A stretch of 64,000 nucleotides of DNA from Yuukianura sp. NJ FZ-2021 (Eukaryota). Positions 1 to 64,000 of the stretch are shown here, piece after piece. The translations under genes and the position numbers were made by a program. How positions within the stretch are numbered: position 1 is the first letter of the stretch; each line of letters starts with the position of its first letter. Location: contig CM102287.1 in NCBI GenBank assembly GCA_046563655.1, positions 9,424,001 to 9,488,000 of the forward strand, read 5' to 3'. The notes beneath the pieces are model-generated. The model was not told the DNA's origin and searched no databases. It worked only from the letters and a program-made list of their open reading frames with translations.

Positions 1-927
1 TTTTTGTCTCGCAAGTTCGATTTCTTCTGAGCAGTTGTTGATTCCTACAATCTGGACATCGGGGAAGTTTCTGGTCAAGTACAAAGCAAATTCTCCTGTA
101 CCACAACCAATGTCCAGAATACGCATGCCTGGACGCAGGTCAAGTTTCTGACTAAGGATTTCCATGTTCCTGGTGAGCGCTTGTGCAAGAATGATGGACG
201 AATCTATATCGTCGCCTGGTGTTGCAGCAGTCGTGTCCCAGTAGCCTGACGAGTACGGCGTACCCTCGGGCATTACTTGTATCATAATTTTGTCTAAAAA
301 CAAATTCAAAAAAAGAGTTGAAAATTGTTTTTTTAAGGTTGTTTTCATAATTTTGGAATCTTACTTGCAGGACCGGTTATCCAATCACTGTCAGGCTTAT
401 TGTCATCCCACGGTGTCTCGGCAGCATGTAAGTAAATCCAGTCCCGAGCAACGTGAAGCGGATTCCGGAAAGTGCCGAATCCTTGAAAAACGCGTTTCAT
501 CAAAAGCTGGATGTCCGAGCATTCCCACACGCCGTTCAAATAGCCTTCACCAACGGCAATTGACCCCTGAGTGGCCATGTTCAAAAATAAGTTGGGATCG
601 TTCACTACAAACTCAATTTCACGTGATTCGTCCGATCCGATTTGCTCAAGGTCAAGACCTTCTTCCGACCCTTAAAAAATTCAAATTCAAAATTTCCAAA
701 AACTCTGTCCTCCAAATACTTCAAAAATCGTTTTCTTTTTCCAAAAGTTAAGTACCTATGCTTGTGCCTTGTCCCAGGACCACTTTAACTCCAACTTTTG
801 CTAAACTTTTAGTTGCAATGAAATTCAAAACGAATCGCAACGGGCGGAGGATCAAGTACTGCACGAATGTTAAAATTCTTAAGAAAATTATGAGCAACCA
901 GAACACGTAAGTAAGTAAGGAATGCAT
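1..927 (-). CDS. Cyclopropane-fatty-acyl-phospholipid synthase (Cfa/CMAS)-like SAM methyltransferase, divergent; 3' part lies outside the window
   Basis: Hand-spliced exons 927-756, 670-365 and 293-<1 (GT-AG, frames consistent). Translation has a hydrophobic N-terminus (MHSLLTYVFWLLIIFLRILTFV), then VVNDPNLFLNMATQGSIAVGEGYLNGVWEC (cf. Cfa VxxPxFFxRVLxxGSLGLGESYMDGWWEC), PYSSGYW, and LSQKLDLRPGMRILDIGCGTG (SAM motif I). Confidence 0.8.
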
Positions 928-1742
928 TTTGAACTAAAGTTAAAGACTAATTTTAGGTTAGGTAAAGTTAGGCTTTTAGCCTAACAATTTGCTACCACAG
1001 TTGCTTACTCTCAGAGGTCACTCAGGTCAATGTTAGTCTAATTGAAGTAATTGTTGGAACTTTCCTAAGAAATTTACAACTGCCTTCATGACTCTCATGA
1101 CGCACACTCCAGGAAATGTTGGACATTTTACACTACCAAAAAGTACTTTGGGTAAAACCTAAACAGCATGAATTCCCACACTATAAAATAATAAAAGTTG
1201 AACGCAAGAATTATTGTTATAGTCTTTTAAAAAAAAGAAGTTAAAAAAAGTGTACAAGAAAACCATTTTACGAAAAACAAAATTTAATGAGCGCCTGAAC
1301 CGGTTTGGAAGGAACAATATGGAGGTAAAAGTAGATTACAGGTTATATAAAGCAACAAGTTTAAACTTCAAAACACAAAAACAAACAGAACATCTAAATT
1401 TAATTTGTTAATTGATTTTAACCAAGATTAGATTAGAAACAAGAAAGATGTTAAACAAGATTAAAAAATGTCGCCGTCCTTCGATTCTCAATGATCGAAA
1501 AGTTACTACTGTTGTTGTGTTACTATTTTTATTGCTTAAGTTCGTAGTTGCCTCCACCATGTTTAACAAAAAAAACTAATTAAATATTTCAATTAACTGA
1601 ACATAATGTAAAGTTAACATAACGTGGCTACCTAATATGCAAATTAGGTTTTTAACATAAACGATTGCCATCCGAAATGAAAATTAAATTGTAAAGTAGA
1701 TTTTTTTTTGTTCTTGAGAATGCTAAATAATTTTGTTTAAAT

Positions 1743-3204
1743 TTAAACATTCGCGGGCGTATCTGCCCGGGCGAAAACGACGCCATAGACTTTGTGTCCA
1801 ACGGAAAACGATTCGGCAAACCCGGTTTGCCGCAAGAGGGCGTCCCATTCGTCAGTTTTGAGCAAAGGGCAATTGTGTGTCCGAAATTCGTCACCCCATC
1901 GCCACCACCCGCCCGCAAAACCGAAACTGATTTCCAGGAATGTCGTACTTTCAAAAACTTCGCCAAGAACCAAAAGCCCGCCATCTTTCAAAGCCGTTCT
2001 GGTATGAATTAGAGTGTCATCCAAGTATTCCGTAGCGTGGTACACATCTGCTGCAAGCACAATGTCGTAAGTTCCCGGATCGATTCCTTGTTCCAGCAGA
2101 GGGCGCTCGATGTCAATTGTTTTGTAGTAAACAGGAATGGCCGGAAATTCTTCAGAGATTACCGCTTTGGTTTTGGAGACAAAGAAGTTGGAAATGTCTG
2201 AAAACGTGTATTCAACTGGAAGGCGGAGCTTAGTGAGAGCACGCATGAGTGGAATTGTTGTGCCACCAGTTCCACCTCCAATTTCCAAAATTTGAACTGG
2301 ACGACCAATGGAACTGAGTCCATTGTTGAGCAAAAATTGGACGTGATTGATAATTCCTTCAATTGTTGGAAATAGTTTGTAGTACTTCATGGTCATGCTG
2401 CGTTCGTAAAATCGTTTCGCGCCGGATTCGAAATTCGGCGAGTTTTCAGAAGGAAATAATACCGTGAGTCCGTTTTCCTTTCCAGTCATTACAGCATAAA
2501 TATACTGTCCTAAAATTCCCAAAAAATTTAGTAAAAATTCACTCGCGTATATGGCGCAAAAAAAAATTGTTCGCGCCTGCGAAATCCTTACCTACGTGGT
2601 TGGCAAACAGGGTTTCTTGATGACACTCTGGGTACTGAACCATTTCCGTTTGTAAATCCTTGATTTTCTTTTCAATGTCGTCTTTTGACGGCGCGGATTT
2701 GATTACGCGCCATTTCAGTTGCGGCTTAACAGCGATTTTCTCCAAAATTCCTCCAGTTTCTAAACGTTCAAAAATCGTAAGCAGAAGTAACTTGAATTCT
2801 TGGCGTAAGTTGTAACGACGAGAAAACGTTATTGAGTCAACGACTTCGCCGATCTCAGGAGTCCACGCCATTTCGACGAAGAATGCGCTACACATGTATT
2901 GATAAGCCAAATCGTTCAAAATTTCGAGCCCTTTCTGATGTGCTTTACTTTCGGAACTTTTAAACATAGTCTCAAATTGCCCCGAAATTGCGGATTTCAA
3001 AGCACCAAATTGCTGAGCAATAACTTTTTGGTTGTCCAATTCCTGTTCAAATTCGCAAGATTAAAAATTTACATTATGCAATTTAAAATTTCATTAAAAA
3101 TATTCTGATAATCAATTAGAACTTACAGTTTTTGAAGCATTTTCAGGCTGGACGCTGCCAGGCGTCGTATTGTAGTCTACAGTTACTGTTCCTTGATCTC
3201 CCAT
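1743..3204 (-). CDS. Stand-alone PKS/NRPS-type C-methyltransferase-like protein (431 aa)
   Basis: Exons 3204-3127, 3042-2592 and 2509-1743 splice in frame (1296 nt). Motifs ILEIGGGTGGTT, YTFSDISNFF, IDIERPLLEQGIDPGTYDIVLAADVYHAT, LKDGGLLVLGE and GGWWRWGDEFR...PLLKTDEWDALLRQTGF are typical of type I PKS cMT domains. Confidence 0.8.
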
Positions 3205-4159
3205 TGTTAACAAAAGTTAACGTAAACAAGGTTAGGGAAATAAACAAAGTTAACTAAACACGAACAGCTAGTTAACTGGACAGTACAGTTCACAATTAAG
3301 AAGATGATTAGCTACTCAAGGTGAAATTCGAAGTGTCGAGATTTGATCCAATCAAGTTTTTATATACTTCCTTGCCATAACTTCTTGTAGCTTCTTTGTT
3401 CCTACTCTCCTGCATATATTGAACAAAAAAAGTTGTTCAAAATTGCAAAAACTTCCAGTTCCCACTACTTTAACTTCCAAATCGTAAATCGCAATTGGCA
3501 AGAATTGCAAGAAGTCTAAACTAGGAAAAGCAAACAATCGTAATCGTAATTTTAACCAGTTTTCAAAGTTGCGGAGGGTAAGTAATCTTAAAAACACATA
3601 TTTTTCGTCATTTTTTGCTACAATTCGTTTCGGTAGCAAGTTTTTTACAAGTAAAACTAATTAAAAGTGAACTTTAAATCGCACTTGGCATAAATTAGTA
3701 AACTTCGACATGGGAATTAAAGTGTATTTTTATAACTTTAAGTTCCAGAGAAATGGCATAACATACACTCGGGAATTACAAATCACCCGCGGCTATGCTT
3801 TGGTTTCTCCAAAAATCTTTTGCATCTTTTCAAAAAAACTGACTTTTTTCTGAAAAAGAAACCACGTTGAAAAAGAGCACGAGGCGAAACATGAAAGAGG
3901 AACATTTTGCGGTAAAATCGTGGGAAAAACGTGAGTTGAATGTAAAACCACGAGATTGTTTCCAAAATTTCCATGTTTTTGGTTTCGTGTCTAATCTTAT
4001 GTGCGTCATCATCAACCGTGTGAATTTCAAACAAAAAAGGAACAACAAAAACCATGTTGAGGTGCACATTTGAATTCAAACCAATTAAAAACATATTAAT
4101 TAGGAAACCTATAATTTCAAAAACAACTTACTTTTGGAAAAGAAATTGGACATTCAACA

Positions 4160-4447
4160 AAAAAAAATCGTTCCTATAAGCTGGACGACGCCAATTTGAA
4201 AATTTACCGCCCAAAATTCAAACTTCACTTTTCAAATTGAGTGTAAACGCGGCAAAAATCAAAATACGCGTCTGTGGTTCCTTATCGCTACGAAAAAAAT
4301 GAGAATTGAAAAAAATTCGTTCGTATAAGCTTGAATGACGCCAATTTCAAAATTTCCCACCTAAAATTCAAAAGTTTTCAAAAACTTAGTGTAGTAAAAG
4401 TGGGAAAAACCAAAATAGGCGTTTTTCCTTATCCTAACGAAAAAAGA
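4160..4447. repeat. Degenerate direct duplication, about 150-bp unit x2
   Basis: aaaaatcgttcctataagctggacgacgccaatttgaaaattt (~4164) recurs as aaaaattcgttcgtataagcttgaatgacgccaatttcaaaattt (~4311); both copies end in ttccttatc...acgaaaaaa. Confidence 0.7.
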
Positions 4448-5613
4448 AGTTGATGTTTCAAGTTTTTCCAACTCGTGAACTTTGAACTTTATGAACTCCC
4501 ACAGAAAACGAGTTTTTGTAAACAAAAATATTAAATTTCTTTCTCGAGTACAAAAAACTTTTCAAAACCATTTCTAAAAAACTTGACAAACTTTTTGAGG
4601 TGTACTCAAAACTAGAAAAATATGCTTTCAACTAGAAATTTTAAAAAGTGAGAGTTGAAGTGGAGACCCTGAAAGCTTTTTGCTTACTTTCACTCTTTTT
4701 CTCTCCTTTTCCCCATCTTTTGTGCAGAGCTAATTTCTTGACATGTTACGCAACCTTCCTAATCAAAATGGACAGAAAATGTAAAGATTGAGTGAAAGCA
4801 GAGCTGTAGATATCAGTTTAGTACACACAAAAAGCAATACTTTTTCGTAAGCGTGGTTCCAGGAACAAAAAGTTCCTTTATCTCCCTACGCCCTGTCAAG
4901 AATCCGACGAAATCTCATTTCTTTTCTCCAGTTCCTCCCCTCGGAGTTCTCCGTTATAGAAATCCTGCCTTTCTTCTATTTTTATCTATTCCTCTACTTT
5001 CCATCTTCCGTTGTTCCCTGGATGCTGCCAAGATACCGTGTTGAGTGGTGAGAGTCCTGGAGACTGTGCTGGAACAACCAACAGTAAGTTCCTGGAGTCA
5101 AGACCCAGAATCAATACTTTCTCCAGCACAAAACTTTCTCCAGCACTCCAGTGTCTCTTCTCCAGTCAGTCTGTGGGAATCTCCGGGACGGAGAACAAGA
5201 AAATTCACATTTTGTTCCAAACACCTCCAGAACACGCTACATTTCACACGGTTCCTGTCTCCATCCATTCCACTCGTCCATCAGTCTTCATTCTAATTAA
5301 TCAATACACACACAAAATGAGATTTTCTCCAATATTTTACCACGGAAGAATCCAAACTTAGTACATTTTTAAGAAAAAAGTAAGTCCACCAACAGCATTT
5401 GTCTCAAAAATCTGTCAAAACTTACCAATTGAACAACAAAATCCTCAAGTTTTTAAATCCACCAGAAAATCCTTTTCCACCAGAAAAAGTTTTCTAATTG
5501 ACCAGGAAATCCGCGAAAACTTTTTAGTTCATCCGAATATCGTTGAAAAGTTCCCAAACCATCAAAATCTGAAACAAAATTTTGAAATTTTAATTTTTGT
5601 TTTGTTAGAAAAA

Positions 5614-6627
5614 ATGGAACGTGCTGATGGACCAGAATCGAGTCCAACAGAACAAGAACTAGAAGAAGCAGAGGCTAGCGACAACCTTGGAACTTTGAAA
5701 CCACCGCCACCGGCAGCAAAAGTCCGCTCACCGCGAAGTTACGCTCAACTTAAAGCCGAATTTAAAAAAGGCCGCGGAGTTACACTTACCAAAGAAGAAA
5801 GCGACATCTACTGGCGTGGGAAACGTGACGACTGGGAAGCCGAGAAACGGCGACATGAAGTCGCCGAGCGACGGTTTTGGGCCGCCTCAAAGACAGTTAC
5901 GCGTCACTTCTGTGTCAAAATCCTCTTTTACTCCGTCTATGGTCTCTGGACAGCCACTCCCATTGCTGGAATTGTCATCGGACTAATTTTTGTGTCCAGC
6001 GATAACTGTCCCGGTCAGCCCTCAATTGCTCCACTACTAATCGTCCTTGGCATTCTGTCGATATTTGTCGGTTTGAGTCTCGTCAAATCCCGGAAAAAAC
6101 CGAACCGGATCGAAACGGAAGTCGTTGAGTCTCCTCTGCCGGTCGACCCGGATTCTCCTCCTGCTGCTCCTAAAGATGTCGCTGATGAGCCACCGCTGCC
6201 GAACGGTGGAGCCGAAGAGCCGAACCAAGACGAAGACATCGAACTTGGACCAATTTCTGAAGAAACGTATACGCTTGGAGAGACGCTGGGCGTCTGTGCC
6301 GGTGGATTCCTCTTCTGTTTCATAGTGATTTTCAAATTTGCGCATCTCATTTTGTTCATAGCGACGAGTGTGATAGTGTATAGATTCGCCGGTAGAGTTC
6401 AATTTTCCAAGACGAGCTTATCCGATGAAGACATCCAGAGTGTGTACTGTAACGAAGTCTTGTTCAGATTTGCTTACTGGTACATCACTCTTGCGCTGGC
6501 AATTTTAGCACTTCTTTTACTCTGTTGTTGCTTCGGCTGCTGTACTTTTGCTGCATGGACTTCGTATGCCTCCCGAGAAGCAGTACGACAGCAACGGGAT
6601 CCACTGCAAGCCAACACGGAACCTTAA
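5614..6627 (+). CDS. TMEM272-like multi-pass membrane protein (single coding exon)
   Basis: ATG at 5614 follows a ttttgttag acceptor, implying a 5'UTR intron. Four hydrophobic segments; motifs GLIFVSSDNCPGQPSIAPLLIVLG and YCNEVLFRFAYWYI, plus a Cys-rich CCCFGCC after the last TM segment. Confidence 0.65.
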   Translation: MERADGPESSPTEQELEEAEASDNLGTLKPPPPAAKVRSPRSYAQLKAEFKKGRGVTLTKEESDIYWRGKRDDWEAEKRRHEVAERRFWAASKTVTRHFCVKILFYSVYGLWTATPIAGIVIGLIFVSSDNCPGQPSIAPLLIVLGILSIFVGLSLVKSRKKPNRIETEVVESPLPVDPDSPPAAPKDVADEPPLPNGGAEEPNQDEDIELGPISEETYTLGETLGVCAGGFLFCFIVIFKFAHLILFIATSVIVYRFAGRVQFSKTSLSDEDIQSVYCNEVLFRFAYWYITLALAILALLLLCCCFGCCTFAAWTSYASREAVRQQRDPLQANTEP

Positions 6628-7142
6628 AATTCGAGCTTTCACTTCTTAGAAATCTTCCAGGAATTTCCAACAATGTCGCTCCAAGAACGTTGTTCAAAAT
6701 TCCACACAAACCCTAGTGCAGGTCAGGTTCCTAACCCGCAGGTCAGAGGTCAGGTTCGGACCTGAATCCAATCCCAACATAAACTGTGAGTTTAGCTTAA
6801 AAATATCCTCGTGTAACTTGCCAAATGATATCAGAAGAAACTTCCAGTAATTGTGTATTTCCAGAACAAAGAAATGTAACAATAGAGAAACGTAATTATA
6901 CTTACTATATTATATAATATTCAATGAATATGATATAATATGTTCTTAGGCTTACCCAAAAGTTGAAAGAGGCTAAAAATCTACGTGAGACGCTCTAAAA
7001 AGTAACAATAAATTATAATTAGTTTTTTAGCCGTGACCTGTTGGACAGGTCACAGTCACAGATACATAGACACGTGACCTAAACAGATATTTGATCTAAA
7101 CAGGAGCCAATGGGTGAACTTCTTTTTAAAAACCGCCATTTT

Positions 7143-10100
7143 TTAGCCAATCACGGTAGCCGTTGTCCAAGTTATGCCCTCAGAGGGAATTTCAACTTCT
7201 TCTGAAACGGGGGGTAAAACGTGAACCAGAATTGGAGTTTCCATCATTTCCATTTCAGAATCGGACTGGACAATCTTCACCGCCTTGTTTGCTCTTGCTT
7301 TTCCGTATTTAGCAGCAAGAGCAGTTGTTGCACTTCTTCTTGTTCCGGTAGGCAGACGGTCGTAACCATAAAGTTGGCGCCACTTTGCTCTCTTGATTCT
7401 TGAATTCTCGCGGCACTTTTGCCGGTGAGCCAAAATTTCTTCGTCGCCAAACGCTGGGCCCTTGGGACATCTATAGTTGACATGAGTTGTCAAATTACTC
7501 AAAGTTCGGAATCCTTTGCCACAGCCGGAACAGAGGTGCTGAATTGTGGTTCCGGTGTGACTTACTTCGTGGATCTGAAATCCAAAATTCAAAAAAAAAG
7601 TGAAGACAAGCAAAACAAAACTCATTTTGAAAGTTTCTAAACAGAACAACACAGACACAAAAAAAAAATTCAAAAGGAAGTTTTTCGTACATTCAAAAGT
7701 CTCGATGACTTGAACTTGAGGTCACAATGTTGACAGGCATAAGGCGTTGCCTCCGAGTGAATCATGGCAAAGTGGGACTGAAGATTCCTCTAAAAACAAG
7801 AAGCAATTTCAAAAAAATAATTAAAAAAGTTTGACAAAATCTAAGGTCAAAGGTCAAACTTGACTTTGATGTTTTTTTACCTTAGTTTTGTAAGCCATTG
7901 GACATTGGTCACACTTGAACGGTCTCTCTTCTGAATGTGAAACAGCATGGCTAGCCAAATTCTTGTACTTGGAAGTACTGAAAGTACATCCAGGGAAGTC
8001 GCAGTATTGAACGACATTTGGTCCGGCCTCGTGATTGATTCGATGGTGTTGTCTCAATGACGATTTCCGTACAAACGCAATTCCTGGACAAAGTGAACAG
8101 CGGTAGCGATTTTCATCGTGTTCCCAGGCAACGTGATGTTTAAGGTCTTTTGAATTTCCGAAAGACTGGCCACAGTCTAGAACGCATGTAAATGGAATTG
8201 GAATTTCGACATGGAGAGCTTCATGTTCTTGAAGGGCTCTTGCTACGTCTTCAGATGGTTTCGAAAGTTTGGAAAAACTTTTAGAACAGTACTGGCAGTA
8301 CAAAAAGTTCAGTTTGGGATGATGTACATTCTGAACGTGATGGTTGAGTAACCGCCGATCTGGAACACAAATTAATTGAAGTTTTAATTAATTCTAAATC
8401 TAATTGATTTCTTAGTTTTTTCTAAATGAGTTACTTACCTTTGAACACCCGATTGCAATTTTCTATTACACACGGAAACGATTGTATAACGGACTTCGCC
8501 AGTATTTTGTCCTCAGTATGCGTTTTGCGATGTGCTTCTAACTTTGTTCTGTAGTTAAATTTGGCTCCACATCCAAAAATTGTGCAGTGGTATGGTTCAG
8601 GATCGTTTTCGTGGTCTTTCCGGTAGTGAATTTCGGCTTTACATGGTCTTGAAAATAGACGCTTACAAGATGGAACTGAGCATCGAATGGTAAGTGTGTT
8701 CCATTTGTTGGTGCTTTCCACTTTGACTGGAGCTGGAGGAACGTACTTGTCTGGTATAAACTTCTGCTTCTTTTTCTTCGTTTCTTTTACTCTGGGTTTC
8801 AGTTTAGGCTTTTCATCTTCTTCACTCTCTTCGTCATCCCGTTGAAACCTTCCACCACGAAACCGAATTTTCCGTTTTCTTAGTCTGTCTTTATAAGGGT
8901 TGCTTACAACTATAAAAACAAAATTAAACAAAAATTATAATCCATAATTTTATAATTATTGCTTATAAGCCAAACTCAAAACTATAATTTTCAGTTTAAA
9001 ATTTATAAGTTATATAATTCATATAATTAATAAGTTATAGTTATACCCTAAAATTTATAGTTTAGAAGTTGCTAATTAATAAACTACTCATTATAATTGA
9101 AACCATTGCAATTGAAACAGTAACTATTTTAATTTATAGTTACGAATAAAACTTATAATTCTAATATAAAATTTCAATGTGACTTTTACCTGGAACCCAA
9201 TCGATGTCTGTTTGGTCAAAATTAGCTTCATCAAAAGCCGGATCAACTTCGTGGTCACTTGTAGCCTCAATTTTGATTTCAACTTTTTCTTCCAAGTCAT
9301 CTTCAAATGTCGCATCGTTGTCCTCAGGCACTGGATCCGGTTCCGCCTGGAGTTCATCAGCGACAGTGTCAAACGCTTCGGCTTCAGCTTGATCATGGTC
9401 ATGCTCTTCTGCAACTGCGGCAACTTCATTGTCTTCTGCAGGAATTTCCGGAGCGACTTCGACTTCGAGCTCAGCCTCCATTTCATCATCATTTGAAACC
9501 TCGTAACTCTTCAGATTCTGGGCAAAGATTTCCTTCGACGCATAGTAACTTTCGATCCGACGTGCCACGGTGTCTCTCAACTTGCCTAATTTTGCTGCTA
9601 AAGAACTCACGGATCGATGTACCCAGTTGATGTCACGCAGGAGCTGAGCACACTTTTGGCAGTACATGCCACAAGACAAGACGCGATGAGCTGGTTCTTC
9701 AATGTCTAAGACGTTACAAAGAGATTTGCTGATACTTTGACCCCAGTCTTCCGGGTACTTCCCAAATGCTTCCAAAGTTCTTCGTCGAGTGCCACTATTC
9801 CCACAAATGAAGCAAGCATCTCCCTTCAGTTTTCGGTAGTACGGTGGTAGGGCCATGAACATTTCTAGTTCATCTAGTTCATTCATGGCATCTTTGACCT
9901 CTTCCTTGGGTTTCTTCAAGGCCAGTCCTCTGCTGCTTTTCTTCGACTCTCCCCCGAAAGCAGCTCGACAACGGTTGTTTCCATTCAGATGTGCTTCGAG
10001 ACAGAACGGCCGCGGGCTGAAACTGAAGAGACAGGTTTTGCATGTTGCGGAGATGACCATCCCATCTGAATTGTAGATTGGAGTAAAGTGTTCCCAGTAT

Positions 10101-10480
10101 CCAGCCAAGTGCTTAGTGAATCCAATTTTTCCTGATGATAGTCTTGTAATGGAACTGGGATCAACGTTAACCACTATGGAATCAGCCGTGTTGTTTTCTG
10201 CTTCCGTAATGCCAATAGCCTTCTTCTCGTCATCATTAACTTGATCATGGCCACCTTCCACGTCAACAGCAGCAGTATCATCAGGCACAGTTCCTTCAGT
10301 TTCCGTCTCTACCTCCATCGAGGTGACTGTAACCAAAGTGGGTACTGCGTCATGGCCTTGTTCTTGCTGCACAACTTCCGTCTCTTCTTCCGTTTCATCT
10401 TGAGGGTTGTCACTCGGAAGTTCCGTGTAATGAATAATCACTTCCGAAGATCCAATTTCAGATGTATCAGAGACCTCCAT
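7143..10480 (-). CDS. Multi-C2H2 zinc-finger protein with N-terminal BED-like finger, ZAD-like Cys cluster and acidic linker
   Basis: ORFs 9161-10480, 8431-8931, 7854-8303 and 7143-7673 carry many CxxC...HxxxH fingers and an HSEERPFKC linker. The N-terminal exon has YWEHF...CKTC...LEAHL (BED-like) and CFIC...YCQKC (ZAD-like). Confidence 0.85.
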
Positions 10481-11191
10481 TTTCTAGTAAGGATTGGGTT
10501 TGATGATTGATGAATGATGAAAAGACAAATATAGTAATTGGGTCAAGATTTGCTGGGCTTAAGTTATATTGTTCCTCCACGTCTTCCTTAGTTAGATGAC
10601 TTCCCGGACGTCGTAGAATCCAGAAAGAAGTGGAAATGTAATTAATTATAACAATTAAATCACAACGTCAAAAAAAAATCAATGTCCAAAACGGCTGTTT
10701 TTCCTTTGAGAATTGAGAGTGAAGGAAAACGGACAACATGAATGAAGCTTTCTCATAAAAAAAAGAAAACATAAACCACAAAAACCACGCGATTTGAAAA
10801 TTGCATTTTCCCGCACTTTGATTTCTCGTCTCACTTTGCCCCAACCAAGTCACACAATTTGCGACAAAAGTAAAGACAATAACCTATGACCTAAAAGTCG
10901 AATCGCGCTTAAATAGATTAAGTTAATCAATTAATCACACCTTGCTGCACTGAATATGTCACGGTTTACTTTTTCAAGTTAAAATTTGGGGTCAACTAAG
11001 AAAATAAATTGTTTCGATTTTTGGAAGAATAGAACGAAAATGTGAATTCCAATTAGAAAAGTCCGACTTTTCTAAAAATCTAGAAACTAAGATCAGCGTC
11101 TTTCCACTTTGGGCTAAAACCTTAGTTTCTTGTTCTGCGTTACTGTTGACATTCTAATCAACAATTACTTGATCACAATTAGTAATCGTGA

Positions 11192-12826
11192 TTAGAATTC
11201 AGTTACGGTTCGAACAGCTTCTAGACATCGCCATTTGTCCGGTAAGTAAAATGGTTCTTGAACGTGAGGAAATGGTGTATCAAAACCAGTGACTCGTTGA
11301 ACTGGTGCTTCGAGATGAAGAAAACAATCTTTCTGGACTGACGCTGCCAATTCAGCGCCAAAACCACACGTCAGCGGAGCTTCATGTGCTATAACGAGTC
11401 GTCCAGTTTTCTTCACTGACTGAGAAAAAAAATACACAAAATTGAAGCTGTTTAAAACTTTTCTGTTAAATAACGTTAGGTGAAATGCATAGAAAGTTAG
11501 TTCCCCCTTGCGCATGGCTCGATTAATTGAAACTTACACTGTAGACTGTTTCGGCATCCCAAGGTTGGATTGACATCAGATCGATTACTTCACATGAAAC
11601 GTTGAGACGATCGTGTGCTAACTGGGCAACTTCCCTCAGAACATGAACCTGGAAAACCCAATTTCACTTTTAGTTTTCAAAATTTTGAAAAAAAGTAACA
11701 AATGGAGGTCAAACCTGAGTACCCCACCCGAGAAGCGTAACGTTGTCACCTTCCTGCAGGACTTCAGCCTTCCCCAGTGGTATTTCGTAGTCCTTAGTTG
11801 GTACTTGTTCAACGGCAGATCTGTATAGAACTTTCGGTTCAAAGAAGATACAAGGATCTTTTGATCGAATGCAAGCCAGCAGCAGTCCCTTGGCCGTCTG
11901 AGCACCTCGAGGAATCACTACGCGAAGACCTGGAGTATGGGCAAAGTAGGCTTCGGGTGACTGCGAGTGGTAAAGTGCACCGTGACCAACGGCGGAACAC
12001 GGTGTTCGGATTGTGAGTCTTCCACAGTCGAATTCGTTTCCTGATCGGTAGCGGAATTTGGCAGCCTGTTGAACAAATGACAGATCTTAAGTGGAAGTGT
12101 TTTGTAATTCTTTAGTTTACCAACAAGCGTAGGAACAGTTTGAAATAAAACACGCTTTGAAGTTTTAGTTGAATTTCGTATCAAAAACGTTTTTCGTACT
12201 TCATTGACTAGTTGATCGAAGGCCGGATAAATGTAGTCGGCAAATTGCATTTCAGCGATGGCAGTAGCTAAAAGATAGAAGAATATTTGTAAATTTTCAG
12301 CGATTACAGATGTATACTAAAAATCGTTTTTAAATCGTTTAAGATCACTCACATCCAGCAACAGCGATTCCAATTCCGAGACCAGCGATTCCTTGTTCGC
12401 ATAACGGCGTATTGAAAACACGATCTTTTCCGTACTTATCCTGGAGACCCAAGGTACACCGAAACACTCCGCCAAAGGCAACATCTTCCCCGAAAACAAC
12501 TGCAAAAAAAAAAGAGACAATTGACCTATGACCTGACACATTTTAAATATGAATGTCGTAAGTTGAACCATACCAGCTGATGGATCCGTCGCAAGGGCAA
12601 TGTCCATAGCATTGTTGACGGCTTGAAAGAGGTTCATCCGGACTGTTTCTCCGGCTGACGATGGAACAGTGTCCGGTACATACGTGAAGTGTGACGAACA
12701 CCGATGCTGCCCATTTTTAATTAAATTGATTCTACTTGATAAATTGGATTTTCTAGTTACTACGGTCGAATGTGGAAATCCAGGAAGACGTGACAACTTT
12801 GACAAAATTGCTGTAGTTAACCTCAT
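11192..12826 (-). CDS. BCKDHB: Branched-chain alpha-keto acid dehydrogenase E1 beta subunit, mitochondrial
   Basis: Motifs [75 protein letters not shown] and [19 protein letters not shown]; basic mitochondrial presequence; multiple GT-AG introns. Confidence 0.97.
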
Positions 12827-13305
12827 GATTCTTAAAATACTTTCGTTTTGTGACCTCTGACCTTCAGTTCTTAATGGCCAATTTTCAACTTAATTACGGT
12901 CCAATTAACCAAGGATTAATTAAGAATTTGAAAAAGTTCTTCACGTGCTTCCAAGAACCCAAATGTCAAAGCATTGCCGCTTATCATCCACTCAACTTAT
13001 TGTGAAATTTCACACGCAGGAATTTTGAATCCAAAGTGCCGGAAAAGAAAACAACGTGAATTTTTGCAAAAAATCATTGCTAAAAGAATTATTTGAAAAT
13101 TTTACGAAATTAACTTAATCAATTAACTAGACGTTCCTGTTGCCATCAACCAGAATTGAAGGAGTAACATCCCGTGCCCGTCATTGTTACAATTTTGGTA
13201 ACATCGTCTACAGTACGTTCTAAACATTCCGGAACCGGATTCCGCCTCCCGTTCGATCAACGGTGACCTTCTGACCTGCCCTGACCTAGAACAATTGGAT
13301 AAACA

Positions 13306-13893
13306 ATGGATTTTGGTAGCATAAGCGGTGGCGGCAGTGGAGCTGGAAGTGCAAATAAGGAGGAGATAATGGAACAAGTCAAACAGCAAATCGCTTTGGT
13401 AAATCAATTACTAACTTTGATTAACCTAAACTATCCCCTACATTGAGCAATGTTAGTTTAACTGTGTTTGATTTATTTACAGGTGAATGCTCAGGAACTG
13501 TTGACCGTAAGTCGTTCAATTATGTAGAACCGACATCCGACATAAAGTCACACACGATCAAATGAAACCTGTATGGAGGCCTTCAATTCAATTCATTGTG
13601 GCATTTTGTTTAACTTTTAGAAAATGACCCAGAAGTGCTTCAACAAATGCGTGACAAAACCCGGGTCAAGCTTGGATAGCGGAGAACAAAAATGTGTAGC
13701 AATGTGTATGGATCGATACGTGAGTGACAAAACAAATCAATGAGTTGTTAATTGATAGCAGGCCAATGGAGGAACTAAATTAATCGTAAATCAGTCATGT
13801 CATGTTCAATTTTTTTCTTAGATGGATGCTTGGAACGTTGTATCAAGGGCATATGGCAATCGACTGAGTAAAGAACGTTCACGGATGTCCTAA
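13306..13893 (+). CDS. TIMM13: Mitochondrial import inner membrane translocase subunit Tim13 (not in ORF track; 4 small exons)
   Basis: Spliced translation [10 protein letters not shown]...[77 protein letters not shown] shows the twin CX3C motif. Confidence 0.95.
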
Positions 13894-14180
13894 TAACTCT
13901 CATAGTTCTACGTAACTGTACTGATTACTTTAGTCAATTGTTAAAATAGTAGAAATTACACCTTATAACCATTCTTTCCAGACAAGTTGAAATACAAATC
14001 AAGCAAAGAATTGCTTACATCCTGGTTTCTACAGAAGTGGTTTCAATTTGGTTTATTTTACACGAGTTTTTAGACATTATTGGCAGAACAAGGTCACACG
14101 GCGCCTGGAACAACAACATGAAGCAACAATAAGCTGAGAGAAGGATTAGATTAATCGATTAATCAACGACATCATGACGA

Positions 14181-14781
14181 TCATATTTTCTGTGATGGAT
14201 CCTTGGGACGACCAGTTCCAAGTTCAGGAGTATTGTAAGACAGGACACCGCGCTGACTCAGAACATGCAGTGTTCCTGGTGGTACTTTGTATGAAGCCTC
14301 CTGCGGTTGCTCACCACCTTTGAAGTGAACGGTAACGTCTCTGATGACTCTCTTTGGTCTCGTCGCGTCATAAATCACCTTCTCAGAAGTATCTGCAAGG
14401 TCAAAGGTCAGAGGTCACAATTTATCAAATCTAAAGTAATCGATTAACGCTAATCTGTTTTCTTTACTTACCAATAGGTTCCGGTGGTGGCCACTGTGTC
14501 TCCAATTCTTCTGGTTCTTCAGCATACACCGGAGGAATTGCCTTGTACGTCCCTGTTGGTGTCCATCTTGTTGGGTTTAGCGGAATATCCTCCAGAAGTG
14601 GGACATTACTCGGTGGTGGCTCAATGTTCTTCTCCTCTTCGTAGCCTGGGGGTGGCCATGTCACTTTTTTGAACTTGTCGGAACAGCGAGTGAAGATATT
14701 TGGAAGCGGCTTTTGACTGCCTTTGGGCGGCCATGCAGGCGTAAACCGCTCTGGCCTCTCGTCACTGTCAAGTCCGAGCAT
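14181..14781 (-). CDS. Unknown Pro-rich protein (about 173 aa) with repeated WPP motifs
   Basis: Exons 14781-14472 and 14392-14181 join in frame via GT-AG. Contains AWPPKG, TWPPPG, RWTPTG and QWPPPE. The ATG directly follows a ttttag acceptor, so upstream exons may exist. Confidence 0.7.
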
Positions 14782-15744
14782 TTCTAAAAACTAAAAACTC
14801 AAGATTTGCAAAAATTTATACTCAATTTGCAATTTTGCGAAATCTGAAGTACTGCGGAGAGCTTGAGCACACCCTCCGAAAGTCGAGTGAGAACTGACTG
14901 ACTCAGGCGAGACTCCAAACTTTTCTAGAAGTAAGAATTTTCCAACTTTTTGTACAACTTTTTTTGAACAGCTCTGTCCCCTGTTCTGTTCTAAAAATGT
15001 TTATATTTTGCCTTCGTTTTTTTCTAGAAACATGACATCATCCGTACCTCGCCGTGAAGCGATATAAAATTCTTCAAGTTGCTGAAAATGCTGAACGTTA
15101 CGGTCGACGGGACACTGACGTTTTACTGGGAGTTGACCTTGACCTTGACATGGATCTCTGATCTTGATTCTTTTTGTACCGTCTTCATCATGGACGCTTC
15201 ATTAATTGAAATGGAGCTGCCTTCTTAGCATTGGGTATGAAACTATATTTTATTCCGGCGTCTCTTCTTTTGCCAACATTTGGCAAGACTCTAAATTTTT
15301 GCAAGTGGAGACAACAAGGTCTCTTTTGCAAAGTGATCTCTCGGTTTTTTGCAAAATGGACTTGGTGTTTCTTGGCTTCAAAAAAAAATCGGAGTTTTCG
15401 GTGAATCCGGATGCTTCATATGAGGAAAATTCGGATCTCCAAAGATACACGGGCAAGTAGCGATCTTCCCACGCAAAAATTCCTGGTTCCATTTTTTTTC
15501 TGAAGAGTGGGAGGATGCCAAAATTTCTAAAAGTGCGAATTATTGTTTCCGACAGATGAATTGCACGTTGCAAAAATGACTAAGTTTTGACTCTCAAAAT
15601 TAAGGAAAACGTTTAGATGAAATCCGCTGCAAAATGCAATTTTTAATTTTTAGTGAAGTATGAGCCTTTCATGATCAGATTCGAATATTTCAACTTTTTC
15701 GAGGTGTCAAAAAAAGTTTTTGTTTTTGAATTTACATTTTTTTT

Positions 15745-16335
15745 TATGGTATTCAGAAAGAGTGATTTTCCTACTAAACTTTTAACGTTTTGGAATTTGG
15801 AATTATGTTATTTAAAAAGAGTGATTTTCCTACTAAACTTTTAACTTTTTGGAATTTGGAATTATGTTATTTAAAAGGAGTGATTTTCCTACTAAACTTT
15901 TAACGTTTTGGAATTTGGAATTATGGTATTTAGAAAGAGTGATTTTCCTACCAAACTTTTAACTTTTTGGAATTTGGAATTATGGTATTTAGAAAGAGTG
16001 ATTTTCCTACCAAACTTTTAACTTTTTGGAATTTGGAATTATGTTATTTAAAAAGAGTGATTTTCCTACTAAACTTTTAACGTTTTGAAATTTGGAATTA
16101 TGTTACTTAAAAAGAGTGATTTTCCTACTAAACTTTTAACGTTTTGGAATTTGGAATTATGTTATTTAAAAAGAGTGATTTTCCTACTAAACTTTTAACT
16201 TTTTGGAATTTGGAATTATGTTATTTAAAAAGAGTGATTTTCCTACTAAACTTTTAACGTTTTGGAATTTGGAATTATGTTATTTAAAAAGAGTGATTTT
16301 CCTACTAAACTTTTAACGTTTTGGAATTTGGAATT
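15745..16335. repeat. 59-bp minisatellite, about 10 copies
   Basis: Unit aaaagagtgattttcctactaaacttttaac(g/t)ttttggaatttggaattatg(t/g)tattta; the agtgattttcc core recurs at 15761, 15820, 15879 ... 16292 with a 59-nt period. Confidence 0.95.
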
Positions 16336-16581
16336 GAATTATGATTTTCCTTCCATTAGCAAGGCTTGGTTTTAAAAAGGTTTAAAAAGGAATTCAATGA
16401 GAATTGTCTGTTGTCAATGGTTACAGAACGATTTTTTGTGGAATGTTTGATTTTGGTTGGTCAATGATGCTAACTTTTTTGTATTTTTTTAGTTTTGACA
16501 GATTAGGTTGACTTAACTGTGCTAAGCTTAAATTAGGCTAGGTTTAGATTAGTTAGATTTGTTTCATCGTTTTTGTAATAA

Positions 16582-19500
16582 ATGTGCAGTAAAAAGAGAG
16601 TCGTCGATGCGTTTTGGCCACACTGTGGCAAGGACTTTGCTATCAACGGAGTCCATGCCTTTAACAAAATTTTTGGAAGGAAGCCCGTACGCTTTTCAAC
16701 TTTTTAAAAACCAAAATTCTGTCAAAATTTTGTGAAAATTTTGAATTTGTTGCTTTTGAATTTCAGAAGTCCTGTGTTTGTAACAATGATAGAACGGAAC
16801 ACTTCAATTCTCCATTTGCTCTCAAAATTGCTACTCCGCCTGCGTGGATTACTCATTACAAACAGGTAACCTAGAAATTGAAAAGAATTTACGAAAAACT
16901 TTTTTTTGTATCAAAATTTTGGATTTGAAAATTTTCAAATTTTGGTGTTAGGTTCTACGCTTCTATGCCTACTTCCAAGAACCAATTCCTGAGTCACGGT
17001 TGGAGACTTACAGAGTACACCATGTCCATATTCTGTTTCATTTGGAAGACGGCACTTTGTCAATTCAAGAACCTGCAACCTATGACCCAGGATTCCCCCA
17101 GGGGAAGTTCCTTGGTCGACACAAAGTTCGACTTCCGGAACCGTGTCACGACTCCTTTCTAACCCTTGACCACATTCGAGTCGGATGTCCACTGGAGATT
17201 TACGGTAAAACGTTCTACATCACTGGCTGTGACGATTTTACTCGAAAGTTTCTCAACCGAACTGGAGTTCCGGTGCCGGCAAATGTGGAACCGCCTTGTG
17301 ACATTGCAACTGAGAAACGCAAGGAAGTAAAGTTCCAATCCAATTTCGATTACACTTTCATTTTTCGATTACTTCGATTTCTTCGTTTCTTACTGATTTT
17401 TGATTCCTTTGGTGTAGGAATTGGTCCATACTTTCATGACACGCCGAACAGGAATCCAGGGATGCCGATTGGTTGAAAAAGGTGTGAAATACTTGACCAA
17501 TACGCGTTGTGTCCTGCGTTTCTGGGGATACTGGGATGACCGCTGTAACGACTTTGGACGACTGCGTCGATTCGTGTTTCTGTTTCATCTGGAAGACGAT
17601 ACTGTCGAAATCATGGAAATTGTCGACGGTGAACAAGGTATTGGAGCCAATCCAGTATTTTTGAGACGCCAAAAACTTCTGAAGGTAAGGAATTGCAACT
17701 TTCACAAACTTTTTATCAAAAACTTGAAATTTTTTCTTATTTTGAGTAGAATTTTGAAGATTTGGTGCACTTGCCGGGATTTACTGAAGAGGGATTTGAT
17801 GTGCTGAATACGAGCAGTGTTTATGACGAATGTGGAGAGTTGGGAGTTGGATACTTGACGGATCGGTTGTACACTGGACACCATTTGAGAGAGTACTACA
17901 AAGCACAAGATCTGGCCATCGGAGCCACGCTGAATGTCTACGGCAGAGCTTTTATCCTGACTGAAGCTGACGAGTTTACGAAAGCTTACTATCGAGACAA
18001 ATTCGGAGTTCAAGATTTTACTCCGCTTGTTCTGGACGAAAATCGTTGCGGTGGGGCCAAACAGCATGTGCAACCATCCTGCGGTAATTTAAAAAAAAAA
18101 CACATCAAAATCCACTTCAAACTGCGAAACATAACTTAAAACTTCTTGGAATTTTGAAAACACAAAAATTTTGAATTTTTGAACGTTTGTTGTTCTAGAT
18201 TTTCAATTAGAGGAACAAGAAAAAAGTATCGACAACTTGGGCCAGAAAGACACTGAACCGAGGACGCATGACTTTATGAACATGGTGATGGACCGGTTAG
18301 ATTTTTTGAAAAAAGTATTTTTGAAACCATTTTCAAAAACAAGTTTTTATAAACTTTTTCGATTTTTGAAACAGTGACATTCTTGCTTTCTCTGCCTTGA
18401 TGCCCTGTGCTCAACACAAAGTGAACAGCGAAAGACGATTTTTGATCAAGTACTTTATGGTGGATTCTTCGTTTCAAATTTTCGAACATGCTCATCCAAA
18501 TTCAGGTGCTTGTAGGAACTTATGAAACTGAAATTTTGAAACAAATTTTCAAATTCGTTTTTCCAAAAAATTTGGTTGGCAGGAATCAAGAGTGGAACTT
18601 TCATGGCTCGACTGCGCGTCAAAAAACCGAAATTGCTTCAAGAGCATACTGGACCGTGTGGACCTTGTTCAGAATACTATCTGCCCAGTGACATGTACAT
18701 TGGAAATACACTGGACATCAATGGATTCAAGTTTTTGTTGATGAGTGCAGAAGAATGTACTTTGAGCTACATGGAGAAACATTACAACTTGGTAAGAAAG
18801 ACAGATTTTGATTCAAAATTTTTGAATTTCAGCAATTTACTAGCAAGAAGGAACTTTTCTGTGCAATTTACCAAGAAAAGTCAACTTTTTTGTCTAAAAT
18901 GATCGTTTTTTCTGAGTTTTTAGTTTCCGCAGTCCAATTTGTGTCAGATTTTGAACAAAGTACGGGAAGCATTTGGTCCACATCCAGCAGATTGCATTTT
19001 ATCGGTGTTCAGTGGAAATGACACGGAGAAGAAAGGGGTCATGAGCACTGCTGACTTCCGGTGCTTGATTCTGGACTTCACTAAAGCAAGTTTGAACGAA
19101 CATGAAATCAAAACTTTGATTCGGGCGTACCGCGTGACACATCCAAGGATTCCCCCGGATTTGGAAACACTTCGGTACACTTTTTAAAGAAAGGCTTAAA
19201 ATTTTCGGTTTTGAGAAATTTTTTGAATCTTAGGAGCATTTTTCATACTGAGTTGAAGCGATACGGATTTGGTCTGTATTCATTACAGCGCCTGGAGTAC
19301 AACTTTCGACACTACGATACTTGTCATACTGGATTTGTCGACCGGACACTGTTGCGTCAAGTTCTCAAAGGTGCCAGGATACCTGTGCGGCGAGAGTTGC
19401 TTGATTTCTTGGTTCAGCAGTAAGTGAACAATTCAGAAATTTTAGACTTTGGAAAATTTCAGAAACGTTTTCAAATTGAGTATTTTCAGTTTTCCGGATC

Positions 19501-20029
19501 CGTGCTGCGAGCAAGTCAACTACTGCGACGTGATGAAGTTCCTTGACTGGGAGAATTACGAAATCCCACTAGCGAGACCTGCTGCTGTGGCTGTAAGATT
19601 TTCTAAATTTAATCGCTGGTGACCTTTGACCTTTTGGAATTTCTAAAATTTCAGTGTATTCTTCGTCATCTTTGTCCTCAACCTCCTCCGGACATTGACT
19701 GTGTCAACTACCATGAATTCCTGGACCAAGTTTGTCCAAACATTCGTTGTTCTCTGGCAGCTCTCTGCAATCCCTGTCCTCCGCCAGTTGTACAGGAGTA
19801 TCTGAATTGTCTTGAAGAAGCACAAGGGAATTGTGCAGAAGATCAAGGTCAAGGTTGCCAAGGAAGTGTATCGCCAGAGCAGAGTAGTGCAGGAACCGGC
19901 GATTGTCAAGGTCAGGGTCATCAGGGTCAAGGTCATCCTCACCAGGGTCAAGAGAATCCTGAAGGAGGTGACGCAGTTGATGAAGAAGAACTGCATAAAT
20001 TTTATGACAACAATCACGTTCACGATTGA
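16582..20029 (+). CDS. EFHC1/EFHC2 (Rib72-like) protein with three DM10 domains and EF-hand region
   Basis: DM10 motifs VLRFYAYFQE...HILFHLEDGTLSIQEP...PQGKFL, VLRFWGYWDD...FHLEDDTVEI and RFLIKYFMVDSSFQIFEH...GIKSGTFM; EF-like DTEKKGVMS and YDTCHTGFVD. Start codon is tentative. Confidence 0.88.
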
Positions 20030-20535
20030 TTTACAAATTCCAAAATTGAAAGTTATCCAATTTTGTTAAAGTGAGAAACGTTGACTTTTGAGAAAAAAAA
20101 AACGATTTGATTTAGCTAACCAGTCTAAAATTCTTCTAAACAAAACGTTTTCACGCCTTTGGCTTTTGACAGGTTCACAGTTTAATTTTGGAATTTATTT
20201 TTTCGAGTTGGAAAAGTTAAGTAAGTTTATAGCCAAATCCAAAAATGCAATGCAATGCAGTTCACTTTTTCGCGTTCTCTTTTCGGAGTTTTTCAATCAG
20301 CTGATTAATTGAGTAATAAAACACAAATTGAAATTCCATTTGTTGTCGGTATTTGATTTGATTTTGATTTATTCTGAGCTGAAAAGGCAGTGACCAGCTT
20401 ACTCGATCGGTTTCCCGGGGTCAAGGGGTGGGTCACTGACCTTCATCATTCAATTAACTGTTGAACAGAAGAAGGACAAAACTTGTACTAATCCATATCG
20501 GAACCGTCAAACTGTCTTGAATTAGTAATCGAGAC

Positions 20536-21463
20536 ATGTCATCTGTTAATTACGTCCAAGATGAAACAGGTACAAGCAAATTAGAATTAGAACGGTTCAT
20601 GATTTTAATCGTTGACTTTTGCTTTAGGAAATACGTTTATTCCGGCAACTCAACGACCTGACGGTACCTGGAGACGACCAATTAGAGTCCGCGAAGGATA
20701 TATACCACAGGTGACGTGAGAAAAAACAATTACTTAACCTCACATCTCTAGTTGTATTCAATTTAGACCGTACAATACGGAATCAATTACTGAACTGATT
20801 TGTTTATGTCCCGAACAGGATGAACAACCTCTGTACGTAAGCAAGGGGAAGCCGTCTTATCCCGTTGGCATGTCTCGTGACACAGTTAGTAGTACTACGT
20901 CCAGAACCAAACCATCATCGTCCGATTCATCTCCGTATTTTGAAATCGGTAACTACGTACCAGTGAGCAAGATTCCGGGACTCAATTTTGTCAAGGACAC
21001 AGACGAGGCCAAGAAGGCTTCAGCTTCAAAGAAGAAGAAGAGCAAGGCCAAGGGTGACGGAAGTACTGCTGCTACGGGTGGGACCACAAATGACATTTCA
21101 AAGTCAAATTCAGTAACAACTCAATCCAAGCCACCAGAAGCTGCTTCAACGCCAACTGACCCACAGAAACGATTACGAAACTTACGTAAGAAACTGAAAG
21201 ACATCGAAGCCCTCGAAATAAAAATCAATACTGGAGAGCTGAAAAATCCTGAGAAAGAGCAGGTACGATTTCGTCAGGATTCTTTGATAGTACTTGCAAG
21301 TATCTTTGATTGTACTTGCAAGCATCTTTGATAGTACTTGCAAGTATCTTTGATTTAATTTTGGACTTCTGTTGCTTTTTAGATGGAGAAGATACAGCGA
21401 AAAGATGAAGTTGAAGATGAAATTGAGGAACTGAGTAGACTAATTGCTGGAGGTCATCTATGA
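20536..21463 (+). CDS. PYM1: Partner of Y14 and Mago (PYM1/wibg)
   Basis: Spliced N-terminus [45 protein letters not shown] (Mago-bind domain) and C-terminal [20 protein letters not shown]...EKEQ/MEKIQRK. Confidence 0.93.
21281..21354. repeat. 22-bp tandem repeat x3.3 in a PYM1 intron
   Basis: Unit tctttgatagtacttgcaagta, with palindromic core tacttgcaagta. Confidence 0.85.
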
Positions 21464-22283
21464 AACGTCTTCAATTAAGTTCAGTTCAATTCCTGTTTTG
21501 GACTTTATCATCATCATGGTTGCCTCTCTCGTCGTATATTTTGAATGCGTGCAGTCTGCTGTGTAAAGTTGTGTTCTTCTAAAAGTTGGGTCAATCAAGG
21601 TCAGCCCAACACCTTTTCCTTCTAAAAACTTAAGTTTCCAGAAGTTTCAACATTTCAAAACTCCTAAAAACGATTCACAAACGATCCAGTTCTTTCTAAC
21701 AAAAGTCAATTCATCTTCTACACTTTTATCAGTTGTGCCCCTGTGCAAATCGATCGAGAAATGTAATAATTTTATCCAGAAATTTTAAAATTTTAAAACT
21801 TGTGTAAGTAATAAATTATGTTATGGAATTTTATCCAACTTTTAAGGCGAGTTCACACCCGCTGAAGAGGAACACTAAACATTTCAACTTTCTTATTTTG
21901 AAGAGTGTTGACCTCTTGTTTTTCTGTAACACAAAGAGCAATAATGGAGGTCAATCGTTCTTGTTGAGCAGCAAAGGAAAACGAAGACGGTGGTGATCCC
22001 ATTGTTCCTGTTTTGTCCGAAGTTTACAAGTGAGATGGGTGTGAATTACGATGGCGTTGCTTTTACTGTAATTGGCGTTCCTTTTACGGTAATTTTGGGA
22101 GGAGATGCTGATGCAGAATGCAGAGATGGAAGTGTCATTAGCCTTGACTCTTCTCTAATCTCTCATCAGTCAGCAGCTGATCATTCACGAACAAACATAG
22201 CTACAGTTAAATTGTACTTAAATTAATTAAGTTAAGTCAATTACCGGTTAATTTCAATTTTATCAACTAACAACTCATTTGTC

Positions 22284-24659
<2,376 letters not shown>

Positions 24660-25030
24660 CGAGATTTTAAACCAATGCAAATAAGAAAGACATTTAACTA
24701 TATTTACTTCGAAACTTATTAAAACTCACAGCAAATTAAAAACGTTTTACCTGTGCCTTGGCTTCGTTTCATACCTCGCGTTGTGGCATGGTGTCGAGTA
24801 AAATTAAAAAAAAAACTAATTGAATTTCAAAATTTTGTGTAAAGCTTTGATTCTAAAATTTGATTCCGTAGAACGGTGCAAATACATCTACACTTCTGCA
24901 GGAATTTGAAACGAAAAAACCGCGAAAAAAAGACAACAAACAAAAAAAAATACGAAAAAGACAAAAGTTTAGTAGAATTGAATTGATGAGTTGTCAATTT
25001 GATTAATCGATTAATAGTAATTGAACAACA

Positions 25031-27040
<2,010 letters not shown>

Positions 27041-27449
27041 TTAATTAACTAGTTAATTTTAGATTAATTATAGCACAGATTTTAATTTAGTTTTCGTTTT
27101 TCTTAACTTCAAATGATTGCACAAATAAGGTTGCGCAACAAATTAGATTTGTCATAGTGTGATTTAGCAACACAAAAAATTGGCTACAAATTACAAGGTA
27201 AGTTATGATTGCAATGCTGTTGGTGTTGAATATGGCAGCGCTTAAATATTTTCCTAAACATAATGAACTTTGTGATTAATTCTCAATAAATTGCGAACTT
27301 AAATTAATTAAATTAAACTTTTCCTAACTAAATACTTTTGTCTTTTCTGTCTAAACAAATGGCACTCCGAAATAATATTAGTTCATGTTTTGCGTTGTTT
27401 TCAGCGATTCAACCTTCGTTTTCAGTCTCACGCGTTTTTGGGTTCAATT

Positions 27450-30400
27450 TCAAGCGAGTCCAAGACCTCGAATTCCATGCGGCGACATTTCCTCTGCTCC
27501 TCCCAACTTTTTCAGCGCTTCTTCTGCTTCTTTTCTTACAGTTGGATCTTTATCCATTTGGGCCAAGTAGCTCAGTGCACCAACGTAGGAAGTTAAATTT
27601 AGGAATTCCAAACCAGCGATTCCAGCACGTCGCTCAATCGCTTCTTCTGACTCCAACAGTTCCGCAACAATCTCTTCAACCTGGAACAAAAATCACACAC
27701 AAAAACTCATAAAACTACAAAATTCACACAAAAAAATTCAGAAAACTACAAAATTCACACATAAGAATCAGAAAACGAACTCTCTTTTTTTTAAACTGAA
27801 TCTCCCGTTGCCCTTACTTGTCTCTTTTGTGACGCTACTGTCCCCAACTCAGTTAAAAATTTCAGTACTTCGCTTGATGCTGATTCGGACGCTGATTCAG
27901 CGATCGAGCGAAGGAGGTAGACCAGTACAGTCTTCGGTGGGATACGACTAGGCTCCAACTTTTTCACACCTTCTTCCAGCGAACTCTGAAGACTCTCCAG
28001 TAGAATTTCTATTAAAAAAAAGTCAAGTTGAGGTCAAGGTCAAATCTCAAACATTTCAAAAGGTCAAAGGTCAAGTAATTCTTTCTTTTGTCTCACCTTC
28101 TTCAACAATTTCCTCTACAGCGTCTTCCAGTGTAGTGTGCCTCAGAAACGACTCCATTTGGAACCGAGTGAGCTTGTCTCCCGGCCTCACTTCTCTTGTT
28201 TCCATCATCTGGCCCACCAGAACTTGAGAGATTCGTTGTGACAGCTCCAGTGACCCATGACCTTTGACCTTCAGAATCCTCCTCACTTCGGTTGTGAAAC
28301 CATCGATTGCTTCTTCTCCTGAAATCAGTAGTTTGTAACCAGCGAGACGAAACCACAGTGGTCCAACTGTTGGAGACACAAAATCTTCGGTAGAGAGTCG
28401 ATCAGGGAGGTGGGACAGGACAACGCCAATAAGCGCTGAATGACGCTGCAGCTTTCTCAGCGCTTCTTTCTCTTTGAAACGCAGCGGCCCAAAAGAACCC
28501 AATTTCTAAAACAAAACAAAAACTGAAAAAACTTGACTAAAATGTTGAATTTTCATCGCTTTAGAAAAAATTACGTGAATCAATTTCAGACAAGACGAAA
28601 CGTGTGCTTCCAAAACTGAATCCCAGGGTTCACCCAACAGTCTCCCTTCATCGTCACAACTTCCGCTGGAAGGAGTCGGAGACTCCGAATTGGCCAAGAA
28701 AATTCCAGAATCTGTAATTTTTGATGACGGACCTGGCGGTGGTAGCTGAAATTCAAAAATTAATTAATTAACTTAACGATTAATTAGTTAACAAATGCCA
28801 AAATTATCAAAATCTCACCTTCAAACTTTTTATCGTTCCCATTTTTCTCTCAGCAGTTTCCTCTGAATCCAGAAAATCAAAACACTCCAGTGCTGATTCA
28901 ACATTCAAACTTGAATTTGACGAATGAAACGAAGGTGCCTGTAAACAGATAAACAGAACACAAAATTCAAAAATTTTGAAGAAAATGGTATTCCAAATTT
29001 CGAAAAACTCAAAAATTTTGAGCCAAATTCTACCTTAAGTAGTCTTTGTAACGTTTTCGTATGCATATGAAGTGGTTCTAGTTCTGGAAAATGTCCTTGG
29101 ATATCCTCCAGCAGAGCAGCAAGACGCAGAATTGAGATTCGCAGGGATTTGCCGTCCGTCGACTCCACATTTTCGCACGAACTTCCCGTTCCACCGTCCA
29201 CTTCATCCGTTTCATCTTCATCGTCATCAAAGTCAATTGCATTGTCCTCTTCCACCGTCGTGCTCGTCGTGGTGCTCCCATTCGTTGCACTCAGGATGAA
29301 ATTGCCACTTGGATCCACGCTATTTTTACAGTCAGCATCTTCTGTTTTTACCGTTGGTTTCATCAGTTCTTCTTCCGTTAGAGCTCTTAGACTTCTTTCC
29401 CAGAGCGTAGCTTCTCTCTGCGGTTGTTGTTCCTCTTCAACGGAATGTGTTGATGATAAAGTAGAAGTGTTTGACCCGTGTGACGAATCCGAAGCAGAGT
29501 CTTGTCTCACTGCTCGTCTTTTTCTGTTTGGTGAAATTGACAGTGAGGATCCAAATCCTAGTGTTTCTGGACCATCTTCTTCTGTTCCCAGTGGCCTTGA
29601 ATACACAAAAAAAAAATCATGAAAAATTTCTGAATCACGAATTATTTTGAGGTCAAAGTAATTGGAGATCACGTGGTGACCCACAAACGAAAACCATAGC
29701 CAAAACTTAGTCGTTGCTTAAAAATGCACCACCAATTGGGCAAATTTGCAAAGTTTAAAATAAAGTTTCTTTTCTCTTTTTACCACCAAGTGACAAGAAG
29801 ATTGAGTTTGAGGGATCCACTTGGATTGAGGTTGACTGTCATCAGTTGTGGTTCAGGTGAAAAGAGTTCCGTAATTTCACAAAATTTGTTTCCAAGAAGC
29901 ATTTCTTTTCCAAGAGTTTTCATTTCAGCAGCTTTAATTTGTATCACTTCGTCCAAAACTCCTCGAAACGAGGCCTGGAATTTCAAAAAATCAGGATAAA
30001 ATCAAAATTTTTGATCCAAAAATCACTTTTTTTTAAACGTTTTATATTCATAATTTTGAAATTCCTTACTTTCGGAACATCCCAAGTCTGTCGCCCATCT
30101 TTCCCCACACGTCCACGTGACTTCCATTTTTGTCTTCCATGTCTCAAGCTAATTTCAAAAACATCTCCACCACAGAGTCTCGAAAACCCTTGAATTCCTG
30201 AGTTCAAAAACACAAAAACAAGGTGAATGGCCTTGGTTCCCAAAACTCAAATTCCTCAAAATTCTCAGAAAACTTCAAAATAACCTGTACCTTTAATTTC
30301 CATGTGGAAGACGCCTAGAAGTTTTTGTAGTTTGGTTTCAAGGTCACATAAAGCTATGGTGCATTCTCGGAATCCTGCTTTGACATTGACCAAGGCCGAC

Positions 30401-32585
30401 TCTCGTTGTGGTCCAACCGAAACCGAAAAAGCGTAGGCCATAGACCGAACGCCTTCTCGCATTTCAACTAGTCGTTCGTATTCCAGTGCCAGCGATTCCA
30501 CAAGGCTAAGTGCATATTCCAGCCCCTTCAACCACCGACCACAACCTTGGTATGCCTAAAAAGTCAACAAAAACAGAAAAGTCAGCAAATATTTGCTTCA
30601 TACTCCGGAAAATTTTTAGCAAACAAAACGTTTTTTTTTACAAAATTTTTTTTTTACAAAATAATTGAAACACATAAAGCACAAAAATAGAAGTCAAAGG
30701 TCAAGAATACTCAAGATACTTGTCCAGCACATCGTGTCATGTCCATAAAATGCAAAACGTTTAGACAACGTCACCTTACCTTGCCCAAATTATAAGCCCG
30801 TCCCTTCTTGACCAGAAGAAAGACAGAAACGGACAAAGACAAAAGACAGGAAAGTTTAGAAAGAAGTTTACGCTGATTCAGTGTCAGTCACATCTAGAAT
30901 GCCCGGATTTTTGTAACGACGTACCTGATTGGCTGAACTGAGACTAAGATCTGACAGTGACGATTTGACATCACTCAATTCATCTTCCGCCAGAGCCACA
31001 CAACCTCTGAGTCCATGACGAAGTCTCTCCAGCGTCAACCTAGTTTTCGTTGGTCGTGGATTTCTGCGCTGATCAGTCCTCTCTCCCGGTGAATTCGATT
31101 TCAGCGCAAGTCCACCGCTTAACGACCGGAGCCAACGTCGACTTAACGTCGGTGCTTGAAAGCCTTCGCCCAGCACTCCGCCAGTATTCCACGATCCACC
31201 ACCTCCACCAGGACTTGGGCTGAAAAAAATACAAAATTACATACAAAAAAAACACATGCAAAATGAAGCGAAAACTTGACAACTGAGTTCCTCTAGCCAC
31301 AAAAATCCGAAAAAAAAATGTCAAAGGTCACCGAAGTCTTACATTGCCTGTGTGGTCATTTTGACTTTTAGTGGACCCTACTAAAAATTTGATCCTCCAA
31401 CTACAAAGTAGGGACACTGACTGAAATTTACTTCAAATGCCCTACTCCCATGACACTCTTCTTTCAAAAAACGAGTCTCTCTTGTTCTTCATCGAGGTTA
31501 GATACCTCCCCAAAGCCTCAACAATCGACAAATGAGTGATGAAGGAACACTACACACAATTTTCTCACAATAATAAACATTACACACCATCGGACAACGA
31601 TTATACACAGTAGGAAGCCTTAATACTGCCAGTATTGTGTAAAGAATTGTCAAAGTCAAGATCAGCAGCTTCCTAAAAGTAATTTATCTCCGTCCATTCT
31701 TAACTTGTCATTTCTCATCCATTTCTGTATCTATGAAATCCAGATTCAACCAAGTTTAGTTAACATGTTAATGCTAAGAAGTCACGAACAACTTAAGTTT
31801 CAACAAATTAAGATAAACGAACAGTTAGATACTAAAGTTGCGGTTTTTCCTTCCAAACCACAAATGAACCAATTGGCATCGACCCAACTTCATCATTCAT
31901 TGCGTCTCGTTTGGCAATTTGTGAACTTCAATAGGAAATGAAACCTTGGGTGGTAGTTAACATACCATGAGGTTCCAATTTCCAATGAACAATTAACCAA
32001 TTTGAAATTTAAAGACGTCGTAAATTTTAGAGCATAAAAAGCATAGCCTAACTTGGGAATCCTCTTCGTTTGTCTTCGTCACTTAAATTATTGACAAGCG
32101 ACAATTACTTACAATTTTGGAAGACAATTCAACAAATATGGGTTACGGTGTTACGATTTAAATTTTGGAATTTAAGATTAATTCCGGAGTTAAAAGGAGA
32201 ACAATACAAGTATTGAAGTGTTTTATGTAATGACAGAAGACAAACATGTGGCCACTCCTTGAATTAAACTTGTTACCAAGTTATAAATTATGTTAGGGCC
32301 CACTCCAACTTGATGAATGAAAGGAAATGTGTTGAATGTTAGGGATTTTGAATTGTTTGTTTAGGTTTAAAAGGGCAGTGTTTGTTTGTCTTACCATGAA
32401 GAGGAAGATGAGTGTCTCTTGCCAGGAGCTGATGACAGGGAGACTGCTGGTCCATGGCCCTCCAGACTGTGGCGTTTGGGTTTCGTCATTGTTGTGCTTC
32501 CAGAAGGTCCATGACCCACTTCACTTCCTTCGTCTTCGAAGATGGGATAACCCCGTTTACTTGCTGAACCAAAGCTAAGGGACAT
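27450..32585 (-). CDS. RIPOR/FAM65 (PL48 domain) Rho-interacting cell polarization regulator-like
   Basis: Motifs GFRECTIALCDLETKLQKLLGVFHMEIK, GFSRLCGGDVFEISLRHGRQKWKSRGRV...QTWD, VNLNPSGSLKLNLLVTW, DIQGHFPELEPL and a C-terminal HEAT-like segment (ALSYLAQMDKDPTVRKEAEEAL). Assigning exon 32585-32396 as the first exon is tentative. Confidence 0.8.
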
Positions 32586-33833
32586 GTGGTTAAGACTGCG
32601 TTGATGATTGAAGGCTTAATCGTTCGACTGGCTTGACCTCGATTACCCTGGACAGGCACGGATCATCGTTTCTGGACAGGGCCTGAAGCACTCACTGTAA
32701 AAAAAAAAACAAAAACAAAATCTGATGAACGATTCAGTTTGGCAGGTTTCATATGTATTGTTTTGATTTATGATTCGTACTTTTTACATGTTCTATTAAC
32801 CAAGTCACTGTATTTAATTAATTGATCTTACCATTACTAATTTACTGATTTTAGACCTTTAGAGGTCGACTTCGACAGTCCTGATTCAGTAACCACTTGA
32901 AAACAACTGGAATTTTGTAATTTCTCACAATCTCGGTGGATAACGTTAATTTCTACTCCGTCTTATCTAAAGCTTAAGCTTAAGTTAATGCAATGCTCTT
33001 CTAATTAATATAATTCACACCCCCGGAATCAATTGAATCTTACCAACCTACTAATTGGAACAAATTGACGACCTCCTCAATTGATGTGTTTCTAAATTGA
33101 GACTGGCATTGAAACAAAAAATTCCACACAATGCGCCAATGAATGAAGTATGTAAATAGTAATCTCCGTTTTGCAATTCAGTTCAATGCCAATTACGAAA
33201 TACAGGAAATGCCAATTCTTTAATCAAGTTCACACTTTTAATTAACTCGTATAAATTAAAAATTTCAAAGTCCAGGGATAAATAAAAAAAATTAGATTTT
33301 AATGTGTTAGTTGTAAGCAAATATATTTATATTACAAATTATTTGTTGGATAGAAATTATTACATTTTAGTAAACGTTTTATTAGTTTTGGGAAAATTGC
33401 ATTGGCATTTGATCATTTCGCATGCTGCAACTGCAATGGCATTTTGTGGTAGCGGTTGCACTAAAGTGTCCTTTCATTTCCTACTATTGCCCATTCTGCA
33501 CCAAATTATTAAATCGTGGAACGTCACAAGTTATTCCTCTATTTAATTAACATTATACTTAATCTGGTAAACCAAAATTAACACATAATTAGTTAATTAT
33601 TTATTAAACAAACATGCAGATCATTATGATAAACACAGCAAATGTTAAAGAAACAACGAGACATGATTTTCCCATCAATGATACCAAACTGGTGAAAGTT
33701 GCCATTGTTTACGTTTAATTTTCACTTGTCAATTTTATTTTTCTGACAGTAAACGTTTAGATGTTTAATCTCACTCAATTAATCGATTAACGAAAATTAC
33801 TTTAGGGGATTAGTGAAACGAAAGGATAGCAGA

Positions 33834-34636
33834 ATGAATCAGTTGCAGATTGTATGGGTTGTAGTACTTTTAGTATGTCTTCCAGTGTCACTGGCCAAGA
33901 AACCAAAGGAGCGACCGGAATGGGCGAAGAAGGATATTCGAGATTACAGTGAAGCAGACATGGAACGACTACTGGATCAATGGGAGGTATGACAAGTATT
34001 GATTTTTCATGGATTTCGTCATATAAAATTTATCCGCTGATTTTGTGAAAATAGGAGGACGACGATCCATTGCCGGATGACGAACTTCCAGAATACAAAC
34101 GTCCACCACCGAGCAGTCCAGATATCGATTTCAGCAACGTAATCACACATGACACATGTTACCCTACTTTTTCTATGTTTTTATTCTTGTCGTTTTGTTG
34201 ACGTTTCAGCTTGGCTCAATGTCTCCCGATCAAATTATGAGAATGACCAAGAAAGGCAAATCGGTCATGATGTTTGTCAACATTGATGGAAATCCGTCAA
34301 AAGAAGAGTGTGAGAGCCTTAGTAGCTTATGGCAAGGATCTCTAAGGAATGACCACATCCAGGCAGAACGGTACACCATGACCATGACACTACAATTTCA
34401 TACTCCAAGCACTTTCATCACAAATACTTTGCTTTAGATATGTCATTGACGACTCTCGTGCCATTTTCCTGTTCCATGACGGTGCTCAAGCCTGGGATGC
34501 CAAAGACTTCCTAATTGAACAGAATCGAGTTAAAGACGTTACACTGGAAGGACAGGTCTATCCAGGACGCAAAACCAAAGAAGCTCCTTCAGACAAGAAG
34601 AGCAAAGGAAAAGCCAAGACAAAAAGTGAACTGTAA
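33834..34636 (+). CDS. MESD: LDL-receptor chaperone MESD/boca
   Basis: Signal peptide, KKDIRDYSEADMERLLDQWE, KKGKSVMMFV, LWQGSLRNDHIQAER, RAIFLFHDGAQAWDAKDFL and C-terminal ER-retention-like KSEL*. Confidence 0.95.
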
Positions 34637-34737
34637 TCGTGCCAGGCCAAAGTGAAGGAGCAAAGAATCAAATATTTACTTCCAAAAATACAAACCAATA
34701 CTTATACAGGAATAAATTATTGTTACATATGTTCTGA

Positions 34738-34956
34738 TTATTTCTTTTTAGCTGTAACATTGGCTGACGATGGGGCTGCTTGTGCTTCTTGGTTAGCTCT
34801 CCAGCTTTTTAGAAGTTCAGCGATCTTTCCAGGTTCCATTTTGTCTTCAATCAAACGCAGAGCAAAGGCTAGACCACGACGATCCAATCCAACTCCCATC
34901 AAGTCGCCCATTTCCGTAAGAATTTCAAATACTTCTGGTGATCCTGTACTTGTCAT
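34738..34956 (-). CDS. MZT1: Mitotic-spindle organizing protein 1 (MOZART1)-like
   Basis: 72-aa ORF MTSTGSPEVFEILTEMGDLMGVGLDRRGLAFALRLIEDKMEPGKIAELLKSWR fits the MZT1 pattern (ILxEISxLLxTGLDxxxLxICVxLxExGVNPxALAxVIKELR), though divergent. Confidence 0.72.
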   Translation of the reverse strand: MTSTGSPEVFEILTEMGDLMGVGLDRRGLAFALRLIEDKMEPGKIAELLKSWRANQEAQAAPSSANVTAKKK

Positions 34957-37900
34957 CTTGACTTTCAAAAGTTCAAAAGTCTTTCGAAATGGTTATGTGC
35001 TGCTGTGTGACCTCGAACTTACTATGCCGTTTGACCTGTCAAGAATCACGCCATGATGTCAATCGCAATTGTAATCATAAGTGAACTTCAGCACTTACCA
35101 AACGTGTGATCTTTTGAGATGAATCTGAATGGTAAGTTTAGACAAAATATAGTACCAACGTAAAAAAATTCGTAGATGACGAAACACAATAAGAAAAAGG
35201 TTACATAACTTTATAAATTTTCCGTTTTTCTATCTGTATTTTTGATGAAAACTTTTTCCCGCCGTTCAAATCCTACTGAAATTAGAAAAAAAAACTGAGA
35301 GTATTGATACGATGGACGCGTCAGGTTAGTAATTAGAGAACTTGTTAATTATAAGTTGTAACACTTAGCATTTCATGTAGTCTCAACCATTTCATTTTAA
35401 ATCTCATCAGTCATTCAGTCGCAATTCTCGATTTGCAAAAAATTCTGGTGTCTTTCGAACCAGTTTAGAATTTGGAAATTCATCATCCCAACAAATTACA
35501 AAAAATTGAACAAATATGGTCATAAATCTTGTCAAAAAATTTCCGCATCCCGCATGATTTTTTGACTTATTAGAATTTAATTAGCCGCCACACTTTAGCA
35601 TGTTCCGCTGATGAGGCTGAACCAGAAACTCTTTAAACATTTTAAAAGCCTCCGCACAGCCACACCCAAAAACCAACCCAACAATCCGCACAACCAGACA
35701 ACAATATCGCACCAAAATTAAGTCTGACTCACAATTTATTAGCGTTTAGCAAATGAGTTGCTAATTTAATGTTTTTCAATTTCCAGCAAAAACGACCATT
35801 TTGAAGCAAAAAAGTGAAGATTTCAACCCAAAAGCAACTCAGAAATGGGAGTGGACAGCCCTGGAGCGGCATCTTTTTCATTTTTTTTCTACACCAAACC
35901 AGGTGAAACGCTCAAAAGTAATTAACAGCCCAAAATTGATGTCGTTGAGTAAGTTTTTGTTTAAAAAAAATTGTGACCACTTAAGTGATAAATTTCTTGA
36001 ATGAATTACTTTTTTTTTTATACAGAGAAGCTAGCGAGAGACGAACGAGCATCATTCGACTTTTATAGAAGATGAAGATGAAGATTAGCTGTAGTTGCCA
36101 TGACTCCTTCCAGATTTAGGCGACACTTTCAGCATACACAATTTATGCAAATAAGTGGAAAAACTGGAAAGTTGGCAAGAGAAAACTTATTGGGCTGCCT
36201 GACCGCGGTCACGTCTTGTTCGTCTCCGATTCCCGTGGCACAAGGAAAAAAAATTCGCAAAATTTTGACTGCGAAAACATGGAAAACTTTAAGATTCGTG
36301 TGACTTTGAACTCTTCGTCTGGCTTTTCAGAGGTTGAAATTCTTAAAACTACAATGATGAAATCAATCTACAAACCCAATTGGCACTCAATGTTAAAAGT
36401 TAAGTTTTTTAGCATAAGTTAACATGCTATGACCACCTAGTGGACATACAGTATCCACCTGGACACTCACGTCATGTCATCCATAACTTTATGTTGCTTC
36501 TAAAAAGCATTTGTCTCCTTCAACTTGACTTAGCAAACCGGTCATTTCAGTTTTCAAAAAATTCTTAACACGAAAAAAAATCAAAATCTCCGATTTTTAC
36601 TGTTCCGCCGAAAGGCTAAAGTCAAAGTCCTAAACGGTTTTAAAATTTTGAGCTTTTGGAAATTTAAAAACCCGATTTTTAGTGTCTCACTTTAATTACA
36701 TGTTTTGATCCAGAGGTCAAAGACTCAAACTTTTGCGTGCCTCCAGGAACATTTGTGAATGAAATTTTTAAGTTTTGTAAAAATTTCAGGTGATTTGCTC
36801 ATGTTCAAAATTTTCTGAGAAAAGTTGCTCATTTACACTGGAAGAACTCTAAAGTAGCAAATCCAGATTCTCACCTGCACAGACTTTGTAAAATGTTGTA
36901 ACTTGTAACCCGTCAACGTCTTGTCACAAATCATCTCAACTACTACCAAAAACAAAGCAATTCAACCAGAAAATGACATACGAAACGACCAGAATCAACA
37001 AAAGTTGGATCCTTTCCATCATTTTTTGAAGTTTTGTTGAAGTCGAGGTCCTTGGCCCCCCAAAGCGTCAAAACTTCATCAAATCAACAGCAATTTATCC
37101 ATGAAGCACTGACCTCTGCAATAATTTAATGAGGGGTCAAACATAAATGACCTTTGATATAGAGTGACCTCTAGTTATGTTGTGAATTGGCGTAATTTAA
37201 TGAGCGTTGATGTAGAACATTAACTTTGACAATGTCAACAATGTGTCAAAAGAAGCGTCAATTTATTGTCTAAGGCTTACGGCACTTTGGACTTAATTTT
37301 CTGACATCAATTTCATCTTAAAAGGGTAAACAAGCGTCATCATCATAAACAACGTTAAGGCGTCACACTTAACTTGTTAAGGGCAGATTAATTTCGAAAA
37401 ACGTCAATTTTTCAGAAATGGTGTTTTTTTAAGTGTTTTTAACTTTTTTTAAATAAGGCTATTATCCCTTGCCGCTTGTTTAAAACAAGTTCGTCAGCAC
37501 ATTATTAAAAAAGATCGACAAAAAATGTATACTAAAAAGCTCAAACAGCAAGCGGATTAGAGACAACTAAAGAAAAAAGTTTAAAGCTCTCGGATTTTTG
37601 CGGATTAGTTTTACGGGAGCTGAAAAATGACAACGTAGTTTAGTTTTTTTTAAGAAAAAGTTATGATGTAATCATGAATTAAGTAATACGTGCGCAAAAA
37701 CTTTCAAAAAAGTGAAATTTTGGTAAAAAGAAGATCCAAACAACGTCATAAAGTTTTTAATTGTGGTTTTTTCACACTTTGACTTTTTAGCACAATGTTG
37801 ACTTTTTGCAAATTACAAATTGGCATAAACTGCAAGGTACTAATTCATTCATTGTCATTCATTTCAATTTTACTACTACTTGTATAACATAGTGCTTCTG

Positions 37901-39554
37901 ATGTCATGAATTATGTCATTTAGCGTGTTTTTGAAAAAGAAACATAATTTTTAAACATAAATTTTTGAATTTTGTCATACAAAATGTTGAATTTTTATGG
38001 CTAGGCTCATAAAAGTTACAAAATGAGCCACCACCGGTCGTTTCCAGTTAAAATCCTGCTAAAAATTACGTGATTTCAAAAATAACTGTGATTAACTATG
38101 TGTTTTCCATCGTCCGGAAAATCCTACACGCCTTGTTCATCTTTCCGTCGAGGTCAAAGGTCAAATGTCTCTTAAAACTCAAAATTTTGATGACTTTGTT
38201 GATTTTGTTGGCGCAAAAGTCGTAAAATCTAAAATTTTCTGAATTTTAGTAATTTTTGTCAAGTATCATTGGGTCAGAGGTCAAAACATAAAAATTTCCA
38301 CGTCCTGGGTCAAAGTTCAAATTTGCAAAAACTCAAAACATCACAAAAATTTTATAGTCGTTCGACCTAAATTTCTCATTTTGTGAAAAAATTTTATGAA
38401 AAATGGCAAATTTCCTTAAAAAGTTTGCGTTTTTCGATTAATTTCTTTGAATTGGAGTGACATGTTCAGTTTTTTCTTTGTTCTTTTCGGGCTTCGTGTC
38501 AACTTTTGACACGACTTGGCGTGAAGGTCACGGTCTAAAGGTCATGATATACCCAAAACAGTTAACATTTGAGTAAAAAGTAAAAGTTTAATTGTTAATT
38601 TGCCTAACTGTGGGCACTAGTTAAATGTGTTTGGTTAGACAGGGTGGCACCTCCTTAGGAAACTCGCTTTGTCAAGAACAGGTCGAAGGACAACGCATTC
38701 ACCTGCTGCTCCTGCCATGCAAGTCACAGCCAATTTGCAAATCTTTTTGCAAAGATTTGCGAATCTCCAAATCTGCAGACGCTCTCATCCACTTACCTCC
38801 AGGATTGGCAAAAAAATTGTTTTGTGAGACTATTTGAAGTGGAGGCTGAGAGATGCTCGTTCTCAGTCTGTCTTGCGATTTTGCTTGAACTCTTTGCTTC
38901 CTCAACACTCGAATTGTGAGAAACTACAACTTCCGCCCAGGAAATAAGAGCAACTAAACACAAGTAGTTAGTTAACTACACGCGTCGTTAGTTAAGGACG
39001 ACACGACTCCACTCCCTAATAAGGTCAATCCCATTCGGAGAACATCTTACTTAGCAAACAAATAGAGCAACTAAAGGCTTCCTGAAAGTGAAGCACAAAT
39101 TTATTAACTTGCGTCAACGTCTCAAAACTTGCTGGAACAATTCCTGGATCAACAATTAAACTAATCAAAAACCTGAATCATTTTTACGAGCGAAAAAATT
39201 TGGCAATTTGGTAAGTCTTTACAAAGGGGTAAAAATATTTCAACTTTTTTTCATTGGAATTTTTACATTTTTACAAAGTTACGGGTTTACATTTTTACAT
39301 TAGTTACGAATTTACATTGTTAGAAAGCACTTAGTTGTACTTGTGGTGTTAAAATTTTTGGAAGATATAAAACAGTAGTTTTTTTTTGAATTAGACTATT
39401 TAATTTTACTTTCAAACTGAAAATTTTTTAGATTTTGGGTTTTCAAATTTTTGGATTTTGTTGCAACGTTTTAACGCCGTGAAACTATTTGTGTGTCTGG
39501 CGAGAAAAAGTAGTTTCACATTATAGGTGTCTCAATCTTGCTATTGAAATTTGC

Positions 39555-39729
39555 GTTCCATGTAATATGGTCAAAAACAATTTGGTCAAAAAGCGAACAG
39601 GTCAAATATAAGAGAGCATAGTGCACAATTTTTAGTGGTTGACTTTTTCACTTTTTCACATTTTTCACTTTTTCACATTTTTTACTGTCTCACATTTTTC
39701 ACTTCTTGATTAAATTGTTTTGACCATTT
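39555..39729. mobile_element. MITE-like element, family A copy 2
   Basis: gttccatgtaatatggtcaaaaacaatttggtcaaaaag ... ttgattaaattgtttttgaccattt form terminal inverted repeats. Confidence 0.7.
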
Positions 39730-40289
39730 CTTCCGCTATAGAAAATTTGGATTTGAATTTTGAAAGTTTTTGAAAAGTGATGGATGAATAGTGGGTGGAA
39801 GAGGTCAGCTGGAGTTGACCTTGAGCTGGCGACTGTTTTCATCACCGTAGCTTTGTACTATGTCAAAATGTTGTTTAGGCCTGGCCGTGGCCTTCACAGA
39901 GCCTGGCTAGTCGCCAGTTTTAGTTTGTTTTGGGCCAAAAAGGACAAACTTTGCAATTTTTTTGCAAATTGCCAATTTGCCAAAATAAATTTGCAAAGGG
40001 CTTGGCTGCAAAGCCAACAAGGGCAGAGGAGTGCACTCGTTAGAATTGTGACCGAAGTCAAATTCTTTAACAGAGTTTGGCCAAAAACGACTTTCTCGGG
40101 CCAAAGTGGTCGAACTATGTTCACTTTTTTTTTAAGTTTATTCAAAAATCCGGTTTTTCAAAATTCTTCGTCCAGAAGATGAACTCGAAACTTTGTGTCT
40201 TTCATGTCCTGGGTGACTGACAGAGTTCACCTTGAGTTGAAACGTTTTCAAAAATTTTAATTTTTTTCGTTTTATTCAAATTCTAGAAC

Positions 40290-43200
40290 ATGAAAATGGA
40301 AGAATTCAAAATCCCGCGCCTGTCCACTTGTATACTTTGGACGATTTTGGTTGCCATGTTGTGTCCAGCTCCAACACTCCAGAACCAGTACTGTGCTATT
40401 ACGCCTCAACACACACTGTGCAAATTTCCAGTAAGTTCTTCAAATTTTATAATTTGCACAAATGATTTAGCACTATTTTGCAAACTCAAATTTTCATTGC
40501 ATAAATTCTTGAGTGGAACCTCCATATTTGCTCAATTAACACACTTTTGCTGCTAATTGTCCAATGTACATTCTGCATTATGTGCACATTTCAACTCAAC
40601 TGGTCAATGCAATATGATCCACAAGTAAAAAGGTCAAAAAGTGAAAATGTCAATCGTTACAAATAGTAGGTTGGCTTTTCTTATATTTGGACTTCTCACT
40701 TTTTGAACTTTTCGCTTGTTGATCTTTTTACTTTTTGACCCATTTGTTTTCGAGCAAATTACATGAAACCACTCCTACATTTTTGAAAACTTGTCAACCA
40801 GTTTCTGCTATCTATAAAAAGAACAAAGAACCTTTTTATTACGCAACTGTACAAAAATTTCCACTTTTTTAAAAGCCTGTTGACGTAAAAAATTACTTTG
40901 CAAATACAATTTTTTTTTCTGTAAAACTACGAATTATTATTTTTACCTGAAAGTGGTTTTTGACTTTTAATTGACATCTGAAAGGAATTGTTTAAAAATT
41001 AATTGCACTTTTAGGAAGCAAAAACACAAAATTTTTACAAAATTTGCAAATTCTTGCTTCAATAGAACGTGATCCTTTTTGCCATAAAAATTGCCATTTT
41101 GAGCAAAATTTACGAGTTGTTGTAAATTAAAAACTATTTTTAGAACTTTAGGTCTTGAAATTACACAAAAAAGAAAAGGAAAAACTTGTTTTAAAGTTTT
41201 GGAAAAATGTTATTTTTAATTTGCCAAATTTTGAAAATCTTTCATACCTTGCTGATTGTAGTTTATGGATCATCAAATTGCAATTGTGGAGTAATTAAAC
41301 TTTATAATTTTTCCCTTCCTTCTTTGGATGTTTGTTCCCAGTGACTTTTCAACTTACATTTTTTTGGTTATTCTTCTAACGTTTCATAAAACAAGTCACG
41401 ACAACCAGAAAACATGCTCCACCGCCCATAAGTACTTTGTCATAATTTTTATTCAAAAATGAAATTGAAAACGAAAAAAAGAGAACCTTGGAAAATGAAG
41501 ATCATTATGAGTCAAAACATAAACAAAATTTTTCAAGTCCAAAAATTAAAAATTTCACACCTACCACCCGTGCGCTTTTAGGCGCATCTTTGTACACGTA
41601 GGTAAACAATTCGCGTGTGCAGTAATTATCATTTTCGTGTCTCTTTTTTTTACTAAACACAAAGAAAAAATTACAAAGACACAAAAAACTTTTGTTACAA
41701 CCTTTCCTCGTGTGGCTAATTGCTAATAATGCTGATTTATAATTAAGTTTTGGAAATTTTGGCACTAAACTAGATTTTTTTTTGAAAATTTCAGGGAGTG
41801 GGTCCAAAATGTAAAACTCCGTTTGAAATTGGAATTCCTCCAGAAGATCGTGAACTGATTATGGACATGCACAATTCGTATAGAAGTAAAGTGGCGACTG
41901 GACGAGAGCTCAGGGGCAGTCCAGGGCCACAACCAACCGCAACGAACATGAAGGAAATGGTTAGGTTCTGCGCATAAACTTTTCAAACACTGCGCATCTT
42001 GCCAAAACGGACCAAGATTTCAATTTTTGATTTTGTTTTTAGGTTTGGGATGACGAATTGGCTAAAACTGCTCAACGACTTGCTGACCAATGCAAATACA
42101 CGCATGACTGTCTCGAGTGTCGCAAAGTCTGTAAGTTTGACGATAAATTTTTTTTTATTTTTTAAAAAACGCTTAACGCCGACCACAATTTTTGGTTTCA
42201 AAACCTTGGACTTTCATTGAGTTTGACAGTTTTGTTCGGTGAATGTCGATGACACGAAGCAGCAACCGTTTTTAAAATTCAAAAATTAAAATTTTGTATT
42301 TTTTTTTTTTGAAAATTTCAGCTCGTTTCCTGACTGGTCAAAATTTGTACCAGTTTAGTGAGAACATTCGGAGACCAAATTCGAATTGGCCGCAGGCCAT
42401 CAACGCTTGGTATGACGAAGTTGCGCAATGGAGTCCACGACACATCCAGTCATTCCAGTAAGATTCCACTGCGTTTGAACATAAAAATCATCGGAAAAAC
42501 AACTATAATTAATTAATTCCACAAAGTTAGGCTTTAAGAGTTAACACTTTAGATTAATTGCGTTGTTTTGCATTACACGTTTCTTGTTTTTTAGTTTTAT
42601 CAAACCACTTGGACATTATACTCAAATGCTTTGGGCTGACACGGATCGCCTTGGTTGTGGATACTCGTACTACAACGATGGGAAATGGAATCGGAAATTG
42701 TACATTTGCAACTACGGTGCTGCTGGGAACATCATTACACTACCGATGTACAAACAGGGGGCCCCTTGTTCACAGTGCCCTCAAGGGACCACATGCTCAT
42801 CCAAGTACCCTGGACTCTGTACAGGTACGCTAAAACAATCAAAACTTGAGCACAAAAGTGTAGCACTAGCAAGTGAAATGGTCAAAATAATTTGATCAAA
42901 AAGCGAAAAGATCAAAAAGTGAAATGTCAACCGTTACAAATATTTCATATACTATTACCAATATCTGTAGGTTCGGTTTGGCTAAGGGTTTCTTATGTTT
43001 AATTTGTTTCACTTTTTGACCTTTTTACTTTTTGACCAAATCGTTTTGGACCATTTTACACAGAACCAAAACAGTGCAATTTTATGAAAAATTTTTCCGC
43101 AGAAGTTTTTAACTAATTTTTTCTTTGTAGAATCCCGTTCGTCAGCAATCGTTTTTCCGACGTTTCAAACTCCCGCCAGACCACGACCGCGTCCAACAAC

Positions 43201-44068
43201 AACGACGACGACAACAACGACTACTACCACACCACGACCAAGCACAAAACCAACAGTAGCCATCAGCGAAATTGAATCAAACGATCTTCAATTTGATTTT
43301 CGCGCCAATCTTCCGTTTAAGAAAAACCGCCAAAACAACAACCGGTTTTTCTATGAAACTCAAAATACCGCTCAAAAACGAACTCAAGACGTACAGCCCC
43401 AAATTGCTTTTGTACCGACGAGGCTTCCACCACCTCCGCCAACCGCTGCAACTCAACAGACGTTTTTTCAACCAACTCGACAACAACAACAGCAGCCACA
43501 ACAACAAACACGATTCAATCCGATAACGTTTCCGGAACGAACCGAACCGGAGCCCAGAACGACCAGCTTCGTGGCTCACAATGTTCAACCGCCAGTTCAG
43601 CGTGTGGCTGACCCCAACTCAATACTCATCTACTGTGACTTTGACTTTGCCAAATGTCCGATCCGGTTTACCGGCGAACCGTGGAACTATACCGAAACAA
43701 ATACTAACAATTTCGGTCGTGGATTCAGCACGAGAGTACGGTCCGGTCAGACATCAAACCTCTTCATCCGAAGTCTCATGACAGCTAATGATGACGGTCA
43801 AGTTTGTGTATCGTTTCGGTACCTCAAACCAATTGTCCTTGGAGCTCCACCGCTCCGAGTTACGGCTGGAACGCTCAACCAAAAACCGAAAATTGTGGAC
43901 ATCAAAGAGGAATCGGCTTCACCAATTGACTGGCTCACGGCTACCATTCAATTTGAAAATTTACGCTCAAACTTCCTGGTTATCTTCCAAGTAGCCAGAA
44001 ACGAACTTGTACAACCAATTAATGTCGCCATTGACGACGTCCTGGTGACAAGGGGTCTCTGTCCTTAA
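40290..44068 (+). CDS. Secreted CAP/SCP (antigen-5-like) protein with Thr/Gln/Pro-rich linker and C-terminal MAM-like domain
   Basis: Signal peptide; YCAITPQHTLCKF; MHNSYRSKVATGRE...QPTATNMKEM/VWDDELAKTAQRLADQC; GQNL; AINAWYDEV; GHYTQMLWA; LYICNYGAAGN. The last exon 43131-44068 is in frame and encodes poly-Thr, poly-Gln, then YCDFD...C...CVSFRY...VAIDDV...C. Confidence 0.88.
40603..40770. mobile_element. MITE-like element, family A copy 3 (CAP gene intron)
   Basis: Internal aaaaggtcaaaaagtgaaaatgtcaatcgttacaaat; the right end ctttttgacccatttgttttcgagcaaattacatgaaacc is the reverse complement of the family terminus. Confidence 0.65.
42873..43067. mobile_element. MITE-like element, family A copy 4 (CAP gene intron)
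   Basis: aatggtcaaaataatttgatcaaaaagcgaaaagatcaaaaagtgaaatgtcaaccgttacaaat ... ctttttgaccaaatcgttttggaccattttacacagaacc. Confidence 0.7.
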
Positions 44069-44579
44069 AACGCGTGACCTCATAAGTGCTTAAAAGCGCT
44101 AAAAGTTGACCTGACCCACCCTTGTCTACGCAACAACAAAACTCGCCAAAGTTACAATGAAGGCTATTTGAATAATAGATTTTATAAGAAAGTTAATTAG
44201 TTTTGTCAATTAGTTAAACGTTGACGACCTGTTAGTAAGTTAACGTTATTTAGTTGAGATATGATGAAAGAATGTATGTAGGCTTATCTTGGACGCGTGT
44301 TTATAAGTAGCACGGATTCTGCGTATTATTTACTCTGGATCTCTTTGTCTAAAAACATTCCATTCCAATGCTCCAATGGGAAAAAACCAAAATAAAATAC
44401 CGCCAAAGTTTAAAACTTTGTTTTTCAAAACACAGAAACACAGTTGTTGAACAGCTGTTTTGATTCTCCTCATAAATTTTGAATTTTTAAATAACGTTTT
44501 TCATTTTCAAATTCTCTCTACTTCGCTTACAAACGTTTTCGTATCGTATTTCATTGAGTCGTTTTACCTCGAGTCAACA

Positions 44580-45206
44580 ATGTGCTGCCAGCATCGGTTT
44601 CTACACCTGAAAACGATTGGTACGTTTCAAATTTACGACAACGAAGGGAACGGTGGATGCTTGTTCCGCGCTGTCGCCCAAGCGCTGTCACTGGAAGAAC
44701 AATGTCACGACCGAATTCGGTCAGAAGTTGTGGATCATATTGAAAAACACTGGAGTCATTTCGGACCTAAAATCTTGGCCTGGAGTATGGGAGAGGGAGA
44801 GGGTGCCAATGGTGACCCCCTATTGAACTTCGCCTGGGCCGATCCAATCTCCTGGTCCGGACCGAATTGGTTTGAACGTGTAACTGATCGCTGTTGTTAT
44901 TCCTGGAAAAGACAAAAGAGATTGGAGAAGCACCGTATCAAGAGAGAATACCTTAAGCGAATGCGTAAAGTGTCCGAAAATGGAACGACATTTGAACTAT
45001 GGGCGGCTGCTGACTTGTATGGATTCCATTTCGACTACGTACGACGTTGGTGGCCACGAGATCAGCCATTTATTTTTGAAGGATGCCGTACAATGGGATG
45101 CCAAGTTAAGGCGGATAGGCCGCGATTCGTTTTCCATTTTGAGAATCGACGTTATGGCAAAGGTCATTGGGAATTTATGAAAGTTCTGTCCAGAGAAAAT
45201 CCGTAA
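44580..45206 (+). CDS. OTU-family cysteine protease (deubiquitinase-like)
   Basis: Motifs YDNEGNGGCLFRAVAQAL (catalytic Cys loop), HDRIRSEVVDHI, YLKRMRK...GTTFELWAAADLY and GHWE (catalytic His). A spliced extension via 45273-45320 and 45414-45507 is possible. Confidence 0.8.
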   Translation: MCCQHRFLHLKTIGTFQIYDNEGNGGCLFRAVAQALSLEEQCHDRIRSEVVDHIEKHWSHFGPKILAWSMGEGEGANGDPLLNFAWADPISWSGPNWFERVTDRCCYSWKRQKRLEKHRIKREYLKRMRKVSENGTTFELWAAADLYGFHFDYVRRWWPRDQPFIFEGCRTMGCQVKADRPRFVFHFENRRYGKGHWEFMKVLSRENP

Positions 45207-45954
45207 GCCATGAATTATTGACTAATTTGTACAGTGAGGTCCAAAAGTAATCGTACTTGATTTATTTGACAGTGAAATGCCTCTACCACTGAACAGGAAG
45301 TTGGCTGGAAAATTCTTTCCGTAAACGGCAAAACCACACCCAAGTTTTTCCAAAAAAAAAAAATAATAATAATAATAGTAATAACAAAAAAATCTCTGGT
45401 CTTGTTAACATAGGCTGGTATTGATTTCAGAGCAGACGATGCTGACAAGATTATCCAGAAAATTGGCAGCATTGTACTTGACGACATTGAAACTGATCAC
45501 TACTTAGCGGACAGTAGTGACGACAGAACCGGATGCTGGTCACCTTTACGACAAAACTGCGACAACTCTGGTGAAAAATCTCGAAAATTATCCCTGTACT
45601 GCCGACTTCTACAGCCCTGTGCAACTATGTCGCCTGTGAAGTACCAAGGTCAAAACTTTGAACGAAGCAATGAACCCTCTAAATTCTAATCCTATGGGAA
45701 TGATTTGTATCTTGGACTGTAAGTTTTGATAACAGAAATTGAACTGCTAGAACAGAATAGAATTGTCATAAAGTTGCCTTTGACACAATTTCTATCACTC
45801 ACATCAGTTTACTTGAAGTTCATTTTACATCAGAGGAATTCAGTCTAAGGTAATGGTACAGGTCATCTTCAAGGTCAGAGCTCAGTCTTGATTTCTCTGC
45901 TCTCCTCGTCCAGAGCTTTAGTCGTTGTCCAGCATTCCCCGAGACACGTCCACC

Positions 45955-48817
45955 ATGTCTCTCCTCGGCCTTTGCCTTCTTCTGGTTGTAGCCGCGTTCT
46001 TTCCTGGAACTGAAGCCTACCGCCGTGTTTTGTCATACAATCCGTATCACTATGGCCACAATACATCTTACATTCCAGTTTCTCCAGAAGCGATTCGCAG
46101 CGCAATAGCCTACGCAACTGACTACGAACGAAACGTTTTCGCTGATGACAGAGGCCTTGGACGGAACGAAGACCATCCATCGTACTGGGGAAACGGAATA
46201 GCTCAAGAGGGATACATCCAGAATGCCAAGGATTATGCAAATACTGGACATTTCATCACAGAAGTTGCGAAGTACTTGACCCGAGAGTAAGTTTGACCTT
46301 TGACCTCTCACTTTAGATTTACCTTCAAAGTATTTGGAGTAATTAACTCTTAGAATTTCAAGTAATTGACAATTTTCTGGAATTACAGGCACGGGTACAA
46401 TCCAGCTTCTAGTTACGATACTGGACTACCGCTGATTGAATACTTGGAATACTTGCCATCAGAGTACGGAAAGGTTTGCAGCTCTTACTACCAGAAATGC
46501 TATGTATCGAAGTATCGCAGCATGGATGGATCATGTAACAACGTTAAACATCCCTACTACGGTCAATCCAACACAATTCTCGGAAGAATTGCCATTCCAA
46601 GGTCAGTATCACTTTGACCTTCATAAACTTTTACCTTGAATGTCTGACTTGCCTCAATTAGTTTAACTTTTAATTAACTTTATGTCCTAAGCAGAAGTTA
46701 GATTGAGTTTTTATGATTGTAGATATGCAGATGAGATTCATTCTGTCAGAAGATCAGTCGATGGCTCACCACTGCCTCAACCTCGGTCCATCCGATTCCA
46801 AGCTCTGCCTGATAAGGACGTAGTAGAACCTAATGTGAACATGCTATTTGTTAACTTTGGACAGTTCATTACCCATGACCTTGTCCACACTCCGTTCTAC
46901 CAAGGTGAAGACGGACTCTTTCTTGATTGTTGCTATGGATACCGAGGAGGCTATGAACAAGTACATCCCAAATGTCTAGCAATTCCAATTCAGAGTGATC
47001 CATTTTATGCATCGAGAACGCCCGAACAGTGTTTGAATTTCGCAAGAGCCATTGTAGCACCAAACTACGGTTGCACCGTGGGATACGCCAATCCGGTCAG
47101 TCCGAATTTTTTAGAAATACTTTTGAGAAATTTTTCAACTAAAAATTTTATTAAAAAAAATTTTTTTAAATAAAAATTGAAATTTTTTCTAGATCAATTA
47201 CCAAACGTCGCATTTGGATCTGTCCCTACAATACGGTCGAACCCTCAATCAATCGCTGGAACTTCGTTTGGGACAAGATGGACTCCTGCGCACTAGCAAA
47301 GTTGGATACGAGACTCTTCTGCCGATTGACCTTGATGCAGAATGCTTCAAATCCTCAAGTACTTTTTGCTTCACTTCTGGTGACCTCCGGACCACAATTC
47401 ATCCTGGATTGACCTTGTTCCAAATCCTGTCAACTCGATTCCATAACCTGCTGGCCAGAAAACTACAACATCTGAATCCAGAGTGGGGAGATGAAGAACT
47501 TTTTCAAGAAGCTAGAAGAATCAATATTGCTGTGAACCAACACATTGTGTACAACGAGTACTTGCCACTACTCTTAGGTAAGGTCAAAGGTCAAAGATCA
47601 AGGTCAAGGTTAAAGATTAGGGTCAAAGGTCAAAATTTCAAGTACTACGTTAGATAGATGTATGAAATTTAACAATTTTTTTTACCGCCAACAGGAGACG
47701 AAGCGGTGTCCGAATATGGTTTGCTGTCCGAACCTGGGTACTCGAGAGACTATGACGAAAATGCCAAACCCTGGATCTATGCCGAATTTTCTGGATCAGC
47801 GTTCCGACTTCATACGTCCGTCTACGGTCAAATTTACTTGGCTGATGAAGATTACGACATTGAAGAGAAGTTGCCACTAGAAGACTTCTACAACTCTGCC
47901 ATTTTGTTCAAAGAGCCACAAAACTTCAATCGATTACTCCGCGGGTACATCCGAGCTCCGGAACGTCGGCATGACAAGTACTACGATCCAGCAATTTCCG
48001 ACTACTTGCTGAAGGATGAGAGACATTTTGGGTTGGACATTGGAGCTTTCAATATGCAACGTGGACGGGACTATGGATTGGAATCATACAACACTTACAG
48101 AAGCATTTGCGGACTGCGCAGAGCTCGAACTTTCAGCGATTTCTCCGATACGCATGATCCTCAGGTAAAAAAAAACAACACATTTTTTAGAACTAAACTT
48201 TTGCAATTTTGAATTTTTGGAAAACTTTTTAAACTTTTTTGAATTTGCCACTTTTAGACAATCGAAGACTTCCGACGCCTTTACCGACATCCGGATGACG
48301 TTGACTTGTACACTGCTGGAATCGCTGAGCGACATGTCGCTGGATCGCTGCTAGGCCCCACCCATCACTGCATCGTGTCGTTTCAATTTCAGCGTCTCAA
48401 GATTTCCGACCGCTTTTTCTACACGCATGCGTCTCAATATCATGCCTTTTCACCTAGTAAGTCCAGATTTCCTGAAAAATTGACTTTTTCGAAATTTTTG
48501 AGTTTTTTTGAAATCTTTGACATTTTTTTTTGTTTTAGGTCAACTTTCAACCATTCGTGGAATGACCATGAGCAGATTCCTCTGCCTCACAACATCTCTG
48601 ACGCACGTTCCAGTCCTCCCTTTCCAGACGCTCTCACCGCAGTAAGATTTTTTTTCTCAAAAAGGCTGAAACAGTGTTTGGACAAGCGACTAATTCCTCC
48701 TGTCTTGTTCTTTTGTCTAGAAATCCTCTCATCGCTTGCAGCGACTACGACCGAATCCCACGGTTGAAACTAAGGGCCTGGAAGAGTTCCGGTGGGACTT
48801 GGCTCTACGCTGTGTAG
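45955..48817 (+). CDS. Secreted animal heme peroxidase (peroxidase-cyclooxygenase superfamily, chorion peroxidase/peroxinectin-like)
   Basis: Signal peptide; YRSMDGSCNN; FGQFITHDL (distal Gln/His); GDLR (distal Arg); EELFQEARRI; AFRLH (proximal His); MQRGRDYGL; DVDLYTAGIAE; SDRFFY. Confidence 0.95.
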
Positions 48818-49177
48818 AACATGGAACATAGCGTAATCCCCTTGTTATCCCTACCTTCATCCTCTCGTTGCTATCCCGGATGACTTAGTTTCTAAATTAT
48901 GAAATTAAAATTATAGTCTACTCTAATCCATTTTTTACTACTTTTTTAGCATCTCAGAATTTCGGAAGTCTAGAATTTCTGAATTTTAGTTTCCACTTGG
49001 GAGACCAATTTTATTAACAGCGAAGGAGAAAGTACCGATTTCAAGGAAGAAAGTGGGGGGGGGGGGGTCACGTGAGTTGAGTTGATGGTGGTTAGGCGGT
49101 AAGGTGGCAAGGTGGTTATGGTGTTTTCTAGATTTATTGGTGGTTAAGGTTGGTCATCATCATCATCATTCATCTTT

Positions 49178-52100
49178 TTAGAAACTAGTTTTGCCAAAGA
49201 TAGAATTTCCCAGGGCTTCTGGTTTGTCTGAAAAGAAAAATTCTTTCCAGAGCGTCTCGTAGTAATCCACATCCACAATTACTTTTCCATTCTGCAAACA
49301 ACACCAAAGGAACAACCATTTTTAATAATTCAAAATTTCAGGTTCAAAAAAAGATGAAAAAGTGGCAAAAAGCTTTTTTTCATTTTTTACTTTCACCTTG
49401 GACAGGATTTCAAAAGCTTTTCTGCCTTCTTCTGCAGCTACGCCAAAACTAGAGCACACGGATGTAAATTCTTCAACGTCAATACATCCATCTCCTGCAG
49501 TGAACACAAAGAAAAAATTCAAACATTTTTAAAAAAGGCTTTTCAATTTTCAAATTGCGTTTTTTAAAAATTCAAACACAGCGGGACACTGTACAAAGGT
49601 GGCTTTGACCTTACAGGGGCATTTGAGGCGAAAATGGAAGCCTGTGATTGGTTGATTTCACTTCAAAGATCAAAGAACTACACTTTCACTTCTGAAGGTC
49701 ATTCACCTTAGTGTGGTTTCAGGTCAATGAACAATGACCTTTTGGTTTTTTCAAAAATTTTTGACTTTTGACTTTTTCCAAATTTCGATTTTGGTTCCGG
49801 AGTTTGGAAAATTCTGGATTTAAAAAGAGGAGAAGGGAGATTTAAAGGATTTAAAAAGAGGTGATTTTAATTAGTGAAAAGATTTTTTTTTGTCAAAAAT
49901 TTGACTCTTTTTTGCAGGAAGAGGACAAAATTTGAGGTTTTGACTTCTTTTCTTTGCCGGAAAGAAGCAAATTTGACATTTTGCCGTCGTTTTTTGCGGG
50001 ATGAGAGGAAAGTTGACCTTGTGACCTCACCTGAAGTGTCTTGTAGCGAGAACATGAAGTGCATGTAGTCCTTCTGCCAGTCGGTGCTCTCGTTGTCCCA
50101 GAGCCCCACCCACTCATCTCTACTCACCTGTTGAACATAAGTTAGGCTAACATTAGGTTATGCTTAGGCTAACATTAGGTTATAGTTAGGCTAGTCAGAC
50201 GAAAAGTGAAAGTGGATCCTTTGAAATGGAAATCCAGTCAAACGGAATACGAAGAAGTGTTTCCAGACCCTGAGGGAAACCCATTACCCCAACACTAATG
50301 GACGGATACTTGTGGACGTGCCAAGGACGGAAACTTATGGCTTAAGCACGGATGGACGGAAACTAATCAGATGAGACAACCAGACCAGTGTTGCTGGATA
50401 TCCACGTTTTCAGTATTTCATCCAGGTGATATCCACTGGATTGACTGGATGAATAGATAAATCCGGATAAAATTTAGTTTCCTACGGACGAAATTGAGTT
50501 TCATCCGGAAGAAACCAATAAATTCTGGATATATCCACCAATTTGTGGGAAGTGGAAGAAATATTTTATCTATCCGCAACACTGAAACAGACACTTTATG
50601 AAGATACCATCATCTTTTAGTTAAACTAAAATCGTGTAGATATTCCCGTTCACAAGTGTCCTGGAACGCATAAAATCCACGGAGGAGAAAGCAAAGCACT
50701 TTCTCGTGGGAAAATTATAACTCGAGTTCCTTAAAACCCATTTTGAACATGAAAAAAAAACAGAGTTAGCAACCGTTCTGTTCAAACAGACCTTGTTCAA
50801 ACAGACTGTTCAAACAAGTTATGGACTCTTTAGAACTACTCAGATCAGAGTCACATCACATCACAGGTTAAGTCTCAAAATTTCTAATTTCAATCAACTT
50901 CTCAACAAAAATTCATTTTCAAAATCCTTCCTTTCCTTAGACTAACATTCTTAGCTCTACTGGAAATGTTTAAACAATTTTTTCTAAACTTTGTTTTTGA
51001 ACTTTTTCTGAAAAACAAATTTTGAAAAACAAGCTTTTAGTGAGTTACCTGCTCATCTTTATTAGCATCAGCCTTCTTCCGAAGGGCGTCCCAAATTTGG
51101 AGAAATCGAGTCTTCGTTTCCTCGTATTTTGCGTCTCCGGTACTCCAGCCTCGTAGAGAACAAATTTTCTAAAAAATAGAACAGGTTTTTCAGAAAACAG
51201 AAAAACTTTTTTTTTTTTAGAAAAGCCCTAGTTCAGTTCTGTTCTTTAGATTTTTCTAACAAAAGAAAGAGAAATCGTAATCCAGTGGTAGAAAAAGAGA
51301 AAGGGCTTTTCTTTTCTTAAAGTGAAAAGAAAGCGGAATTTAAACGCGTCTCAAGTGCAAATCAAGATTTTCAAAGATTTAGAACAACATTTTTTAGAAA
51401 AAGGAGAAAACACGAATGTTTACGTTGATGGCCAAGTCGAAATCCTTTTGATCAATTGTTCCACTTCCGTTGACATCTAATGAAAACAAACAAAAGTAAT
51501 TACAATGAGGCAATTACTTTTCGGTAATTACTTTCAAGTAATTACAATTATAAAATTACTTTCTGATAATTACTTTCAGGTAATTAATCAAATTAGAACA
51601 ACAACAAAACTTTTTGTTCACTTCAGCCTTTTGTGAAAAATTAAAAATAGAAAGATGCTTTCCTTGGGTTTGCACGAACTTAAGTTTTCACTTTTTCGAA
51701 TCCACGCTTTTGATTTTGAACTTTTTAATTTAAAAAATTTGGAGTCAAAAGTTAAAAGGTTGTTGTCTTCCAATGATTTTGAATAGTTTTTAGATTGAAT
51801 TTTGAGTCTGAGGTGCGGTGCAATTTTTGAAATTTTTTGGCAGTTTTATAGTTTTATGAAAATTGTGAACCACACTGTAGTTTTTGGAAAATTCTAAGAA
51901 ATTGCTAGCGGCAACGTTTTCTCATTTCAAAAGAATAAAGCATGAGGTAGATATGAAAATATAATCATAAGACAAGGAAACTCCAGTTTACATAGTACTC
52001 TGTTTGAATTTCAAATTTCACGAGGTAAAATTTCTTTGAAATTCGAAAAAGTTAAAAAAAACTTTTGAGGGAAGTATTTTTAGAACTAGATTTCTGCGGA

Positions 52101-52597
52101 AGTGCTTAATTTTGGTTGAACTTAATTAAAACCGAATCAAGGTCAAGGAAATGCTCAGCACCTGGAAATTGTTTGGCAGTGATGGATTATACATTCTATG
52201 TTTTTCAGAACAATTTAGAAATTAGAACACGGTTTTTGGAAAATTAAACATTTAAAAAATTTTGAAAACATTTTAGATCCAAAGAGAGGTGAACTTTCTA
52301 TTGAAAGAAGAACAAACTTTTGTTCTAAAACAACAACTTTGAAAAACTAATTTGAAAATTAGCCTTTTTCAAAAAACTTTTCCTGATCTAAAAAAGAGGT
52401 TGGTTTTCACGCCTCTTTGCTTTTGAGTTCAACTTCTAAGAATAGAACTTTAATTTTAAATGAAAACCCTCAGCACTTAACTCAAATTAAAAATGAAGTT
52501 TTTGAAATCTCAAAATTTTAAAAAATTTGCACTTTTTCTTACCAAAAAATTTGTCAAAGACGAAATAAAGTTTCTTCTTTCGAAATTCCGAAGTCAT
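49178..52597 (-). CDS. Calexcitin / sarcoplasmic calcium-binding protein (EF-hand)
   Basis: Six exons give MTSEFRKKKLYFVFDKFF/DVNGSGTIDQKDFDLAIN/KICSLRGW...DANKDEQ/VSRDEWVGLW...QDTSG/DGCIDVEEF.../NGKVIVDVDYYETLWKEFFFSDKPEALGNSIFGKTSF*. Confidence 0.92.
50386..50584. mobile_element. hAT-like MITE (199 bp) in a calexcitin intron
   Basis: TIRs cagtgttgctggata ... tatccgcaacactg, flanked by a near-identical 8-bp TSD aaccagac / aaacagac; internal ggata/tatcc repeats. Confidence 0.8.
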
Positions 52598-55320
52598 CTT
52601 CTCGTTTTGCCGGAAGAGTAATGCAGAAGGTAGAAGCGAAAAAATAAAAATAAAAAATCAATTATCCACTATTTTCAAATTTTCGAAAAAGGAAAAAAAA
52701 GTTGTTTTCCTCCTTTTTTCGAAACTTTCTCTACTTGAGGTTTCAATCTCCACGTCAATGGGGAAATTGGAAGAGAAAGCTAAGGAAGGGATGCAAGCCC
52801 TTAAGTCTTCCCATGCTCATGTCTTCGGGTTTCAAAAACATTCCGAAACGAAACGACACCAGAAGAGTTTCACGGTACGAACAAAACTACTTGCGTATTT
52901 TTTGAAATTGAAGTTTAGGTATCGGTGCCGAACAGAAAAAAAATTCAGAGATCGATAACTGCTAAAAGTGAATCCAGTTTGCTCGACGAAATGTGCCAAA
53001 TTCATTTTGCATTTCAAAATTGTACGAATATTATATTTCAAAAATTGCAAATGCAAACAATGTAGTAACTTTATTACCAAATTTTATAGTTAACGCTAAA
53101 ATATAAAAGAAACAAACTGGTTTATGAAAAATGAATCCGGGAAGTACTGAATTCCGAGATTTCAATTTCAAACCGATCTGTGTTTTGTATCGTTCCGCCC
53201 GAAACCACAACCCTATTTACAAAAGTGGCAGGTAGGGACAACATGAGGCTTTGTTGGGATTGCCTTTACTTTGATGTGGTAGTAAGTAGTAGGCTGCTCA
53301 CTTTGTAAGTACTGGACACTTTCCCTGGAGGGTGGAGTGAGTTGGTGTGTGACGCTGGAAGAAGACTGGAGCACTGGAACCCTCCAGCCTCCCTTTTATG
53401 CTTGTCCACGTCTTAGTTGGAATGGAAAATCCCAGGTGGATTCAGAACAAGATCAACGCAAGGAGCTCAAATAGCCAACATCCCTCCAGGCTCCTTCTTC
53501 CCAAAACTACTTTCACTCACCTCCAATTAACCACACAAACACAGAGATCGACTCAAATGTACCGGTTCGATACATTTCCACGGCTTCCATACGGTACCGT
53601 AAAACTCTTCGTAATAAAACTAAATATTTTTCTAAATCTACAAGAAAAGACCTATTATCAGCAGACTTCAGAATTTTCACGAAGAAAACACGTTCATAAA
53701 ATTTTCATTTTTGAAAATTTTAAAAAGTTGAAAATTTTTGAACAAATGAAACCGTTTTAGTTCGAAATTTCTTGTTTTCAGAAAGAGTTTAAACACGCTG
53801 CTTGAAATTTTACAAAGTTTTAGTCTGTCTTTACATGGGATGTACAGTTTGGACGGCTTGAGTTGCTCATATTCGTTTTTTTTAATATAAAATTTTTTCA
53901 AAAATGTTCTTTTTCCAAAAACTAGTTCCATGCAACAATTTTTTTGAAATTATGAAATGTAACGTACTTTTTGAATTCATTTTGTTAATTCGAATTTTTA
54001 CCTTTTGAATAATTGCAAAGCGTCGTCAGAAAGGAGGTGGATTTTTTAAGGTTGGAAAAATTCGGCCTTGGAAATGAATGATTGTGTTTTGCATTGCAAA
54101 ATTCAATAGTCAGACTTTGCTTCAATTTCTTGACGTCTTTTGTTACCTCACTTGCAGCAGACGCTTGCATATTGAATTTCAAAGGTCAAAAGGTCAAAGT
54201 TAATTGTACCAAAGTGCAATTAGTTAACTATTAGTTAATCCTCTGCCGTTTCTCAACCAATTTTTGGAAGCATGAGCATCAAATTAGCGTCTCTTTTACA
54301 AATTGCACTCGTTTCTGTGTGTCTGTTGCCTTTTCATGCACTCTGGTTCCTGTCAAGCGAAAAAAACAGACGAAGCGAAACAAATTCGCGTCCTCGACTT
54401 TACTTTTTTCCTGTTTTGAAACAAAGAAAGATTCGAAATTGATCTTTCCTGATTGTAGGTGAAAGCGGAAGCATTCCACTTTCACTTTTGCGGGAAACTA
54501 AAACAGTCAACAGGTTTTTGAAGAGAAAGTACGCCTGTTGCTTCTTCTGAAGAGAGGGAACGATGAAGTGAAAGCTCGACTTTCACCATCTAGCGCTTCG
54601 TTTCAAAATTTTCTCAATGTTTCAAAAACAGCAAAAAAGAAAGTTTGTTCCTTTCACTTTTTCAAATCAGTCTTCCCAGAGGACAGCACCTCAATTTTTG
54701 AAAAATTTTACTAGTTACTTCAATTTTTATTTTTTCTGTTCATTATAAAAATATTCCCAATTTTACTTTCTTCGCTTTTTCCGGGTTGAAATTTTTGAAA
54801 CTCGGAGTAATTTCTGAACTGGAAAATTTTAATTTGTGAAACGAATTATGTTCTTTTCTGCCTTCTCTTAAAAATAGACTAAAAATTTTGAATTGTATAA
54901 AAAATATGTAAATTTTATATAAAAAAAAACTATTGATTTAACTAAGGTCAAGGGTGGAGTTGGAAAGCTGTGTAAACTTTTGTATCTTTCACTGCTGCTC
55001 TTTTTCCATTAATAATTTACTAACTTCTCAGTTTGTTTTAGTTTCTTTGTACTAGTACAAAGGAGTTTCTGTTTCTACGTGTCTCTTCTTTAAAACAAAA
55101 GAGATATGTGTCATAATTTCAATTTTATTTTGAAATCCATGGAGACATGTCTACCTTGTGAAACCTACTTTTAGGTTAGCGTTAGGTTAAAACCTAAATG
55201 GGTGAGGAGGCGTCTTCTTCTACTCTCCCACGTCTTCGTATGTTCCAGCCCTTATAAGCCTCTGCATCCAACAGCCCTCGCCCCAAGTTCCAATCTAGAA
55301 AGAAAGCAGAGAAAGTCAGG

Positions 55321-58282
55321 ATGTCGCTCTCTACACTCACACTGACCCTCCTGTCACTTCTAGCACTCACACAGGGTTAGTTAACTCAATTTACTTCAAT
55401 TATTAACTGATTTTTCACAACAATTTTTCATAATTTTCATAATTTTTGAAGCATTTTTCTGCTTTTTCCAACTTTTAACCATCAAGAGAAAGTAAAAAAT
55501 CAAGAAAACAGAGTTTTCTGAGATTTTAACAACAGGAAATTTGGATTTCTGTAGGTTCCTGTTGGCGGTACGGACATTCCTGTTGGGGCGGTAAGTTAAT
55601 TAGACTCTTAATTGCAGTTAAAATAATTTAACATCAAGTTGAGAGATACCTAAATTTTGACCCTTGGCCTTCTCTTGGAACTATGAGTTAAATTCGCGCC
55701 ATTTTAAAATTTTTGAAATTTTCGGAACTGGTTTTCCAGATTAATAATTAGTTTCGCATTAGCGACGGCCATTAGCTGCACTCTTTTTCAAAAATATTTG
55801 TCCAAGTTTAGAATTCAAAAGTAAACTTTTTTAATCATTGCAAGCTTTATGAGTTTAAAAGGTTTAAGGAATTAAGCCAGAGAAAGTTGAGCATAAATGT
55901 ATGAACCTCCAAATTTTGAAAAGTGAAAAACCAAAGAGTTTTTGAACCTTGAAAGTTCCCTTGAGGGACACGGTTTGTGGTAAAGTCAAAATGTTCATTT
56001 TCTGTTATAAGGCTTTGTTAAAATTTTTGAAATTCTGAACTTTGAAAATCATCTGCTCCTTCAAAGTGAATGACAAGAGAAAGCCTCAAACCAAAAACCA
56101 GCATGTGGAGGAACTTTTGAAAAAATATGTTTCGAAAGTACTTGAGTGAGTTACCTGTTGCCTTTCTCTTACTTTCTCCCCAAATCCTTTCAAAATGACT
56201 CATGAAATTCCGACGTTCCACCACCACTGAAATCCAAAGCCCAAACATCATCCCTCTTCAAAAATCTCACACATTTTTAATGTGCTTTCTCACCATTTTA
56301 CCACTAGACAGAAACCAGGAAAGTACTAAACATTAGTCTTCATTTTCCCATAAAAAAGTGTACTCCATTTTCAAAAAAAGTGTGTCACCTTCAAAAAAAA
56401 GTATGCCATTTTTTAAAAAAAAAGTGTTATTGTCAAAAAAAGCAACTTTCACTTTTTTCAACATTTCATTTTCCCACTGCCTCTCTGACCTCGTAAAGAA
56501 TTCAATTTTTTCCTACTCTAAAAAAACTGACCTTAACTTCACACCAAAAATGTCGAAAACAAAGGACGCGAAAAAAGTAGGTCACATGTCACAGGTCAAC
56601 TTTTTTTTTGAGGAACTGGTACAATTTTTGTAAAATTTTGATTGAAAAATATTTTTCTTTACACTACAAGGCCATTATAATGAAGCCTACAGAAAATTTG
56701 TGTCTAATTTTTTTATAGCCTTTCTTCCTTTCATTCAAACTTTTTACAGTAGTTTCTCCGTTTATTTTTGGTTTTTAGGATTTTTGTATTCGTTTTTAGC
56801 CTTTTTAGGCCATTTGAGTTAGGCATTGTGTTTAGGTTATGTTTTTTGTGTAAACTTCTTTTATGTTGGAACTTTTACATGTGATTTATGTAATGTTTTA
56901 ATAAAAGATCTCCTGGAGGGGCAGGTGGGATTGGGATTTGTGTGATCTTGTTTTAGTATACTAAAGAAAACTACCCTAACTTAAAGCTAAGCCCAGGAGA
57001 AAGTCCGCTTTCACATCCCACGTCCAAGTACATTGCCCGTAGGTGAAGGGGGAAATGGGGTAAAAACGTGTTGTACGTAATTCCAAATGAAATCGATTCA
57101 GCCCAATTATCTTCTACAGACGAAAGTTTAGATTTTTTGGAGAAAATGGACTTACGCGCCTTCCTTTTTTCTACAGTTTCCAGGAATATTTCGTAATTTG
57201 AACATGAACTACTTCTAATTTCTGAGAGCACGCTACTCTAAAACAGAAAAAGGAAAAGTACAGTGAGGAACATGGAAAAACGAAAATTTTTGTGTCCGAA
57301 ATGCATTGCCATTCATTCAATTTCGGTTAATTGCAGTAGTGTCTAAAGTGCCTTTAATCTTCGTAGGTCACGGAAAACGGAGTGGAGAGCCACCGGGAGG
57401 ATTTGAGAAAGGAGGTCACGATAGTCTCGTCCTACGGCCACCTCTCGTCACTTCCAATTCCCGTAAGGCTTCATTCATTTCCAACTTTTTTCGGGGTCAA
57501 TGAACTCTAGAGCAAAATTGACCTTTGACCTCCTTTTGTTTTGGTGTCACCTGAACAGGGGGCACAGGGGACTACGATGGAGATTTACAGGAGACGGAAA
57601 GCGGAGCAGAAGATCTAAGCGTCACTTCGGACGAACTTTTTGAAAATGGTGGCAAAACGAGGAGGCGGCAAAATTTGAATTTCAAAAGACGCTCTGAAAT
57701 TTTAAACAACCAGGATTTTGCGGGCTTTGGATTTCTAGAGTCAGGAGTAGGAAGGGATACCAACTCTGAGCGAGAAGCATACGATGACAAGTGAGCCAAA
57801 TTTTCAAAATTTTGAAAAAATTGTAAACACGTTACACGTGGGCTTTTTACATGGTTTGATGGTGTTTGGAAATTTTGAAAAACAACAAACTAAACGAGTA
57901 GTAATGGACACTAGATACTTCCAACACATCCTCCGATTTACGTGTTTACAATCAAAATTTTCAAGTTGTCGATTTTTTTTTCTGAAATGAATTCAAAATC
58001 GTGACTTAAAATTTTTTTTTTGAAAATCGGGTATTCATTTTGAAAAATGTAGTCCTTAACATGCGACTTCACTTGATATTTGTGTTCTCTTACTGTCTTT
58101 ACAGTACGAACAGTCACATGGTTGAAGTTGACCTGGATGGTGGAGAGGTCATTGACCCTGACCTGCTGACTGCTGCAGAACAACTGGGGTCACGCGAATT
58201 TCTGGACAGAGCTCGCAAAGGCCCACCAAGTAAACGGCGTCCCACGGTGCTCATCTACCAATTTCAACGGCGGAGACGATAA
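55321..58282 (+). CDS. CCHa1: CCHamide-1-like neuropeptide precursor (198 aa; 5 exons including a 36-nt microexon)
   Basis: Exons 55321-55375, 55555-55590, 57367-57462, 57559-57790 and 58105-58282 are all GT-AG and phase-consistent (597 nt): MSLSTLTLTLLSLLALTQG-SCWRYGHSCWGGH-GKR-... A TATA-like cttataag lies at ~55251. Confidence 0.9.
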
Positions 58283-60028
58283 GATATGCGGAGATTCCAG
58301 AGGGCGCGGTCACTTAAAAACACAGTTGACATGGATTGACCTTTACTCAACAAATGGCCATTCCATGTCACACCGCCTCCACTCTGATTCAGAAAGTAAA
58401 TGGAACAGGTCACGTGGAACGAATTTTGCAAATAAAAGCGAATTTCGCAACTTCCCCCTTCTCACATTCAAGTTCAGTCTGCAATATTGCAAAAATTAAA
58501 CTACGTCTCTCAGTTTAATACGATTTAAATTATTGAATCATAATTAAACAATTTATTTAACTAATTTATTAAAATAATAAATTCAGAGTTAATTGAAAAC
58601 TTTTCAAAAAAGAGAAATTTCTAAAATTTCATATTCTTCCGTGTAGTCGTTCAGAAAATACGTCATCACGAAGACATGCGGTTTTTGAGAAATTTGGTGA
58701 CATGGTTTCTCTAAAAATAATTTTTGTATTGTGAAAGCGTGGGTGTTTTTGTTTGTTCGCCGTATTTTTAAAAATTCTGCGAAGGTGGAGGAATGGGAAT
58801 GACGCTTTTTATTGTGACGCAGACGATAAGGTTTCTTTGGCGCGAGAAATTCGGTTATATTTTGACGTGGTATGAGTATTTTCAGAAGTTTATTCTCGAG
58901 GTCAATGACCTTTAGTCATTACCTAACTAATTAGTTGAGTTTAAGGTAATTTTTATGTAATTAGTGAAGTTTAAGCCTGAATAAATTCAAAATAATGCAA
59001 ACAGAGATCACTCAAGCTAAAAGATTTGATTCGTTTGGTTAAGATTTTGAGAAAAGTGAGCAGAAATAATTTCAAAGTGTTCTGTTTGTTTAGAAATTTA
59101 GAAAATTCAGGAATTTTGGAAAGCAAAATGGAAAAGTGAAGGAAAGTTTATGGAGCGTGGAATATGAGGGGGCGTTTTGTGCAAAATTCAAATATGGTTT
59201 TGGAGATTAAAAAAAAAGAGAAGTTAGGCTGATTCTGACATAACCAGGTTGAGTGAATTCGACTTTAGAATTTATAATCTTTAGAACGAAAAGTAAGTTT
59301 CAAATTTTCCAGGTGATTTGAAAGAGATTGGAATTTTGAAAAGTTTGTACAGGTTTCATATAGAGTTTCGAAATTTTAGAATTTTGAAATAGTTCTAATA
59401 CTAATTAACTTTTCAGTTTTATTTTTTGTTCTAGAATCCAATTCATACATTTTCTCTCAAGAGACTAAAATTATTTTAATAATCTTTCGCTTTAAAGCGA
59501 AAGTCTAAAAGTGTACATAGAGCCCCCTCACGGCTTAAATCAAACTTTGTTCTAAAATGTACATTTTCTAACAATTTTCATTTTTTCAAAATGTACATTT
59601 TCTAAAAAGGTCCATTTTCTCCAAATTTCCTCAAAATTGAACCATTTTCTCCCCCTTAAGTGTTTTGAAGCTAATAAAATCTAAAATCCTACTCAAGGAA
59701 CCTTAAGTTACTAAATACTACTAGCCAAGCCATGACTCTTTTGACTCATGACTCACTTGACTCCTTGACTCATGACTCTGATTGAAGTTGAAGGCTTTTC
59801 TAACAAGACAGAAAGTGAAGAGTCAAATCCACTTTACAACTTTAAGATTCCACCTTATTCGGCCCAAGTACTTTCTAAATTCTAATTTCTGTCTTCATAA
59901 CTTAGTTTTAATCAACTGTGAGTGACGGTAGGGGTTATTCGCTTTTCAAAATTTCTTCACTTTTTTCAAAATCGCTGCAGCGTTGACCTTTGACCTCCTC
60001 GCAGCGATTTCAGCGTTTTCCGTGACTT

Positions 60029-63000
60029 TTACTTTCTTCGCTGCTGGTCACGGTCACCCCCGGCCGCCGCGGTGAGGAAGTCCTTGGATCGATTCTCTTC
60101 AAAACTGCCTTCTCTCCTCGCTCCCAAAATCTAAAAAATTATACATACAAATTATTTTATAATATATTTTATAACAATAACTTATTTTTATTATGTATTT
60201 TGTTATGTTGTGTATTGGATTAGGTTATGCAACCATGTGATTGTGGAGGAGGAGATTTACTTTTTAATTTCCTAATGAGCGTCAATGTTTCCCGAACGGA
60301 TTTCCCCCCGGGGGTCAAAAAATGGGCAAAGGAGAGGTCACCTAAGTCTCATTTAGAGTCGGGCACACTCACAACTAATTAGTTGTAATTGATTAATGCA
60401 ACTGTAAGCACAGTTTTAAACCTTGGTTTCAGCCTTTGAGGATTAGGTTATGTTGTTAAGTTAAAGTTAGTTTTTCAGGTTAGGAAAAAGTAGGTTTTTA
60501 CGTTTAGGAATCATTAGTTTTTCTTACCAAATCCCGCAAGTAAGGTGACATCCGCCTCCGCCCGACGTCGTAATCTGGAAACCGACCGGATTCTGGAGCT
60601 GGTAGAATGACTCCAGTCGCCATGGGGTCAGACAGGTCAAGAGGTCGCTCAAGGTCACCGTCAGATCGCTTCCCGTGGGCGCCAAAACAGGAGTGACCAA
60701 ATCGACTGCATCCTCCTGGGAAAAAAAACAACATTAAGCTTTTGATTTTAACTTTTGAGGTCAAGGTCAGGTCAACTGAGGCCATTGACCTTGAGTATTT
60801 GGGTGACATTTGACCTTCTGCCTTCTCTGTCTCATTTCTGATGTGTAAAATTCGCACTTCTTAAAAAAAACTTTGTATGAGAGGGAGATGATGGGATGTT
60901 AATTGAATTGTGTCTAATTTCCCTTCAGGAGGCTTTTAACTTTTTTCGGAAAAACAAAAACTTTGTTCTGATTTTTCAAAAAAGAAGGAAATTGAATAAA
61001 CCTACGCAGGACTTTCTTTAAAAAAACAGGAAGAGCAAACATTGGATCCGATTTCGTCTGTCTCCTAACCTCAAATCAATGAATGCCCACTTTCTCTTTT
61101 CCAGTCAAACGAAATATGTACACCATGGTCCGAAATAGTTCTTAGCAAGTACATTGCAGTCCGAATTATAACAAATACAGTATGGTCCAACATACTCTTT
61201 AAGAAACTACTAACTTTTTAGTTCCAAGATTATACAAAAAATGGAGAAATGTGAGAGTGCAGAAAGTAATTGGAGTGAGTTCTTTTTTGCGGGGGAAAGT
61301 TCAAAAGAATCTTATCTGAAAGAAAGTCATGTTCTCCCTAGCTGCTCCTTCACTTTTCCTTTTTGTTTGAAAATGAATTTGGATTTATGAGGCTCTTGAA
61401 GCCGGAAAGAGCATAATAACAACTCATAAACCACTCACCATACAGACATTCAACAGGCAGAAGCACACAAAGCACTACTTCCAATGTTAACAGCATACAA
61501 AAGTACAGAGCGTATTCTAAACCAACTCAAAACGGAAAGTGCCAAAAAGAATTTGAATTTTTTGGTCAAAATTTTCACTTCAGCGTGAAAACATAGATAT
61601 TCTGCAAAAAAAAATAAAGGAAATGTATAAATATTTAAAACTTCTAAAATTTTTAAAAATTGCTCTGTACATGGAAGGATACGGGCAGACAAAAATTAGT
61701 TAATAGTTTAGTGCTATCGTGAATTTTAATGTGTATTTTTTCGCTTTTGAGTTTTTTAAAAACTAACTCTGTGCATTACATGTAGAGTGCTGCATAGTGG
61801 CAAAAGCCTTTTGACTTTTTTTTTAATTTTCGTTTTAGGATTTTTGAAAAGCTGCTCTGTAGAAGTTAGTGTGAGAGTAGTGTGGTGGTGAAAGTGTTTA
61901 TGGAAATGTGTCCACTGTGACTCCAGTGGGGTTGGTTACTTTATTTATGCAAAAAGACAAGGTAGAAGCTCACTTTCTCCAACCACTTTCTTCCCCAGTA
62001 ACACAATTACTCTTCCCACTTCCTTGCATTTCCCTACTTGAACCAACCTAACAAAAGTTAAAACCAACAACTAACAACTACTTTGGCACTTTGTCTCCAA
62101 AAGAAATTAGCAGGAAAATGAAGTTAGGCATGCTAAAGGCTTTTTTATTCTCCCACCGCCCACGGTTTTCAGACTCCTCAAACACTCTGTACAACCAACC
62201 TAAAATTCTCGGTTGAAAATGAAACACTGGTGTTTTTTTTCGGTGTTTTTTGCTGGGTGTTTTTTTGGTAAAACTGAGGTAACACAGGAACACTGAAAGT
62301 GAAAGTCTGGAATGGAGAGAAAGTAACTGAATTTAAAATTCTACTGTTGTCTTTATCTTGGATCAAACCTTGGATAGAGAAGGAAGACTTGAAAAAATAT
62401 GAAATCTTGAAAAAATGATTTTTTTTTTTTGGAAGAGAAAGCATTTGGGGTGGAAAATATGTCAAATGCATTCGGATAGAATGCGGATCGTCTCTCGTGA
62501 TACAATCAATCAGGTTCTAAAGTAGGGACAAAGATGGATAAGGGTACTTACGATTAGAATTTAAACTAATTCTATTTGAAAAAAAAACAAACTAGTTTTT
62601 CAAAATTTATGCTCAAGGGACTAGTTAGTGTTCGGCCAATTTCAAAAAACAAGGAAGAAAAAGTTATGCAATTTTAATTTTGAATTGAAAATTAGGAAGC
62701 GCCGATTCAAATTTACGAGAAAATGCTTTCAATTGTTTACATTAGTACAAGTTATATTGTTTGAATGTAAGTACACGGGATCAGTGTGTTGAAATTGAGA
62801 ATTTCAAAAAATGAAATTCCGAAAATTTAATTTTGAAAGTTTGATTTTTTAGGTCAAGGTCAAAGGTCACGTGAATTACCTTGTGCCAAACTTGTGAGAG
62901 CGAGCACCAGCAGTCCAATGGCAAGTACAGCCTTTGACCAAGAAATTGTCGAGGTCATCAAGGTCCCCGCTGAGGTCAAACTTGCCTGTGGCTTCTTCAT
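60029..63000 (-). CDS. CCHa2: CCHamide-2-like neuropeptide precursor
   Basis: Exons 63000-62880 (signal ...KAVLAIGLLVLALTSLAQG), 60715-60528 (GCSRFGHSCFGAH-GKR...) and 60130-60029 are phase-consistent with GT-AG boundaries. Confidence 0.9.
61439..61496 (-). CDS. Putative alternative first coding exon (signal peptide) of CCHamide-2
   Basis: ATG...MLLTLEVVLCVLLPVECLY-G followed by a gtgagt donor in phase 1, matching the 60715 acceptor. There is an in-frame stop upstream of the ATG and a strong acceptor (ttttttttgcag) near 61602. Confidence 0.55.
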
Positions 63001-63429
63001 TTTTTTTTTTTTTGAAAAGTTGAAACTGTTCAGTTCAAAACCCGCTAAAACCAAAAACAAAACTCAAGTTTCAAAATTTTGAACTTTTTAGAAAAAAAAA
63101 CTCCAAAAAAATCACCCCTCGAAAACTTTCCCTTCCGCTTCTACTTTCACTTCCGTCGCCTTTCGGCTTGGACGTCAAAGATTGAAATGAATTCTTCAAA
63201 ATTTCGAGAAATTCTGACCGTTATGTTGAAGGCAGAATTTGGAAAATGGAACTAACTCAATTTTGAAATTCGGGGCTGAAAATGACGATGTTTTTAGGAG
63301 GCGAGGGAGATGACATTGGAGATTAGCATTAGTGTCTCTGCTCATGCAAAGTCCTGACACACTAATTTCCGCCTTGTCCATCTCCTGTCCAATTATCCCC
63401 CCATTAACAAATCTACAACTACATTAAGA

Positions 63430-63512
63430 AACTAGGCTATTAGGTTAGGTTAGTTAGGCTAACTTATTAAGTTAGGTTAACATCTTAAGTTAGGTTATGG
63501 TTAGGTTATTAG
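63430..63512. repeat. Degenerate TTAGG-rich tract (similar tracts near 951, 16503, 50141 and 60440)
   Basis: taggttaggttagttagg...ttaagttaggtt...taggttatggttaggtt. Confidence 0.6.
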
Positions 63513-64000
63513 CCTTACGATACAGCAACAGTTGAAGTCCAAGTGGCCACTGGAAGACTCCGGGTGATGTTAAAGAAAAAGGAAATGACTGTGGGCGAGA
63601 ATCGTGCCTCCGACCGCTCTTTTATAGTCCGCGTCAAACGCCGCACCCCCTCCATCCCTTTGTGCCATTTTGATTTTCAAAACCAAAGTGCCTACTCTCT
63701 TCTTCGTGACACTTGAGCCAATCACAAGCTTCCGTTCCCCCCTCAAATATTCCACCCCCGAAAAAGTGTTACTTTCACCCGCTAAATCCACATCATAAAC
63801 TCAAAATATCCATTAAACCCAAAAACAACTTTCAAATGTAATTCAAGAACCAAAATCATCTTTCACCAAAACCTCTGCGCCCACGACAGTTTTCAAAATT
63901 ATGCTTTTGTTATACCACAATCATCAAATTTTGAAGAGTACAAAAATAGGTAGGCGTACCAAGAATCCTGTTTGTTGGTACTCAAGTTTTTAGTTTTGGG

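Follow-up and report, generated by a model that had tools for sequence, protein, structure and literature searches.

A tandem pair of microbial-type C-methyltransferase and Cfa-type genes in an animal genome: candidates for the synthesis of branched or cyclopropane lipids

The first 3.2 kb of the 64-kb stretch of Yuukianura sp. DNA analysed here (hereafter the window, 64,000 nucleotides) carry two genes, which we call B and A in the order of their transcription (Table 1). An earlier note on this DNA had described two co-oriented, intron-bearing genes about 0.8 kb apart, and this description holds: both genes lie on the minus strand, they are separated by a gap of 815 bp, and their introns of 71-85 nt have GT..AG ends. 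One gene is Cfa-like and the other resembles the C-methyltransferase (cMT) domain of polyketide synthases (PKSs), an assignment already made in that note and on which the Pfam, NCBIfam and PDB searches agree. The spacer between the genes shows no ORF that matches a protein family, and no paralogue of A or B was found elsewhere within the 64-kb window. The adjacency of A and B does not by itself establish that they share a pathway.

Table 1. Features of the B-A gene pair in the window
Feature	Position	Strand	Description
Gene B, whole	3204-1743	-	3 exons, 1296-nt CDS, 431 aa, start and stop present
Gene B exon 1	3127..3204	-	ATG 3204-3202, 26 codons, donor GTAAGT, spliced 431-aa frame unbroken
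Gene B intron 1	3043..3126	-	84 nt, GT..AG, phase 0
Gene B exon 2	2592..3042	-	N-terminal helical (lid) part of C-methyltransferase
Gene B intron 2	2510..2591	-	82 nt, GT..AG, phase 1
Gene B exon 3	1743..2509	-	Class I SAM methyltransferase core; stop codon 1745-1743
Gene B exon 3 motifs			ILEIGGGTGG (SAM), His in AADVYHAT, Glu in LVLGEVF
B-A spacer	928..1742	-	815 bp, B stop (1743) to A ATG (927)
Gene A, visible part	927-1	-	3 exons, 257 aa, frame open at left window edge
Gene A exon 1	756..927	-	ATG 927-925; hydrophobic N-terminal anchor
Gene A intron 1	671..755	-	85 nt, GT..AG, phase 1
Gene A exon 2	365..670	-	Cfa N-terminal domain
Gene A intron 2	294..364	-	71 nt, GT..AG, phase 1
Gene A exon 3 (first 97 codons)	1..293	-	Start of CMAS catalytic domain, SAM motif LDIGCGTG

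Exon 3 of gene B matches the Pfam family Methyltransf_12 (8.9e-13, 49.2 bits for a cut-off of 30). The Pfam scan gave no family for exon 2, which aligns to the free-standing relatives described below and to the region N-terminal to the methyltransferase core of bacterial PKS cMT domains. When B was compared with bacterial PKSs by tblastn, the alignments extended from query residues 36-76 to about 410-431, a range that appears to cover both lid and core. All seven PDB matches of exon 3 at E ≤ 0.01 are PKS-type C-methyltransferases or their relatives. The top match is CurJ (4.5e-29, 104.8 bits), and the second-best, the fungal protein PsoF, comes close to it (5.7e-27, 97.9 bits); DisA and LovB follow below PsoF. 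A 'putative methyltransferase', PDB 7dmb, which we take to be AmxMT1, matches at 5.6e-24. The SAM motif of B is aligned with LLEIGAGTGG of CurJ and is invariant, or nearly so, in all 10 family members aligned. In the PDB alignment, the His-Glu dyad of CurJ has its counterpart in a His and a Glu of B, and both residues (H157 and E183 in the family alignment) are invariant in all 10 aligned members; a catalytic role of this dyad in cMT domains is described in PMC9821293. No membrane anchor was detected in B by the hydrophobicity scan. B is not embedded in a KS/AT/ACP megasynthase: its 431-aa ORF is complete, with ATG and stop, and there is no ketosynthase within the window, so that we consider it a free-standing relative and not a PKS domain.

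The hydrophobic segment encoded by exon 1 of gene A has a Kyte-Doolittle mean of 2.37 over 19 residues from residue 4. Exon 3 matches the Pfam family CMAS (1.8e-10, 41.1 bits for a cut-off of 27) over profile positions 31-103 of 273 only. Exons 2 and 3 match the NCBIfam model PRK11705 (Cfa) collinearly, exon 2 at positions 28-81 with an E-value of 6.7e-8. The PDB search likewise places exon 2 on residues 35-98 of E. coli Cfa (6bqc; E 3.4e-5) and exon 3 on residues 151-209 (4.5e-10). In the Atlas clusters nearest to exon 2, about a quarter of the members carry DUF7884. The clusters nearest to A are all bacterial CMAS or DUF7884, a likeness that, by the tool's own caveat, provides no evidence of transfer. 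A word-indexed protein search with exons 2 and 3, run in the 'longer' length class of a collection that also lacks the L001 proteins introduced below, returned 33 and 180 candidates, respectively, and no relative among them.

The same B-then-A pair is found on one strand of a 10-kb metagenome contig, L001. Synteny in a relative was one of the points on which the earlier note had let its proposal stand or fall, and here order and strand are the same and the four introns compared share codon position and phase. Introns 1 and 2 of A and intron 2 of B interrupt the same codons in the same phase; for B intron 1, the acceptor in L001 lies before the equivalent codon, also in phase 0. The P0001 protein begins at the boundary of B intron 2. 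The proteins of the window and of L001 are 58% identical for B and 45% for A. L001_A continues for a further 180 codons in one exon up to its stop, and by analogy about 180 codons of gene A probably lie beyond the window edge, where the catalytic half of the enzyme is located. In L001, an animal-type FAS ketosynthase starts 1.2 kb upstream of B on the opposite strand, head-to-head with it (PF00109, 1.5e-47; mouse, pig and human FAS, about 2e-58). This FAS link comes from the one contig L001, because no ketosynthase of FAS or PKS type was found in the window, including the 60 kb upstream of B (best E 0.14). The suggestion that a cluster might run on past the left edge of the window finds no echo in the relative: no recognisable biosynthetic gene occurs in the 3 kb of L001 beyond gene A, and the additional FAS-like gene lies upstream of B instead.

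The complete L001_A protein allowed a closer view of the Cfa-type enzyme. It matches CMAS over profile positions 27-273 (2.5e-27, 96.4 bits) and E. coli Cfa at 2.8e-26 (95.6 bits), all other PDB matches reaching at most 52 bits; DUF7884 stays below the Pfam threshold (18.2 for a cut-off of 27). E. coli Cfa has the same two-domain architecture, and L001_A is collinear with it over 364 aligned positions at 25.5% identity. The animal protein differs from it in a hydrophobic stretch of about 45 residues added at its N terminus and in two substitutions in the active site. The residues C139, E239, H266 and Y317 form the bicarbonate site and are described as strictly conserved in non-plant enzymes (PMC3132707). 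All four are kept in the 12 best proteobacterial Cfa proteins (12 of 12), and Cys139 and His266 are also present in E. coli Cfa. Position 139 is Ser both in gene A and in L001_A. Glu239 and Tyr317 are kept in L001_A and position 266 is Gln (Asn in a three-sequence alignment); the window stops before positions 239-317. The canonical C139/E239/H266/Y317 signature is thus absent from A and L001_A. Two more distant bacterial CMAS paralogues, L164 and L165, also have Gln at position 266, together with Ser or Ala at position 139. The altered bicarbonate site could mean that A catalyses a reaction different from that of canonical Cfa.

The two substitutions have a counterpart in plants. According to PMC3132707, the active cotton cyclopropane synthases GhCPS1 and GhCPS2 carry the same C139S and H266Q changes, keep E239 and Y317, and are membrane enzymes. 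Likened to A here by their description only, they differ by a long N-terminal extension, with active-site residues numbered about 595-794 (PMC3132707). The fungal ceramide C9-methyltransferase is another member of the Cfa family; it has transmembrane segments at its N terminus and carries a conserved EHV motif (PMC9325734). Where the fungal enzyme has EHV, L001_A has EHI; in this comparison, again by description only, A shows one strong hydrophobic segment and the Neurospora enzyme two (PMC9325734). A might be no cyclopropane synthase at all, and be instead a relative of the C9-methyltransferase or of another CMAS-family methyltransferase, taken over from a fungus, that methylates sphingoid bases or acyl chains. 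The N-terminal hydrophobic anchor of A, the EHI of L001_A and the membrane segments and EHV motif of the fungal enzyme (PMC9325734) speak for this, as do the loss from A and L001_A of the Cys139 and His266 kept in all 13 canonical bacterial Cfa proteins examined and the similar residues of L164 and L165. We nevertheless consider it unlikely: A keeps the Cfa N-terminal domain, E. coli Cfa is by far the best PDB match, and the plant synthases show that a cyclopropane-forming enzyme can have the same Ser and Gln (PMC3132707).

The surroundings of the pair are those of an animal genome. Eight of the 12 ORFs scanned in the neighbourhood have a Pfam family, and the neighbours include C2H2 zinc fingers, a DM10 domain, a protein kinase, CAP, MAM and an animal haem peroxidase. 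The earlier note had called them ordinary arthropod genes; here they can be called animal genes, and the sole named close relative of B is a protein of the springtail Folsomia candida. DNA depth is even over A, B and their flanks in four runs from two studies, the run of the second study covering the region at about 95% identity. Overlapping read contigs span positions 3187 to 6219, from the 5' end of B to the next animal gene. GC3 is 0.44-0.49 in A and B and 0.32-0.46 in the neighbours, so that the pair falls within this range or just above it. A and B are under purifying selection; of the 25 read variants listed in exons, 18 are synonymous and 7 non-synonymous.

These observations bear on whether the region might be microbial contamination or a chimeric assembly. 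Both protein families are typical of microbes, and the three best DNA runs share a single sample, perhaps the very one that was assembled; to this extent such an artefact is conceivable. Against it stand the four spliceosomal-type introns with GT..AG ends, the even depth over genes and flanks, the contig tiling, the coverage by a run of the second study, and the independent contig L001, in which the pair is joined to an animal-type FAS gene. Together with the neighbour-like GC3, they make contamination very improbable, in line with the argument of the earlier note from introns and genomic context.

A protein search with B against 1.84 billion representatives gave 8930 matches. Among the best 150 of these, only five are shorter than 1000 aa and the others measure 1860-7997 aa. 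Per-domain scores against B are at most 134 bits for the giant proteins, and 173-362 bits within the free-standing group. Of the ten best giant matches four carry names, and all four are bacterial. At 55 other bacterial or metagenome loci among the 60 best listed, the B match lies inside an ORF of 778-3807 aa; among all loci scored with B, a complete ORF of less than 700 aa occurs only at L001-L004. In a B tree of 64 rows, which is unrooted, comes from a quick search and holds no fungal, protist, animal or other eukaryotic PKS rows, eight free-standing proteins form one clade (SH-aLRT 98) that is nested among bacterial PKS cMT domains, with SH-aLRT values of 87 and 94 at the next nodes around it. 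The clade includes the Folsomia candida protein, the only named animal relative found. A Hydrogenophaga fragment (P0005) was considered as a free-standing bacterial relative of B, and is grouped by the tree with PKS domains outside the B clade. We rejected a derivation of B from the pseudo-methyltransferase of animal FAS, since the seven PDB matches at E ≤ 0.01 include neither a FAS nor an AFPK chain.

These comparisons support a horizontal, non-animal origin of B, and the microbial origin proposed in the earlier note gains support for this gene: B is nested among bacterial cMT domains, and animal FAS is absent from its seven PDB matches. Most likely, B descended from a cMT domain of a bacterial-type PKS, was acquired horizontally and now stands alone. 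With a tree that is unrooted, quickly searched and free of fungal and other eukaryotic PKS domains, however, B may also have come from a fungal donor, for which the nearly level scores of PsoF and CurJ (97.9 vs 104.8 bits) would speak, or have arisen by fission of a PKS acquired earlier. For A, a horizontal origin is plausible at best. Its best match in 401 Pseudomonadota genomes reaches 102 bits and 33% identity, and there is no close donor among them; its active-site pattern, too, is unlike that of the bacterial Cfa proteins examined. This missing donor is one of the points in favour of the view that both genes come from ancient metazoan families that were passed on vertically and have disappeared from most animals, with no transfer involved; the introns, the animal-like composition and the conserved synteny would likewise fit a long residence in animal genomes. 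We regard such a history as quite improbable, since the B clade is nested among bacterial PKS domains, since a PDB search with B (E ≤ 0.01) picks up no animal FAS or AFPK chain, and since its only named animal relative belongs to the springtails, a group reported to have many foreign genes (PMC5490193).

Horizontal acquisition would place the pair in known company. The Folsomia candida genome contains PKS, NRPS and beta-lactam clusters of microbial type, integrated and with introns (PMC5490193, PMC10764717), and, like A and B, these foreign biosynthetic genes of springtails are microbial-type metabolism genes with introns in the genome of a soil arthropod. The Folsomia homologue of B may be listed as horizontally transferred in the supplement of PMC5490193. 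In our literature search, which covered this supplement in part only, no description was found of an animal cyclopropane synthase, nor of a cMT gene in tandem with a Cfa-like one.

Taken together, the data lead us to think it fairly probable that the first 3.2 kb of the window hold two functional, microbial-type genes, turned into normal animal genes with introns and kept as a tandem pair, with cMT and Cfa-type roles. B would be a soluble, free-standing C-methyltransferase with an N-terminal lid, a SAM site and a His-Glu dyad. If it works like the CurJ cMT, PsoF and AmxMT1, B would methylate the alpha carbon of a carrier-bound beta-ketoacyl thioester with SAM as the donor; its partner in trans would be a FAS-like enzyme or a PKS, and methyl-branched chains would result. 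A point against this reading is that the methyl branches of insect hydrocarbons usually derive from methylmalonyl-CoA, not from SAM. A would be a membrane-anchored two-domain Cfa-type enzyme that adds a SAM-derived methylene or methyl group to a cis double bond in the acyl chain of a membrane lipid, and its product would be a lipid with a cyclopropane ring or with a methyl or methylene group in mid-chain. These are the substrates that we infer for the two enzymes, and on the basis of their sequences we propose the gene pair as candidate makers of branched or cyclopropane lipids.

Known enzymes of the cMT type differ from B in their setting. The cMT domains of modular type I PKSs (CurJ, DisA, AprA MT2) share with it the sequence family, the lid and core, the SAM motif and the His-Glu pair, but are located inside a synthase of at least 778 aa, whereas the 431 aa of B form a protein of their own, the product of an animal gene with introns. 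The trans-acting enzymes PsoF and AmxMT1 work on carrier-bound beta-ketoacyl chains (PMC9821293). PsoF is fused to a monooxygenase and AmxMT1, of anammox, is encoded in a bacterial FASII cluster; in contrast, B is animal-encoded and lies, in L001, beside an animal-type FAS gene. B would add a case of one domain of a microbial megasynthase persisting in an animal as a spliced gene that stands alone.

A and B may serve one pathway, leading for instance to cuticular or defensive lipids. In its most specific form, A, B and the head-to-head FAS-like synthase of L001 would constitute an animal pathway for cyclopropane-containing, methyl-branched long-chain lipids such as the sarekensane of isotomid springtails, a proposal that we put forward as tentative and, in this full form, unlikely. 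Sarekensane, from the springtail Vertagopus sarekensis, is a hydrocarbon that bears a single methyl branch and two cis-cyclopropane rings, and a recent description from this springtail added cyclopropane hydrocarbons to the lipid classes known in arthropods (PMC10825826). The available text of that report names no enzyme or biosynthetic gene for sarekensane, and the word 'methyltransferase' occurs in it 0 times. The A/B pair and the FAS-like synthase of the relative would thus offer concrete candidate genes for the cyclopropane hydrocarbons of springtails. If the proposal is true, gene A would be the first animal cyclopropane synthase, and B, acting in trans, would return the capacity for SAM-dependent branching to a FAS that has lost the activity of its own methyltransferase domain. 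The combination of A and B with a FAS gene also suggests a possible animal biosynthetic gene cluster assembled from foreign and native parts.

The pair might also be neighbours by history only and belong to unrelated pathways, B tailoring the product of one of the horizontally acquired PKSs reported for springtails and A modifying membrane phospholipids or sphingolipids for stress tolerance. The 30 type I PKS clusters reported for the Folsomia genome, many of which were acquired horizontally, provide other possible partners for B (PMC5490193); the window has no ketosynthase beside the pair, and A has a membrane anchor while B has none. Separate pathways nevertheless seem to us somewhat unlikely, given that order, strand and the compared intron positions have been kept at protein identities as low as 58% for B and 45% for A, and that a FAS-like gene stands head-to-head with B in L001. 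Should A and B act separately, the two would be a further instance of foreign metabolic genes carried by soil animals, a phenomenon already known. The Folsomia relative of B bears at NCBI the name of the fungal protein 'SdnL', an enzyme of the free-standing or trans-acting cMT type.

The earlier note had described two co-oriented, intron-containing methyltransferase genes at the left end of the window; its coordinates, orientation, spacing and introns for both genes are correct, and the spliced gene models agree with them. Gene B, a free-standing gene of the PKS C-methyltransferase (cMT) type, and gene A, a Cfa/CMAS-like gene, both lie within the first 3204 bases and are spaced by 815 bp. The frame of gene A is open at base 1, and the window shows its first 257 codons only. 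The remaining window contains animal-type genes (C2H2 zinc fingers, a DM10 protein, a kinase, CAP, MAM and animal haem peroxidase); a Pfam family was found for 8 of the 12 ORFs scanned across it, and no ketosynthase-like sequence occurs in the whole 64 kb. The next gene upstream of B encodes a product with stretches that are acidic, proline-rich or hydrophobic and with a Cys-rich end, for which no Pfam family was found. Upstream of gene B, a non-coding stretch of 2.1 kb contains a direct repeat. The CAP/MAM gene and the haem peroxidase gene are ordinary secreted-protein genes, with no relation to the methyltransferase pair.

Coordinates of the methyltransferase genes and of other features in the window, on the metagenome contig L001 and on L005, a further locus with a relative of gene B
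Feature	Sequence	Position	Strand	Details
Gene B	window	3204-1743	minus	3 exons (3204-3127, 3042-2592, 2509-1743); ATG at 3204, stop 1745-1743; 431 aa
Gene B introns	window	between its 3 exons	minus	2, GT..AG, 84 and 82 nt
Gene A	window	927-1	minus	exons 927-756, 670-365, 293-1; ATG at 927
Gene A introns	window	between its 3 exons	minus	2, GT..AG, 85 and 71 nt
Next gene upstream of B	window	5617-6627	plus	single long ORF, 336 aa from first Met
41-nt direct repeat	window	4182-4222 / 4332-4372		85% identical, copies 150 nt apart
CAP and MAM domain gene	window	42545-44068	plus
Animal haem peroxidase gene	window	46691-48767	plus	multi-exon
FAS or AFPK gene start	L001	2-580	minus	head-to-head with B relative; ketosynthase N-terminus, PF00109 1.5e-47, DTACSSS active-site motif
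ORF downstream of A relative	L001	7429-7773	minus	114 aa; RiboL-PSP 0.0015, Swt1-like 0.0021, both below cut-off
Sequencing-adapter-like ends	L005	1-50, 1097-1225		translating as LFPYTTLFRS and GVQTCALPIF

Exon 3 of gene B encodes a class I SAM methyltransferase (Pfam Methyltransf_12, 8.9e-13). Searched against all PDB chains, it gave seven matches at E ≤ 0.01, all of them polyketide C-methyltransferases or near relatives: the CurJ cMT was the best (4.5e-29), followed by PsoF (5.7e-27) and DisA (2.3e-26), then by 7dmb ('putative methyltransferase'), LovB, the citrinin PKS and AprA MT2. Animal FAS and sea-slug AFPKs, which are in the PDB library searched, were absent from the matches at this threshold. 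The SAM motif ILEIGGGTGG is invariant across ten aligned members of the family, and so are the His and Glu of B that align with the CurJ dyad, described in PMC9821293 as catalytic on carrier-bound β-ketoacyl chains. The tblastn alignments of B with bacterial PKS genes start at B residues 36-76, so at the sequence level B corresponds to a whole cMT domain including the N-terminal lid. The protein has no membrane segment. Gene B carries all the sequence hallmarks of an active PKS C-methyltransferase.

A word-indexed search with B returned four close proteins (50-68% identity), the next one being at 31%, and 1.84 billion representatives searched exhaustively with HMMER gave 8930 matches. Among the best 150 of these, five are shorter than 1000 aa; the rest, 1860-7997 aa long, each match in two or three places. 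These giant proteins score at most 134 bits per domain, versus 173-362 bits inside the free-standing group, to which Folsomia candida XP_035701389.1 belongs ('polyketide methyltransferase sdnL-like'; 42% identity to gene B over 392 residues). Four of the ten giants whose single domains score best bear organism names, all of them bacterial (Methylocaldum, two records of Chromobacterium and a bacterial MAG). Scanning metagenome contigs and one genome per prokaryotic species yielded 160 loci. A complete ORF below 700 aa was present only in L001-L004 among all loci scored, L005 is an adapter-flanked contig with 338 codons, and the 55 other loci shown among the 60 best have their match within an ORF of 778-3807 aa. 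L005, a divergent free-standing B relative of 56% GC, probably represents a short transcript or insert contig left untrimmed. L004 and the protein P0003, B relatives with 44% identity over their full length, come from contigs of ~1.33 kb on which the coding frame is unbroken across both B intron positions; these contigs are either mRNA-derived or intron-less genes of other organisms.

In a quick, unrooted IQ-TREE tree (LG+G4; 64 rows, 364 columns), in which bacterial rows were chosen as best matches and which is without fungal, protist or animal PKS rows, the eight free-standing B proteins form one clade (SH-aLRT 98) that nests among the cMT domains of bacteria; it is followed by branches of a gammaproteobacterial MAG (87) and two cyanobacteria (94). 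The earlier note had proposed that both methyltransferases were horizontally acquired. For gene B, the tree and the PDB matches support this reading: a non-animal, PKS-derived origin appears well supported, and we regard B as likely to be foreign. A bacterial donor is favoured by these comparisons but not established; PsoF, a fungal enzyme, scores almost as high as CurJ against B.

By its domain matches, gene A clearly belongs to the Cfa/CMAS superfamily and has its two domains arranged as in Cfa. Exon 1 encodes a strongly hydrophobic N-terminal segment, which E. coli Cfa lacks; exon 2 aligns with residues 35-98 of E. coli Cfa, in its N-terminal domain (3.4e-5), and with PRK11705 positions 28-81; for exon 3 the matches are to Pfam CMAS (1.8e-10) and to residues 151-209 of E. 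coli Cfa (4.5e-10). Because the catalytic half of gene A falls outside the window, we used for this half the A relative on contig L001. The spliced product of this relative, 433 aa long, has 45% identity to the portion of gene A seen in the window and aligns collinearly to 364 positions of E. coli Cfa with 25.5% identity; its E-values are 2.5e-27 for CMAS and 2.8e-26 for Cfa. According to PMC3132707, non-plant enzymes strictly conserve four bicarbonate-site side chains, and these (C, E, H and Y) are all present in E. coli Cfa and in the 12 best proteobacterial Cfa proteins. In the L001 protein, E239 and Y317 are kept and H266 is replaced by Gln, while C139 is replaced by Ser in both animal proteins. 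Judged by these residues, gene A is not a canonical bacterial Cfa. Cotton GhCPS1 and GhCPS2, which are active cyclopropane synthases, are reported to carry the identical Ser and Gln (PMC3132707); both residues are found, too, in distantly related bacterial CMAS paralogues whose function is unknown. Of 401 Pseudomonadota genomes searched, 85 (one of them unpublished) have a match at E ≤ 1e-15, and no match exceeds 102 bits or 33% identity. We give a foreign origin of gene A about an even chance.

The earlier note had suggested looking for synteny in related species, and the pair in B-then-A order, on one strand and with matching introns, is indeed present on L001, a metagenome contig of 10,070 bp. 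Its B relative is 58% identical to gene B in the tree alignment, and its A relative lies 2.1 kb downstream. Both A introns, as well as the B introns compared (the intron 1 acceptor and the whole of intron 2), agree in codon and phase between L001 and the window. On the opposite strand, ~1.2 kb upstream of the second exon of B, a gene starts that opens with a ketosynthase. Its best matches are the mouse, pig and human fatty acid synthases (~2e-58, aligned from their residue 3-5), versus ~3e-44 for sea-slug AFPKs and 1.5e-28 at best for microbial PKSs; its 193 residues on the contig do not separate a true FAS from a FAS-like PKS. Since this start best matches animal FAS, L001 is animal DNA, and the pair has stayed together through substantial divergence. 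L001 is the strongest independent evidence for integration and conservation. The 3 kb beyond the A relative contain nothing but a weak HEPN-like ORF.

Positions 1-7000 of the window are covered by four DNA runs from two studies. The three deep runs, the best of the four, come from one sample that may be the assembly source; they cover 30 of 30 depth bins, and the methyltransferase genes are sequenced to much the same depth as their flanks. In the fourth run, which belongs to the other study and bears another organism label, 27 of 30 bins have coverage, with lower identity. Overlapping contigs tile 3187-6219, from the first exon of B into the next animal gene. The GC3 values of A (0.49) and B (0.44) are close to those of neighbouring exons (0.32-0.46). 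Among the 40 best-supported of 378 read variants, 25 fall in A/B exons (18 synonymous versus 7 non-synonymous) and none there is a frameshift; the exon variants show the pattern of genes under purifying selection. Polymorphism over this region is very high (378 substitution and 75 indel sites), suggesting pooled individuals or a very heterozygous genome.

The earlier note's observation thus holds, and its interpretation is borne out in part. Genes A and B are very probably real, selected, animal-integrated members of the Cfa/CMAS and PKS cMT families, forming a conserved pair. We also lean towards the fuller statement that two functional microbial-type genes turned into spliced animal genes and were kept in tandem. 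Foreign biosynthetic genes (PKS, NRPS, β-lactam genes) are established in springtails according to PMC5490193, and the pair would be a further case of this known phenomenon, in which a soil animal has domesticated metabolic genes of foreign origin. NCBI has already given a name to the Folsomia relative of B, free-standing cMT-type enzymes are known (PsoF, AmxMT1), and plants provide known eukaryotic cyclopropane synthases. In the literature searched we found no description of a tandem cMT and Cfa-like pair, no animal Cfa-type gene proposed for cyclopropane lipids and no report of a FAS-like gene adjoining such tailoring genes.

Known free-standing cMT relatives are described as acting in trans, methylating carrier-bound β-ketoacyl intermediates (PMC9821293). 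In the simplest model, B would likewise methylate in trans the β-ketoacyl chains on a host FAS-like or PKS enzyme, giving methyl-branched chains, and a membrane-anchored A would transfer a methylene group, in a SAM-dependent reaction, to a cis double bond in an acyl chain carried by a lipid. A could thereby form a cyclopropane, like the E. coli and cotton enzymes, or else yield a methyl or methylene product, like other CMAS enzymes and fungal ceramide C9-methyltransferase. Conserved adjacency, together with the FAS-like neighbour in one relative, hints at a single lipid-tailoring pathway for A and B, which we consider less likely than not. The chemistry of one springtail is suggestive. The isotomid Vertagopus sarekensis is reported to be coated with sarekensane, cis,cis-3,4,13,14-bismethylene-24-methyldotriacontane, a molecule thought to derive from the fatty-acid pathway, whose two cyclopropanes and one methyl branch fit the proposed activities of A and B; the available portions of these accounts name no enzyme for it (PMC10825826, PMC11321324). 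The link to springtails is only that the sole named relative of B is a springtail protein. Other springtails are described in the same sources as differing from insects in the wide spacing of their methyl branches.

Follow-up and report, generated by a model that had tools for sequence, protein, structure and literature searches.

The closest described systems to the protein analyzed here are the C-methyltransferase (cMT) domains of PKSs. Those of CurJ (curacin PKS of a cyanobacterium; PDB 5thy) and DisA/DszA (6cca) share with it a lid and a class I core, a GxGxG motif, a His-Glu dyad, an aligned Tyr, and a GWW motif. The CurJ cMT is one domain in a multidomain module and sits beside its own ACP, whereas the protein described below is separate and encoded by a three-exon gene. 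AprA MT2, which has the common lid-plus-core fold (PDB 6d6y), resides in the apratoxin loading module, again unlike the stand-alone protein reported here; there, it links the methylation of a malonyl-type ACP substrate to its decarboxylation. The cMT fold can also be encoded apart from the PKS. CalH (calbistrin; PDB 7dmb) and PsoF-MT (pseurotin; PDB 6kjg) are reported to methylate PKS-bound chains in trans (PMC8902786 and PMC11766578). AmxMT1, a stand-alone protein from the anammox FASII/ladderane cluster, is described in PMC9821293 as combining a cMT-like lid and a long pocket with a His-Glu dyad and a Tyr. Its proposed role there is the methylation of a short beta-ketoacyl chain carried by a separate ACP, and this makes it a model for a stand-alone cMT using a discrete carrier protein.

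We analyzed a minus-strand gene (3204..1743) located in a 64-kb stretch of DNA, hereafter called the window. It consists of three exons, with its own ATG and its own stop codon, and encodes a product of 431 aa. To our knowledge, a stand-alone PKS cMT enzyme has not previously been described in animals, and the only cMT-like fold that we know to be generally recognized in them is the pseudo-MT of FAS, which is inactive and lies within that synthase. The study of natural-product enzymes encoded by animals is still young. A full-text literature search covering titles and the beginnings of abstracts, which is weak evidence of absence, returned no animal gene of this kind; a compendium of metazoan HGT (PMC13342648) may list one in its supplements.

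Gene structure and host genome

The preliminary description of this DNA had predicted a 431-aa spliced product with its own start and stop, and this prediction is borne out by the three-exon model (Table 1), by an upstream in-frame stop, and by joints in public sequence contigs. A script check gave a coding sequence (CDS) of 1296 nt, equal to 431 codons plus the stop, and both length and coordinates agree with that description. The in-frame stop lies 4 codons 5' of the ATG, and the stretch between the two is devoid of AG. Both predicted introns are precisely absent from contigs of a public run (X5), in which 2509 is joined to 2592 and 3042 to 3127; the joints show CT..AC ends on the plus strand, corresponding to GT..AG on the minus strand. 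The contig containing the exon 1-exon 2 joint has 83 letters on the exon 1 side, and intron 2 is bridged by X5 record 28 with 126 and 405 letters on either side. In addition, the sequence at the exon 2/exon 3 junction is collinear with intron-free relatives in the family alignment. The recorded type of X5 is not RNA and is guessed as DNA only; because the run lacks an RNA record, the joined exons could represent an intron-free DNA copy and not cDNA. X5 record 27 is unbroken over its length and therefore passes through the stop codon, the end of this contig not marking an RNA end.

Table 1. Features of the cMT gene and of its product, ordered from 5' to 3' on the coding strand
Feature	Position	Strand	Description	Evidence
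Exon 1, N-terminal tail	3127..3204	-	ATG at 3204, 26 codons	Translation
Intron 1	3043..3126	-	84 nt, GTAAGT..AACAG, phase 0	X5 contig joint 3041/3126 (cut +1) skipping 84
Exon 2, helical lid subdomain of the cMT	2592..3042	-	Residues 27-176 plus first base of codon 177	
Intron 2	2510..2591	-	82 nt, GTAAGG..TTTTAG, phase 1	X5 contig joint skipping 82
Exon 3, class I SAM-methyltransferase core	1743..2509	-	Residues 177-431 plus TAA stop at 1745..1743	
Tyr211 (Y34 of the exon 3 product), candidate active-site Tyr	2406..2408	-		Aligns to Tyr of CurJ LYKDS
SAM-binding motif I, LEIGGGTGG	2262..2288	-	Residues 251-259 of the full protein	Same motif in CurJ, PsoF, DisA
His334 (H157 of the exon 3 product), predicted catalytic base, HAT motif	2037..2039	-		Aligns to His of CurJ LHAT
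Glu360 (E183 of the exon 3 product), predicted dyad partner	1959..1961	-		Aligns to Glu ending the CurJ LVLYE strand
3' flank contiguous with exon 3 in X5 contig	1568..1742	-		X5 record 27, 1568-2075, no joint

The depth of X5 is high at 1601-3200, zero in 8 of the 9 bins from 3401 to 5200 (2.52 in 5001-5200), and 0.15 and 0 in two bins of 1001-1400. This profile is transcript-shaped in appearance, but contig cover and gaps carry no evidential weight.

The cMT gene is native to a metazoan genome of invertebrate type, and the genes seen point to an animal with motile cilia. Its neighbors on the same contig are metazoan and include an animal heme peroxidase, MAM, an EFHC-like gene with DM10 domains, MESD, and FAM65. 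On the same strand, a gene resembling cyclopropane-fatty-acid synthase (CFA-synthase-like) follows 0.8 kb downstream of the cMT gene and has an ATG of its own at 927. The GC content of the CDS (44.6%) and its GC3 (44.5%) are similar to those of the neighboring genes. The gene was found in runs of two studies (X4 and X5), the X4 run of the second study carrying a copy that is about 95-96% identical. Among the best-supported CDS variants listed, 17/23 are synonymous, compared to an expectation of 22% (binomial p 2e-7); the count covers these best-supported rows only, with 259 further variant rows over the 6 kb outside it. An Rfam search of the 64-kb window gave no match. As a side observation, the peroxidase neighbor shares 64-69% identity with jgi proteins and 43-50% with named nematode and arthropod proteins.

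The nearest named relatives of the cMT are bacterial PKS domains, and its neighbors in a feature-based atlas are bacterial stand-alone methyltransferases, both of which could hint at bacterial or fungal contamination or at an assembly artifact. We nevertheless consider such an origin extremely improbable, given two spliceosomal GT..AG introns that are exactly removed in the X5 contigs, the metazoan genes on the same contig, a base composition equal to that of the neighbors, the recovery of the gene in two studies, and a best identity to prokaryotic sequences of 40-44%. This last value also argues against a recent horizontal transfer.

Relationship to PKS C-methyltransferases

We then analyzed the sequence and the predicted fold of the product. 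An HMM search, suggested in the preliminary description, matched the exon 3 product to the Pfam family Methyltransf_12 at 8.7e-13, above the family cutoff. With phmmer, the best match among PDB sequences was CurJ (E 4.4e-29). At E<=1, 11 PDB sequences were retrieved. Seven of them are significant, and each of these 7 is either a PKS cMT domain or a trans cMT, namely, CurJ, PsoF, DisA, 7dmb, LovB, AprA MT2, and the citrinin PKS (4.4e-29 down to 4.7e-22); the remaining 4 had E values of 0.38-0.85. AmxMT1 is absent from the PDB sequence matches at E<=1 and is thus a more distant relative. Because of the CurJ match and of the 17/23 listed variants that are synonymous, the gene stands above chance level. 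The family profile retrieved the same 7 cMT chains at 6e-62 to 9e-35, with the next match at 1e-3. Its alignment to CurJ (6.4e-62) spans profile positions 2-347 and chain residues 63-383, which cover both lid and core. PsoF (1e-44) and CalH (4.6e-40), which like the animal protein are encoded apart from the PKS, are significant matches in both sequence and fold and weaker profile matches than the bacterial in-cis CurJ.

The lid exon was located by tblastn, which placed residues 12-172 of the relative P0006 at 3054-2590, and the exon 2 product aligns with the N-terminal regions of the relatives P0006, P0154, P0007, and P0023. In a fold search, a full-length model of P0006 (pLDDT 85.5) matched CurJ with TM 0.74/0.84, DszA with TM 0.76/0.82, and PksCT with TM 0.74/0.83, in each case across about 400 columns; PsoF and an entry named "trans-methyltransferase CalH" were also matched. 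Generic methyltransferases reached a TMq of at most 0.43 in this search versus at least 0.52 for the block of cMTs. The fold test of the lid thus used P0006, the lid exon of the 3204..1743 gene being aligned at the sequence level only. For the AF2 model of the window's own exon 3 core, the top 11 listed Foldseek matches were the same cMTs, with a TMq of 0.78 and 29% identity to CurJ (about 27-29% over the structural alignment). In the searches with the P0006 model and the core model, AprA MT2 reached a TMq of 0.75-0.79. Model confidence is low around the GGWWRWG segment by the active site, with pLDDT <50 at residues 196-213 of the core-only model and 53-69 over that segment in the P0006 model. 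CurJ is the best match in sequence as well as in fold. Judged by sequence and modeled fold, the product of the 3204..1743 gene is a complete PKS-type C-methyltransferase and not a generic methyltransferase, the best matches being PKS cMTs with cMT signatures and not the generic small-molecule enzymes that the preliminary description had named as the opposite outcome.

The motifs previously noted all lie in the exon 3 product: LEIGGGTGG, SDIS, HAT, and GGWWRWG...PLL...W..LL...GF. We found that H157, E183, E75/G77/G79, and D104 (exon 3 numbering) are invariant in 8/8 rows of the family alignment and align to their CurJ, PsoF, and DisA counterparts in the phmmer alignments. The SDIS motif, which provides the acidic residue after strand 2, is likewise invariant in 8/8 rows, and Tyr211 is kept in the 6/6 rows that cover its column. 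His334 and Glu360 are spaced by 26 residues; the corresponding dyad of CurJ is presumably His280 and Glu306. A His-Glu dyad together with a Tyr is described as a catalytic feature of cMTs in PMC9821293, and by alignment Tyr211 is a candidate catalytic Tyr. AmxMT1, which is bacterial, differs in the spacing of its dyad (H304-E308) according to the same paper.

The FAS of animals contains an inactive MT fold, and human FASN chains (PDB 4piv, 5c37, 8eyi, and 8vf7), which have the same basic fold, are among the fold matches. The product could, on this ground, be a noncatalytic remnant acting as a structural or regulatory pseudomethyltransferase like the FAS pseudo-MT. This is very unlikely, since relatives at 37-67% identity all share the intact SAM motif and dyad without change, and since the FASN pseudo-MT shows little similarity (TMq of 0.52-0.58 and 15-16% identity to the core model) compared to CurJ. 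The contrast with the FAS pseudo-MT drawn in the preliminary description therefore holds: instead of a degenerate SAM motif embedded in FAS, we found a stand-alone protein that keeps all catalytic motifs, and no evidence of its derivation from the FAS pseudo-MT.

Stand-alone organization and relatives

We found no coding sequence for KS, AT, KR, DH, or ACP across the whole 64-kb window. The parts of it that lie upstream (60 kb) and downstream (1.7 kb) of the gene likewise showed no ACP, FAS, PKS, thioesterase, or CoA ligase. A tblastn comparison of 145 megasynthase queries with the window yielded 308 high-scoring segment pairs (HSPs), 307 of which fall within the gene and 1 of which is marginal; the three queries that were inspected contain KS, KR, DH, and ACP. 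A set of 168 queries, one of which carries an AT domain, gave only 2 marginal HSPs outside the gene. The marginal HSP at 27312-27458 (E 8e-4 among the 145 queries) contains no Pfam family and was taken as chance.

The 431-aa protein is therefore not embedded with KS, AT or a trans-AT docking region, KR, and ACP, and the earlier statement that no KS, AT, KR, or ACP is attached to it is upheld by these searches, by its own start and stop, and by its stand-alone relatives. The window holds just 1,742 nt past the stop, so the three exons might still belong to a larger megasynthase gene with the rest beyond the examined region. Several observations make this highly improbable. On the 5' side, the in-frame stop precedes the ATG with no AG in between, and the 60 kb upstream lack similarity to KS, AT, DH, KR, or ACP. 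On the 3' side, the gene ends in its own TAA, the X5 contig is continuous from exon 3 via the stop to 1568, and the downstream space is occupied by the separate CFA-synthase-like gene. Furthermore, among the listed X5 joints, none leads from the 3204..1743 gene to any other place and only exons 1, 2, and 3 are linked, which is the opposite of the splicing into a megasynthase that had been raised against the stand-alone reading; finally, relatives are complete at 419-428 aa.

The stand-alone relatives have 359-428 aa, and two of them, P0006 (428 aa) and P0154 (419 aa, beginning with M), show the same architecture as the 431-aa protein. Of the 150 best representatives, 5 are short, and these are the nearest (39-68% identity); the other 145 are long and reach 29-41% identity. 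In a quick tree of 99 rows, the stand-alone relatives form one clade together with the animal protein, separate from the PKS-embedded cMTs (SH-aLRT 97), on a long stem of 0.53 changes per column. The sister of the family is not resolved in this tree, which includes 10 short proteins of unassigned host. It contains no PKS known as animal, fungal, or protist, and transfer and fission of a eukaryotic PKS are not separable on it. Among the metagenome matches listed, we found only distant PKS domains (36-40% identity at best) and no close relatives.

Proposed function and biological significance

We propose that the protein is probably a free-standing, catalytically competent PKS-type cMT that acts in trans as a SAM-dependent alpha-C-methylase of beta-keto thioesters, as suggested by its sequence, the modeled fold, and the analogy to described enzymes. 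SAM would be bound at the GxGxG, SDIS, DIE, and AADV elements, and the beta-keto thioester would enter a tunnel between lid and core. His334, polarized by Glu360, may then remove the alpha proton while Tyr211 would help to hold the beta-keto group, and the resulting enolate would attack the methyl group of SAM to give an alpha-methyl-beta-keto thioester. The target could be a beta-ketoacyl chain carried by CoA or by the ACP of a FAS or PKS whose gene lies elsewhere. Since no carrier domain is fused to the protein, action in trans would be required, and we liken this mode to that of the fungal CalH and PsoF-MT with their PKS partners. Those two proteins are clustered with their partner PKSs, PsoF moreover being part of a fusion with a monooxygenase, whereas the animal gene has no partner PKS, FAS, or ACP within the window.

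The substrate or the chemistry may have changed within the family, because its stem is long. A possible but less likely reading is that this cMT-derived enzyme has left carrier-protein chemistry and methylates a CoA thioester or a small molecule in its free form, or that it catalyzes another reaction, such as decarboxylation plus methylation as in AprA MT2, or O- or N-methylation. The absence of a carrier protein or synthase nearby in the window, the position of the family in its own clade, and the presence of AprA MT2, with its noncanonical chemistry, among the close matches (4.4e-22 with phmmer and 6.6e-42 with the profile) would all fit this reading, and so would the CFA-synthase-like neighbor, which works on lipids and not on carrier-bound chains. 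However, the residues that serve to form an enolate at a beta-keto thioester, namely, the His-Glu dyad and the aligned Tyr, show strict conservation, and the lid of the acyl tunnel is fully retained. In addition, CalH and PsoF-MT, as described in PMC8902786 and PMC11766578, are stand-alone and use PKS-bound chains. These points speak against this alternative.

A bolder scenario, which we regard as rather unlikely, is that the animal cMT restores alpha-methylation to the animal's own FAS or to a FAS-like PKS, a step lost by the pseudo-MT, and that the product of the CFA-synthase-like neighbor adds mid-chain methyl or cyclopropane groups. The two genes would then constitute a lipid C-methylation island making methyl-branched lipids or polyketides that originate in the animal and not in microbes. 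If this were true, the stand-alone relatives from environmental contigs would represent an unrecognized way for small eukaryotes to make branched lipids.

The alpha-C-methylase function that we favor raises the question of which carrier protein or thioester is served in an organism whose FAS holds only a dead MT fold. If active, the enzyme would lend itself to pathway engineering as a trans-acting cMT that is compact and portable. The methyl branching of animal lipids is usually credited to the use of methylmalonyl-CoA or to microbes, and an active stand-alone cMT would give animals a new source of methyl branches derived from SAM.

Gene structure and splicing

The gene for the PKS-type C-methyltransferase (cMT) comprises three exons on the minus strand. 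Its coding sequence of 1,296 nt translates, in a scripted check, into 431 residues, in agreement with the preliminary description, which had proposed a spliced product of this length at 1743..3204 with its own start and stop; all the motifs claimed there are present in the exon 3 product. An in-frame stop lies four codons 5' of the ATG, with no AG between them. The splice model is supported by the alignment, in which the junction sequence is collinear with relatives that have no interruption there, and by contigs of the public sequencing run X5, which contain the exact joints 2509-2592 and 3042-3127 (126 + 405 letters on the two sides of the joint in record 28 and 83 + 265 in record 30). X5 record 27 continues without a break from exon 3 past the stop codon, as far as 1568. 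X5 is not recorded as RNA and its type was guessed as DNA, so the joined form is either cDNA derived or an intron-free DNA copy; in both cases, the introns are removed as predicted.

The segment directly 5' of the ATG (3213-3257) is polymorphic, with several 1- to 3-nt deletions at 3227-3242 that vary among contigs. At 3213 and at 3257, contigs of three other runs (X1, X2, and X4) leave the window and continue with sequence that does not resemble it. The loose-end consensus at 3213 is identical in X1 and X4, and the shorter loose end of X2 has the same last 13 letters; at 3257, it is identical in all three runs. This pattern points to another haplotype or to an insertion/replacement affecting the promoter or 5' untranslated region. 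On the other side of the gene, one X5 contig follows the 3' flank to 1720 and continues with 255 letters unlike the window. We found no canonical splice site at 1720, and the contig could be chimeric or could stem from a paralogue or a structural variant.

Features of the window (positions in nt)
Feature	Position	Strand	Remarks
CFA-synthase-like gene	1-927	minus	ATG at 927; runs off window start
cMT exon 3	2509..1743	minus	TAA at end
cMT intron 2	between 2592 and 2509	minus	82 nt; GTAAGG..TTTTAG
cMT exon 2	3042..2592	minus
cMT intron 1	between 3127 and 3042	minus	84 nt; GTAAGT..AACAG
cMT exon 1	3204..3127	minus	ATG at start
C2H2 zinc-finger exon run	7146-8934	minus
440-codon frame preceding zinc-finger exons	9164-10483	minus	acidic low-complexity ends, paired Cys motifs
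Transket_pyr + Transketolase_C exons	11195-12889	minus	Pfam
EFHC-like gene	16952-19420	plus	four frames with DM10 matches, amounting to three copies by profile coverage
FGGY kinase exons	23265-24276
Protein kinase exon	25444-25878
FAM65/PL48 exons	29986-30555
MESD	34153-34434
CAP	42545-42892
MAM	43088-44065
OTU	44451-45203
Animal haem peroxidase gene	46691-48764	plus	four long exons, very short introns between

Family assignment, fold, and active site

In Pfam scans, exon 2 matched no family and exon 3 matched general methyltransferase models only, including Methyltransf_12 (8.7e-13). Assignment of the protein to PKS cMTs and not to generic methyltransferases is supported by a PDB sequence search, in which 7 of the 11 matches at E ≤ 1 were significant, all seven being PKS cMT domains or fungal trans-acting cMTs: CurJ (4.4e-29), PsoF (5.7e-27), DisA (2.3e-26), 7dmb (CalH; 5.5e-24), LovB (1.2e-23), AprA MT2 (4.4e-22), and the citrinin PKS (4.7e-22). 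A family profile, built from nine rows of which two are the window's own large exons, again placed the seven cMTs on top, with the next match at E 1e-3. Since this profile aligns to CurJ (6.4e-62, profile positions 2 to 347, chain residues 63 to 383), the exon 2 region corresponds to the helical lid peculiar to PKS cMTs.

The suggested comparison of predicted structures with the CurJ and LovB domains placed both among the top fold matches. For P0006, a full-length relative, the AlphaFold model (pLDDT 85.5) matched CurJ, DszA, AprA MT2, and PksCT at TMq 0.74 to 0.76 over ∼400 columns, followed by PsoF, "trans-methyltransferase CalH," and LovB, and then by generic methyltransferases at TMq ≤0.43. 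The model of the window's own core (pLDDT 77.9) gave the same order of matches; human FASN pseudo-MT chains reached no more than TMq 0.52 to 0.58 and 15 to 16% identity.

PMC9821293 names two catalytic features of PKS cMTs: a His-Glu dyad and a Tyr at the surface of the pocket. H334 and E360, which lie 26 residues apart, coincide with the His and Glu of CurJ in sequence and profile alignments and are invariant in 8/8 family rows. A Tyr of CurJ is aligned with Y211, which is present in the 6/6 rows covering that column. Every fold and active-site feature of PKS cMTs for which we looked was found, and the window protein stands alone, combining the whole cMT fold with the SAM motifs and the catalytic residues.

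Genomic setting

A larger synthase is unlikely to be the source of the exons, although the 3' side can be followed for only 1.7 kb beyond the stop codon; a separate gene fills that space. The 145 megasynthases from our exhaustive protein search, used as tblastn queries on the window, gave 308 HSPs, 307 of them within the cMT gene and one, marginal, at 27312-27458 (E 8e-4). With 168 queries, one carrying an AT domain, just two marginal HSPs fell outside the gene; three queries that were checked carry KS, KR, DH, ACP, and MT domains. When 85 stop-to-stop frames from all parts of the window were scanned with Pfam, no PKS, FAS, or ACP family appeared. The proposal that no KS, AT, KR, or ACP domain is attached therefore stands: the cMT is not an integrated PKS domain and, like trans-acting cMTs, is encoded apart from a PKS, but unlike them it has no partner PKS clustered with it in the window.

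Contamination is also unlikely. Pfam scans showed that the flanks encode metazoan proteins (animal haem peroxidase, MAM, EFHC-like, MESD, FAM65/PL48, C2H2 zinc fingers, OTU, and CAP), the GC (44.6%) and GC3 (44.5%) of the coding sequence are inside the range of these neighbors, and the cMT stretch is present in runs of two studies. X4, labeled as another organism, contains copies ∼95 to 96% identical over exon pieces. Among the 23 best-supported listed variant positions of the coding sequence (259 further rows cover 6 kb), in a set mixing haplotypes and two organisms, 17 are synonymous versus the 22% that random changes would be expected to give (p 2e-7), in line with a gene under selection. 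A dead remnant is likewise an unlikely explanation.

The 440-codon frame matched no Pfam family and probably forms one large zinc-finger gene with the exons beside it (7146-10483). From its two Pfam domains, the transketolase-type gene probably encodes a 2-oxoacid dehydrogenase E1 beta-type protein. This gene and the FGGY kinase, protein kinase, FAM65/PL48, MESD, CAP, MAM, and OTU genes are ordinary metazoan genes, none of them biosynthetic. The closest relatives of the haem peroxidase are jgi proteins (64 to 69% identical), and named nematode and arthropod proteins are only 43 to 50% identical, which leaves the host without a near named relative in the collection searched. The EFHC-like gene has a weak EF-hand match besides DM10; since EFHC proteins occur in motile cilia, the host probably has motile cilia or flagella, which speaks against a nematode even though the introns are short.

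The CFA-synthase-like gene starts 0.8 kb 3' of the cMT stop codon and has the same orientation as the cMT gene. Two of its exons have E. coli cyclopropane-fatty-acyl-phospholipid synthase (6bqc) as their best match (chain residues 35 to 98, E 3.7e-5, and 151 to 209, E 7.3e-10), Pfam CMAS matches at 1.6e-10, and a 71-nt intron in the gene (294-364; CT..AC, minus-strand GT..AG) is skipped by an X5 contig. To our knowledge, animals seldom have homologues of CFA synthase. The adjoining of two lipid-type C-methyltransferase genes hints at a lipid theme, adjacency alone being no evidence of a shared pathway.

Relatives and proposed activity

Among the best 150 representatives from a search over 1.84 billion proteins, five short ones (213 to 419 aa) are closest (39 to 68% identity) and the 145 long ones are 29 to 41% identical. 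P0006 (428 aa) and P0154 (419 aa, first residue M) have the same lid-plus-core layout as the window protein and terminate at the same point. In profile searches, the family scored 575 to 380 bits, followed by the relative P0156 (225 bits) and others at ≤193 bits, and in a 99-row tree, its nine rows form one clade (SH-aLRT 97, stem 0.53) with no sister group resolved. In prokaryotes, where identity reaches at most 44%, the best HSP lies within an open frame of at least 1,000 aa in 77/80 genome loci and 65/80 metagenome loci. Atlas neighbors, which are leads only, are bacterial clusters of 280 to 474 aa, one auto-named "CurJ family protein." Fungi are known to have stand-alone cMT-like proteins, and in bacteria such proteins appear to be common; full-text literature searches, judged from their listings, returned no stand-alone PKS-type cMT gene in an animal. 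The gene may derive either from horizontal transfer or from fission of a eukaryotic PKS.

The main competing explanation, which we consider less likely, is that the family has turned to other chemistry or to a substrate that is free or CoA bound. We favor, with reasonable though not strong confidence, SAM-dependent alpha-C-methylation of a beta-keto thioester in trans. Precedents are CalH acting with the PKS CalA (PMC8902786), PsoF-MT in pseurotin formation (PMC11766578), and AmxMT1, a stand-alone enzyme from bacteria for which use of a discrete ACP has been proposed (PMC9821293). Methylation would occur at the alpha carbon in the lid-core tunnel, with His334-Glu360 as the putative base and Tyr211 assisting. 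Because no carrier domain is fused, the enzyme would have to act in trans, and its target would be a chain bound to ACP or to CoA.
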